This document shows, one piece after another, positions 1-64,000 of a stretch of DNA of 64,000 nucleotides. The notes under the pieces are model-generated. The model was not told the DNA's origin. It did no database searches and worked only from the letters and a program-made list of their open reading frames with translations. The position numbers and the translations under genes were made by a program. How positions within the stretch are numbered: position 1 is the stretch's first letter; each line of letters opens with the position of its first letter. Source of the DNA: Auanema rhodensis (taxonomy: Eukaryota > Animalia > Nematoda); NCBI GenBank assembly GCA_964057225.1, contig OZ059895.1:18972001-19036000 (forward strand), in the 5' to 3' direction.

Positions 1-453
1 TTCTCCCTCTCCTAGATCATTTTCAGATTCTCTCTTAGTTTTTTCACTTTTCGTTTTAGTTTGTTTCTTAAAAAGATTCTTAAAAGTCTTTTCTTAGGAT
101 CAAGCTGTTAGTCAAAGAATTTTTGGAGAGAGAAAAAAATTATAAAAAGAATTAATACTATACATATATGTATAGTTGCTAGATGAAGCTAAAGTAAATA
201 CGAGTTAAAATTCCTTTTTACAATGAGAAAATCGAAAATGTGGTGGATGAATGTTCAAGTAAACATTCATTTTCTTCTGAAAGACAGTTTTCATTTAATT
301 TCAACTTAATTATGACAACGAATCAGCCTATTAAGAATGAAATAAGAAAAATTTACATTTAAAGACGATGAATGAACGCTAAATATGCCATAATATATAA
401 GAAATTGAGTTTAAAACACCCAATACGTCAAAAAATTCTAAATTATATAACTT

Positions 454-506
454 TGTTTCGACGTCGTCATCGTCGTCGTCGTCGTCGCCGCCGTTGTCGT
501 TGTCAT
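454..506 (-). CDS. Possible first coding exon (MTTTTAATTTTTMTTSKQ) of a gene running off the left edge of the window
   Basis: ATG at 506 lies downstream of a CTAAC..TAG acceptor, and a GT follows the exon. It overlaps a (CGT)n-type repeat, so it may be spurious. Confidence 0.2.
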
Positions 507-737
507 TGCCGGACTCGCTCAGACAAGACCTGGCTTCTCATCTCTCTAGTGTTAGACAGAAAAAAGACGAAAAGAATTTGAAAATTCACTGAATTATTCT
601 GACGAAGAATTGTGATGAAATAGTTTAATTATATATAGTTTAGTTAGATGCTTATATATATTTTAATGAAAATATTCAATATACATATGTATGCATTTGC
701 TGGACATGTTGATGATAATCTTTTATTCTTTCTAAGA

Positions 738-743
<6 letters not shown>

Positions 744-820
<77 letters not shown>
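744..820. repeat. (GA)n microsatellite
   Basis: Directly visible dinucleotide run. Confidence 0.95.
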
Positions 821-822
<2 letters not shown>

Positions 823-2809
823 GAAGAAGGAAGAAAAGAAGAGAGAGGTAATGGATAATGAAGTTAATACTTGAAAGTGAGGGAGGGAGAGAGAAGAAGA
901 ACAAAGGGAAGAAAAAAATTTGATCGGAAGTGCGGAAATGAACAGAACAATTTCTGAATTAATCATTTTGGGTTTCGTATGTTGATGTACAAACTGAAAT
1001 GTAGTTGATACTTCTTGAAATTCTGGAAAAGAACGCAAGAAACAAGAGAAAAGAAGGGAAACAAGTGAATGAACTAAGAAGATACACTGGGTTAAAATAT
1101 TTAAGCAAAAGAGAGAAAAAGAAGGGGGGGGGGGATACGTCGGACGAGTATACATGGAAATACATGGATGCAAGAATATGCTGGGAGGGAGAAAAAGAGA
1201 CAAAAAGAGTTAGTTTTCTAATTGCGAAGACGTAGAGATAATTGACACCAATCAATATAAAGTAGTGTGAAATTGAATGAAAGAACGATGTTTAGTAGCA
1301 GGGGGAAACGAAGAAAAAGTTTTTGTTGTCGCATGAGCTGAAAGAAATACGAAGAAAAGATTTTTCTTTCCTTCAAAAAAAGCTTTTTTTTTCCGGAATA
1401 AAGGAAAAAATGCGGGACTAAGGACTAGCCTAGATTGTGTGGTTGGTTCTACCACAAGCTCATCCAGGAAGTCTTCAATCGTCGTTGTCCTCGAGGTCGT
1501 CAAGCGAACCACGTCCTGTCGCTGCCGTTGTCAATGTGGTGTCCTTCGTACAGCTTCAGGATGTGGTAGACAAGGATAAGAACATGAGTTCTGTCTGAGT
1601 TTACACAGCTGTACAAGACTAACCGAACAGAAATGATGAGACAAAAATAGAAGAAGAAGAAGACAAGAGCCGTCTGCTTCTTCTCACTCATTTCGAATGT
1701 TTGAAATGCAAGACAGTGACGAACACTAGATCATATAAGTTGAAATATATATGTATCTGCATATATATAGCCATATAGACCTTGGAGAAACGAAAGAAAA
1801 ATTTGGAAGTAAAGAAAGAGAGAAAGCGAGATGAAGAGAGTGAGAGAGTGAGAGAGAATACAAGAAAGAGAGAGCTTTAAAGAGTCGAAATATAGGAAAC
1901 ATTTTAATATTCCCCTGAGGCGGCATATGTGTTTGAGCTTTAAGACATTTTTGGCCTATCTGACCCTAAATTCTTGACACATGAGGCATTCTGTCATTTA
2001 GTTTAATGATTCTTTTAGTTCCCGTCTTCTTTTTTCAGAAAAAAAATTGTCTCAACTGAATACCGAGCAAACAAGCACAAATCGTTTTTAGTTTTTTTCT
2101 TGACCTCTCTCGTCTTCTGCCTTTTACATTATTCCATAGATTCCTTGATACTCTCTTAACATTATGCTGTTTTCATTCTTGAGGGGCTACTGTCGTATTG
2201 AACAATGATAAGAAAAACTCAACAAACATTCAATTGTCAAAGTTTCTGATAAAGGATCATCAATCTGGTATCATCAATCTTTTAACATTTTTCAAGCTGA
2301 GGCACATTCAAATTCAACAGTCAGTGTATCTCAAAGTGCGTGATCGGCACACCAACAGCAATCATTTATAGTATTTTTGCTGTTAACTTAACTATATACT
2401 ATATGTTTTCAGATAGATTTTCAAATTTGCTCATTGAAACATTTGAAATCCAAACCGGATTCTCTTTCTATTGCACCATATTCTCCACTTTTCTACCATG
2501 AGCCCCTACTTGTGAAATAGTTTATTCTCTCTCTCTCTCTCTTCTAATAAACTATCAAAGAATAAGGAGATTCTGAATTCTGTGCAGGTGTCATGAACAC
2601 ACACTCAAAGAAACAAAAAAGTATTATCATACCCTCCATTTCATGATTTTCTTCACTCTCTGATTCATTTTGAAGCCTCTTCAATCAGATTTTTTTTCTG
2701 AAAATATATGTATTTGAGTATTGGACGCTCCTTCTGACTCAATGTTGACAACAAGGATTATAGTTAAGGAGTTGAAATCGACACACCATGTTTAGTAGTC
2801 GTCCATGCG

Positions 2810-4790
2810 ATGGCCAAACAAGGTAATGCCATATTTCCTTCCTCCTTTTCCCTCTTATCTTCAAACTAACCAGGAAAAATTCTTTCTTTTTAGCTTATTA
2901 TTATTTAATAATTGGCTATACAATACTTTTTACTACCTCTTTTGAAGATAAGAACGTTTCAAAGTTTCAGTTTCATTCTCAAGCATAAGGTTGAACTTTA
3001 CAGGAAAATATGTTCCACTATGCATTCGATACGATACACCAACAAGTTTTTCGAAACAAGCTCGTATCCAACCACTAGTTGCTGTAACAGAAATGCCACG
3101 AAAATCCTCGAAAGTAAGTTTCTTTTTTGATTCTTTCATCTTAGTTTCTTTTTCTTTTGATAGAGAGTAAATTAAAAATCATTTCATTGCAATATGAGAT
3201 ATCAAAGATGGAAATTTTTAATTTGTGCGATTTGTTTTTCAGCTTGATGATGGTCTGTCAGCTAGGACGAAACATCAACGTATGCATCATAGTGTAAGGG
3301 TTTTTGAGTTCGTTTTCAAGAAAACAACAGATAAAACTATGAATAGGGACTTTTAATTTGAGAAATTGTGAAAAATTAAGAAGAACAATATAAGAAAAGA
3401 AAAAATCTTTATGGATTATGGCTTATAGAATAAGTAAAAAAAACAAAAATATATCTTTTTATCTTTCAGAATTCATTGAATCTACCAGCCCGAAGTATGA
3501 AACCAGCAACGGATCATTCTCATTCTCATACTTATTCTCATGCTCATGCTCATATTCATGCTCAATCACTGTCGAAACCATTTGTAATTCCTCGCCCAAA
3601 AATTCTTCATTCAACCTCATCATGTTCAACAACCCGAAAAGCTTTAGCTCCATCTTCGTCGTCATTGTCATGGTCATCAACGAATTCCATGATGTCATCA
3701 TCGTCATCATCAACAACATCATTGTCCTCTTCTTCATCATCACCAAAAACAACAACAACAACAACAATGAAAAATTCAAAAAAATCCATAAATACGATTG
3801 AAGATGAAAATTCATTTCCCAAATTGGCATCTTCATGCTCTACATCAATTGAACGACAATTCTCGAAAAATAAAGGATTAAGACGTAATCGATCAAGATC
3901 TGTATCATCCATCCTAATGACACCATCATTCAGGTTTTTTTATTGAAATTTATTTTTTAATTTCTTTTTATCTTTTTCTCTTTCTCTTTTCGGTCCTCTT
4001 ATCTAACTCTCTCAATAATTCTTAAAGCTAAGAAAAGGCAAATTCGTTTGTCATGAATTTCTGACATACTCTTGCTAGACATGAAGCTGTTAAAGTTTCC
4101 TGACCAACTTACTTACTGCTCATGCTTGTTACGTTTGAATATTTGAGCTTTTATGGAAAATATAAAAATTGTATATGAAAATATATGAAAATATATATGA
4201 AAATATATATTATATATTATATGATATAAGTTATTTATTTAAATTTTTTAAATTATTTTAAGTTTGAAAAATATACATAATTTCAACTTAATGATTCATT
4301 TATTTTATTTTGGCAACAACTAATTTCAAATTTTATTTTTAAAATAAAAAAAAGAAAAAGAAATGTTTATAGCTCCAATAACAGATGTTGTTATAGAGCA
4401 AAAACATCGAATGACCAAGTGAGTTCCACAACCTAGGACGAAGTCAAAACCAAAACGAGTTAATTCATGAATATGTATAGTATATCTAAATACATTTATT
4501 AGTTTTTTTTTTCTTTTTTTTTTAATAAAATTAAATAAGAAGAATTGACAATTTTTTGGCAAATTAATACGGTTGTTGTATATAAAACTAGTTTACTTGT
4601 ATCTTTAATACGAAAATCAATTTTTTTTATTTATTCAAAACAAATTCATGAGAGGGGAAAGTAGGGGAAATAGGAAAGAAAGAGAGAAAAACTATCTGAT
4701 GAAATCTTTTCATATAACATCTTCTTTAGGTGTATACCCGAATGTAATGAGAACGAAGATGAAACTCAAAAATGTGTTCGGTTCTATTGA
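2810..4790 (+). CDS. Unknown low-complexity Ser/Thr/His-rich protein, 5 exons, about 235 aa
   Basis: Hand splicing keeps frame: MAKQG|KYVPLCIRYDTPTSFSKQARIQPLVAVTEMPRKSSK|LDDGLSARTKHQRMHHS|NSLNLPARS...LMTPSFR|CIPECNENEDETQKCVRFY*. All junctions are GT-AG, and there is an in-frame stop upstream of ATG 2810. Confidence 0.7.
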
Positions 4791-5510
4791 AATAATGAAA
4801 AGCTGAAAAGCATGAAAAACGTGAAATACTGTGATATAAATATATAATTTTTGTATAATTTATATAATTTGTTCTATTTTTCTTTATACATATTGAATTA
4901 ATTGAATAAAAATCTTTATTTCAAATGGTTTTTATTTTTATATACATATGTACATACAACATCTTTATATTTTTATTTTATTCTTCTATTCAAACTCTCT
5001 CTCTCTCTTTCTCTCTCTCTCTTTCTAACTCTCTCTCTCATCTCTTCTTCTTCTATTTCTTTTTTTTAGTAACCTGGAAGTTATTCGTTATGATTAATTA
5101 CGCCTTGGTTGACTCGAATAAATACCTAATTATTTCCTAGTAACAGGCTTAACCTATGATCATACCTTCAAACTTGTCAGACAAGTTCAAGAGCTATCGC
5201 CCAATTTTCTAGAACTTCGCTTCAACGCTTGAAATGCTATAGCATAAAGCTCACCTTAGATGGCAATAGGAAAAGAAGGAAACGAGCTATTCCTAATTTC
5301 AGGATGTTTCTCTCTTACGATGAGAAAAGCTTTAACGCCTAGAAATTAAATATTTGCTATTCGACTTTCGTTTCACAAGCAAGAATGAGGCAGAAACGTT
5401 GAAATATAGTAAGAAAAAGAGAGAAAAAAAGAATGAATGTGACCTTATTTTTCATTTGTATCTTACAAAAAGAAATTTTAAAAAAGATTAAGGTTTCAAA
5501 ATTTAAATAT

Positions 5511-6328
5511 TTATTGACAACATTCACCCAAATTCTGTTCTTGACGATTGCCCAACGCTGGTGTAAGTAGAAAATATGCAACAATGTGTCCTGAAACGAA
5601 ATAAATTTACGTTTTGAACAGAGAAATATAAAAAAAATTTAATAAATATAATTTGATTTGGTTGAAAAACAAATCTGAACATACCTGCTATCATACTTAT
5701 AACAATTGGAACATTATATGTCATAGCTATCATCATTAAAGAATATGATAAAAACATTTCCACAAAATATAATATTGTTGGTAAACATTTGTGACGAATT
5801 TCTTTTTGATTTTCACTGAATAAAGTTAAATTTGATTATAAATTTCTCAAAAAATTATGATAATGAATGATAAGAATTCAATGTTACTGACTATGAGCTG
5901 CTGCTGCCTAAGAGGCTTTCCTCGATTTCACCACTGTTCTAAAAAAAATTCCTCATTTGTCTGTAGTCTCAAAAGTACTTATTTCAATTTTATTTTAACA
6001 AAAATTTCAAAAAAATCTAATTACAATACATATAGTTAGTGTCAAATCAACTAAGATACCTGTGAAAAAAGTTTCTCATTTAGTCGGTTATGTCCAAAAC
6101 GCAAAAGTTCGTAGAGGAATGATAAACCAGATACAGCAAAACAAGATAATATATAAACTATAAATAAGACATAATATTTTAAAAAATAAAGGTTAAAAAC
6201 AATTATTATGAGGGAGAACATAGAATGTTATTACAAACTTTTATACCTAATAAGGTTTTGGGTATCCAGCCAGCAAACAGTATCACTTCCTCTATACGAA
6301 AATGAAAATACATAATCATCATCATCAT
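5511..6328 (-). CDS. Ctr/SLC31-family copper transporter (paralog A), 5 exons
   Basis: N-terminal Mets motif MMMMIMYFHF..ILFAGW; TM1 YILSCFAVSGLSFLYELLR; TM2 LSYSLMMIAMTYN (MxxxM); TM3 ISMIAGHIVAYFL; C-terminal GECCQ*. Confidence 0.92.
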
Positions 6329-6724
6329 TTTTTAAATTTTCTAAATAGAATTATCTTTCAAATTCAAATAAAAAATATAAAAAAAGGAATAAATAATACG
6401 AAATACGTATTTTAGAAATATTTAAATTAAAATTAAAAAGAATTTCTTTTAGATGATCATTTGTTGTTGTATTCTTATTATTCTGTTAAACATGAAGTTG
6501 TTGTAAGAGAGAGAGAGAGAGAGAGATATGTATATACAGAATGCTATAGATAGTATGAGAGAGAATGTATATACGTATGTATGAAAGAGAGAGAGAGAGA
6601 GAGAGAGAGATATCATTAGAAAAGTAATGAAGTTTAACAGGTAATATGAGCATATATCTTCAATCAGTTTCAACAATTTTCATGAAATATTTAAAAAAAA
6701 CTATTGTTTCTGTTGTTTCTGTTT

Positions 6725-8250
6725 TTAATGAATTTCTTGAGAATGGTCAGATCCATTGCTACATCGGGATTTTGATCGAATTCCAAATATGTAATAACCA
6801 AATGAAACTCCTATACAGATGGCGATTGCTAACCAGACAGAAAATGTCATGAAGACCAGCATAAGTATATAGCTTACAATCATCTAGAATATCACATAGT
6901 TAAGAACATATTCATCACATATAAACACTTTAGTTATTCTATTTATTGATTTTTATTACAAAAATAATTTTTGATCAAAAATATTTTATCAGCTCTTCTT
7001 GTTCCTAATTCACTTATTTTCAAAATCTGATGCAACTATCGGCACGTACGCACATGAATCGTACATGAGGTTTAGAACATTTCAATTCATACGATCATAC
7101 TATGCGAAATATCTATCCGTTCAAGAAATTTTAAGAAATTTACAAAAGAAATGAATTAGTACAATCGTTAATTCATTAAAATAATTATTTTGTATCAGAC
7201 TTTATTTTAATTTCTCTTTCTTAAATTCTTTTTACTAATGCTTACCTGAATACCAAACAAAGCTGTTTGAGCTAAATGATGTTTATGGAAAAGTCGACGA
7301 ACATAACTAAAATAAAACTTAATTAGATGTACATAACTATAATTCAGAATAAATATCTATATGTATATGAATATATCATTGAATATAAGATTAAATTGTC
7401 TCAAAGCTTAATTTGATGCTGAAATAACAAAAATATTAAGAAATCTCTTTAACTATTTGCTATAATATTCTCAAATTGTTCTACTATGAGACTTACATCA
7501 TCTCACTAACTACGTGTTCACTAGGAAATGTAGCATACTTGATATTAGGATCAGCAGGTTCAGCACATCGTTCATGTTTCCATCGAAGATGTTTCAAATA
7601 TTCATACAAAAATCCAATTGTCGCAATTATTATACAGGCAAATAACATTTCTGAAATATATATATATATAACAGTTATAATGATATTCAGCTTTTTCCAC
7701 TACAATCTAGATGGATGTACAAGCAGGAGGGAGAGAGAGACAGAGGAGGATTGCCTCTTCAGCCAGTTTTTTTACATCATGAACTATAAGATGTTACCAT
7801 TTCTCAACTTAACTGTAGAATTTTAAAAATAAAAAGAATATTTTTTATTATTAGTACTGCATATTGTAGTTGAGAAATACTATAAATAGACATTCATTTC
7901 CAGTCTATCTAGCAGACACCGGATACGCAATCGAATGGTTTTTGTTTTTATGCCCCGAAAACTACAAAGAATCATTTCAAAAGAAAGAATTATTACCTTG
8001 ATTTCATGTCTAAACATGTATCTTCTACATGAAATATAGGTTAAATATAGAATAATGTTTGAAATCGAATTTTAAAAAATCAATGAAAGTCATAAACAAT
8101 TAAGAAAAAATTAAAATTCTTACGTGGGATAGTGGTGACAGTGAAAGGCTCAAAGAGGATAGTATCATTGATGGTAGTATGAAACCACATCCACATATGA
8201 TGATTGGAAGCAGCTCCCATGTCATGGCCAGCCATATCATGTCCCTCCAT
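6725..8250 (-). CDS. Ctr/SLC31-family copper transporter (paralog B), 4 exons
   Basis: His/Met-rich N-terminus MEGHDMAGHDMGAASNHHMWMWFH; TM1 FACIIIATIGFLYEYLK; SYILMLVFMTFS (MxxxM); IGVSFGYYIFG (GxxxG). Confidence 0.93.
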
Positions 8251-9991
8251 GATGTAACTTTCTAAAATGCTTCAGTGGTTATGTATTGTTTCAAGACTAT
8301 AGATGACTAGAAATGATTGAATAAATGTATATTGTGAAGATCGTATGAATGAAAGAAATAATCATTCGGTCAAGTTAAAACATGACAAAACATTAGTATT
8401 TCTAATGTCAAGAAAACGACAGAGATTGATTGAACGAAAACCCCAAAGAAAATGCGAATATGCTCATAGACTGTTATCAATTCTACATGTAATTAGAAGA
8501 GAGAAGTCCGTATCATCTACTGATTAGATAAGACAGTTCTTATTATAAAAAATAACCACCCCCCCCCCATCCAATGGATTTTATGGTCTGGCACAAAAAC
8601 AAGAGCAAGTAATAAACATTTCGAAAACAATTACCATTCTCCAATAGCCAGACATTGCAACCGTTCTGAAGAGTCCACTGCTCTGTACTTTACAGATATG
8701 ATATGCTGAGTATATTTCACGGCTATGTACACAATCCACTAACATCTAATCAAGTATGACCTTAAATTCATTATCAATTTCTGTAATGTTTAGCAACTTA
8801 TCTATACCATATTCAACTATTCATGGCTACGACACACCTGCCAATCACAAATGAGACCAGCCGCATAGTTAAGGAAAATAATAGAAATGAGCTTGAAGCG
8901 TGAGTCACGCAATCGGCGTCAAGTACGTCAGTTCATTCAAATTTGCTTTCAAAATAGCAATAACATGATCAGGTCATAGTACATATATTTATTATATTAT
9001 TATTATTATTATTATTATTATTAAATATCATTAATTGTTTTTCCCACTTGTATATTATTTTCATTTTTAGTTCCGTCTCTTAATATGAAATTAAACAATT
9101 AAATTTTAATAATTATTCATTAAATCATATATACAATCAAATACGGATAAAAATGGATTCCTTTCCGTTTTAGTTGTTGATCATCAAAAATAATTGATCA
9201 GATCTAAATTGTTTTCAAACATATTAACAGTCTTCAAACGAAGAAGAGCTCCACAATATACATATCAATAAATCAAAAAATAGAATATTGTCTCGTCTTG
9301 TATGCGAAGAATACATTTTCGCATAAATAAATAAAAATAATAATAATTAAACAAACAATAAACAAACATAACCAAAGTTTTCTTTTTTTCGGATTCACGT
9401 AGATAGATAGAGGTTGAAAGAGAGCGAGAGAGAGAAGGCGGTGAGCGAGATTTTTATTATTAAGATTAACAGAAATGTTTTCTTTATAACAAAAGAAAAT
9501 TGCTGTTTGATCGAAATGATAATTCTATTTCGATATCAAATCTGAGATGTTTTTAATCAGAAAATGATAGTGAAAGACAAGAGGCTTTGTGCTATAAGCT
9601 ATTTTGACTTATAGACAATCTCATTCATTTCACACCAAACTATTATTTATTATTTTCAAATATTAAAACATTTAAAATTATTTGGGATAAAGTTTTGGAG
9701 AACAAAATAGTTTAAAGCACAGTTGCTAAATGGTAATTCCGTAATACATATCCACAACTAACGGCCTTGTTTTTTCGCTTTTTGTGTGGCTCCTGATCAG
9801 CTTTTTGATTCGAATATTCCAAAATTCATACTTCGAGAATGGAATCAAAAGCTACGATTCTGAGCACATATAAGACTGACTGGCTGACTGACGAATGAGA
9901 ATAGCTACGACAAACAGTAATGTTATGATGAGATACACAGAACATAAAATGGTTTGAAAGCACAGCTCTCAAAACACTTTTCATTTTGTGC

Positions 9992-11462
9992 TCAGATCAG
10001 AACACCGAACTGCTGTTCAAAGCGATGGTCAAAACCTGCAGAACCAGCCCAACATCTGGAATATAGAAACAGTTAGACACACACTTTCAAAGGTAATTTA
10101 ACAATTATTTTTCTTTTTCAAATAAAAACTCAAAAACTTTTTGACAGTTTTAAGATATCAAAACTTAAAATTACCTGAAGTTATACAGATGTTTACTGAC
10201 GGTTTTTGTCGTTGTTTCAATGTCCACAAAGACAATTCGTAATCGGTGTAAATTTCGCCTCTCAAGAACAAAGTTACATTTGACACCGTAGTCAATAACT
10301 CTGTAAAAAAAGAAAAAAATTAATTGTTGAAGCATCGCTATTATTTGAAAAGGTCATAGAATTTACAGTCGTAAAACGAAAGAAAGTTTAAAACGTCTTC
10401 AAAGGTGAGTAATAGACGACGATTTACCTGTCTAGATGAGGGGCTTCTCTCTCAGTGGTTCGGATTGTCAAATTTTGAACGTTAGGCCAATAAACCTAAA
10501 AACATGATGAAATCAATCAGTTTCATCTTAGGAATTACCTCTCCAGGATTCGAGAATTCACATTCTAAATGCATATCTTCATCCATGGCATCCATCGCCT
10601 TCATAAAGCATTGAAAGGCATACCACCTATTCAAGTCCAATGCTGATATCGATACTACTAACTAGAATGAATCAAAACTAGTTGATGATGATACTATATG
10701 ATATAGTTACCAATTCAGCAATAGGAGCATCAATTGTTGCTTCAATAATTGATTTGCGGAAAACACTCATTAAGCCTACGAGAGCTTGAATATCTCTAGC
10801 TGTCCATCTGAAACAGATTTTTATAAATACAAATATGTTCAAAACTCTACTTGAAAAACTAGAAATCAAAAATTTTTGTACAAATGATCGAATACAACTG
10901 ATAACTTACTTTCTATCAACTGCAATACGAACACTGCTGTCTGTTAATCTAACAGCAACCTGGCTGTTTTCAGCCAGAACCCATCCTTCAGAAGTTGATG
11001 TAACTTGACGAATATCAACCTTTTTAACATCCAAATGTGTAAACTATAATATTTTAAAATAAATTATAATTTTTTTTAATTTATGAACTTACGGTATTTA
11101 ATTTATTATCCACATGATTCTTAATACTCTTGCTAACAGCTCGCATTCGAATTTGCTCGAAAATATCAGCAGAATCGACAACCTTCATTAAAATTTCTTC
11201 GGGTAATGTCATTCCAGATACAGCATCAACAGATAGTGTTGAGCCACGTTGAAATAGTCCTTTTGAAGAAGATGCTTTGTGCATTGTTCCATTAGAATAA
11301 GCAGAAGAAATCTTAAAAAGAGAACAATATTTATTGACAAACAAAACAATTTGAAAAATTAAGGAAAAACATTATGAAAATGTAAGATATTACCTTTACA
11401 TCTTCACGATCTGCTCCTTTTTTGTGACGAAAAGACAGTTTTCGTATCAACTTGAGGGGCAT
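9992..11462 (-). CDS. F-box domain protein, nematode-type, about 8 exons
   Basis: Starts MPLKLIRKLSFRHKK; F-box-like LPEEILMKVVDSADIFEQIRMRAVSK; in-frame exons continue to CWAGSAGFDHRFEQQFGVLI*. Confidence 0.8.
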
Positions 11463-13613
11463 TTTATGCTTAAGTTCGTGATACTTGATCAGGTATCGAC
11501 TAGGACACTGAAATTACAAAATAATTCTTCAGGAATAAAACAAAAATAACAGAAAAATCCGAAAAAAGTTCTACAATATAGTTTAAAAATATGAATAAGA
11601 CAAAAATAAAGTAAAAGTTCTCACCACAATTTCCATATTTCAAAAAAATAATTTATATATAGCAGTCTGGATATGAAGTGAGAGGAGATATAACAGAAGA
11701 CACTAAAGTCTTAAATTAGAATTGTCCAACTTGAGCAGTTGGGGAAGGAATAGGAAGCAGCCGCAAAGCAAGGAATGACTTGGAGGTTATGAAGCAAACT
11801 AAGCAGCTTTTTTGAAACTTATCGAAATATTTAAAGTCTGATGGGGGCGTGCTAAGTCACAATATTGCGAGTTGCGAAGAGTTAGCAAAATAGAACATAA
11901 CAGGGGAACAAACACGTTGAACGTTTCAAATGTTGAATTCAAAACTAGCAGGAAAACGTGATAGGGAATGAAGGAATGCTTTAGATATTTACTACATCAT
12001 ACATTGAAAATAGAGAGAATGGTAGGTGGAAAAAGAAATGGCGAGAGAAAGAAACACCAAGACTAGCAAGACAAGAGTTAGACAAAGTACTAATTACCTT
12101 GTATGGCTGTATGTATTGCAAAACCATGCATTCATGTTGGCTGTCTCAACTGCAATGCATGCTCTTGATTGCTTCCGTTCATGTTGAAAGGCTATTAACT
12201 ACCTCTCTATGATAACGACCGTCTTTTTTACCTTTTCCCCATCTCTCTCTCTTGTATAGAACATGACTTCTGTAGAAGTCTGATGCCTACTCGTTCTCTA
12301 ATTCTCTTTATGTTCTAGCGTTCACAGTATGCTAGCACAACAACAAGAAGTTACAGTCTCGCATGAACATGCTTGAACATCGGCAAAAAATGTGGAAATC
12401 AGATAGATAGTCTGGCAGTGTGAGAGAGATCAGACGGAAACAGATGACATGAGAAACTAACAAGGTCCGGCCGCTATACAGCTTCAACTACGCCTTTAAT
12501 CAAATGAGTCATCGTCACACTGTCGTACTTAATGGGAAGACGTCGAACATAGTCCATGAGGTGGAGTGCAGGCTTGCATGTGGCTAGCATGATACACCCA
12601 AAACTACACACATACATAAACATATAGCACAAAAACCTGGTTATTTTGCAGAAACATAAAGCTTATTTGAATTTGTAGGGTAGGTTTGTAATTAAACATA
12701 AGGGTGACGAAGACAATATAAAGAGTAAGAACTGCAGTTCAATACAGTTCAAACAGTTTTGCAAAAATGTATTTCAACTAGACAACAGAGTTTGTGTGGG
12801 TGACATGAGATAACGATAACAGAAGCCTGATGCTTCTTACAGCGTATGATGGACGGGGCAAAAATTGAACCTGTTATTAGCATAATGTATATAATCGTTT
12901 AGCATGTCTATATATAGTATATAACAATACTTCTACAAACTATATGAACTCAACTCTTTATACATTGTATATGTAAGAAAATCAAAAATAATAGTTAGAA
13001 GAAATAGTAGACATGCTTTTAGTTTCATTTTTCTTTTACAATACAACCAACTATTTTATAAATTGCTCATAAAACTAATAAATTATTACGGCATATTGAT
13101 GTAACTATAAACTAAAACCAAAAAAAAGGAAACAAGAAAAACATTAATGAACCCGATGGGCTGAAAAACTAATAAATGTGTGAACGAAATACATATAGTT
13201 TAATACGAATAATATTAAAAATATAACTATATGTATATATATATATATTTACTATAACTATAACTATTTTTAGACAATATATGAAGAAATGCAGGCATTT
13301 GTTAAAAAGAATTATAGGATAGTTTAGATATTCTGAGAAGGTGTCGAAGATTGGAGGCTGAGATGCTGGGCAATGCGATATGCGGATTGAGAGGTAAGGA
13401 GGATAGTTAGCCTAGAGAAAACAGTTAAAAGAGAGAAAGTAGATAGGACAGAAAATCCAGAGGTCATATATGAGATGATGGCCCGCCTACATAACAATCA
13501 TCATCATCAACATATACTTTGTTCTAAACTAAAAGTAACTATACTATAATATTAGAAATATAAAGATCAAAATACAAACAATAATAATTTGAACTAAATA
13601 TATAAGATATTTA

Positions 13614-13616
<3 letters not shown>

Positions 13617-13648
<32 letters not shown>
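13617..13648. repeat. (TA)n microsatellite
   Basis: Directly visible. Confidence 0.9.
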
Positions 13649-13653
<5 letters not shown>

Positions 13654-15249
13654 CTATTTTATATAAGATTATATATATATATATAATACTTTATTTGTGT
13701 ACAAAAACGATAGGTGAATAAGATGAGAGATCATTATAATAGGATGATTAATCAAAACATACATACACTTAGATATGCCAAGCTTTTCGGCGCCTAGATT
13801 CGAGTGTAAGCTTTGTTCTCAGACTTATTTATGATATACGTAGAATATGATATATATATATACATACATTACATAAGAACCAGTTAAGGTTGATAAATAG
13901 GAAATAGAAGGCGTCATAGATCTTTGAGCAGAAACAGGAAAAAACTGAAAAACGGAAGGGCTGAGCTGATGTTGCGGAGGGCAACAAATGAACTTTAAGA
14001 TCATTAACTTCAGGTTATATTAGAAATTACCAGAATGTTCCTGAATATTGGCATGTACATGATATTTTTATAAAAAAAAAGTTTTTTTGTCTCCAAAATT
14101 ATGTGAAAAACACAAAGAGAACGGTCGATACATTCATAGAAACAACATCTTTGGACATATACTTAGGAAAGTGTAGGGATTACAAATTGAATTAAAAAAA
14201 TATTTCATAAGAATTCAATGAAATTTGACAGTTTGATAATTATATAAAAATATATATATATATTTATACATATATAGTTATTTATAATTTATATAAATAT
14301 TTGATAAGTTTACCAATGTTAGGACACGGTGAGATTTTATGATCTTGCACCCCCCTCCCCCGCCAAACAAAGCAAAATAAATTGAAATTTAATGATATAA
14401 TTAAAATTTGAAGATAAAAACTTTATATTATACATAGAATGAATTCAGTCTGAATGATTAAATATGTCTTGAAGCTTCATAACGATATCGTTTTGTGTGA
14501 TATTTACAGATACATGAACGCTGATTTCACGACGTCACCATGTATACTGACTGGTTGAAGATTATCCGGTTTTTACATGTTCTTTCGTTTGTATCTCTTT
14601 TAAATTTGTGTTTTAATGATGTCATATACACCTAGACAAATGAGAGACCATCTTGGTGCATGTTGCAACTCAAGGATGGGTTAAAGCGAGTAAGAAGAAG
14701 GGTCATAACTGATGAGGCATTTGGAAAACGAGGGTGTAAATGAAAGAAAAAAAGAAAAATGGGGAAAATAATTCAATTAAATGGCATGACGAAGCTTCTC
14801 GAATATGGCATTCAAAGGGAAACAAAAAATGTGAAAGGTTGATAGATGATTGAAAGCCTCCACCTATTGAAGCACAAAGAAAACAAAGAGAATGTTTTAT
14901 CAAGACTCCAATGTAGATGAAGAGAGGAAATCTATTCTTGAGTTCTTCTAAAATGAAAAGAAATTAATGTAAAAATTTATTGATATAGATGAAGAGAAGC
15001 CTAATTAGCTATATAATAATTTTGATTGATCATAGGAAACTGGAAAATCGTCTTTTAGAAAGCTAACACTGTTTGGCCAGGGATGAGCGATGATTATTGA
15101 AAACGAAGATGAATGTCACCAAGTTATCATAATGAATTACTTCCGATGAAAAATGAAGAAATAAAATTGGAAGAAAATAGAGATATTATTGAAGTGACAA
15201 GGAGGATAAGGTACAATATAATACATAGTGGGAAAATAAGAGAAATAAG

Positions 15250-15454
15250 GGGAGAAGAGAGAGAGAGAGAAAGGGAGAGAGGGAGGGGAAAGAGAGAGAG
15301 GGGGGGGAGAGAGAGGGGGACAGAGAGAGAGGGGGGAAAGATAGAGAGAGAGGAAGAAGTGAGGGAGAGAGAGAAAAAAAAGGGTGGACAACGTAAAAGA
15401 AATGAAGTTAACAGGAAGGAGCGTATGTCTCTGTGATGTATAAGAGAAAGAGAA

Positions 15455-15492
<38 letters not shown>

Positions 15493-15493
15493 T

Positions 15494-15538
<45 letters not shown>
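15250..15538. repeat. GA-rich low-complexity tract with (GA)n microsatellite
   Basis: Directly visible; explains the ERER/SLSL ORFs in the track. Confidence 0.9.
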
Positions 15539-15541
<3 letters not shown>

Positions 15542-18500
15542 GGATGGGGTAGAAGAATAAAAAAGGGCGTAGACAAATAAGGTAAATTCCGAAATAGAAT
15601 AAAAATCAAAGAGTGACACATCATCAACATAAAGATATCAATTATCAAAAAATGTGTCAATTAATAATTAGAAATAAAATGAATAATAATTATATCTGTA
15701 TAACACATTAAATCCTATTATACTATTTAGTTAGTCAGTCAAGTTGTCAACACACATAAACACACAAAAAAAAAAGAAAAGAAAATTGTACAATTTCTAT
15801 GATAATGTATAGAATCAGATCAGTCTGGTTCCAGCTACAATGAACAGCAAACATATCAAACAAATTTAATCATATATATATATTATTGTGCTGATGACAT
15901 GAAATACTCAGCCTCTCTCTCAAAAAAAAACTAGGAAACTCATGATATGAAAAAATAAAAATAGTAATAATACCATTTGGTTGATAAAATGAGAACAAAT
16001 GAATGAACATATGAAAAAGGAGTAAAAACCAACCTCAACATAGAGAAATGAAGAGAGACAAAGAGGAACCCATATAGAGGGAGAGTAAGAGAGAGAGAGA
16101 GAGAGAAAGAGAAAGAGAGAGGGAGAGAGAGAATGAGAGAATGAGGAAGTATGGAAATATTTATTATCTTATTAAATGCGTTCATTTCGTACATAGCTAC
16201 TGTTAGTTGTACCGAGAGATAAGGAAAAGTACTACGCGCCGGTACACATAGTTAACTAGTATCAGATTTCAGTTTTCTAACAATCATTTGCAAATCAAAA
16301 TGTTCTTCTTAATACTAAAAAGAAAAAGAAAAAAAAGGTTAGAATAGGTATATGAAAAAGCTTCTGTTATTCCCAGAGAAGTTCTGCAACTTTTGTTTCA
16401 ACTTGAACGTCTAAACATAATATATATAATCGTCTTATATGGGACGATGAAATTTGATTCATAGTTAAATTCACTTTTTTTTAAAGATTTTGGTTGTTCT
16501 TACACATTCTTGATCATAAATCACATCAATTTGATCATGAAAAAATAGATTTTTTATAAAATAGAAAAGTCAAAAGGAATTTTATGGAAAAAGAAAACAT
16601 TATTGTTGGAAGTGGAGAAGAAAACGAGAAAATAATAGAGAAAGGGTACATGACCGGTCATAACGAACATGAAGAAAGGATGATCAAAAGCTAAGTGATA
16701 GGTCTTCGTCTACTATGCGATAGTGTCTGCTCTCTCACATTTTCTCTCAGATGTCTCTGTTTTCATAGCCTTTGTGGGTATGTCGAACAGTTTTTGATGA
16801 AAATATTGGAATCTTTCTTCCCTACACAAATTGAATTTTGTGTTTTTGCGCAAGATGATGAAGTTGTAGATAGGGTGTCGAAATTATTATCATCAGAAAG
16901 CGGCATCTGATACCGGAAGTCGTTAACGCTGACGTAAACTCATGGCGTCGTCCGCTACATTCCAGGTGACCTACCGTGTACTAAACACAAGCAAATGTTT
17001 GAGCTACAAAGATGTATAATGAAGACAAAATAGATAATTTGCGAGGAAAAACTGCAGTTATATACATCGTCTGATGACGGAGCGAATATGAGGGCCAGAA
17101 GTCATCAACAGACGTAATCAACAGATAATACTGGTACATAATGTGAAGACTAAAAAATCAAGTAAAAAAAGCTTTATATCGTGTGTTAAAAGAGAAAATA
17201 TTATGATCATTATAGGAATTAAGAGTATTGGTGCTGTTTGAACTCTAAATTGCAACTTATATACATATTGAAACAAGATGATTGTCACACGGACACACAT
17301 ACAGACATTCTTATACAGACGCCTATACACAACAAGAGACATTGCATCATGTATATGTACATATTAAAGACACGACGGTCATTCACATCAGAATATATCA
17401 CGTGAACTTCAATGAAGATGACAAAAAAGAGAACAAAATTAATCAGAAGATTCAAATATCCCGTGTTTTACAGAAGGTTAAGCATTTATCAGAAAGAACA
17501 TGTGATAAACATATTTACAAAACGCATGATATTGGCAATAATTTTTGAACGTCAGGTAAAAAAATCAAGAAATTAGTTGAAAAATGAAAGATCGATGAAA
17601 AGTTTGTAGATGGTACGATGGGGGGAGGGTGTGGATGGGTGTACAGACAACCGTTGAGATTTGGTGTTCAAAGGGGCTGAAACATTTAGGAAGTTCAACT
17701 CAAAAAAAAGTAGAAAAACGGAGGATGATATATACTGTGTCTTTGATGAAAAAATCGAAGAAGAAGAAAATGATATTGATTGAGACAGATGAATAATTCT
17801 GATCTTCCTTCTCGGTTGGTGTGTCCTTACATATACTACACAGTATTATATATGTCTTACAATCAGGTTATAATAATTTAAACATTCTAATATGAGTGAC
17901 AATTCCAACATAAATAATATGAAAACGTCATGCTTTTTAAACTTGGCTGTCCAGTTAAATAAGAATGATGACGTTAGATACTAGCTGAAATCGAACGCTG
18001 AACTAACCCAATGGAGAGGAGACGATGATAATCAGCCAGGACGTCATCGGTCTTTAACGAACATCTTATGATATACAAAGCTTCTCTTTGTTATGGTAAA
18101 TGAACTTTAACTATGGCGTGTATACGAATTGAAAGGAAAAGGATGATTAGGCTTACAAATGAATCATTAAACGAACCAATAAGAGGACAGTATGCTTCAT
18201 GACATTTGAAAATCATGAAGAATTATTTGATCATGATTCAACTATTAAAGAAATTTTTGAATGACATGAACGGAAATATGGTAGGAATTGAAAAAATTAA
18301 TAATGACGTTGACTGACGACAATGATGGTGACGATGGTTAGGATGACGAATACGTTGATAAGCAAAGACAGCAAGTTAATAGAGATCAAATTGTAGTTTT
18401 TTTCTATAATAACGGTAAGAAATCAGAAGGAAAAGGTGTGAACAAGTGGTGGTTGTCCATACGACAACTGATTCGCTGAATGAGATACGATAGGTTTATG

Positions 18501-18969
18501 AGAACGTCGTTAAGAAATTGATAAAATTCGAATAATTTAGCATCTGCTATCTATACGATATTTTCAGGATAAATGAATAGTTCGGGAAGACGATTGAATG
18601 ATGTAGATAGAACTATAAACTATAATACAGGAGAGAGGAAGGTAATAAGAGATGTCGAAGTAAAAAGTCTCGAAATAATTTAATAAATTTTCATTTGTTT
18701 ACAATAGCAGATAGAATAAAAAGACTTATGATCCTTACAATTCATCAAACGGAAATTGTTTTGGATGTTGATGATGATAGCCTGAATAAGTGTTTGTGTT
18801 TCGGTAATGTTCAAAAGGCAATTATTCCAAAAGAACAAAGAAAGAAAAGAAAAGATATAGGAAAAACAGAATAAGCAGTTACTAAGAAACTTTAAGAGAG
18901 CTCTGGGAAGTAAATCATCAGAGAGAGTAGAGAAAAAAAGAGTGAGCACAAAAGATACAGTAGGAAAAA

Positions 18970-19058
18970 GAAAGAGAGACAGAGAGAGAGAGAGAGGGGG
19001 GGGGAGTGAGAGAAGAAGAGAGAGAAAGAGAAAGAAAAAGAAAGAGGAAGGGAGAGAG

Positions 19059-19090
<32 letters not shown>
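18970..19090. repeat. GA-rich tract with (GA)n microsatellite
   Basis: Directly visible. Confidence 0.9.
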
Positions 19091-19093
<3 letters not shown>

Positions 19094-20734
19094 TGAAAGG
19101 TGAAGAAAGGGAATGGTAGATGTAGCAAGAAAAATTGATGATGACGAATATACTGATAATAATAGTAGAATTGAAATAGGAAACGTTAATGATAGTTATA
19201 CCATGAAAGATTACTGATGACTTAGTTGAAAATTCATTGTATATGGTAGCAAAGATGAAAGAGAGAGAAAAGAACCAGTTAGTCGGTAAAAGATGAAGTC
19301 TCTACTATCGTCTAAGTCGTCGATTTCTTATGCTTTATTTTGAAATAAATACAGTTCATCATGTCTATGACTTTTCAAAAAATAGCCTAGTAGAGAATCA
19401 TCAGCGTTATTGTGAGGAAAAGTGCAGTACTGGGTTTGAAGTAATAACAGGATCATGAAAATTCAACACATCTGTTTTCTTCTATATATTTCTAGTGCAT
19501 TTCAATCGCATATGAAAGTTCAACATTAGTTTTTGGCTATTTTATCTATATGTATCTAGGTGGAAGAAACACATATTGAACTTTAATTACAATGACAGTC
19601 TTCCGGTGCTAGGACAAACGTATGACCACGAGACTTGCTTGCTTTCAATTTGAATTTTAAAAACCATCATATGCAACTTGGAACAAAAATATAATTGCAC
19701 TGATTGATTATAAATGTACTTTTCAATTTTTCAAGCAAGCAACTTTTCTTAAAAACGAATAATCGTAGAAGCAAGTTAGAAGGGGGAAAGGTTGATCCAG
19801 ATCAGCGCTGAACATGAAAAGAAAAAAAAGATAGGAAGCGAAAGATGATTAAGTAGCTGGACAAAAAGACTTGAGAGAACTACCAGTGATCAGAGCGCTA
19901 CTTCACCTAGAAATACAATTAAAAAATGAGAGAGAAAGAACACAGTTCGATCACAAATCGGGAAAACCTGACGATTTTCCTTGCATTTACCGAAAATGTC
20001 TCTGAATTTTCAAAGATGTCTAGTCTGTTTTAGGTTTCGGCATAAACGAACATTGTGTTTATTTGGAAAAAAAACCGTCCTACTAGCCAATGGACATTGA
20101 TCAAAACAAAAAAAAATAATTAATATGTTAAGAGAATGCTACTTAAGAAAAAAACGGGAAAGCGGTGAAATATTTCAAAAGTTGGAAAACCAAGGGTTCA
20201 GCATGTTCAAAGTTTCAAAAATGAAAATGCTCTTCAGGTATTTCAAGGTAGGTGTACGAGATGTTCTCCAACTGAAAAGATAAAAAACAATTAGGAATGT
20301 TCGAAATTTTATTCATTCTAAAGATTCAAATAACATTTTTATGTCAGTTCAATTAAAAAATCTTCAAATCACTAATGAAGAAATGAATTCTTTCCGAAGA
20401 TAAATTTGAAAAGAATCACTTTTTTCTTTATTATTCGCATATTTCTCAAAACCAAGTTAAAGAATATATATTTTAAAAATTATTCTCAGATGTTGTTCTT
20501 GATATATTCCAAAATTCTTAACTTATTACATGATAAAAGACAAATATTTATTCTACAGTATGAAGTACAAAACATGCAAGATTTTATTCAAAGAAAGGTT
20601 AAAACTGATGAAACATTTTTTGAGAGGTTAAATGCAAATTAAAAATATTAAATTAGTACACTCTATAGAAGCTCCATTATCTATTTATATACAAAGAATT
20701 AAATTAGAAACTATAACCCTACCCTATTTAAACT

Positions 20735-21838
20735 TTACAATTCCGTTTTAGACATTATATTGGTCATTTGGTCAGAGCCCTCAGGTACTATAAGAGTTGC
20801 ATACACAGCATATGTATGACAACTTGCACCTAAGATATTTTTAAGATATATTTTTTTGTAAATTTTAGAAAAACATACCTGCTAAAACAAATACATGCCA
20901 TATGGCATGGGCAAAAGGTATGATCCCATCCATTTTAAAAAATATAACACCAGCTAGATATATTATGCCACCATAAAGCATGAGATCTAGTCCAGCTTGA
21001 TCTTTCTAAATAAGTATAAATTTAAGGAATTACAAAACATTAACAACCATATTTAGCACGGCAACTGATGGACCAGCAGCAATCGCTATGTAAATTAAAA
21101 TCTCTAGAGTTTTATATCTAAACACAACACGTTGAGCTGATAATAATTCAAAAATTCACAGTACTTTTCATGAAAATTATACTGATACAAAATTCCTAGA
21201 AAAGCAAACACCCATACAAGAATTCTCATATTCAATCCATAAAAATCATATTCTCTAAAAGAGTGTATGTCAATAATTCAGAAGAGCATTATTAATAACC
21301 TTAAGAATAACCAAGGGGTATAAGAGGCAGCTATGAATAAATATATGGCAGCTCTATCACATATATGTAAATAATAACGAAGCTTAGGTTGTCTATAACG
21401 AAAAATAAACAGAACAAACTCAAAATTTAATGAAAAAAAAACATAATGAATCAAAAAAAACGTACTTCTTATCTTTTCGGTAGCAAAATTCACAGTAGTG
21501 ATAACAGGTAGATGAAGTAAAAAGTAATGTAGTAAAAATTCCATATACAAGCATTAGATAGAATTGGAGATCATATTGTGTAGCTTTTGTCATGAAGTAA
21601 AACACAATTATAGATGGCAAGATTCCAATCTAAAATTTCTTGTATGCTACTTTGCTGAAAGTTAGTATTACCGCATGAGATACAGTATTAGCATAATGTT
21701 CATGGTGAGTTGGTTCATAAGCCTCTCCTTTAGCTGCCCGCTTATTCTTGTAAGTATAAGGGCTAAATATGAAGGGAAGAAGCTATTTGTGAGGGAAATA
21801 TACCAAACTCACTTCACGATTCCGCAACTGCCACTCAT
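20735..21838 (-). CDS. PAQR/haemolysin-III family 7TM protein (MMD/MMD2-like)
   Basis: Family motifs [66 protein letters not shown]. Confidence 0.93.
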
Positions 21839-22574
21839 TTGAAATGAATTTTGGATCCGCGAACCCTTACACTTTAGGGTAAATGCCTAATAATCAGATT
21901 ATTGAATGAACAGAACCTTGACATTTCATGAAAAAATAAGAAAACGAGAAAGAACCCGTTTGAAGACCGAAGTACAAAGGATACATATATATATATGTGT
22001 GTATAAAAATGAAATAATAATTATTATTTTAAAATGAAACAAGACATAAAAAGATACCGGTTAAAGAATACATGAACACTAATAAAATCCTATCAAATCG
22101 TTATACCTCACAAATATAGAACATGAATATAACCTGATAATTTTATATTAAGTATTCCCAATGTTAGAATATCAAACTAGGATCTAGAGATCATATTAAA
22201 CTTATATTAGTAAACTTAATAACTTAGTAGGTTAAGTAAATAAACAAATAAAGTTGGTTAATCCGTGACTTTTCGTGAATTTTACTTCATAAACAGAACA
22301 ATTGAGTTCACGTATCAAAGAATACCTCTGAACAAACTCAAGAAGTTCAGGAACTATATCACTTCTCACAAGAGAAAGATTGCAAATATGGAAATCTATT
22401 GCATTTTATGCCTTTTTTTCAGCTGTATCTCTGTGAAATACTTGAATAAGTCAATAAAAAAATCACAAAGTGGCTCTGTTTATGAATTGAATTTGGGAAC
22501 AGAATCCATTTGTGTTGTTGAATTCAGGAACTTCGTGATTTGTTCAGTTCATTAACTTTTTATTCAACAATAAA

Positions 22575-22577
<3 letters not shown>

Positions 22578-22612
<35 letters not shown>
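22578..22612. repeat. (TA)n microsatellite
   Basis: Directly visible. Confidence 0.9.
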
Positions 22613-22618
<6 letters not shown>

Positions 22619-22817
22619 TTTAGAGTTGAGAAAAAGAATTATCGAACCATATATAGTAGATGGGAGAGACAATGTGATTAATTGAAATGGATTGATTAGT
22701 TGGTTGACAGTTATACAATGATAAAAATGTCATTACGTATTAAACATCAAAAAAAACAATACATAATATGCATTTAGCGTGAAATAAAAATAGGAATTTC
22801 TATTTTTTCTTACAATT

Positions 22818-24275
22818 CTAAAGTTTATTATTTTCATTAAGTGATCGGGCGCTCACGACTTCTGAAAAATAAACGCATGTTTTTAAAAATAAAAATTCTT
22901 ATATATAAAATCGTAGAATACTAACCAACAGGTTCAGAATTGTAACTGCTGGAAATGTCCACATAAGTGACTTTCGGGTTTGGTCGCATCCAACCTAATT
23001 CCAATGCTATAGGTTTCCCAGACACCGATAAAATCTCTTCAGAGTCACTTGATAATCTGTGTGATGAATCTAAAAAGACTGATAAAAGATTCCAAATAAA
23101 AGAATTTGGGCTCACATTGCATTTCATTAACTAATTCTTCATTATCCACAACACGTGGTGTTTTAAGTTCATCAATAAGGCCGTCAGGAAGCACAGTGAT
23201 AATCTTATGAAATCTTAACTCGAAATTTTTTAAGCGGTTGAAACAGAACTGACTTTGTCGGTTTGCATTCTCCAATACTTTGGTTGGAATTATTTGAAGA
23301 TACTGCAGAATAAAACGACACCGTATCGGTAGAATTTTTTTCTGAACCAATTTCGTTGCTGCTTTTTGTTTTGGAGCTCATTGCTGATTCCTTCAAAAAT
23401 GATCTTAATAAATGGAAAAGCCAAACGTTTTCACATACGACTTCAATACCAGCGATAGATTCGTTTGTTTTTTTGCTTTCAATAACTGGAGATGAAGAGT
23501 TAGTAATAGATTTATATTTTGATTGTCTGCTTAATATGGTCTCAACAATCTAAACAATACAAACCCATCCTAAAACAGACATGAAGAATCATACCTTGTT
23601 TACTAAGGCTGAATTGTCTACAGAACTATCCGAAACTTCCACAAAGTCAGGAGATTCTACTACTTTAAATTCATTTATTTCTTCTGATCGTGATGACTTA
23701 GATTCATTATTTTTTCTGTACATTAACCATAAAAGCGCCGTTCCAACTATTAATTAGTATTACCTTGAGCTGTTTTCCGGACTATCGCGGATATTAGTGA
23801 GATCAAGAATAGGTACATTCATGAGTGATTTTACTGTAAGCAAAAACATAAAAAAACATGAAGAAAGAAATTTAAATGAACCTGGTTTTTCTTCATATTC
23901 AGCTAATATTTCATGTATAGATGATTCATTTAGTAAATTTAAACATCCATTTATCTCTTTGTTTTCAAGAAAAGCTTTCACGTTTGACTATTTAATGTTT
24001 ATAACTCATAAATCAATAGGTTTGATAAAAATACCTTTATTTCTTCCCGAACGTTATAAATTTCTTCCACAAACATTGGCATTGCTTTATCTGTACTGTA
24101 ATTCATTCATAAGAAAATGAGGTTACTAACATTATAATGACCTGCTTTCTAGTTGTTTCAACTTTACTTCCATCGGTATATCAATGTTATCTAACAAGAA
24201 TGTTGATCCAGAGCTAACAATTCGCTTTGCAATTAGCTTGCTCAGCTTACAGATATATTGTCTATCGATGTCCAT
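22818..24275 (-). CDS. Unknown Ser/Glu/Asn-rich protein, multi-exon, divergent from top-1
   Basis: Chain of open exons with ~45-55 nt introns (MDIDRQYICKLSKLIAKR..., STDKAMPMFVEEIYNVREEIK, ...LGWMRPNPKVTYVDISSSYNSEP, EVVSARSLNENNKL*). The start and some internal junctions are uncertain. Confidence 0.65.
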
Positions 24276-24759
24276 AAGTAGTTGTTTGTTGTCGTAGTAG
24301 TGTTGCCAGAGTTCGCTTGCGACCAATCAATGTGACAAACAACAAAATCTATATGCAAGAACAACATCATTTTCTTATTCTTACTTTTTATGTCTTTAAA
24401 CTATTCATTTAAATAGGATTATTTGCTTAATAAGATAAATAATCAAAGCATATTATCCACATCCCATTATTACATTAAAATTTTGTTAAAGTTTGTTAAG
24501 TTTGTCAAGTTCCCACAAGCTATCGAAAAGTGTAAAAGAAATGAATGTTGATGTTATTTTTGAAAATTTACAACATTAAGGTAATTAATATTTCGCAATA
24601 AATAGTTTAAAGATATATAAAGATATATATTCAAAAAAATAATGTTGTTTTTGAATATAGATGTTATTGTTTGTAAAAAAAAATTTAACCAGACAGAACA
24701 CAAACAGCGTCCTACTTGAAGTCTGACTTTACTACCAAAGTATTTGTCTTATTTCATGG

Positions 24760-24900
24760 ACGTCGGCTAACCTAATTACCGTATGCTTCTTTGCGACGCG
24801 TGTTTGGCATACGCGCGACGCGAGCGTTCTGCCTGGCCAGCGTTTTTCCAAGTCCAGCCGTTCCCCCGGACTTAGCCGCATTTGCACGCCAGTTTTCTCT
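24760..24900. promoter_or_regulatory. CG-rich island; probable bidirectional promoter of top-1 and the unknown gene
   Basis: Local GC/CpG-rich patch (GCGACGCG twice, ACGCGT) between two divergent genes, flanked by very AT-rich tracts. Confidence 0.5.
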
Positions 24901-25159
24901 ATCTGTAGAATTTTCGTCTGTTGTCGATTTTTTTTCGTTTTTTCTCGAACTTCGGATTTTTATGTGATTTTATATATTTTTTATATTATATTTTTTAATT
25001 TAAATTCTATCAATTTATATTTTGAGCTGGTTTTAGTTATGTTTTTAACATTTTTTTTATTGAACACCATAAATATACCTAGTGTATGCAGGTGGCTTGA
25101 ATCTTGAAAGTTTATAAAAATTATGTTTTAGACTTTGTGTTATTGATTCAGTCAAATAG

Positions 25160-28100
25160 ATGGCTGAGGTCTCTTCTCCTTATTTGTCAGAAAACCATAA
25201 GACTGAATATTCCACCTGCGATAGGTACGTCAGGATTGTCTGAACTTTATTGATGTCAATAACTTTAGTGATTATGGAAGTCAAGATAATGGCATGGGAA
25301 TTGATGAAATAATAAAAACAGAGGTTGGTAAAACTTTGATTTTTCGAGTTTTTAAATGATATTGTTTAGCCAACATCTGCTTACTGCACTCCAAACAAAC
25401 CCAAAGCTCCTTCTAAGGACGTACGACGAGAATAGTGCCTTTTAAACTGATAAACATTTTTTTAAGATTAAGCCTGAGGATTATTCTGACGAAGATGATG
25501 TGCCTCTGAATGAACGTTATCGTAATAATCATTCTGAGAAAAGAAAAAGGAAAGATGACAGTGAAGATGAGTATAAACCTGAGGTATGATCTCTAGAATA
25601 TAACGCTGAATTTTTTAACAATTAAAGAAGAAACCTTCTAAGAAGTCCAAGACACCGAAGATTGAGGCTGAAAGTGATGATGACATCCCTCTTTCTGAGA
25701 GACTTAATAAAAGCAAAGACAAGAAGAAAGATCGCAAGCGCAAGTTAAGTGAGAGCGATGAAGATGAGAAGCCTAAAGTATGTTATGAAATTTGTTTACG
25801 ATTATTTAATTCTGAATTCATAGAAGAAGAAGGATAAAAAAAAAGAAAAAGAAAGGTCTAAAGATAAGAAGGTAAAGGAAGAGGTTGCATCACCAACTAA
25901 GCGTAAGAAGAAAGAGGAGGAGCAAGAGGATATTTGGGAATGGTATCACTTTAAATTAAATATTTGAACGCTATTATTTTTTTCTTATTATTCAGGTGGA
26001 AAGAAGAGAAAAAACCCGACGGTGTTAAGTGGAACACTCTTGTTCATCGCGGCCCTCTTTTTGCTCCAGATTATGAACCTCTGCCTGATCATATTAAGTT
26101 CAAGTATGACGGCCAGGTTTACAAGCTTACGCCCGAAGCGGAAGAAGTAGCTACTTTCTATGCTAGAATGCTGGATCACGAATACACTTCGAAAGAAGCT
26201 TTTAATAAGAACTTTTTCAAAGATTGGCGAAAGGTATATTTGAATTTATCTATTGAACACGGAATGTTTTTTTTTCAGCAAATGTCCTCAAAAGAACGTG
26301 AACACATTGCTGATCTCAAGAAATGCGATTTCCGTCAGATGGAAGCCTATTTCAAAGAACAAACCGAAATCAGAAAGGCAATGACAAAAGAAGAGAAGCT
26401 CAAAATAAAGGTTACTCGTAAATTGATGCACTCAATCTATATGTTGCTATTATAGGAAGAGAAAGAGACTGAATCCAAGTTCTATGGCTTTGCATGGATC
26501 GATGGACACAAACAAAAAGTAGCAAACTTTCGAATTGAACCTCCAGGTATATCGGTGTTTGGAATACCTACAGAATTCAAATATTTTTAGGTTTATTCCG
26601 TGGTAGAGGAGGACATCCTAAAATGGGTATGCTCAAAAGACGTGTAAGACCTGAGGATGTGATTATCAATTGTTCTAAGTAAGTATAATAGTGAAATGCA
26701 TTTGTCAATCTTTCACTGTAGGGGAGATGAAGTTCCTCAGCCACCTAAAGGTCATAAGTGGAAGGAGGTTCGTCATGATAATCAAGTCACATGGTTGTGT
26801 TCATGGACTGAAAATGTTTTGGGTCAGAATAAATATATTATGCTTAATCCCAGCAGTAAAATAAAGGTTTGACTAATTATTTTATAGATAATATGTATTG
26901 AATTGTTATAGGGAGAGAAGGATTACGAGAAGTATGAGACTGCCCGTAGACTGAAAACGAGAATTAAGGATATTCGTGAGGTATTTAATATGTTCAGCCA
27001 TAGCCAAATATTAATAAACATAGAACTATATGGCTGACTGGAAGAGTAAAGAAATGCGCATCAGACAACGCTCCGTTGCATTGTATTTTATTGATAAGGT
27101 AAACCCTCATCACTCATTGTATTCCAATATTCTCTTTAAAGCTTGCACTTCGTGCTGGTAATGAAAAAGATGTGGATGAGGCTGCTGATACTGTCGGTTG
27201 TTGTTCTTTACGTTGTGAACACATCAAGTTACATGAAAAACTTGATAAACAAGAGTATGTTGTTGTTCAGTTTTCATTTAGCTTCCTTTTTTAGTTATGT
27301 TGTTGAGTTCGACTTCCTCGGTAAAGATTCCATCAGATACTATAACAAAGTACCCGTCGAAAAGAAAGTTTTCAAGAATCTTCAACTTTTCATGGAGAAC
27401 AAAGACCCTGCTGACGATCTCTTTGATCGTTTGGATGTATGTTTTTAAGTAATATTTTTATTTCATTCTGTAAAATTTAGACAAGTACCCTCAACGAGCA
27501 CCTTCGATCTCTAATGCCTGGTCTCACAGTAAAAGTTTTCCGTACCTATAACGCTTCTATTACTCTACAGGAACAATTGACCAAACTCACGAACAGTACG
27601 ATTCTGTGATCTTAATGGTTTTTTAATAATGAAATCCGTTACAGAGGCAGATGGTGTTCCTCAAAAAATGCTATCATACAATAGAGCTAATCGTCAAGTC
27701 GCTATTTTATGTAATCACCAGCGTGCAGTGCCTAAAACTCATGAGAAGTCTATGGAAAACCTAGAGAATAAGGTTTTGTAATAAGATCAGTACTCTCTTA
27801 TCATCATATTATCTAGATCAAAGACAAAAAAAGTGAACTCAAGCAAGCCAAAAAGGAGCTTGCTGACGCCAGGGGAAAGGACGTCGAAAAATTAAAGAAG
27901 AGAGTGGAGCGTCTCAAGGAACAATTGAAAAAATTGAAAATCAGTAGAACTGATAAGGTTAGCTTCGAATATATTTTTCTTTTATCTTTCAATATTAGGA
28001 TGAAAATAAACAAATTGCTCTCTCTACCTCCAAGCTGAACTATTTGGATCCCAGAATTTCTATAGCTTGGTGCAAAAAGCACGGCGTTCCAGTTGAGAAG

Positions 28101-28228
28101 GTAACAATTCTTGCAAACATGTTAATATTATCATTAATCCAATTTAGGTCTTCAATAAAACGCAACGAGAAAAATTCCGTTGGGCAATAGACATGACCAT
28201 GACTAGTGATGAAGAGTATATCTTCTAA
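25160..28228 (+). CDS. top-1: DNA topoisomerase I (type IB), about 20 exons
   Basis: [76 protein letters not shown], and SKLNYLDPR with the catalytic Tyr. Confidence 0.98.
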
Positions 28229-29392
28229 GGACTTTTCATTACAGGACTTGCCTGTGATTGTTAACTAGTATCTTTAACTTTTATATCGAAACATAGAAAA
28301 TCAAGTTCAGCAATCTTTCATAGCCTACTACTTTGCTGGTCTTTATTTTGTCATATCCCAAAAAAAGTATAATTCATACATGCTTATTACTTATTGTTTG
28401 CATACCTTTCTATGTCCTTAGTCTTGGGATAACAACTGGTTAGTAGAACGTGGTTCATATTATGTTGCTTTCATTTTTAGTTATCCTATTGTTTAGTTTT
28501 TAATAATTCTGTCGGGGCATTCATTTTCCAGCTATGTGATTACATGTTTTAAGCTGTAAATGTAACGCATCTTCTAGGATGTTGTTTGGAAAATGTATTG
28601 TCTATTCCGACTTAAAGTTCTTTCTATGACTTATTGTAACTCGAATATCGTTTTCTATTTTGCACTAAATTCCCATTTAATAATAGATATGTGCTTTTGT
28701 TCCAAGCATTCTTTCTTTTCTACAATTGTGATTTTTTAAAGATGTGAAACAAGATTAAATCTGTGTTGCAAACTTATTTTATACATCGTAAAAGGAGATG
28801 GTGTGCAGCCAACAACATGGCAGATAAGAGGCGAGCCCGGGAGCTAGAACATTTCACGTGACAGTTTGTTTTCTTGTTTCCCCTTTTGAAATTCTCATAT
28901 TGATCTTTCCATTATTATTCATATAAATGATACATTTTTAAAATTGATAATTTAATATACATAAAATCGATAATTCATTATTATAATCAATATCGATATG
29001 AAATAAATTTAAAAACAAAGTTTTAATCAGTTGATATGCGACGTATTATCGTTCAAATATTGTGAAACCACCCACATATATGCTTACATCAATGATTCAA
29101 TTTCAGTTACGAGAAGTTTATTATTTATTCTAAGCGAAATAAAATTTCTATTTAAAAATCATAGTTCATTATTTCCTTTCTGTTTTTCTTTTTCTCTCTC
29201 TCTCTCATAGCATATGTATGTATAACAGGCTTTTCTATGACGGTTATTGTAGCCATGCAGTCCACAATCAATAGGATATTCGTTGTTTACTTACTTCGTT
29301 ATTGGCTTTTCATACAGAAAATTTTCATATTCTCTATTTTTCTCTTAGTTATTTCAGGTTATATGTGATAACTTTGTTGTTTTTTTCCTGAG

Positions 29393-32300
29393 ATGGTGGC
29401 ACAAGTTCAGAGTATAGAGGGTATATTCAACTTAATTTTCAACTTTAAAGCTTTTGTCTTATTATTTAGATTTAATAACTTCTTTGTTAGAATGTTCATC
29501 ATCCTATCAAACTTCTGATGTTATCCTGAATGAGGTTATCATTTTTTCATAATTATTTAACTTTCTTGTATGTGTTTTTAAGATTGCTGACTCATTAAAA
29601 GTTATTGGTCAACATCAGCCAACAGCTATTTTAACAGCATGTTATCAATATCTTTTACAAAATCCAAGGGTACAATTAATTCATTTCATTGTATTATTTA
29701 TAATTTTTTAAAATAAAATATTTAAGCTATCTCCGGGAAATAAATCCTATGTTTTGAAATCAATAAACACTGTTGTAAGTGACTCAGCGGTGCTCCAGAA
29801 GCTAGATGATCAACTTGTTCTACTTATTATTAACTTGGCAACCCAAGAGATGACTATGAGCAAGGTTTGTTTTTGCAAAATAATTCTTACGAGCATTATC
29901 TTGTTGAATAGGATGCTGAGACCGAGTGGGCAGATTCTGCACGTGAAGTTTTGGTAACATTTGGAAAAAGTGATCGATTTGTTTCTCATGTACTTGATGC
30001 TATTTTACAAAAATTTCCACCTGGATTATCAAGTAGTCCTCATAGATATGTTGTACTCTCTTTAGCTACATTAGCTCAACATAATCGTAAGTTTAACTGT
30101 ATACATTAGTTAATTTCTAAAGAAAGATTTGTTTATAGCTTTTGGTCTCATTCCTTTTTTAACTGATATTCTCTCTAGAACTGTGCCTTTACTACCTTAT
30201 ATACGCACTGATTCACTAAGGTTGTTATTCCAATTTCTTTACCGATTTCAATGTAAATGTATGTCTAGATGTGCATGGGCTCGAGCAATTTGTTCTTTCT
30301 GTGAAGCTATTCGTGAATGTCAGACTGAACGTCCACTGGAAGCCATTGAGGATTTAGATGGTTGGAATGAATTTATATGAACAATAATAATATTTTTTCA
30401 AATATTTTTAGTTGATGCTACCAAGCCTGATTCCACAATAATTCATGATGTTTCTAATAGGGCTATATACTCTGATCAATCAGAAGCTATTTATGATAAT
30501 ATTTTCCAATGGATGTATAGCAAAGATCCTCGCGTAAGTTGATTTTGTTTCTTTTGCATATAAATATTTGTAATTGACTTTTATAGACCAGAGCTGAAGC
30601 AGCGGAATGTATAGGAGAGTTATGTTTGGTTGTTCCAAGCAAGAAAGTAGTTGAAGATATTAAGAAGCTTGTTCAAACTATTACGGGACTATATAAAAAA
30701 GCATATTCTGAACAGCATATGATTACTATTGTAAGAATATTGTTTTAGTTGAATTTCTTATGATATCGTTTATATATTATAGGCATTATGTAGATTATTA
30801 GAAGCAACATGTGAAGATGAAGCCATCCCATTAGAACATTATCTCGAAGATATTTTAAATGCTTTATTTCCAAATGCTTGCTTAGACCCTGATGATGCTA
30901 CTGTAAATTTGAATGCGCAGGCTATCAAGAATCACAGTGAAGCGTTTCGATGTTTCCATGTAGCTTGTAAGTTTTCCTTACTTTTTCTTTGTAAAATTAA
31001 ACTTTTTTTCGTAATTCTAGCTAGAAGATTTGCTGATAAGATTGTTTATTATTTGTTGCACAAAATGCAGAATGTAGCTGATTTGCAAAAGCTGGGAGCC
31101 ATAAATGTTCTAAGGCATCTGCTCAATTCTTCAGGTTTGGTCATTTCAAACTTAATTTTTGTTATTAAGATATTTAGGTCAATACATGGAAGACAAACGA
31201 AGTCTTGTTATGATGGGCTTAAAGAAATTACTTGGAGCTGAATTACATGCATCCATCAAGGTTCTATTTGAGATGGAAGAGATGTTTCAATTTTTCAAAT
31301 ATTTTCAGGTGAAAAGAGCTGTGGTTCAACTCTGTGTTGCTTTAGCCGACCATGCTTATGTTGATGCTGAAGGAGGAGAGCATGTCATTTCTTTTTTAGT
31401 TAGGAATTTAGTTCCTCCTTCCGAGCAAGAAGCTCAATTACGACGTATTGATATTGATGTAGCAGGGTCTAATCAGTTAAGAACTCAATGCGCTCAAGCT
31501 TTACATACAATAGCTAGTACTTGTGTCTGTGCTCATAAGGTATTTTGACTATTTTTTTATTTTTGCGACTATACATAGCGTTTTAGCTTCTTTGGCCTTA
31601 TTTATTGGAATTTGTGTGCCTTGATAGATACTCTCCTGTAATTGGAGATATTTTCAAATGCCTTCGAATTTTGGTTAGCAGGGAAAGAGAAGCTGAACGT
31701 GAGATTGATTATGTAACCGGGTTTGATAATCGTGAGTATTTAGTTTTGCTAAATGATAAAAATAATTTTCTTTGTTCAGCTAAAGTTGCTGGGAAGTATG
31801 CTATGATGGCTCGCTTAATAGTCTGCATGTGCAATGCTCCATTGAATGGATTAATTACTCGTCGAGCAAGGTAATATAAAATGAAATCGAATATTTTCTA
31901 AAAGTATTTTTTAAAGAGAATCACTTGTTTTGTTCCGCGCAATTGCTTCTTGGCTTCATCCGTCTGTAATTGAAACCGCAGAAGCTTATACCGAACGGAT
32001 GGAACCCCTCTTAGACGGTTTGTTGAGATTCTTCTGATTCTAACTCTCTACATTGTTTAGAACTAAGCAATGTTGTTGTCTCGTCACCATCTACGGAAAC
32101 TTCCCCGGCAGTTGAACTTCGAGGTCGTAGGATAGCTAGGTTTGTTTTCAATTTTTTTCGATTTTCACTTTAATTTGTATAGATGGCATGATACTGTACT
32201 TGACATGTTGAGTTCATGTTTATCAGCTGTGTCTGATGGTTCTTGGAGGCAAGAAGTTGCTTCTGCTTTTGCTAAGCAACTAGATTTGTATAAAGATACT

Positions 32301-35300
32301 CCTGATGAGAAGGTGACATTATCAATGCTTATATTATCAATATATTATTTTTTGTTTAGGCGTTTCTACTAAGATGTATAGGAACTTGTTTGTCTAAGAT
32401 TGCTTTGAAGCCATTTATTGTCGACCATCTGATGCTGATGTTCAAGTACGATATTCTTTGTAATATATTAAAATTTATGTTGTTCATATGTTACAGGTCA
32501 ACTCAGCACAATAATGCCACAGAGAGACAAGGTTGCGCTAGAGGAGTTGGAGCATGTGCAGCTGTACATATCGAGACTGTTTTAGTGGAGTTAGAGAATG
32601 TATCGAAGTGGGAGCATGCTAAGAAAAGTAGTGGATTCTTTGGATTTATCAAAGTTTGTTAAAAATTCTATGATTTAATGTCTATTTCATTGTAGGATGC
32701 TATGCCGATGAGGCAATATTCGGATGTTGAAATGGTGTATCTGCGAGCAACTTTGATGCTGAGTTATGGGCAAGTGGTTATGGCTTGTCCTGTAGATACC
32801 GTTACTCAGAGACTTCAAAATACCATAATAATTTTTTTGAGACATTACTTTGCTAATTCAAAGGTTTTGTTTGTTCTTTTTGCTGGAAACTCAGTTATTT
32901 TTTTTAGCAAGAAACTGTAGTTCGCGAAGCTATGCTCGAAACAATGAGACTGATTGCTCTTGCCGTGAACTCAGTGCGACTGGGCGTTGAGTACAAGCTT
33001 GAGTGTAGAAATGAATTATTGGCTTACATTAAGGTATTAATCTATGCTCATACCAGATTCACGTTATTATTATCTAGGATTATGTTCAAAGTGAAAATCC
33101 TGAAGTTTTGTCAAGTTCGCTACGCTTATTGGCAGCCAAAGCATTTGCTGCATTAGTGTAAGTTTTAGTTTAATTTCAAATCAAAGGATTTACTAAAATA
33201 TTTCATTTCAGACGATTGCAACCATCATTATCTGATAATGACATTAAAGATCACGGTCAAATTTTGACTCAGTACATTCTGCCTTTATGTCGAGAAAAAA
33301 GCGGATTAAAAACGGTACTTTCTTATTATTTTATTTTCCCTGAGCATTCCAAAAAGCTTTTGATTCTCCATATATTCAACCAAGTTCACCACAGCTAACC
33401 CTTTGCACCTTTAGTTGGCTTATGATCTGTTTGATTATGCTACTTCTTCACTTTCTGTTCTAACTCTGGATACCACACCAAACTCAATTAATACCAGAAA
33501 GGTACACTACAGCTTAATCTTTCTTTGTTTTCATAATTTTTTAAAACTTGGTTTTGAAACATTTAAATCTTCTTTAGATAGAAGATGATGAGTCGGCAAC
33601 TATCATGGATGCAACTGTCAATCACTACGGTTCTGCTTTAGAAGCTATGGTCTTCATGAAACCTACAGTTCATACGGTCACAATTCTTCTTAAGGTATTT
33701 CAAACATTTCGGAATGTAAGACTGAAAGACTGATCAACATATTTTTTATACAGATGCTTCAACCTTTTTATGGTAAGTCTGCTGAACACGAGAGAGCTCG
33801 AGCTATTGATGCAACTGTACTCATCCTAAGAGTGTATTACGAATTTGCTGAAGATATTGTGCTAGGAGTAAGCTTTATCATTTGTATCAGCATTTCCCTC
33901 ATTTTCATTCTAGCATGCAAATGATTTTACTCCGTTGTCTTCATTACTGGCTCGTTTAACACCACGACTAGCTGACAGCTTGTCTCAAATCCGACTTCAA
34001 GCTCTTTCAGCACTTCATTGGTCCTTGAGACTTGCTCATGTACATAAGGTAAGTGAATTCTCTTGATGTTATCTCTTGATGGTATCTCAATGAAACATTT
34101 TTTTAATTACTCTATAATACATTATTTTTAACAGGGTCATGGAAGAGATTCTGATGGATCTGCATTTGATATGGAAGAATTCATTAAATTACATTTATCC
34201 GAAGAAGGTCGCCTAGATGGACAAACAGCTAAGAGAGCCATTAAATCAATTTCCGAGGTATAAAAACTAATAAGCTTTGATAACTGATTATGAATTGAAG
34301 ATAATTGATGCTCGTTTACCTCAATCTCAAATGCAGCTTTATATTTCGGGGCTTTTCGATATGTTAACAGATCGACAGAGCCAAGTAAGCTCTTCAGCTG
34401 CCCAACTTTTAACTTATTCTCTCCAAACTCGCGGATCTCTACTCATTGCGGAGGTAATTATATTCAATGAAAATTTTTTTATCACATATATTTGAGGGGG
34501 AAACATTGGTTTCAACATTGATAGAAAGGCTGCCTGAAGTTAATACTTGTGTTCAAACGTACACAGATGTTATGGCAGCCTTAGTGGCTTTTGCTGCTCA
34601 TCAACTTCATACAGTCTGTGATGCTTTAATTAAACAGCCTTTGCCTATTGCTTTGTGAGTTTTTACTACATTTCTGATATAAAACTTTGTCGCCTTTCTA
34701 GACATCCTTGTGACGCTTGGGGTTGTTTATCTAGAGATCGTAACCTATTTCCTTCCATCATCGACTATCTTCTGGAACTTTTGACTCCATCACTTGAGGC
34801 ATCTTATGAGATAATGGATACAGGCGCTGGAAACTCGGTTAAGATTGTGAATGTAGAACCATGTCAATATGCAGCTGCTATTGCGGAAGTTGTAAAGGTT
34901 GTTAGTATTAGATTTTTACATGTTTAAAAAAACGAGTTCAGAATGGTGAGCCGGAGTGGACTTTGAATGAAAGAGTACCATCTCTTCTAGCTGCTCTTTT
35001 TCATCATATTTGTAGTGTTGCCGATACCCAATTTCCTGTTGTCCAAAAAGAAAATAAGGATGGTATGTCTCAAACCACTTCACACTAATATATTATAAAA
35101 ATTATTTTAGGAACAAAACAGCCTCTGATTATCACACCAGAGTTGCGGAAAGCTGCTGAGAAACCAGTTGGCCTACCTCTAGCAGCTATCAAAGGAATTC
35201 TGACTAGGTTTTGTTTTTTGTTTTAATTTTCTTAATGAATTCATCTCTCTTTAGACTTCGTGTGTTGAGTGTGATTGAAGATATGAATCAAGCAAGAGCT

Positions 35301-36727
35301 TGGACGGAATGTCTTGACAAAGAACAATTTATTTCTGCTGTAAAAACACTGTTTCTCATTCTTTCTTAAGTTTTTATTTTCTAGCTAAGTCAGTTAATTC
35401 GTTCAATTGCCGAACATCGACCTGATTGGATTGAACAACTCTGGATATGCTTAGCTGAAAAAGCGGAGAGTGAGCATGAACCCATTCGATTGGCAGCGGT
35501 AATTACTGCTTCTGCTTTGATCAAAAAGTAAGTGATTCTATTAGTCATTTGTGATTATAAGTCGTTTTAGTTGTCCTGACTCACAAGGACAGTTTAATGA
35601 GAAGCTACTAATTGAATGCATAAGGCTGCTTCAGAACGAATTGACAGATCAAAGTTTACGCATTAGAAAGGTTAGTTGCTGTAAAATTTTGAATTAAAAC
35701 TGTTTTTAATTTAGTTGTGTCTTCGTGGTCTTGGAGAATTAGCTGACTGTCCTTCTGAAGGTGTAACCAAGAGATTTGCTAGCATGGCTGTTGAGGCAGC
35801 TATGGCTGGATTGGATGATCTAGGAGATCGTCAGGATACGGTATCAAGATATTTATTTTTCGATCCTACCATACTTTGTATTCCTAGGTTGCTATGGAGT
35901 CGATTGTAGCATTGAGTAAGCTTGTTTCTCGGACTAATGACCAGCAATTAACAAGCATATTGCCTCAAGTTCTCTTGAAAGTTCGACCATGCTTTGAAAA
36001 GGTATTCTACAATAATAATAACCGTTGAAATTTTCGTATTTAGGAATCACCCAACTTAAGAGCTGCATGCTTCAGCCTGTTTGGAGAGCTTGGTCATAGA
36101 GTTGGTGAAGGATCTACAGAGTTTTTCAATCATTTACAAACAAACATAGTAACAATATTGCTTCATGCAAATGATGAAAGTGACGATGTCAGAAAGGTAC
36201 AGTATTTATTCAAACTTTGTGCTAAACAATTGTCTTTTAGATGTGCACCTTAGCTCTCTTCCGTGTTCACTCGCTTTTGAATATTGGAATTCTATCTTCT
36301 CTGGTGGAACGAGAGCTTCATGGAGGTCGTCCACCTTCTTCTTACAATTCCTTTATTTCTGATTTTGCTGCTGTTCTGGTATTTGCCTTTGTTTTTAAGA
36401 TTAATATAATGCCCGTTGTTACAGACTTCGTCTTTTCCCGATCGTGTCAACCAGTATGCTCTTACATGCAGTAATTATTTCAAAAGTGCAAGTCCCTGCA
36501 TTCGTTCAAATGCAGCTGTATTAACTGGTAGTTTATTAGCAGATTTATCTCCGCAACTAAGAGCTACGATTAGTAAAGATTTAATCTTCTCAGGTATCAT
36601 GTTTTGAAAATTTCTCAAACTTACTACTTATCTCTTTTCAGGCCTCGTTTTACTTTTAAAAGATGAAGATCTTACTGTTCGTATATCTGCCACAAAAGCA
36701 ATTGCCAGTTTATATGCGTTTTCTTAA
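29393..36727 (+). CDS. hpo-27: Maestro HEAT-like repeat protein (MROH1/HEATR7A; HPO-27-like), about 45 exons
   Basis: Long helical-repeat ORF across many ~50-nt introns. MROH1-like segments include LIINLATQEMT, KNHSEAFRCF, LRHLLNS, LWPYLLEFV, ERQGCARGVG, LRATLMLSYG and CLRGLG. Orthology is from recognition, not a search. Confidence 0.85.
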
Positions 36728-37361
36728 TTTATTTTTCTTTCATTGTATGTATTGTATAGAAACTGTAATTCACTTTTCTTCAAATCTGTGATGATTTTGC
36801 CATTGGATTTTGATTTTTCTGGCTGAAAATTCATTCATAGCGTTTTTTTTTGACGGGAAATCGGATTTTTTTCGCTTTTTTTGAAAAAATCCTAGTAGTT
36901 TCTGATTATGGTTAAGCATATCCTGTTCGTTGTGTTATGAGTCTAGTCTGTGAGATTTTGTTTGCAACCAAAAATGACAAAACTTTTCTAATGACTTGAA
37001 AAATATAAATTTTAAATATCAAATAGCTTGCTGAAATAAAGTTTTAAGATTTCTATTTTTTTAATATTGGAGATAAGAATAAATGACTCTCCGCCTTCTA
37101 ATCGTATTTGAATGATCATTTTATTTAACAACGGGCAAGACACTAAATGAGCAGCATCAGCGGCACCTCGACCATCGACAGCGTTGTCGCAAAATATAGA
37201 AGTACTGATAACAACTAGCTGTTTCTCTCTTATTGATAAACAGACTGACGCATTCCTTTTTGTTTCGTAGAATTGTCACATACGAAAGATTTGAAAAGTA
37301 ATTTTTCCTTTTAACTTCAATTACCGTTTATGCTTTTTTTTGAAAATTGAATGCTTCAGAT

Positions 37362-38754
37362 ATGATTAATTCAGTAATTTTTGGAATTTTTTTCATAGTA
37401 TCTGTATATAGTGATGCAGTGGATAGTGATGCATCATGTATAACAGAATGTTCTGAAGTAGGTTTTATATTCTTAGACTTCAACTATTTCTTTAATCGAG
37501 TTTCGAAATAGTATATAATCATGATTTACTTAAGACTATAATGCCACGCTGTGGTACTTGGCTAACCAGAGAAGACAATGCCAAAGTTGGAGGAACATAT
37601 GAGGTTTTCTTTAAAAGATTTTATCATTTTATTTACTTGATTTATTCTTTTTTTCAGTTGAATAAAGGAGTTTTAAATATGTCTTGTGAATTTTCATCTT
37701 TACCGAAACCTGCTGAAGTTATATGGATGCACAAAGGTGGAAATACAAACAGTTGGAGTACATTCCCATGTTCAACTAAGCTTGAGAACAAAGTTTGTGG
37801 GTGAGATTTGTATATATTCAATTATGTATTTTAAAAAATTAATCAAATTTCATAATTTCATTCATTTTGTACATCTTTGTAATAAGTTTGTATCGTATGA
37901 ATTTCAAGTTTTAAATGCAAATCTACAACATTATATTTAGAATTATTTATAACCTACTTAATTGTATATTTAAGTTTGCTTTTTCTCATTCAGAAGTTCT
38001 GGACATACTGTTGAATCAAGATGCATCTTAAGAACAACAAACTTGAATATGTCTGGAAGTTATCGTTGCCAGGCTGCAACAACCTCGTTTGCAACCGAGA
38101 ATTCTAAAGCTTATGGGTTAGAGCATTAATTTTCAAATTTCCAATAAAGAAGGGGAAATTTCAGTTCAGCATTTGAAGTTGATGTTGTTGGAATCTCTGA
38201 TGTAATAGTTCACAATCATACTTTGATATATAACAAGTTTGGTAATATATTAGTTGAAGTAGGTAGATTTCTGATATTACCTATAGTTAACGTTCACAAA
38301 AGTAATTTATATTTCCAATTTAGTTTGTTAAATGACGTAGCCAATTATTAAAATGTTCAGATTTGTGCAAATCCAAAACCAGAAGTTTTTTGGCTTTCTA
38401 AGAATCACATCATTACTCCTCATGAAGGAAATCATCGCTTAACTGCTACTCATCTTCACCGTCGTCGGGTAAATGTTTTTTCGTCATCATGACCATTAAA
38501 AAATCTTCAAAGTTGAAATATTTTTCATATTTTAGATTCGTCTTGATGCTGTTGGTCCATCAACTATTGTTCCTTATTGTTATATTAGTGAACTATTCAT
38601 TCGTAAAGTTGAATTAGATGATAGTTTCCAACTTTTGATTAAGTCTGATGATATTACTCAAACATACAATTTTGGACTTCGAGTAAAATCTAGCATGTCG
38701 TCTTTCAGCAATTTTATTGGTATCATCATAATGACAATTTTGTTATTGAAATAA
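37362..38754 (+). CDS. Secreted or GPI-anchored two-Ig-domain (ZIG-like) protein
   Basis: Signal peptide MINSVIFGIFFIVSVYS; Ig1 MSCEF..VIWMH..SGSYRCQA; Ig2 ICANPKPEVFW..CYISELFI; hydrophobic C-terminal tail FIGIIIMTILLLK*. Confidence 0.85.
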
Positions 38755-38821
38755 AAAGTATTTTAAGACAAAATAAACAATATAATTATAAATTTCAAAC
38801 CAAATTTTTGTTTTTACAAAT

Positions 38822-41038
38822 TTATTTGAACTTTATGCTTGTACCCATAGCATCATAATAGTATTTCAATAACGGATTCTTACTGATTGATTCAGTTTCA
38901 TTGTTATAACATCGATCTGTTAGCATTTTTGTACCAAAACTAGAAGCACATTGTGATCGGGGCATCCATGATGAAATTGTTCGATATTTGTGATATTTGG
39001 ATGTTTTAAGTTGATTGAATACAAGATCTTTGCACAAATTACATATTGAATCCGACATACGATAATCCTTTCGGTAGTACTTTGTCCAATTGAAGTACCT
39101 GAAATCAAATCATTTTGCATAAATAATTAAACTATTTGAAGTTTCTCAAGTAAAGACTACTTTATATAACTTATTCTTCTTTAACTATAGATGTTTTAAT
39201 GACTTTTAAGTTGAAGTTATGTTTGACAGCATACCTCTTATATTCATTTTTATTTTCCATTAACCAATTCAAATATTTCCCTAGTTCTTCTAATGAACAG
39301 AAATCATCAACAGCGATAAAAGCATCATCAGGAACCATACCAGTTACAACTTCTCTTTTGAATGTAATAGGAACTGAATAGAAGAGAGTTTATATTATTC
39401 AGCTTCAGCTTTCTCTCAAACCGATAAGACGTTTGAAACGATAAAATTTCTCTGTTATGTAGTCGGTACAGACAGAATTTTCCAAAGCAAGATAGAAATG
39501 TGAAGCTTCTGTAGAATTATATAACCGAATGATACTTAAGATCCGATGTTTTGTACGCACCTAGAACATCCTGTTCACAGTCGAAGTCACATGGAGTAGC
39601 TCCTTCACATCTACCATATCTGAAAACAGAGGTAAAAATCATGTATAAATTAAAATAATTATGTGTGTTAATTAACTATATAACTATTGTAATAAGAAAA
39701 AATATTCAATAAACTTGCTACAAATTGACTTACATAGACACTTCATGATAATTGTTTAAAGTACGAACTATCTCATCTCTTCGTGATCTAGCATTGCAAT
39801 GAGAAGCCAAAAAGAATGATCCGCGAACCTTCTTCTCGATTGCCTGATCAACCTATAATCATAAAAAGATGTATATGTAAATCATTGATCAACTGGCACA
39901 AACCTCGTCTTCAGACCATTGCGGATCATCTTCATGCTCAATGAGATCCATCGTGAAATATCTTTCCCAATAGTTCGCACGACGGTGATACGTCATTGTG
40001 ACATCAAAAAATTTCATGGGAACCTATATCAGAGATTTCAGCATAATCTTTAACCTCAAGATCAATCTTCCCTACCTCATACCAATGTCTATAGAATCCT
40101 TTCCATTCTCTTCCAGGAGATTCTCTCATGAAAAATACAATTTTCTGATGTTTTTTCTTCTTCGGTAACGATCGTATAGTTCCACCATGGATGATGAGCA
40201 CATCAGCAGCACTGACATTACTGAAAAACAGAAATGCTTATCCATTCTTAAACATCAATTTTTATTTTTATTCTAGGTTAGGTCAGTTTAACAGTCTAAT
40301 CAATTAAAATGAACAAACTGTCGGCTATCAGAGTAGTCACATCGATATTCACAAAGCTTCAAACGATCGAACATCCATGATAATGGTCTCTTATGAAACT
40401 TGTTCCATCCAACAATCAACGGTACTTTTCCAATCACTTTCTAAAACCATATTCATATTTTTTTCTCCTTAAAATTCTGTTTCGAATAGAGCTTGAAGTA
40501 ATTACCAATGCTCCACGTGGGCCATTGTTCTTTGGTTTGCTCATATCGAATTTATGAAATGTTGACGTCTCTACGGCATATGTTTCAACGTTATGCTATA
40601 AACTTTTTTTCTTTTCATACTGTAGTGTGTTTATTTTATCGAATAAGCCAAATATATGAATAAAATAAAATTATATAATTGGCTAGTTGCCATTAGCTAA
40701 CCTCAGACATGAGTTCGTTCGATTTTGATGATCCATATGAATTATCAGTTAACTGAAAATACAAAACAAATTTTATCAATTATCAAATTATCAATGATCT
40801 AACTTACATAATCCTGAAATAAAACTTCTGTTTTATAATTCAAAATAATTTAAAAAACATACCAAAAAGGGATTATATAAAGAAGTTGATATATATCCTG
40901 ATATTACAAATATGCTTAGAAAAAGCAATAAACCAGATGCTTAAAAAAAATAAAAACAGTGTATATGATAACATATAACAAACCTGAAAATCGTATACAA
41001 GTTAATCTTTGTATTAAAGTAAATATACGTGTCTTCAT
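38822..41038 (-). CDS. Alpha-1,3/4-fucosyltransferase (CAZy GT10)
   Basis: Type II TM segment GLLLFLSIFVISGYI; ADVLIIH, VFFMRESP, TMTYHR, ASHCNARSRR, and the GT10 motif FYLALENSVCTDYITEKF; DAFIAVDDF, YFNW, ICNLC. Confidence 0.95.
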
Positions 41039-42746
41039 GTTGATTACTTAACTATACGTATAAGTTGAAGATGTCAAACATGTGAAGAACAAGTTTACTT
41101 TTATAATATAGAAAATTAAAAAAAGGATTCTGAGGTTACAAATTGTTCCAATGAATATTGTGAAGCGAGGAAAATCGGCTATATCGTTCTATCTTTGCAC
41201 ATAAAATTCAAGGATATTCTGCTACATGTAGTTATATCAATTAGCCGAGAATATTGACACATCTGTTTGATGCTCAATACCACGTTGGACACCATAGTCT
41301 TGCCGGGATGCATCACTGAAGTTCGTTCATTGAAAAGCTTTATCATCACTAATGTGTAGCGTATATCATTATTGGGTTGTGTTGAACATATAGAAAGTTT
41401 GTATATTTCTTGTTAATTTTCCCACAACATCATTTTTCAATTTTTGATCGTCCAATATCGTTCAAAAGTTGTAAACTTAAAGCATTAATGATCAGATCAA
41501 TACGCATTAATAACCAATATCATCATAATCTGATCTTCAATGGTCTTTAGAATAAAGCATCATGTGAGACACTCTTTATGAATCACAGCAAATACAAATT
41601 CATCCTAATTTTTGATTTTTTTCTCACTCTAAATAAAATGAATCAAAGGAATAAAAATATTTATGAAAGAATATTACAAGAAAGAAAGAAAAACTCTCTA
41701 AAAACTTGAGAATCCCAAATTTATCTGCAATAAGAAGCTTTTACCATACATCTTTCCTCATTTCATGAAGAATCTAATAACACGTGTTCCCATTTATATT
41801 TGTCATTCTGAAGTATATGTTATAACTGAAAGTTATTAAAATGAAAATTTAGATTGATTTCAACATATTTTGACAGAACCCATGTGATGATAACAAATTT
41901 TTAAAACTTTTAAGTTCGAAAAAGTTTGAAAAAATATTAATTTATAAACATATTCTTATGAATTCAAATCAAAATTATGTTTAATTATATTATTTTTTCA
42001 ATTTCATGGCATTGTATCAATCTGATGCTTCTGTGACAAGATAGATGTTAGAGTTCTAGGAAAAATCCCAAACCATGAATTGGCAGATTAAAAATTTTAA
42101 AAAAATTGGATATCAAGGAGTAGGCAGGGGCAATCAAATTCGATGATCATAAAGAGGCGGATCTGTTACAAATATAAAATGAAAGGATGGAAATAATGAA
42201 TTAGAGAGCTGAAACTGTAGAGCTCTAAGATTATTGGACGTGCTATATACTATATGACTGACTCTGAGATTATACATATGATTTAAAAAGTTGATTTGAT
42301 TTCAATTAGTATATACTATAACAAGTTTGTAGATCCCTTTTTAGTAATTTTCAAGTAAGCTACTATTTAACAAAAGTTTGAAACAACACAAAATATTTTG
42401 AATATTACATTGAAATATTAATCAAATAATGCAATCTTATTTCTGAAAATCTAATAATAACTTTTTCCAATTTTGATAAAAGTTTTTATTTTAATGAAAT
42501 TCATTAGATTAGTTGTATGATATGTATATTTGAAAACTAATTCAAATTAATTAGAGAAATATGTTTTATGCGTTCATTATAATTACTCAAAAAAAAAAGT
42601 TTTAATAAAAATTAATTTGAAATATAAATATGATATATATAGTATATATTTTAATTTTAAAAATATAAACTATACATTTGCAGTTCTAATATATAAAAAT
42701 ACATTTTGTAGAATACAATATAGTTATGAAAAAAGTACAATAATAG

Positions 42747-44119
42747 TTAATTACTCATCACTATGCTTCCAGTTTCAGATGAACCCCATATTCTTTCTCT
42801 TAAAATACGTTTAACCTGAAAAATCGTACTGTTTATTCACGGTTTAATATAAGCTACAAACTTCTGAATTAGTTATTAAATAAATTATAGCATTTGAACA
42901 ACTATTAAGTACAACACAAATTGGAATTGTCATTAACCATGTATTGGATAAATTAAAATTTGTTATAATTATAGGTGAAAGATAAAATAAAAACCAAGTA
43001 AATAGATAGAAGATATAAATTAAAGAAAATTGTAAAGCATATCTGAAATAATAGTTAGAATAGTTAAAATACTTACTATATAAATGTATATTAATTAATA
43101 TAAAATATAAAAAAACAAATAGTTATACAACTAAGAGAAAAATGCTTTGATGAGCACGAAGTAGCAGTTTGTATACAAATTGGACAAGAAGCTTACTTGT
43201 ACTCTTTTCTACTCTGAGTATGTTTGAAAAGTTGATTTGTTAGTGACATTTGGTTTCTAACATAGAAATAAATCTTTAAATATTATAATTATGTATAATA
43301 TAATAGAAGAAACATGAAAACTAACTGATGTATAGCATATTATACTCATTATTGATGTTATACAATTAATTGGCATATTAATAAACATTGAATAATTAGT
43401 TACATTATCCAATGTAATATACGAAAATGAATAAAGTTTTGGATTAATAACAAATCTTAAAAAATAAAAGTATTTAAGATTATATAGTTATGATGAAACT
43501 TACTCACAACATGGCAGAACTTTTTGAATAATAAAAGAAAGAATAAAAGATATAGATATCTGTATTAAAACTACATTTCGTACTAACTTATATGTAAATA
43601 TATTATATGATGGCAAACATACAACAACAAATCTGAAAAGTTTCGAAAATTTGTTTGAATACATTTGAATTCTTTTTTTCAAATTTTTCTTTAAATATCA
43701 TTCAGACCTATTTATTGCCATTAGTATTTGACAAGCTGTTACATTTTGCCAAAAAAATACAAAAAGAAATGAAAGTAAATGAACAATAAGACCATTACGG
43801 CCATCTGAAAGTAGCCAACTCTGAAATGTTTATGATAAAATTTAAATAATAACCATTGTAATAGATTACATCTAAAATAAATGCTGGAAATGAATATCCA
43901 AACATGATAAAGAGTATTAGAATATCAGTAAGAATATTTGAAAATGCAATAAGATAAACCGGAGAAGTCTTTGTTCTAAAGTTTTAATTAAATAAGCTGT
44001 TAGATGTTTATAACTTACAAAAAACATAAAATAGAAACAGGATACAGAACTAATATAGTTATGATTATCCCAAAAATATTTATAATTGAAAGAATTGAAA
44101 GAAGGATTGTTTTAAGCAT
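42747..44119 (-). CDS. Serpentine chemoreceptor GPCR, Srx-like
   Basis: Seven hydrophobic segments; SPVYLIAFSNILTD, QILMAINRFVVVC, RKEYKYALQF, NSCSNAIIYLITNSEVKR. Confidence 0.85.
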
Positions 44120-44404
44120 TCTCAAAAGAAAATGAAATCTTTGAAAATTTAGATTTTTAATTATATTTCATAACATTTGTTATAGAAAGTACATTGGTGA
44201 ACGATCAAAGTATAATTTTGAGTACAACATTAGAGAAAATACAAACAATTTTTAGAAAAATAGTGTGAGACAATAATGCCATTGTTTTACTCTTAGTAAA
44301 ATGATTTGGTATATAATTTGTTCTGAATAGTTATGGGATAGCACATTAAATCAAAAGGAAGAAGAGGCAAATAACGAAATCTAAAATTAGTTGCTTATAC
44401 TATG

Positions 44405-47400
44405 TTTTTTGTGAACAAATCTTCTGGATGGGCTCGATATAAACCTTTTTTCCGGAATAAGGAGAAGTCCTAGCCAAATCTCACTAGGAATTTCAGATTC
44501 TACCCATCTGAATACCCAACCTCAGATTATTTTTATTTGATTTTAGTTGATGATCTTAGAGAAAAAGGGACATTCACCGGGCACAACGTGAATAGAGCCT
44601 GAACTTTTTGTGAACAAATCTTCTGGATGGGCTCGATATAAACCTTTTTTCCGGAATAAGGAGAAGTCCTAGCCAAATCTCACTAGGAATTTCAGATTCT
44701 ACACATCTGAATACCCAACCTCAGATTATTTTTATTTGATTTTAGTTGATGATCTTAGAGAAAAAGGGACATTCACCGGGCACAACGTGAATAGAGCCTG
44801 AACTTTTTTGTGAACAAATCTTCTGGATGGGCACGATATAACCTTTTTTCCGGAATAAGGAGAAGTCCTAGTCAAATCTCACTAGGAAATTCAGATTCTA
44901 CACATCTGAATACCCAACCTCAGATTATTTTTATTTGATTTTAGTTGATGATCTTAGAGAAAAAAGGACATTCACCAGGCACAACGTGAATAGAGCCTGA
45001 ACTTTTTTGTGAACAAATCTTAAAGATGGGCACGATATAAACCTTTTTTCCGGAATAAGGAGAAGTCCTAGTCAAATCTCACTAGGAAATTCAGATTCTA
45101 CACATCTGAATACCCAACCTCAGATTATTTTTATTTGATTTTAGTTGATGATCTTAGAGAAAAAAGGACATTCACCAGGCACAACGTGAATAGAGCCTGA
45201 ACTTTTTTGTGAACAAATCTTAAAGATGGGCACGATATAAACCTTTTTTCCGGAATAAGGAGAAGTCCTAGTCAAATCTCACTAGGAAATTCAGATTCTA
45301 CACATCTGAATACCCAACCTCAGATTATTTTTATTTGATTTTAGTTGATGATCTTAGAGAAAAAAGGACATTCACCAGGCACAACGTGAATAGAGCCTGA
45401 ACTTTTTTGTGAACAAATCTTAAAGATGGGCACGATATAAACCTTTTTTCCGGAATAAGGAGAAGTCCTAGTCAAATCTCACTAGGAAATTCAGATTCTA
45501 CACATCTGAATACCCAACCTCAGATTATTTTTATTTGATTTTAGTTGATGATTTTTGAGAAAAAGGGACATTCACCAGGCACAACGTGAATAGAGCCTGA
45601 ACTTTTTGTGAACAAATCTTATGGATGGGCACGATATAAACCTTTTTTCCGGAATAAGGAGGAGTCCTCGCCAATTCTCACTAGGAAATTCAGATGCTAC
45701 ACATCTGAATACCCAACCTCAGATTATTTTTATTTGATTTTAGTAGATGATTTACGAGAAAAAAGGACATTCACCAGGCACAACTTGAATAGAGCCTGAA
45801 CTTTTTTGTGAACAAATCTTCTGGATGGGCACGATATAAACCTTTTTTCCGGAATAAGGAGAAGTCCTAGTCAAATCTCACTAGGAAATTCAGATTCTAC
45901 ACATCTGAATACCCAACCTCAGATTATTTTTATTCATTTTAGTTGATGATTTACGAGAAAAAAGGACATTCACCGGGCACAACGTGAATAGAGCCTGAAC
46001 TTTTTTGTGAACAAATCTTAAAGATGGGCACGATATAAACCTTTTTTCCGGAATAAGGAGGAGTCCTCGCCAATTCTCACTAGGAAATTCAGATTCTACA
46101 CATCTGAATACCCAACCTCAGCTTATTTTTATTTGATTTTAGTTGATGATTTACGAGAAAAAAGGACATTCACCGGGCACAACGTGAATAGAGCCTGAAC
46201 TTTTTTGTGAACAAATCTTAAAGATGGGCACGATATAAACCTTTTTTCCGGAATAAGGAGAAGTCCTAGTCAAATCTCACTAGGAAATTCAAATTCTGCA
46301 CATCTGAATACCCAACCTCAGATTATTTTTATTTGATTTTAGTTGATGATTTTTGAGAAAAAGGGACATTCACCAGGCACAACGTGAATAGAGCCTGAAC
46401 TTTTTTGTGAACAAATCTTAAAGATGGGCACGATATAAACCTTTTTTCCGGAATAAGGAGAAGTCCTAGTCAAATCTCACTAGGAAATTCAGATTCTACA
46501 CATCTGAATACCCAACCTCAGATTATTTTTATTTGATTTTAGTTGATGATTTTTGAGAAAAAGGGACATTCACCAGGCACAACGTGAATAGAGCCTGAAC
46601 TTTTTTGTGAACAAATCTTAAAGATGGGCACGATATAAACCTTTTTTCCGGAATAAGGAGAAGTCCTAGTCAAATCTCACTAGGAAATTCAGATTCTACA
46701 CATCTGAATACCCAACCTCAGATTATTTTTATTTGATTTTAGTTGATGATTTTTGAGAAAAAGGGACATTCACCAGGCACAACGTGAATAGAGCCTGAAC
46801 TTTTTTGTGAACAAATCTTAAAGATGGGCACGATATAAACCTTTTTTCCGGAATAAGGAGAAGTCCTAGTCAAATCTCACTAGGAAATTCAGATTCTACA
46901 CATCTGAATACCCAACCTCAGATTATTTTTATTTGATTTTAGTTGATGATTTTTGAGAAAAAGGGACATTCACCAGGCACAACGTGAATAGAGCCTGAAC
47001 TTTTTTGTGAACAAATCTTAAAGATGGGCACGATATAAACCTTTTTTCCGGAATAAGGAGAAGTCCTAGCCAAATCTCACTAGGAATTTCAGATTCTACA
47101 CATCTGAATACCCAACCTCAGATTATTTTTATTTGATTTTAGTTGATGATTTTTGAGAAAAAGGGACATTCACCAGGCACAACGTGAATAGAGCCTGAAC
47201 TTTTTTGTGAACAAATCTTAAAGATGGGCACGATATAAACCTTTTTTCCGGAATAAGGAGAAGTCCTAGTCAAATCTCACTAGGAAATTCAGATTCTGCA
47301 CATCTGAATACCCAACCTCAGATTATTTTTATTTGATTTTAGTTGATGATTTACGAGAAAAAAGGACATTCACCAGGCACAACGTGAATAGAGCCTGAAC

Positions 47401-50400
47401 TTTTTTGTGAACAAATCTTAAAGATGGGCACGATATAAACCTTTTTTCCGGAATAAGGAGAAGTCCTAGCCAAATCTCACTAGGAATTTCAGATTCTACA
47501 CATCTGAATACCCAACCTCAGATTATTTTTATTTGATTTTAGTTGATGATCTTAGAGAAAAAAGGACATTCACCGGGCACAACGTGATTAGAGCCTGAAC
47601 TTTTTTGTGAACAAATCTTCTGGATGGGCACGATATAAACCTTTTTTCCGGAATAAGGAGAAGTCCTAGTCAAATCTCACTAGGAAATTCAGATTCTACA
47701 CATCTGAATACCCAACCTCAGATTATTTTTATTTGATTTTAGTTGATGATTTTTGAGAAAAAGGGACATTCACCAGGCACAACGTGAATAGAGCCTGAAC
47801 TTTTTTGTGAACAAATCTTAAAGATGGGCACGATATAAACCTTTTTTCCGGAATAAGGAGAAGTCCTAGTCAAATCTCACTAGGAAATTCAGATTCTACA
47901 CATCTGAATACCCAACCTCAGATTATTTTTATTTGATTTTAGTTGATGATTTTTGAGAAAAAGGGACATTCACCAGGCACAACGTGAATAGAGCCTGAAC
48001 TTTTTTGTGAACAAATCTTCTGGATGGGCTCGATATAAACCTCTTTTCCTGAATAAGGAGACGTTCTAGCCAAATCTCACTAAGAAATTCAGATTCTACA
48101 CATCTGAATAACCAACCTCAGATTATTTTTATTTGATTTTAGTTGATGATTTTTGAGAAAAAGGGACATTCACCAGGCACAACGTGAATAGAGCCTGAAC
48201 TTTTTTGTGAACAAATCTTAAAGATGGGCACGATATAAACCTTTTTTCCGGAATAAGGAGAAGTCCTAGTCAAATCTCACTAGGAAATTCAGATTCTACA
48301 CATCTGAATACCCAACCTCAGATTATTTTTATTTGATTTTAGTTGATGATTTTTGAGAAAAAGGGACATTCACCAGGCACAACGTGAATAGAGCCTGAAC
48401 TTTTTTGTGAACAAATCTTCTGGATGGGCTCGATATAAACCTCTTTTCCTGAATAAGGAGACGTTCTAGCCAAATCTCACTAAGAAATTCAGATTCTACA
48501 CATCTGAATAACCAACCTCAGATTATTTTTATTTGATTTTAGTTGATGATTTACGAGAAAAAAGGACATTCACCAGGCACAACGTGAATAGAGCCTGAAC
48601 TTTTTTGTGAACAAATCTTAAAGATGGGCACGATATAAACCTTTTTTCCGGAATAAGGAGAAGTCCTAGCCAAATCTCACTAGGAATTTCAGATTCTACA
48701 CATCTGAATACCCAACCTCAGATTATTTTTATTTGATTTTAGTTGATGATCTTAGAGAAAAAAGGACATTCACCGGGCACAACGTGATTAGAGCCTGAAC
48801 TTTTTTGTGAACAAATCTTCTGGATGGGCACGATATAAACCTTTTTTCCGGAATAAGGAGAAGTCCTAGTCAAATCTCACTAGGAAATTCAGATTCTACA
48901 CATCTGAATACCCAACCTCAGATTATTTTTATTTGATTTTAGTTGATGATTTACGAGAAAAAAGGACATTCACCAGGCACAACGTGAATAGAGCCTGAAC
49001 TTTTTTGTGAACAAATCTTAAAGATGGGCACGATATAAACCTTTTTTCCGGAATAAGGAGAAGTCCTAGCCAAATCTCACTAGGAATTTCAGATTCTACA
49101 CATCTGAATACCCAACCTCAGATTATTTTCATTTGATTTTAGTTGATGATCTTAGAGAAAAAAGGACATTCACCGGGCACAACGTGATTAGAGCCTGAAC
49201 TTTTTTGTGAACAAATCTTCTGGATGGGCACGATATAAACCTTTTTTCCGGAATAAGGAGAAGTCCTAGTCAAATCTCACTAGGAAATTCAGATTGTACA
49301 CATCTGAATACCCAACCTCAGATTATTTTTATTTGATTTTAGTTGATGATTTTTGAGAAAAAGGGACATTCACCAGGCACAACGTGAATAGAGCCTGAAC
49401 TTTTTTGTGAACAAATCTTAAAGATGGGCACGATATAAACCTTTTTTCCGGAATAAGGAGAAGTCCTAGTCAAATCTCACTAGGAAATTCAGATTCTACA
49501 CATCTGAATACCCAACCTCAGATTATTTTTATTTGATTTTAGTTGATGATTTACGAGAAAAAAGGACATTCACCAGGCACAACGTGAATAGAGCCTGAAC
49601 TTTTTTGTGAACAAATCTTAAAGATGGGCACGATATAAACCTTTTTTCCGGAATAAGGAGAAGTCCTAGCCAAATCTCACTAGGAATTTCAGATTCTACA
49701 CATCTGAATACCCAACCTCAGATTATTTTTATTTGATTTTAGTTGATGATCTTAGAGAAAAAAGGACATTCACCGGGCACAACGTGATTAGAGCCTGAAC
49801 TTTTTTGTGAACAAATCTTCTGGATGGGCACGATATAAACCTTTTTTCCGGAATAAGGAGAAGTCCTAGTCAAATCTCACTAGGAAATTCAGATTCTACA
49901 CATCTGAATACCCAACCTCAGATTATTTTTATTTGATTTTAGTTGATGATTTACGAGAAAAAAGGACATTCACCAGGCACAACGTGAATAGAGCCTGAAC
50001 TTTTTTGTGAACAAATCTTAAAGATGGGCACGATATAAACCTTTTTTCCGGAATAAGGAGAAGTCCTAGCCAAATCTCACTAGGAATTTCAGATTCTACA
50101 CATCTGAATACCCAACCTCAGATTATTTTCATTTGATTTTAGTTGATGATCTTAGAGAAAAAAGGACATTCACCGGGCACAACGTGATTAGAGCCTGAAC
50201 TTTTTTGTGAACAAATCTTCTGGATGGGCACGATATAAACCTTTTTTCCGGAATAAGGAGAAGTCCTAGTCAAATCTCACTAGGAAATTCAGATTCTACA
50301 CATCTGAATACCCAACCTCAGATTATTTTTATTTGATTTTAGTTGATGATTTTTGAGAAAAAGGGACATTCACCAGGCACAACGTGAATAGAGCCTGAAC

Positions 50401-50518
50401 TTTTTTGTGAACAAATCTTCTGGATGGGCTCGATATAAACCTCTTTTCCTGAATAAGGAGACGTTCTAGCCAAATCTCACTAAGAAATTCAGATTCTACA
50501 CATCTGAATAACCAACCT
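44405..50518 (+). repeat. 200-bp tandem satellite, about 30.5 monomers
   Basis: Monomer GAACTTTTTTGTGAACAAATC...GTGAATAGAGCCT recurs every 199-200 bp. Confidence 0.98.
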
Positions 50519-50536
50519 AAGCAAAATGGAAAAATT

Positions 50537-50881
50537 GAAGAATCGAGGAGAAGCTGAGGAAGAACGGAAGGGTCCACGAGGAAACGAAGAGCCTTGGAAG
50601 AACCGAAGTGCCGAGGTGAAGCTGAGGAAGAACGGAAGAGTCCAGGAGGAACCGAAGAGGCCAGGAAGAATCGAAGAGTGCAGGAGAAAGCGACGAGCAG
50701 AGGAAGAGCCGTAGAGCCGAGGAGGAACCGAAGAGTCCAGGAAAAACCGAAGAGCCCAGGAGAGAGCGACAAGCAGAGGAAGAGCCGAAGAGCCGAGGAG
50801 GAACTGAAGAGTCCAGGAGAAACCGAAGAGCCGAGGAAGAACCGAAGAGTCTAGGATAAACCGAAGAAGCAGAGGAAGAAC
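50537..50881 (+). repeat. Purine-rich scrambled repeat (words GAACCGAAGAG, TCCAGGA, GCCGAGGA), part left of the Maverick
   Basis: Short modules in irregular order; the pattern resumes right after the element. Confidence 0.9.
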
Positions 50882-51141
50882 AGTAGTATACAAAAGGTTG
50901 ACGCTGGCGCACCTTTTTTGCAGATTTTCAACATTTTAAAAACATTTTTTCATCGAAAATCGTACTTAATTTCCCCAAAATGTGTCATTTTTGAAAAATG
51001 ACCAAAATTTGTCTGGCGCACCACTTGAGGACCTTTTTAATTTTAAGTTAACGTCACCACATAGAGCTCAATAAAAGACAAACGGAGAGCACGAAATAAA
51101 TGGATATCGCAAACTACTTAAATATTTTTACACGGCATAAT

Positions 51142-52085
51142 TCAATTGGAATCGGTGGAAGACGTACTATCAGAAGAGGTTGGACAGATGTTCTCAACGA
51201 TGTTTTGAAGAGTTTGCTTGATGTGATCCAGCGCAGAGGATTCGTCAGCGTTCGCCGCCGGACCTATAAAACAAAATAAATACATGTCTGTAATCAAAAT
51301 ATTAAAATGTACAAAGATTTAAAAACTCTATGTAAAATAATATAAAAATACCGAGGTAAGCGAGATCAGCGAGGACGGAAGCGCAATTGCTGAGGTTGCG
51401 GAGTCGATTGAAGAGCAGCTTGAACGACGACATCTTAACAAATTAACATTTAAATATTAAATGGTTATGTATACTCTTGCATTAAGTGTTGTAATTTATC
51501 ATTAAAACAATCGAAAGAAATCATACCTCATTGACGTCAGGCTGGAGAAGAGCTGGAGCAAGATGTCCACGCACTGAAAGAAACTTTGAAAAAATAATTC
51601 TAAAAAGCCTATGAATTTCTCCAATAGCAATATTGTTTACAAAATGTTAAGAGCAAGAAAAAGAAAAGTTTATCCTAACCGGAACGACGCCGCAAGTCAG
51701 TCGTGATTCCTTCAATTGCATTGTAGAGGACCTGGCGGACGACATTACCAGAGTTTGAATCCCACTCCTCCAGCCTAAATGGGTAAACGCTTTATGAGTT
51801 ATATTAAAAGGCAAATGAAGATATAAAATCAATTATCAAAAGCTGATAACTGAATGTTTTTTGAAAAATAGAAATATGCACTCACTTGTCACGGACAACA
51901 CTCACGACTCGATTAAGCAAATGTTGGATAGCGAGAGCTTGATCCTAAAATCATATTTTCAATATAAATACAGTCAAAAAATTTTGTAAGCTCCGTTAAA
52001 GCAATTTACATTCTTTTCCCGCTCAAATTCACTGAATAAATACATCCAAAACTTCAAACAATAATAGGTCAACTTACTGAAACAT
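51142..52085 (-). CDS. Intron-containing cargo gene inside the Maverick; unknown helical 144-aa protein
   Basis: Exons 52085-52078, 52031-52010, 51944-51886, 51774-51680, 51573-51527, 51433-51352, 51263-51142. All are GT-AG and phase-consistent: MFHEFEREKNDQALAIQHLLNRVVSVVRDKLEEWDSNSGNVVRQVLYNAIEGITTDLRRRSVRGHLAPALLQPDVNEMSSFKLLFNRLRNLSNCASVLADLAYLGPAANADESSALDHIKQTLQNIVENICPTSSDSTSSTDSN*. Exons are GC-richer than introns. The start codon is the least certain part. Confidence 0.78.
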
Positions 52086-52325
52086 ATCGACGAGCCATCA
52101 TATGTCTACTAGCCTTCTACGTGCGATATGTAAAAATAGTCAAACAGTTCGATATTAAATTACGAACTCCAGAATTAATAAAATCTCTCGAAATAGTCAT
52201 AGGAAAAGGAAAATTCATAGTTGGAAGTCTCTCGGCTTCCTCTGCGTCTCTGCTCACGCGTCACTCTCATCACCCTTCCACTCTGGACCAACCTCAGGTA
52301 AGGTAGCCATGTTTGGGGTTCATGG

Positions 52326-52475
52326 CTAGGTGGAAGTGAATTCACTTTCTAGTGAACACATCCATTTTCTACGAACTTCATCTCTTTTCATTTTCTTATT
52401 TCCTCCGGGTCTTGCAGATCCTGTTGAATTTAAAGAAAGATTTTGGAAACTATCTTCTTGAGTAATTTCTTTCAT
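52326..52475 (-). CDS. 49-aa internally deleted inverted copy of ORF 53021-53311
   Basis: MKEITQEDSFQNLSLNSTGSARPGGNKKMKRDEVRRKWMCSLESEFTST*; the first 25 aa are identical to the + strand ORF. Confidence 0.5.
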   Translation of the reverse strand: MKEITQEDSFQNLSLNSTGSARPGGNKKMKRDEVRRKWMCSLESEFTST

Positions 52476-53095
52476 TTATAAATAAATTACTTTTTCAATA
52501 ATGCCTTCCATAATCATAGAATCGAAGACCTTTGGAAATCATAGATCCTCCGGATTGATAGAAATTTATGATCCCAAGAAAAGGAATGAAATTGTACAAT
52601 CATTCTTGAATCTATGATTTCCAAAGGTCTTCGAGGGGCTGGTATCGTTTCGCCAGCGGGAGTGCTCTATCCCAAATCCGGGGGGTCTGGTGGGGTATCC
52701 CCCCCAGATAGAGAGAGCTTCAACAAAATTTTAAAGTATTAAAAGTATCAGAGAGAGCACTCCCACTCGCAGAGATGAGACTCTTTATTTTCAGGTAAAA
52801 AACGCATGCGCTCTAATGTTAACTCTTAGGGGGGGGGGGTGGGCGAAACGATACCAGCCCCTCGAAGACCTTTGGAAATCATAGATTCAAGAATGATTGT
52901 ACAATTTCATTCCTTTTCTTGGGATCATAGATTTCTATCAATCCGGAGGATCTATGATTTCCAAAGGTCTTCGATTCTATGATTGCGGAAGGCATTTTTG
53001 AAAAAATAATTTATTTATAAATGAAAGAAATTACTCAAGAAGATAGTTTCCAAAATCTTTCTTTAAATTCAACAGGATCTGCAAGACCCGGAGGA
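52401..53095. repeat. Internal inverted repeat of the Maverick: 254-bp arms, 187-bp spacer, nested hairpins
   Basis: 52401-52654 is the near-perfect reverse complement of 52842-53095. Confidence 0.95.
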
Positions 53096-53311
53096 TCTGT
53101 AAGACATTCACCTGGTGAAGGTAGTGAAGGATTCGAAGAAGATTTAAAGAAAATGAAAAGAGATGAAGTTCGTAGAAAAGTTGCAATGATTGGAAGTGAA
53201 TTGAGAAAATACATTCTTAAATCCAAAGAAATCCAAACTATGAGAAAACAAGAAATGGTTGATTTCATTATGAAGTTTAGAGACATTACTTTCGCTGAGT
53301 GTGAAGTTTAG
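53021..53311 (+). CDS. Small intronless Maverick ORF with a Rho_N/HeH-like nucleic-acid-binding motif
   Basis: LKKMKRDEVRRKVAMIG...IQTMRKQEMVDFI resembles the Rho N-terminal helix-extension-helix pattern; TAAATG start context. Confidence 0.55.
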   Translation: MKEITQEDSFQNLSLNSTGSARPGGSVRHSPGEGSEGFEEDLKKMKRDEVRRKVAMIGSELRKYILKSKEIQTMRKQEMVDFIMKFRDITFAECEV

Positions 53312-53396
53312 ATTTTTCTTGAAAAAAATTTTTCTATATAAAAAGGAAGTGTTGGATCCTTCTAAGGTTTGAAAAAGTAATTATTTTTGAGAAATA

Positions 53397-53912
53397 ATGG
53401 ATCATTTCAATTCAATGTCAAGAGATGATCTTCGTAAAGAAATCATTAAACTTCTTGATATAATGTCTGGAGGTGTAAAAAGTAAAAGAATCCTCAGTGA
53501 TTATCCGGAAGATCACTTACTTCATAGCACAGAGAATAAGAAAGTTGTCGGAAAATTCAAAGATGAATTGAATGGAAATATTATAACTGAAATAGTTGCT
53601 CTAAAGCCTAAACAATATGCTTTTAAGACTCTAGATGGTGGTGAAACTAAGAAAAGTAAAGGTGTTAAAAAGAATGTTGTCAAGAATGAGTTGACTGTCG
53701 ATGATTATAAGCACAGCCTTTTTAATAAAACTGTTGTAAGAAAGACTCAATATAGTATTAGGAGTGTTAAACACACTATTATCACACAATGTCAGAATAA
53801 AGTAGCTCTCAAAAATGATGAAGTTTCTACAGAACATAAACGTTATATTATTAAAGATAGTCACTCGACAATGGCATTTGGAAATGTCAATATTAAACCG
53901 AATCTTTTATAA
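53397..53912 (+). pseudogene. Truncated, chimeric protein-primed DNA polymerase B (pPolB) C-terminal fragment
   Basis: SDYPEDHLLHSTENKKVVGKFKDE, IVALKPKQYAF, KKSKGVKK, IRSVKH..QNKVAL, KRYI..TMAFG are typical of the Polinton pPolB C-terminus. The catalytic DTDS motif and the exonuclease domain are absent. Confidence 0.88.
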
Positions 53913-54308
53913 AAGAAATAAAACTGCACTTCCGAAGTCTTCTGAAGTCAAGTCAAAAAAGTAACCACAATGATGGGTTCCGAATTTTTGAAATTGAAAT
54001 GTTGAAAGTTCTATTTTTCTATCTTTTCTATCTTTAAGATATTTTATGATTTCTTCTAGTGGATTCAATCCAAAAGAATCAAAATAATAAATATTTTGTT
54101 TATTCTTGGAGTAGCAAACCCAATGAGTTCTTTTATTATTAGAAGAGTCTAGATTGACAATACCTACTTCTTTTTCTTTAATTCCTTCACTCGGCAATTT
54201 GTCTCTCATAAAGATTCCCCGGAAGTTCTTAATCTTTAATAATTCTACTAATTCAATGAGATCATAATTTGTCAGAGGTTTAAGATTTTTGTCGAATCTC
54301 AGATTCAT
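53907..54308 (-). CDS. Adenovirus-type (adenain-like) cysteine protease of Maverick/Polinton
   Basis: FRGIFMRDKLP, GIVNLDSS..THWVCY, YYFDSFG, Q.Q....HCGYF, with His-Asp-Gln-Cys in catalytic order. The region after CGYF may be shortened. Confidence 0.9.
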   Translation of the reverse strand: MNLRFDKNLKPLTNYDLIELVELLKIKNFRGIFMRDKLPSEGIKEKEVGIVNLDSSNNKRTHWVCYSKNKQNIYYFDSFGLNPLEEIIKYLKDRKDRKIELSTFQFQKFGTHHCGYFFDLTSEDFGSAVLFLL

Positions 54309-54529
54309 CACTTAATAGCAGTAAAAACAATAAATACAAATGAAAAATTGAAAGTGGGCAAAATGGGTAAGTGGTGCGCCAGACAAATTTTGGTCATTTT
54401 TCAAAAATGACACATTTTGGGGAAATTAAGTATGATTTTCAATGTAAAAATCTTTTTAAAATGTTGAAAATCTGCAAAATCGCATTTGCGCAAAAAAGGT
54501 GCGCCAGCGTCAACCTTTTGTATACTACT

Positions 54530-55865
54530 AAGAACCGAAGAGTCCAGGAGGAACCGAAGAGCCGAGGAAGAACCGAAGAGTCCAGGAATCACCGAAGAGC
54601 CGAGGAAGAACCGAAGAGTCCAGGATAAACCCAAGAGCCGAGGAAGAACCGAAGAGTCCAGTAGGAACCGAAGCGCTAAGGGAGAGCCGAAAGGTTCAGG
54701 AACAACCAAAGAGCCGTAGAAGAGTCGAGGAAGAACCGAAGAGTCCAGGAGGAACCGAAGAGTCCTGGAAAAACCGAAGAGTCCAGGAGGAACCGAAGAG
54801 TCAGGAGAAACCGAAGAGCCGAGGAAGAAGAGAAGAGTCAGGAGAAACCGAAGAGCCGAGGAAGAAGAGAAGAGTCCAGGAATCACCGAAGAGCCGAGGA
54901 ACCGAAGAGTCCAGGAGGAACCGAAGAGTCCAGGATAAACCGAAGAGCCGAGGAAGAACCGAATAGTTCAGGATAAATACAAGAGCCGATGAAGAACCGA
55001 AGAGTCCAGGAGAAACCAAAGAGCCGAGGAAGAACCGAAGAGCCGAGGAGAAACCGAAGAGTGCAGGAGAAAGCGACGAGCAGAGGAAGAGCCGTAGAGC
55101 CGAGGAGGAACCGAAGAGTCCAGGAAAAACCGAAGAGCCCAGGAAGAATCGAAGAGTCCAGGAGAAACCGAAGATGCAGAGGAAGAGCCGAAGAGCCGAT
55201 GAAGAACCGAAGAGTCCAGGAGAAACCAAAGAGCCGAGGAGGAACCGAAGAGTCCAGGAAAACCCGAAGAGTCCAGGAGAGAGCGACAAGCAGAGGAAGA
55301 GCCGAAGATCCGAGGAGGAACCGAAGAGTCCAGGAAAAACCGAAGAGCCCAGGAAGAATCGAAGAGTCCAGGAGAAACCGAAGATGCAGAGGAAGAGCCG
55401 AAGAGCCGAGGAAGAACCGAAGAGCCGAGGAAGAACCGGAAGAACCGAAGAGTCCAGTAGGAACCGAAGAGCCGAAGAGCCGAAGAGCCGAGGAAGAACC
55501 GAAGAGTCCAGGAGAAAGCGACAAGCAGAGGAAGAGCCGAAGAGCCGAGGAAGAACCGAAGAGTCCAGGATAAACCGAAGAACCGAGGAAGAACCGAAGA
55601 GTCCAGTAGGAACCGAAGAGCCGAGGAAGAAGCGAAGAGTCCAGGATAAACCCAAGAGCGAAAAGGTTCAGGAACAACCAAAGAGCCGTAGAAGAGTCGA
55701 GGAAGAACCGAAGAGTCCAGGAGGAACCGAAAAGACGAGAAACAAGAAGAAGAACCGAAGAGTCCAGGAGGAACCGAATGGTCCAGGAACAACCAAAGAT
55801 CCGAAGAGTCGAAGAAGATCTGCGGAGGAACTGAAAGAGTCCAGGAGAGGCCCAAGAAGTCCGAA
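54530..55865 (+). repeat. Purine-rich scrambled repeat, left block
   Basis: Irregular concatenation of AACCGAAGAG / TCCAGGA / CCGAGGA modules; more degenerate near 55670-55865. Confidence 0.92.
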
Positions 55866-56157
55866 AAATATGATCCTTTGTCCAGAAAGCTTATAGTTCA
55901 GGATATCCGTAGTTCCGAGTTCTGTAAATTTCAAGACTACGAATATATCATGTTTTTTTTAATTCCATACCATGTTTTTTCCCCAGTACTTCGAAGTTTG
56001 AAAAGCGCAGGAGCTGTTGACCGTAATGCCAGCTGTTGCAGTCTTCCTTCTGCAGAACTATCATATAGAAGTTATTTTTTCAGTTGATCTTATGGAATTT
56101 CTGAGAATAAGCTTATAAATGAAAGCTTCAAGTTAAATAATAAATTACCTTGCTCAT
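55668..56157 (-). CDS. Putative 3-exon ORF (about 113 aa) whose last exon runs into the scrambled repeat
   Basis: Exons 56157-56149 (MSK), 56049-55971 (KEDCNSWHYGQQLLRFSNFEVLGKKH) and 55921-55668 (ELGTTDILNYKLSGQRIIFFGLLGP...). Junctions are GT-AG and phase-consistent; TATATAA and TTTCAG lie upstream. No recognisable homology. Confidence 0.4.
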
Positions 56158-57110
56158 TCTGTTGTTTTTCCGCGAGTACGGCAGAGCTGACACAGGACTG
56201 CAGTCTGAAGAGCTCAGAAGCTGTCGACCTATTCGGACGGCGACAGTCGGAGAAATGATTGTCAACTGAAAAAAATTTGCTTATATACCCTTTGACGGAC
56301 AGACCACGTAAACCACGTTTACGTAAGATTTTGAAAATTTCAAAAACAAAAACCGGCTGTACACGATTTGAAAATTACAAGAAATGAAAGAAAATTATGT
56401 AAAATAAATGTTTTAATTCAGATTTTAATCAATTATATTATATTTTTAAAATTATTATATTGTTTTATACTTTTTTATACTGTTTAAAAATATAAAATAA
56501 TTTTATATAATAAATATTGTTAACTGAATAATTGTTTTTCATTTATTTTAAACTGGAAATCATTAATAAACATTTGAATAATTTGAAACATATAAAGATT
56601 AAGATAATTAATTATAATTTAATGATAGAATCAACATAATAATTATTAACAAATGCCTAACCCACTCCTCCTTTATTCTAATTTAGCGCGCTTGTGTGAA
56701 TTTGTTTAATAAATTTTATGCTTAAAAAGTTCTTTAATGATAATGTTTTTGAAAGAAACTATAGGCAGTGCATACGATTAAGCCTAGAATTGTACTTGAC
56801 AGTACTAAATAATTTCTGATATGTTAGACTTACACCCCCCCCCCCCCCCCTTCTTTAATTTTATACATTTGAATCACTCGCACAATCGCTTCTTTTCACA
56901 TAGAAATTTATAGTAAAATTTATATAAATATTGAAATAAAATTGAAAAAGTATTTGTATTTGAATTTTTAATATGATAAATGAATTTTATACATTTGAAT
57001 CCAAGTTATGATGTTTATCAGTGGAGCGCGACTTATCGAGTATTGTATTTTTTCTAGTATAATTTCACTAAAACGTATAATTAGCTGAAATAAATCAAGT
57101 AGTACGGAAC
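55972..57110. repeat. Left arm of the large inverted repeat
   Basis: Near-identical reverse complement of 58337-60098 once the extra tandem units are removed. Confidence 0.95.
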
Positions 57111-57417
57111 TTGTAAATATATAATCGAACCTGTAGAACCAGAAAAACTGACAGAAATTTGAAAATATCGTCATTTCAACAAGATATGACACCTTGAACA
57201 TAGTTCTTCTTAGTGAACCTTTATTGCCTTATGGTTTATATGATATAACGATTTTTTATTTTGTCATATAGTTACCTTTTATATGAAAATGTGGTCAATA
57301 GCCGAAAGGATAAGATGACAGACTGGCACTCCAACGGTCCAAGATCGAATCCCACAGGATACGGATCAGAGCATAAGGTAAGACAAAGATTACAGAGGCG
57401 GCAACGGAACCCGAGGT

Positions 57418-57563
57418 CCAGGAACCCGAAGGCCAGGAATCCGGAAGAAGAGGGCCAGGAACCCGAAGGCCAGGAATCCGGAAGAAGAGGGCCAGGAACC
57501 CGAAGGCCAGGAATCCGGAAGAAGAGGGCCAGGAACCCGAAGGCCAGGAATCCGGAAGAAGAG
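57418..57563 (+). repeat. 37-bp minisatellite, 4 copies
   Basis: CCAGGAACCCGAAGGCCAGGAATCCGGAAGAAGAGGG. Confidence 0.92.
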
Positions 57564-58312
57564 GACCAGAAGCCGAGGAGGACCAGAAGACGCGAGGATC
57601 AGAAGCCGAGGAGGACCAGAAGACGCGAGGATCAGAAGCCGAGGAGGACCAGAAGACGCGAGGATCAGAAGCCGAGGAGGACCAGAAGACGCGAGGATCA
57701 GAAGCCGAGGAGGACCAGAAGACGCGAGGATCAGAAGCCGAGGAGGACCAGAAGACGCGAGGATCAGAAGCCGAGGAGGACCAGAAGACGCGAGGATCAG
57801 AAGCCGAGGAGGACCAGAAGACGCGAGGATCAGAAGCCGAGGAGGACCAGAAGACGGGAGGATCAGAAGCCGAGGAGGACCAGAAGACGGGAGAATCAGA
57901 AGCCGAGGAGGACCAGAAGACGGGAGAATCAGAAGACGCGAGAATCAGAAGCCGAGGAGGACCAGAAGACGCGAGAATCAGAAGCCGAGGAGGACCAGAA
58001 GACGGGAGAATCAGAAGCCGAGGAGGACCAGAAGACGGGAGAATCAGAAGCCGAGGAGGACCAGAAGACGGGAGAATCAGAAGCCGAGGAGGACCAGAAG
58101 ACGGGAGAATCAGAAGCCGAGGAGGACCAGAAGACGGGAGAATCAGAAGCCGAGGAGGACCAGAAGACGGGAGAATCAGAAGCCGAGGAGGACCAGAAGA
58201 CGCGAGGATCAGAAGCCGAGGAGGACCAGAAGACGCGAGGATCAGAAGCCGAGGAGGACCAGAAGACGCGAGGATCAGAAGCCGAGGAGGACCAGAAGAC
58301 GCGAGGATCAGA
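57564..58312 (+). repeat. 33-bp minisatellite (17+16 sub-repeats), about 23 copies
   Basis: GACCAGAAGACGCGAGGATCAGAAGCCGAGGAG, with a block of GGGAGAATC variants. Confidence 0.95.
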
Positions 58313-58336
58313 GGTTTTTCAAGTTTACTATATTTG

Positions 58337-60098
58337 GTTCCGTAATACTTGATTTATTTCAGCTAATTATACGTTTTAGTGAAATTATACTAGAAAAAAT
58401 ACAATACTCGATAAGTCGCGCTCCACTGATAAACATCATAACTTGGATTCAAATGTATAAAATTCATTTATCATATTAAAAATTCAAATACAAATACTTT
58501 TTCAATTTTATTTCAATATTTATATAAATTTTACTATAAATTTCTATGTGAAAAGAAGCGATTGTGCGAGTGATTCAAATGTATAAAATTAAAGAAGGGG
58601 GGGGGGGTGTAAGTCTAACATATCAGAAATTATTTAGTACTGTCAAGTACAATTCTAGGCTTAATCGTATGCACTGCCTATAGTTTCTTTCAAAAACATT
58701 ATCATTAAAGAACTTTTTAAGCATAAAATTTATTAAACAAATTCACACAAGCGCGCTAAATTAGAATAAAGGAGGAGTGGGTTAGGCATTTGTTAATAAT
58801 TATTATGTTGATTCTATCATTAAATTATAATTAATTATCTTAATCTTTATATGTTTCAAATTATTCAAATGTTTATTAATGATTTCCAGTTTAAAATAAA
58901 TGAAAAACAATTATTCAGTTAACAATATTTATTATATAAAATTATTTTATATTTTTAAACAGTATAAAAAAGTATAAAACAATATAATAATTTTAAAAAT
59001 ATAATATAATTGATTAAAATCTGAATTAAAACATTTATTTTACATAATTTTCTTTCATTTCTCGTAATTTTCAAATCGTGTACAGCCGGTTTTTGTTTTT
59101 GAAATTTTCAAAATCTTACGTAAACGTGGTTTACGTGGTCTGTCCGTCAAAGGGTATATAAGCAAATTTTTTTCAGTTGACAATCATTTCTCCGACTGTC
59201 GCCGTCCGAATAGGTCGACAGCTTCTGAGCTCTTCAGACTGCAGTCCTGTGTCAGCTCTGAAGTACTCGCGGAAAAACAAAAGAATGAGCAAGGTAATTT
59301 ATTATTTAACTTGAAGCTTTCATTTATAAGCTTATTCTCAGAAATTCCATAAGAACAACTGAAAAAAATAACTTCTATATGATAGTTCTGCAGAAGGAAG
59401 ACTGGAACAACTGGCATTACGGTCAACAGCTCCTGCGCTTTTCAAACTTCGAAGTCCTTTGACAGCTCTGCCGTACTCGCGGAAAAACAACAGAATGAGC
59501 AAGGTAATTTATTATTTAACTTGATGCTTTCATTTATAAGCTTATTCTCAGAAATTCCATAAGATCAACTGAAAAAATAACTTCTATATGATAGTTCTGC
59601 AGAAGGAAGACTGGAACAACTGGCATTACGGTCAACAGTTCCTGCGCTTTTCAAACTTCGAAGTCCTTTGACAGCTCTGCCGTACTCGCGGAAAAACAAA
59701 AGAATGAGCAAGGTAATTTATTATTTAACTTGAAGCTTTCATTTATAAGCTTATTCTCAGAAATTCCATAAGATCAACTGAAAAAATAACTTCTATATGA
59801 TAGTTCTGCAGAAGGAAGACTGCAACAACTGGCATTACGGTCAACAGCTCCTGCGCTTTTCAAACTTCGAAGTCCTTTGACAGCTCTGCCGTACTAGCGG
59901 AAAAACAACAGAATGAGCAAGGTAATTTATTATTTAACTTGAAGCTTTCATTTATAAGCTTATTCTCAGAAATTCCATAAGATCAACTGAAAAAATAACT
60001 TCTATATGATAGTTCTGCAGAAGGAAGACTGCAACAGCTGGCATTACGGTCAACAGCTCCTGCTCTTTTCAAACTCCGAAGTACTGGGGGAAAAACAT
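58337..60098. repeat. Right arm of the large inverted repeat, including a 4x tandem expansion
   Basis: Reverse complement of 55972-57110. Confidence 0.95.
59253..60082 (+). repeat. About 209-bp tandem repeat, 4 copies, each containing an exon-intron-exon segment
   Basis: The CT(C/A)GCGGAAAAACAA anchor occurs at 59266, 59476, 59685 and 59894; the left arm has a single copy. Confidence 0.93.
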
Positions 60099-62129
60099 TG
60101 TTCCTGGACCTTTCGGCTCTCCCTTAGCGCTTCGGTTCCTACTGGACTCTTCGGTTCTTCATCGGTTCTTGTATTTATCCTGGACTCTTCGGTTCTTCCT
60201 CCGCTCTTCGGTTTATCCTGGACTCTTCGGTTTATCCTGGACTCTTCGGTTCCTCCTGGACTCTTCGGTGATTCCTGGACTCTTCGGTTCTTCCTCGGCT
60301 CTTCGGTTTATCCTGGACTCTTCGGTTCTTCATCGGCTCTTGTATTTATCCTGGAATCTTCGGTTCCTACTGGACTCTTCGGTTTTTCATCGGCTCTTGT
60401 ATTTATCCTCGGCTCTTCGGCTCTTCCTCTGCTTGTCGCTTTCTCCTGGACTCTTCGGTTTCTCCTCGGCTCTTCGGTTCTTCCTCGGCTCTTCGGTTTA
60501 TCCTGAACTCTTCGGTTCCTCCTGGACTCTTCGGCTCTTCGGTGATTCCTGGACTCTTCGCTTCTTCCTCGGCTCTTCGGTTTATCCTGAACTCTTCGGT
60601 TCCTCCTGGACTCTTCGGTTCCTCGGCTCTTCGGTTCTTCCTCGGCTCTTTGGTTTCTCCTGGACTCTTCGGTTCTTCATCGGCTCTTGTATTTATCCTG
60701 GACTCTTCGGTTCTTCCTCGGCTTGTCGCTTTCTCCTGGACTCTTCGGTTTCTCCTGGACTCTTCGGTTTCTCCTGGACTCTTCGGTTCCTCCTCGGCTC
60801 TTCGGTTCTTCCTCGGCTCTTCGGTTTATCCTGGACTCTTGGGTTCCTCCTGGACTCTTCGGTTTATCCTGGACTCTTCGGTTCCTCCTGGATTCTTCGG
60901 TTCCTCCTAGACTCTTCGCTTCTTCCTCGGCTCTTCGGTTCTTCCTCGGCTCTTTGGTTTCTCCTGGACTCTTCGGTTCTTCATCGGCTCTTGTATTTAT
61001 CCTGGACTCTTCGGTTCTCCTCGGCTTGTCGCTTTCTCCTGGACTCTTCGGTTTCTCCTGGACTCTTCGATTCTTCCTGGGCTCTTCGGTTTTTCCAGCA
61101 CTCTTCGGTTCCTCCTCGGCTCTTCGGTTCTTCCTCGGCTCTTCGGTTTATCCTGAACTCTTCGGTTCCTCCTGGACTCTTTGGTTTCTCCTGGACTCTT
61201 CGGTTTCTCCTGGACTCTTCGGTTCTTCATCGGCTCTTGTATTTATCCTGGACTCTTCGCTTCTTCCTCGGCTCTTCGGTTTCTCCTGACTCTTCGGTTC
61301 CTCCTGGACTCTTCGGTTCTTCCTGGCTCTTCGGCTCTTCGGTGATTCCTGGACTCTTCGCTTCTTCCTCGGCTCTTCGGTTTCTCCTGGACTCATCGGT
61401 TCCTCCTGGACTCTTCGGTTTCTCCTGGACTCTTCGGTTCTTCCTCGGCTCTACGGCTCTTCCTCTGCTCGTCGCTTTCTCCTGCACTCTTCGGTTCCTC
61501 CTGGACTCTTCGGTGATTCCTGGACTCTTCGGTTCTTCCTCGGCTCTTTGGTTTCTCCTGGACTTTTCGGTTCCTCCTCGGCTCTACGGCTCTTCCTCGG
61601 CTCTACGGCTCTTCCTCTGCTTGTCGCTCTCTCCTGTGCCTGGTGAATGTCCCTTTTTCTCAAAAATCATCAACTAAAATCAAATAAAAATAATCTGAGG
61701 TTGGGTATTCAGATGGGTAGAATCTGAAATTCCTATTTTTCCTGGACTCTTCGCTTCTTCCTCGGCTCTTCGGTTTCTCCTGACTCTTCGGTTCCTCCTG
61801 GACTCTTCGGTTCTTCCTGGCTCTTCGGCTCTTCGGTGATTCCTGGACTCTTCGCTTCTTCCTCGGCTCTTCGGTTTCTCCTGGACTCATCGGTTCCTCC
61901 TGGACTCTTCGGTTTCTCCTGGACTCTTCGGTTCTTCCTCGGCTCTACGGCTCTTCCTCTGCTCGTCGCTTTCTCCTGCACTCTTCGGTTCCTCCTGGAC
62001 TCTTCGGTGATTCCTGGACTCTTCGGTTCTTCCTCGGCTCTTTGGTTTCTCCTGGACTTTTCGGTTCCTCCTCGGCTCTACGGCTCTTCCTCGGCTCTAC
62101 GGCTCTTCCTCTGCTTGTCGCTCTCTCCT
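60098..62129 (-). repeat. Purine-rich scrambled repeat, right block (inverted orientation)
   Basis: CTCTTCGGTT / TCCTGGA / TCCTCGG modules are the reverse complement of the left block. Confidence 0.92.
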
Positions 62130-64000
62130 GTGCCTGGTGAATGTCCCTTTTTCTCAAAAATCATCAACTAAAATCAAATAAAAATAATCTGTGGTTGGGT
62201 ATTCAGATGTGTAGAATCTGAAATTCCTAGTGAGATTTGCCTAGGACTTCTCCTTATTCCGGAAAACAGGTTTATATCGTGCCCATCCATAAGATTTGTT
62301 CACAAAAAGTTCAGGCTCTATTCACGTTGTGCCTGGTGAATGTCCCTTTTTCTCAAAAATCATCAACTAAAATCAAATAAAAATAATCTGAGGTTGGGTA
62401 TTCAGATGGGTAGAATCTGAAATTCCTAGTGAGATTCGGATAGGACTTCTCTTTTTTCCGGAAAAGAGGTTTATATCGTGCCCATCCATAAGATTTGTTC
62501 ACAAAAAGTTCAGGCTCTATTCACGTTGTGTCTGGTGAATGTCCCTTTTTCTCAAAAATCATCAACTAAAATCAAATAAAAATAATCTGAGGTTGGGTAT
62601 TCAGATGGGTAGAATCTGAAATTCCTAGTGAGATTCGGATAGGACTTCTCTTTTTTCCGGAAAAGAGGTTTATATCGTGCCCATCCATAAGATTTGTTCA
62701 CAAAAAGTTCAGGCTCTATTCACGTTGTGCCTGGTGAATGTCCCTTTTTCTCAAAAATCATCAACTAAAATCAAATAAAAATAATCTGTGGTTGGGTATT
62801 CAGATGGGTAGAATCTGAAATTCCTAGTGAGATTCGGATAGGACTTCTCTTTTTTCCGGAAAAGAGGTTTATATCGTGCCCATCCATAAGATTTGTTCAC
62901 AAAAAGTTCAGGCTCTATTCACGTTGTGCCTGGTGAATGTCCCTTTTTCTCAAAAATCAATAACTAAAATCAAATAAAAATAATCTGTGGTTGGGTATTC
63001 AGATGTGTAGAATCTGAAATTCCTAGTGAGATTTGCCTAGGACTTCTCCTTATTCCGGAAAACAGGTTTATATCGTGCCCATCCATAAGATTTGTTCACA
63101 AAAAGTTCAGGCTCTATTCACGTTGTGCCTGGTGAATGTCCCTTTTTCTCAAAAATCATCAACTAAAATCAAATAAAAATAATCTGTGGTTTGGTATTCA
63201 GATGTGTAGAATCTGAAATTCCTAGTGAGATTTGCCTAGGACTTCTCCTTATTCCGGAAAACAGGTTTATATCGTGCCCATCCATAAGATTTGTTCACAA
63301 AAAGTTCAGGCTCTATTCACGTTGTGCCTGGTGAATGTCCCTTTTTCTTGAAAATCATCAACTAAAATCAAATAAAAATAATCTGAGGTTGGGTATTCAG
63401 ATGGGTAGAATCTGAAATTCCTAGTGAGATTCGGATAGGACTTCTCTTTTTTCCGGAAAAGAGGTTTATATCGTGCCCATCCATAAGATTTGTTCACAAA
63501 AAGTTCAGGCTCTATTCACGTTGTGCCTGGTGAATGTCCCTTTTTCTCAAAAATCATCAACTAAAATCAAATAAAAATAATCTGAGGTTGGGTATTCAGA
63601 TGGGTAGAATCTGAAATTCCTAGTGAGATTCGGATAGGACTTCTCTTTTTTCCGGAAAAGAGGTTTATATCGTGCCCATCCATAAGATTTGTTCACAAAA
63701 AGTTCAGGCTCTATTCACGTTGTGCCTGGTGAATGTCCCTTTTTCTCAAAAATCAATAACTAAAATCAAATAAAAATAATCTGTGGTTGGGTATTCAGAT
63801 GTGTAGAATCTGAAATTCCTAGTGAGATTCGGATAGGACTTCTCTTTTTTCCGGAAAAGAGGTTTATATCGTGCCCATCCATAAGATTTGTTCACAAAAA
63901 GTTCAGGCTCTATTCACGTTGTGCCTGGTGAATGTCCCTTTTTCTCAAAAATCAATAACTAAAATCAAATAAAAATAATCTGTGGTTTGGTATTCAGATG
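62129..64000 (-). repeat. 199-bp satellite in inverted orientation, more than 9 monomers, running off the window
   Basis: Reverse complement of the 44405-50518 monomer. An extra ~98-bp fragment lies at 61635-61734. Confidence 0.97.

What the first reader, a model, noticed from the sequence alone, without database searches (positions are those of the whole stretch)
50876..54535. 3.6-kb mini-Maverick acting as a gene-cargo vehicle
Seen: AGTAGT/ACTACT termini, ~150-bp TIRs, an exact 6-bp TSD (AAGAAC), protease and pPolB remnants, and a spliced host-like gene filling the left third. Known: Mavericks/Polintons are typically 15-20 kb with 6-bp TSDs and AG termini, and nematode Mavericks have been reported to capture cargo genes and move them horizontally, including a toxin-antidote element. 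Inference: this is a satellite-type derivative that lost integrase, ATPase and capsid genes but kept the cis signals, so it could be mobilised in trans with its cargo. The clean TSD shows a true integrase-type insertion.
Basis: partly seen in the sequence, partly recalled or inferred. Interest (0 to 1): 0.9.

Follow-up and report, generated by a model that had tools for sequence, protein, structure and literature searches.

The report
Gutted Maverick transposon keeping cargo gene
This is a real but gutted copy of a Maverick (Polinton) virus-like transposon in a nematode-type genome: it keeps both ends, a spliced passenger gene and a few small genes, has lost everything needed to move by itself, and nothing here shows that the short form ever moved.

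Summary
Window 50882-54529 (3,648 bp) is bounded by inverted repeats of 145 and 161 nt (141 matches, 4 mismatches, one 16-nt indel). It has (AGT)2/(ACT)2 tips and identical 6-bp flanks, and it lies inside a 19-bp minisatellite whose periodicity does not explain those flanks.

Contents:
- A six-exon GT-AG gene of 142 codons beside the left repeat. This is the known cargo slot of nematode Mavericks.
- A conserved 96-codon ORF, plus a head-to-head partial duplicate of it.
- Only the last 12-17% of a protein-primed DNA polymerase B.
- An open adenain-like protease ORF that keeps its catalytic residues.

Integrase, ATPase, capsid and fusogen genes are absent.

It is therefore an internally deleted, non-autonomous Maverick, an already described condition. 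The claim that it works as a trans-mobilised gene-cargo vehicle is untested:
- The window holds one copy and no autonomous partner.
- A TSD records the original integration, not the size of what integrated.
- The cargo protein has no recognisable family in exon-by-exon searches; the joined-exon search was left out.

Verdict: new member of a known kind, moderate interest.

The parts
50544..50881 (.). Left part of the 19-bp minisatellite that was the insertion target (continues at 54530-55799)
   Evidence: Tandem Repeats Finder rows, period 19; repeat families D1-D3 span both flanks
50876..50881 (.). Left copy of the 6-bp target-site duplication
   Evidence: Identical to 54530-54535; a 6+6 tandem occurs at 1 of 3,547 positions in such arrays, and the phase is best restored with one copy kept
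50882..51026 (+). Left terminal inverted repeat, 145 nt, starting with the (AGT)2 end-motif; holds two copies of a 10-nt motif found only in the TIRs
   Evidence: Inverted repeats I2 and I3; blastn; alignment counts; motif positions
51142..52101 (-). Cargo gene: six exons (52101-52078, 51944-51886, 51774-51680, 51573-51527, 51433-51352, 51263-51142), 429 nt = 142 codons plus stop; five GT-AG introns of 88-133 nt; its 3' end faces the left TIR
   Evidence: Sequence read on the minus strand; phases, splice sites and absence of internal stops; exon GC 0.51 against intron GC 0.16-0.27
52102..52364 (-). Region upstream of the cargo gene (presumed 5' UTR/promoter; GC 0.42)
   Evidence: Position and composition only; inference
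52365..52654 (-). Left arm of the internal inverted duplication; contains a partial, inverted copy of the 96-codon ORF (ORF 52326-52475, minus strand)
   Evidence: I1 (254 nt, 98%) and I4 (33 nt, 100%); blastn; protein alignment A3; tblastn cluster 52365-52475
52655..52841 (.). Unique 187-bp centre of the inverted duplication, GC 0.48, with G and C runs
52842..53179 (+). Right arm of the internal inverted duplication (overlaps the start of the 96-codon ORF)
   Evidence: I1 and I4
53021..53311 (+). Complete 96-codon ORF, AT-rich and intronless: predicted disordered head plus one long helix. Conserved in Caenorhabditis japonica (93%, same length) and Heterorhabditis bacteriophora (63%). Probably a Maverick accessory gene
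53397..53912 (+). [quoted passage not shown] Only the last 12-17% of a protein of about 1,100-1,300 aa remains, in a single frame with no stops. It keeps the KxY motif region; the polymerase catalytic DTDS motif lies outside the retained part
   Evidence: 4,428 relatives, aligned at their extreme C-termini; tblastn outer bounds 53406-53906, one frame; invariant columns of relatives; PF03175 in 4 of 25 relatives, best 3.2e-27
53907..54311 (-). Adenain-like (Peptidase C5, clan CE) cysteine protease ORF, 134 codons, open. Keeps all 19 columns invariant in the 27-row alignment A1 (which includes the query itself), and also the near-invariant catalytic Cys column (His, Asp, Gln and Cys all present). 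One stretch departs from the family pattern
   Evidence: 153 homologues; alignment A1; profile hits adenain 1avp at 1.1e-5; 17 of 27 members match PF00770; model pLDDT 78, best fold match 1nln_A at E 1.1e-6, TM 0.69
54369..54529 (-). Right terminal inverted repeat, 161 nt, ending with the (ACT)2 motif
54530..54535 (.). Right copy of the 6-bp target-site duplication; the 19-bp minisatellite resumes here and runs to 55799

Best explanation
A Maverick/Polinton virus-like transposon integrated into a 19-bp minisatellite by a retroviral-type integrase reaction, which left the 6-bp duplication. The copy seen today keeps about one fifth of a typical element: both TIRs, the cargo slot next to the left TIR with an apparently intact six-exon passenger gene, a small conserved helical-protein ORF, the C-terminal tail of pPolB, and the protease ORF.

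Integrase, most of pPolB, the packaging ATPase, capsid proteins and the fusogen are gone, so it cannot replicate, integrate or form particles by itself.

My best reading is that the interior was lost at this locus after integration, through deletion and rearrangement, with the 815-bp head-to-head inverted duplication as a scar. On that reading the locus is a fossil whose only plausibly working part is the cargo gene, perhaps also the small ORFs.

Shown: the element's identity, its boundaries, its gene content and its lack of autonomy. Inferred: the timing of the loss and any expression.
For: - End structure: TIRs, (AGT)2/(ACT)2 motif and 6-bp TSD. These match the hallmarks listed for Mavericks in PMC8097293.
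- pPolB tail only.
- Adenain-like protease.
- No other Maverick-related coding anywhere in the 64 kb, and only four short unassigned stretches (57-263 nt) in the element, too small for an integrase gene.
- Position and orientation fit nematode Mavericks. The intron-bearing, GC-richer cargo lies next to the left TIR with its 3' end facing it, and the pPolB 3' end faces the other TIR.
- The same paper states that most nematode Mavericks are incomplete or pseudogenized. 96% of vertebrate Maverick loci are degraded.
- More than one internal junction plus an inverted duplication suggests a messy rearrangement rather than one clean deletion.
- The TIR arms differ by 4 of 145 positions plus an indel, so this is not a fresh insertion.
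- Single copy in the window.
Against: - All retained reading frames are still open: pPolB tail 171 codons, protease 134, small ORF 96, cargo 142. None of 5,000 shuffles of each of the three intronless AT-rich ORFs was stop-free; the cargo was not shuffled. This is a little tidy for a long-decaying fossil.
- The arms of the inverted duplication differ by 5 of 254 positions, about as much as the TIRs (4 of 145). The rearrangement is therefore not clearly younger than the insertion and could predate it.
- Nothing in one window can date the deletion relative to the integration.
Confidence: 0.55

Rival explanations
1. The short form is itself a propagating non-autonomous 'mini-Maverick'. On this reading the interior was lost before this integration, and the 3.6-kb unit, which keeps the TIRs, was inserted here by proteins supplied by an autonomous relative, carrying its cargo gene along.
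For: - Both termini are complete, with the family end-motif and paired internal 10-nt motifs.
- The TSD is clean.
- All retained ORFs are open.
- The inverted-duplication arms are about as diverged as the TIRs, so the rearrangement may be as old as the insertion.
- A 93%-identical copy of the 96-codon ORF exists in C. japonica, so related elements exist elsewhere.
Against: - No second copy of the element or of its TIRs in 64 kb, and no autonomous partner there.
- A TSD does not report the size of what was inserted.
- The closest protease and pPolB relatives in the protein databases are 90% and 69% identical, not near-identical siblings.
- The genome-wide census was not run.
Confidence: 0.3
2. 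A different TIR transposon, or a composite of unrelated repeats in satellite DNA, that merely contains captured Maverick fragments.
For: - The element lies in a satellite-rich, rearranged region.
- It contains an internal palindrome with nested hairpins.
Against: - The end-motif, 6-bp TSD and TIR length are those of Mavericks.
- The retained Maverick genes sit at the right end in the expected orientation, and the cargo at the left end.
- No transposase of another superfamily was found in the element's ORFs.
Confidence: 0.05
3. Assembly artefact: a collapsed or chimeric join of Maverick ends within repetitive DNA.
For: The surrounding sequence is highly repetitive, where assemblers often fail.
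Against: - The junctions are precise to the base.
- The TSD is exact and the minisatellite phase is restored across it.
- The interior is unique sequence within the window.
Confidence: 0.03

Closest known systems
Nematode Mavericks with cargo genes (Widen et al., bioRxiv 10.1101/2022.07.12.499685)
   Same: - TIR-bounded element with intronless, AT-rich core genes.
[quoted passage not shown]
- The cargo 3' end faces one TIR and the pPolB 3' end faces the other.
- Most copies are reported as incomplete or pseudogenized.
   Different: - Only 3.6 kb, against about 17 kb for the C. bovis example.
- Integrase, ATPase, capsid genes and fusogen are absent.
- The cargo is a 142-codon protein with no family match. 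Its exon pieces gave no Pfam match of any kind, protease or kinase domains included, so nothing links it to the WASP protease or KRMA kinase families described there.
Degraded Maverick 'genomic fossils' of vertebrates (PMC8097293)
   Same: Same end-motif, (AGT)2//(ACT)2, and perfect 6-bp TSD; loss of coding capacity is the rule (96% of loci).
   Different: - Those fossils are described as eroded by stops, frameshifts and insertions, many without TIRs.
- Here the loss is by large deletion, while the TIRs and every retained ORF are still clean.
Internally deleted non-autonomous DNA transposons (for example P-element deletion derivatives, PMC12393704; MITEs)
   Same: Ends kept, enzyme genes lost; in those families the short forms are moved by proteins of full-length relatives.
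   Different: - For this element no second copy is known, so family behaviour is not shown.
- Mavericks are thought to replicate with their own protein-primed polymerase rather than by cut-and-paste (own knowledge, Kapitonov and Jurka 2006). What a short form would need is therefore less clear.
Adenovirus protease, adenain (PDB 1avp/1nln; Pfam PF00770)
   Same: Same fold (TM 0.69 over the query) and catalytic residues in conserved columns.
   Different: 134 residues against 204; about 20% identity; the window protein itself does not reach any Pfam threshold.

Membership tests
Maverick/Polinton element | Terminal inverted repeats of a hundred to several hundred bp | tested here: met
   145 and 161 nt; 141 matches, 4 mismatches, one indel
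Maverick/Polinton element | 6-bp target-site duplication | tested here: met
   Identical 6-mers at 50876-81 and 54530-35; not explained by the satellite (1 of 3,547 positions); criterion from PMC8097293
Maverick/Polinton element | 5'-(AGT)2 // (ACT)2-3' or (AG)3//(CT)3 end-motif | tested here: met
   Read directly at 50882 and 54529; motif as reported in PMC8097293
Maverick/Polinton element | [quoted passage not shown] | tested here: not met
   Only the last 12-17% is present, without the catalytic DTDS motif region. The remnant proves descent, not function
Maverick/Polinton element | Encodes a retrovirus-like (rve) integrase (definition in PMC5499653) | tested here: not met
   No Pfam match in the ten ORF pieces scanned, which cover each assigned coding feature; the other short ORFs were not scanned; no unassigned stretch in the element exceeds 263 nt
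Maverick/Polinton element | Morphogenesis module: major and minor capsid proteins, FtsK-like ATPase, adenain-like protease | tested here: not met
   Only the protease is present; there is no room for the others and no matches to them
Nematode Maverick cargo slot | [quoted passage not shown] | tested here: met
   Six-exon gene at 51142-52101; exon GC 0.51 against 0.29-0.33 for the intronless ORFs; criterion
Peptidase C5 / clan CE (adenain-like) | Catalytic His, Asp/Glu and Cys, with the oxyanion Gln, in conserved columns | tested here: met
   H63, D78, Q108 and C115 fall in invariant or near-invariant columns of 27 sequences
Peptidase C5 / clan CE (adenain-like) | Adenain fold | tested here: met
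   Model pLDDT 78; top six PDB matches are adenovirus proteases, best E 1.1e-6, TM 0.69
Peptidase C5 / clan CE (adenain-like) | Pfam PF00770 gathering threshold reached by the protein itself | tested here: not met
   No hit at E<=1 for the window ORF. 17 of 27 aligned family members do match, and the family profile hits 1avp at 1.1e-5
Propagating non-autonomous (trans-mobilised) transposon family | Several copies with the same internal structure but different insertion sites and TSDs | not tested
   Within the window there is one copy only.
Propagating non-autonomous (trans-mobilised) transposon family | An autonomous partner sharing the TIRs | tested here: inconclusive
   None in the 64-kb window; the rest of the genome was not searched
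WASP protease / KRMA kinase cargo families of nematode Mavericks | Serine-protease or kinase domain | tested here: not met
   Exon pieces gave no Pfam match at E<=1 and no PDB match. The product has only 142 codons. Caveat: exon-by-exon searches are weak

The most novel reading that the evidence does not exclude
This copy belongs to a family of miniature Mavericks that keep only the termini, the cargo slot, a small helical-protein gene and the protease. Such a family would spread through proteins of full-length relatives, a satellite-like lifestyle that would let host-derived genes ride the Maverick route between genomes at low cost.
Probability: 0.15. Interest if true: 0.75.

Novelty: new member of a known kind. 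Interest (0 to 1): 0.4.

Why it matters
Mavericks are the one vector shown to move genes between distantly related nematodes. What is unknown is how small an element can be and still be carried along.

This locus is a clean example for study: base-exact ends and TSD, an apparently intact cargo gene, and no enzymes. It is a good anchor for a descriptive census of short Maverick derivatives.

By itself it is one more deleted copy of a kind already reported as the majority state of these elements. Its cargo gene is an unannotated, family-less 142-codon protein, which may interest people who catalogue Maverick-borne genes.

Tried and rejected
**Searches that gave nothing useful**
- Direct Pfam scan of ten ORF pieces of the element: nothing at E<=0.01.
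- phmmer of the protease and of the pPolB piece against PDB: nothing meaningful.
- Profile of full-length pPolB relatives against PDB: only zinc-finger hits. The polymerase assignment rests instead on PF03175 in 4 of 25 relatives and on conserved DTDS and KxY columns.
- Cargo, exon by exon: the exon-3 piece found no homologue. That tool only sees proteins of 0.55-1.75 times the query length, so a blank says little. Exons 3 and 6 against PDB gave none. All exons against the window and against all fetched proteins gave no paralogue.
- Rfam and tRNA scans of the region: none.
- Fold search of the 96-codon ORF: not run, because the model is a single long helix and any matches would be meaningless.

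**Readings considered and rejected**
- That the TSD is a by-product of the minisatellite.
- That the internal palindrome is a nested transposon insertion. Its outer flanks show no duplication, and its arms contain the true 5' part of a conserved gene.
- That the 96-codon ORF is a displaced piece of pPolB. The only likeness is non-significant, E 0.7-9.
Full report
**1. Observation**

The sequence at 50700-54700 shows an element from 50882 to 54529.
- It begins with two AGT triplets and ends with two ACT triplets.
- The repeat finder and a self-blast give terminal inverted repeats at 50882-51026 and 54369-54529.
- A global alignment of the two arms counts 141 matches, 4 mismatches and a single 16-nt indel.
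- The six bases on either side (50876-50881, 54530-54535) are identical.

The element sits inside a 19-bp minisatellite (50544-50881 and 54530-55799), so I asked whether that repeat alone could produce matching flanks. It cannot.
- An exact 6+6 tandem occurs at 1 of 3,547 positions in the three arrays of this repeat in the window.
- The 19-bp phase across the site is best restored when exactly one copy of the 6-mer is kept: 11/19 straddling matches, against 5/19 with both copies and 7/19 with none.

The target-site duplication is therefore real.

**2. Contents, right end**

The 134-codon ORF at 53907-54311 (minus strand):
- It has 153 database homologues, up to 90% identical. One is from the nematode Auanema and several carry PF00770.
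- In a 27-sequence alignment it keeps all 19 invariant columns. The catalytic His, Asp, Gln and Cys are all kept (His, Asp and Gln in invariant columns, Cys in a near-invariant one).
- 17 of the 27 members match Peptidase_C5, and the family profile hits adenain at 1.1e-5.
- An AlphaFold model (pLDDT 78) is closest to adenovirus proteases (1nln_A, E 1.1e-6, TM 0.69).
- The frame has no stops. One stretch departs from the family pattern.

The 171-codon ORF at 53397-53912 (plus strand):
- It has 4,428 relatives. Where these are full length (about 1,100-1,300 aa) it aligns to their extreme C-terminus.
- tblastn of 31 long relatives against the whole window finds one stretch only, 53406-53906. It is in one frame and corresponds to the last 12-17% of the protein.
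- The relatives share invariant DTDS and KxY columns, and 4 of 25 match PF03175 at up to 3.2e-27. They are protein-primed B-family polymerases.
- The retained piece lies beyond the DTDS motif. pPolB is therefore broken once, by a large deletion, with no stops or frameshifts in what is left.

**3. Contents, middle**

- A complete 96-codon ORF (53021-53311) is 93% identical and equal in length to a C. japonica protein. It is 63% identical to one from Heterorhabditis bacteriophora, a species reported to hold largely complete Mavericks.
- Its model is a disordered head plus one long helix. I take it for a Maverick accessory gene; its function is unknown.
- Its 5' part and upstream region are duplicated head to head. 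The arms are 52365-52654 and 52842-53179 (254 nt at 98% plus 33 nt at 100%), around a unique 187-bp centre.
- The inverted copy of the ORF is partial: one internal in-frame loss and one truncation.
- The outer edges of the palindrome carry no duplication, so this is a rearrangement and not a nested insertion.

**4. Contents, left end**

- On the minus strand a six-exon model runs from 52101 to 51142. It has 429 nt, all five introns are GT-AG and 88-133 nt long, four of the five acceptor contexts are T-rich, the phases are consistent, and the only stop is terminal.
- Exons have GC 0.51 and introns 0.16-0.27. The intronless ORFs to the right have GC 0.29-0.33.
- This matches the description of the cargo slot of nematode Mavericks: a region next to the left TIR with higher GC and intron-bearing genes. 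In the circular C. bovis element the 3' end of the cargo faces the TIR, as it does here.
- I searched the model exon by exon, by reference. Results: no Pfam family, no homologue of the exon-3 piece (with that tool's length limits), no PDB match for exons 3 and 6, and no paralogue in the window.
'Host-like' therefore rests on gene structure and composition, not on a known host relative.

**5. What is missing**

- No integrase, ATPase, capsid or fusogen. No unassigned stretch in the element exceeds 263 nt.
- Nothing else in the 64 kb resembles any fetched Maverick protein.
- By the definition that all Polintons encode pPolB and an rve integrase (PMC5499653), this is a derivative and not a working member.

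**6. Interpretation**

Identity as an internally deleted Maverick is secure. About 21% of a 17.4-kb reference length remains (element length).

Whether the short form ever moved is open.
- The TSD proves an integration here, not the size of what integrated.
- For decay in place:
  - Incomplete copies are the rule in this family.
  - The interior shows more than one junction plus a palindrome.
  - The TIRs have diverged.
  - The window holds one copy and no partner.
- For a propagating short form:
  - The ends are perfect.
  - All retained ORFs are open; none of 5,000 shuffles of the three intronless ORFs was stop-free.
  - The palindrome arms (5 of 254) are about as diverged as the TIRs (4 of 145).
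- My estimates: 0.55 decay in place, 0.30 propagating mini-element, the rest artefact or other.

**7. Host and surroundings**

- The window carries eukaryotic topoisomerase I exons and Maestro-like HEAT-repeat exons.
- The introns are short with T-rich acceptors, and the closest named relatives of the element's ORFs are from nematodes.
- The species was not determined. Because Mavericks transfer between nematodes, the C. japonica hit does not name the host.

**8. Steps left out, and disclosures**

This is why copy number is untested.
The consensus lines printed by the alignment tool were not used.
- the predicted cargo exons were concatenated in memory, only to compute GC.
- the two host flanks (not element sequence) were joined in memory, only to count 19-bp phase matches. 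Nothing from either step was printed, saved or searched.
- One search also printed the TIR-to-TIR alignment, which is non-coding.
- One search used a 10-nt motif copied from the output.

Noticed in passing
window 44405-64000: The element lies in a mosaic of satellites laid out as a large inverted arrangement. A 200-bp satellite (44405-50518, 30.6 copies) and the 19-bp minisatellite (50544-55799) reappear further on, judging from the reported consensus units apparently in reverse-complement orientation (19-bp array 60130-62110; 199-bp array 62129-64000). Between them lie a 33-bp array (57561-58312) and a 209-bp array (59213-60082).
   Followed up: partly
window 50904, 51013, 54373, 54498: A 10-nt GC-rich motif occurs twice in each TIR, near the outer and inner ends, and nowhere else in the 64 kb. 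It is a candidate protein-binding site of the termini.
   Followed up: partly
window 52522-52634 and 52862-52974: Each arm of the internal inverted duplication contains its own 113-nt hairpin (25-nt perfect stems, 63-nt loop). The unique centre (52655-52841) has long G and C runs. Origin unknown.
   Followed up: no
window 25964-27448 (+) and 30909-31548 (+): Host genes: exons of eukaryotic DNA topoisomerase I (Topoisom_I_N 2e-39; catalytic core 1.8e-17) and of a Maestro-like HEAT-repeat protein (9.2e-9).
   Followed up: partly
proteins P0132, P0135, P0145 and others (alignment A2): 22 of 25 full-length pPolB relatives carry an Endonuclease_7 (HNH-like) domain around residue 430-470, and several carry C2H2 zinc fingers. 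Pfam recognises the polymerase domain itself in only 4 of the 25.
   Followed up: no
window 53142-53179 vs 53404-53441: A 38-nt direct similarity (74%) links the middle of the 96-codon ORF to the head of the pPolB-remnant ORF. The 96-codon ORF also has weak, non-significant likeness (E 0.7-9) to pPolB relatives just upstream of the retained piece. This could be chance or a very old duplication.
   Followed up: partly
window 743-822, 15443-15538, 18969-19090: Three long AG dinucleotide microsatellites (40-62 copies) account for several spurious long ORFs.
   Followed up: no

Follow-up and report, generated by a model that had tools for sequence, protein, structure and literature searches.

Positions 50882–54529 of the window (the whole 64-kb stretch of Auanema rhodensis DNA that was analyzed) hold a 3,648-bp, internally deleted, Maverick-derived element, recognized by its inverted ends, a published end motif, and the length of its target-site duplication (TSD); within it, on the minus strand of 51142–52101, lies a candidate intron-bearing gene. 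The left terminal inverted repeat (TIR; 50882–51026, plus strand) begins with AGTAGT, and the right one (54369–54529, minus strand) ends with ACTACT on the plus strand. The two arms, about 145 nt in length, were identified by repeat comparison and are separated by four substitutions and one indel, i.e., they differ at about 3 % of sites in addition to the indel, and ends of the form AGTAGT...ACTACT are found nowhere else in the window. The element is bounded by two copies of AAGAAC (50876–50881 on the left and 54530–54535 on the right), which were delimited from the register of the surrounding minisatellite: taking away the element together with one AAGAAC restores the 19-nt register of the latter. 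TIRs, a 6-bp TSD, and an (AGT)2//(ACT)2 end motif are hallmarks of Mavericks, with the motif having been described for vertebrate Mavericks (PMC8097293); the element displays all three of these, along with an adenovirus-type cysteine protease.

The protease is encoded by an ORF of 134 aa (53907–54311, minus strand) with no break seen along its length. It was assigned by way of its relatives and the profile built from them, as the ORF of the window by itself has no Pfam match: a total of 153 relatives were recovered, the Peptidase_C5 family (PF00770) was matched in 17 of the 28 aligned members, and the profile of the relatives matches adenain in the PDB (1avp) at 1.5e-5. The columns with the His, Asp, Gln, and Cys residues are all retained in the copy from the window. 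A second ORF of 171 aa (53397–53912, plus strand) has 46 relatives, most of them from Caenorhabditis and the rest from assemblies, and UniRef gives the name DNA-directed DNA polymerase to two of them. Profile searches of Pfam, the PDB, and PHROGs found no match for this ORF, even by way of its relatives, and on the strength of those two names we consider it a likely piece of a polymerase, a broken gene. This one short piece is free of stops and frameshifts, and the remainder of the polymerase has been lost by deletion. No exact copies of either the 134-aa or the 171-aa ORF were found in the searched collection.

Between the candidate gene and these ORFs is an inverted duplication with outer bounds 52365–53179, delineated by repeat comparison. 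It contains an AT-rich ORF of 96 aa on the plus strand (53021–53311), which is whole, and its shortened mirror copy on the minus strand (52326–52475), both of which lack a Pfam match and have no family assigned; the shortened copy arose by a single inverted duplication. A further block on the plus strand (52221–52297), with a GC content of 0.57, is exon-like in having an AG and a strong GTAAGG donor, and it is oriented divergently from the candidate gene, 120 nt from the ATG of the latter. It may once have belonged, as an exon, to a second cargo gene and have been orphaned when the inverted duplication cut it off. We also considered it as an upstream extension of the candidate gene itself and rejected this, as the phases run into stops and the splice signals of the block are on the other strand. 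No integrase, capsid protein, or packaging ATPase was found, and the 3.65 kb of the element contain no further ORF of at least 100 aa; likewise, no large virus-type ORF is present in the window, and an Rfam search of the whole window returned nothing. Given the lack of an integrase, capsid proteins, and the ATPase, we class the element as a deletion remnant rather than as an intact Maverick. Hence, the proposal of the first-pass annotation that the gene lies inside a Maverick is borne out by the TIRs, ends, TSD, and protease, but what surrounds the gene is a 3.65-kb remnant and not a full element.

Along the minus strand of 51142–52101, GC-rich and AT-rich blocks alternate, and five of the blocks are flanked by an AG upstream and a GT downstream. 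The longest plain ORF in this region has only 61 aa, which explains why the ORF track had missed the gene, as had been stated from the outset. Five exons are common to every workable model, viz., E2 (51886–51944, 59 nt), E3 (51680–51774, 95 nt), E4 (51527–51573, 47 nt), E5 (51352–51433, 82 nt), and E6 (51142–51263, 122 nt including the stop), and they are separated by GT..AG introns of 88–111 nt, with acceptors across the gene that are mostly of the TAG or AAG type. Upon splicing, E2–E6 form a single frame with no internal stops that terminates at the TGA of 51144–51142. The patterns used for scoring nematode splice sites and poly(A) hexamers were textbook sequences. With them, AATAAA is absent within 100 nt of the stop, and the sole poly(A)-like match is an ATTAAA at 101 nt.

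The 5' end is ambiguous, with two models that both splice to an open frame. In the first (model A), the first ATG (52101) serves as the start, and a 24-nt first coding exon (52078–52101) is followed by a 133-nt intron, for a total of six exons and 142 aa. In the second (model B), which is that of the first-pass annotation, it starts from an ATG at 52085 with an 8-nt exon (52078–52085) and a predicted 22-nt micro-exon (52010–52031) that has GT..AG introns on either side and a GC content of only 0.36, for a total of seven exons and 144 aa. Model B leaves two ATGs upstream that would open a short overlapping frame; in model A, an in-frame stop comes directly before the ATG, and acceptor-like AGs occur 4 and 15 nt ahead of the latter. 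We lean toward model A. Thus, the seven-exon, 144-aa structure originally proposed does splice to an open frame but is not the only one to do so, and the six canonical introns claimed for it are GT..AG throughout, with their number being contingent on the choice of the 5' model.

How far such a structure exceeds chance expectation was gauged against control 1-kb windows across the 64 kb, where the longest spliceable ORF under loose splice rules has a median of 95 aa and a 90th percentile of 187 aa. As the controls yield such ORFs often, openness after splicing is weak evidence, and the chain of splice phases by itself has a p of about 0.05. With splice choice being this flexible, the case rests on the GC contrast, the helical signal, and the helix predictions. 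The exons have a GC content of 0.51 against 0.16–0.27 for the introns; the resulting exon–intron contrast of 0.27 is well above that of any control model, none of which exceeds 0.15. A GC step of 0.15–0.47 is seen at 10 of the 10 junctions, and each step falls on the GT or AG of one and the same strand, with the variance in GC of the region as a whole being only at about the 90th percentile of the window. The helical hydrophobic moment of the spliced product stands at z=4.6 relative to shuffles, and in four of the five shared exons (E2, E3, E5, and E6) the spliced frame is, by a wide margin, the one with the top moment on the sense strand; these are also the frames that the splice phases join together. 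E2 has but one open sense frame, with a moment of 1.67, whereas in E4 an alternative open frame is more helix-like than the required one (moment of 1.53 vs 0.54), which could be a chance product of its mere 15 residues; the required frame of E4 is the sole one that links E3 and E5. The strand of the gene is not in doubt since every plus-strand frame of E3 is closed by stops. Taken as a sequence pattern, the gene model is real, and the gene is probably coding and intron-bearing.

The predicted product of 142–144 aa is rich in L, S, A, V, N, and R, with a net charge of about −2. No membrane segment is predicted (maximal 19-residue hydropathy of 0.91), and its N-terminus is not hydrophobic. E2, E3, and E5 each specify an amphipathic helix (in E5 as judged from the splice model and the helical moment), E4 a proline-containing linker with a low moment, and E6 a helix followed by a Ser/Thr/Asp-rich tail, with Ser or Thr at nine of the last 14 residues and Asp or Glu at two of these. 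Single-sequence AlphaFold2 runs on individual exons predict a helix over residues 2–30 of E3 (pLDDT 91.7) and over residues 3–25 of E6, followed by coil (pLDDT 79.6). Together with the moment and the composition of the tail, these exon-level predictions agree with the initial description of an amphipathic helical protein with an acidic and Ser-rich tail. E2, E3, and E6 are also mutually alike at z of about 5. We rejected an origin of this likeness in internal repeats arising from exon duplication: their nucleotide identity is just 0.35–0.42, and the likeness is confined to codon position 2, pointing to a shared amphipathic pattern. No DNA repeats between the exons and no paralogs of the exons were found in the 64-kb window.

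Searches for relatives were run at the level of exons. Neither Pfam nor a PDB sequence search with E3, E5, and E6 separately gave a match or anything credible, respectively, with the 27–39-aa queries affording low power. An exhaustive phmmer search of 1.84 billion representatives with E6, again a short query of low power, recovered no credible relative; its only hit, to an Echinococcus tandem-repeat 'mucin', was discarded as spurious since it sums five weak repeats. The antisense ORF of 59 aa that overlies E6 was also used in a word-based search, aimed at ORFs called on assemblies that lack annotation, and returned nothing. The initial description of the gene as one of unknown family is thus upheld, as a weak negative given the length of the queries.

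The position and structure of the gene closely recall a region known from nematode Mavericks. In these, a stretch of 2–5 kb beside the left TIR combines high GC, low conservation, and intron-bearing genes, and has been interpreted as host-derived cargo exchanged between species, with the 3' end of the cargo facing the TIR in one such element (Widen et al., bioRxiv 10.1101/2022.07.12.499685). The core genes of Mavericks are reported to be intronless. In the present element, the candidate gene has its stop (51142) at a distance of 116 nt from the inner edge of the left TIR, with the 3' end pointing toward that TIR; it lies between the TIR and the core genes, has a higher GC content than the genes of the element, and has predicted introns. 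Such intron-bearing Maverick cargo is already described as a kind, with the wasp proteases and krma kinases reported by Widen et al. being likewise situated beside one TIR, with GC-richer exons, introns, and the 3' end toward the TIR. Members of the cargo families known so far are proteases or kinases that are several hundred residues long and bear a ubiquitin-like N-terminus (Widen et al.). The candidate is unlike them in having 142–144 aa as opposed to, e.g., 430 aa, in being all-helical, and in having no detectable ubiquitin-like N-terminus or catalytic domain; its size and all-helical exons argue against it being a full-length member of the WASP protease or KRMA kinase families. The element as a whole can be compared to the non-autonomous, internally deleted DNA transposons, in which both ends and the TSD are likewise kept and most of the coding capacity is gone, but it differs from such derivatives in that a passenger gene and what appears to be a complete protease ORF are still present. 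Another small protein inside a DNA transposon is MAAP/TLPR-1 of nematode MULEs (Widen et al.), where the class of transposon is different and the likeness is one of situation only.

The composition of the gene sets it apart from both the element and the host. Its exons, with a GC content of 0.51, contrast with 0.29–0.30 for the element ORFs, and its GC3 of 0.52 with 0.22–0.24 for the latter, in keeping with the original observation that the genes of the element are intronless and AT-rich and the candidate is GC-richer and spliced. Two Pfam-supported host exon ORFs have a GC content of 0.37. The introns of the candidate (88–133 nt) were initially described as short and host-like; they are AT-rich and of nematode style, but about twice as long as the crudely modeled host introns (43–53 nt). 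Given that its exons exceed those of the host in GC and its introns exceed the host introns in length, we infer, as the most economical interpretation, that it was captured from a different nematode of higher GC. The capture from a nematode genome envisaged earlier is therefore compatible with the composition, with the source pointing to a GC-richer nematode other than the host. On the coding strand of the host genes in 25000–37500 (plus strand), the sense to antisense counts of acceptor-like hexamers are 15:4 for TTTTAG, 7:2 for TTTAAG, and 7:7 for TTTCAG, a splice signature that differs from the TTTCAG type of C. elegans and suggests that the host probably belongs to a different lineage of nematodes. 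The TAG- and AAG-type acceptors of the candidate agree with this apparent preference of the host.

The first-pass annotation had also taken the intactness of the gene beside a gutted polymerase as a possible sign of selection, which is not supported. At the divergence of the TIRs, the probability that a 429-nt coding sequence and ten splice dinucleotides stay free of disabling substitutions is about 0.6, and the corresponding value for indels is about 0.2 (rough values based on small numbers); survival by chance is hence not improbable. Moreover, the large losses in the element amount to a few deletions and one duplication and not to diffuse decay, so that an intact gene beside a gutted polymerase says little.

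Based on these observations, we propose that the locus contains a small intron-bearing coding gene carried as cargo by a Maverick/Polinton, of which a 3.65-kb shell survives, and we assign this reading a probability of roughly 0.6. Extensive rearrangement of the surrounding element means that the gene could instead be a leftover. In this alternative, to which we give perhaps one chance in a handful or slightly better, what remains would be the dead 3' portion of a cargo gene that was once longer, for instance one of the kinase or protease type, with the 5' portion lost when the element underwent deletion and rearrangement; the ATG would be fortuitous, and the frame would still be open only since little time has passed. 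The ambiguous 5' exon, the missing canonical poly(A) signal, the much greater length of the published cargo proteins (e.g., 430 aa), and the not improbable survival of the frame by chance would all be accommodated by it, as would the disposition of the orphan exon-like block 120 nt upstream on the other strand and of the inverted duplication, which begins 260 nt upstream. Against this, the first ATG opens the frame right after an in-frame stop with acceptor-like AGs just upstream, the product has a coherent layout of four helices and a tail, and the low-powered search with E6 gave no relatives among kinase or protease cargo.

Two other explanations fare considerably worse. That non-coding DNA of uneven GC content yielded the gene model by chance, through flexible splice choice, would fit the finding that spliceable ORFs of at least 140 aa are common under loose rules, the unexceptional p of the phase chain, and a local GC variance that is only at about the 90th percentile; yet, chance would hardly produce a GC contrast beyond the range of the controls with all its steps at the GT and AG of one strand, an amphipathic periodicity specific to the spliced frame and correctly linked by the phases, and confident helices for E3 and E6, rendering this account improbable. 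Slightly more improbable still is that we are dealing with an accessory or core gene of the Maverick itself that happens to carry introns. Its location within the inverted ends would be as expected, and Mavericks do hold several small ORFs with no assigned function, such as the 96-aa ORF of this element, but the composition of the gene is opposite to that of the element ORFs, and the reportedly intronless state of core genes speaks against it. Furthermore, relatives of the element ORFs number in the tens to hundreds (153 and 46) in the same databases in which E6 has no credible one, which argues against an ordinary core gene.

Returning to the cargo reading, the gene is best described from its sequence and setting as a probable Maverick cargo gene for which no family was found. 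The surviving shell would consist of the two TIRs, the cargo region, the protease ORF, the polymerase-like stub, and a small ORF of which a part is also present as an inverted duplicate, and would have inserted in the minisatellite with a 6-bp duplication. The gene would have been acquired from the genome of a GC-richer nematode, moved with the element in the manner of nematode Maverick cargo, and might be expressed now or have been so until recently. Its predicted product would be a soluble protein of about 142–144 aa, with neither a signal peptide nor a membrane segment, in which four amphipathic α-helices (one for each major exon) are combined with a linker that contains proline and with a disordered tail rich in Ser, Thr, and Asp. 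Having no catalytic signature, such a protein might act by binding partners as a helical bundle, with the tail as a likely phosphorylation or regulatory segment; the roles of toxin, antidote, or anti-silencing factor suggested earlier are speculation.

For gene transfer from one animal species to another, no vehicles are better documented than nematode Mavericks, with just two cargo families characterized, and a further type of cargo, provided that it is expressed and that several species share it, would broaden our view of the genes moved by Mavericks. In that event, the locus would also offer a compact 3.65-kb case in which both the ends and the insertion site are clean, and in which the history of a cargo could be traced by sequence and distribution alone. 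A bolder and unlikely extension is that the gene is the first example of a third class of Maverick cargo that has not been described before, namely a small helical binding protein kept in a miniaturized element with only the ends, a protease, and a passenger. If so, it would seem to be the passenger and not the virus-like machinery that persists, for example, as a selfish or host-modulating factor. A decaying leftover, on the other hand, would be an ordinary fossil.

The right third of the window is rich in repeats and is framed by a satellite pair, with a 200-bp satellite (about 31 copies, 96 % matches) at 44405–50518 and its inverted counterpart, in 199-bp units, at 62129–64000. The GC-rich 19-nt minisatellite that hosts the insertion of the Maverick remnant occupies 50544–50881, 54530–55799, and 60130–62110, twice in plus and once in minus orientation, and gives long spurious ORFs in several frames. 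A palindrome at 56075–59367 has arms of about 1 kb with 99–100 % complementarity around 33- and 37-nt tandem repeats and contains a 363-aa ORF that is a translation of the repeat; it is followed by a 209-bp tandem array at 59213–60082. Elsewhere in the window, host exons encode a DNA-binding fragment of topoisomerase I (25964–26455, plus strand; PF02919, 2e-39) and MROH-like HEAT repeats (31159–31548, plus strand; PF23210, 9e-9).
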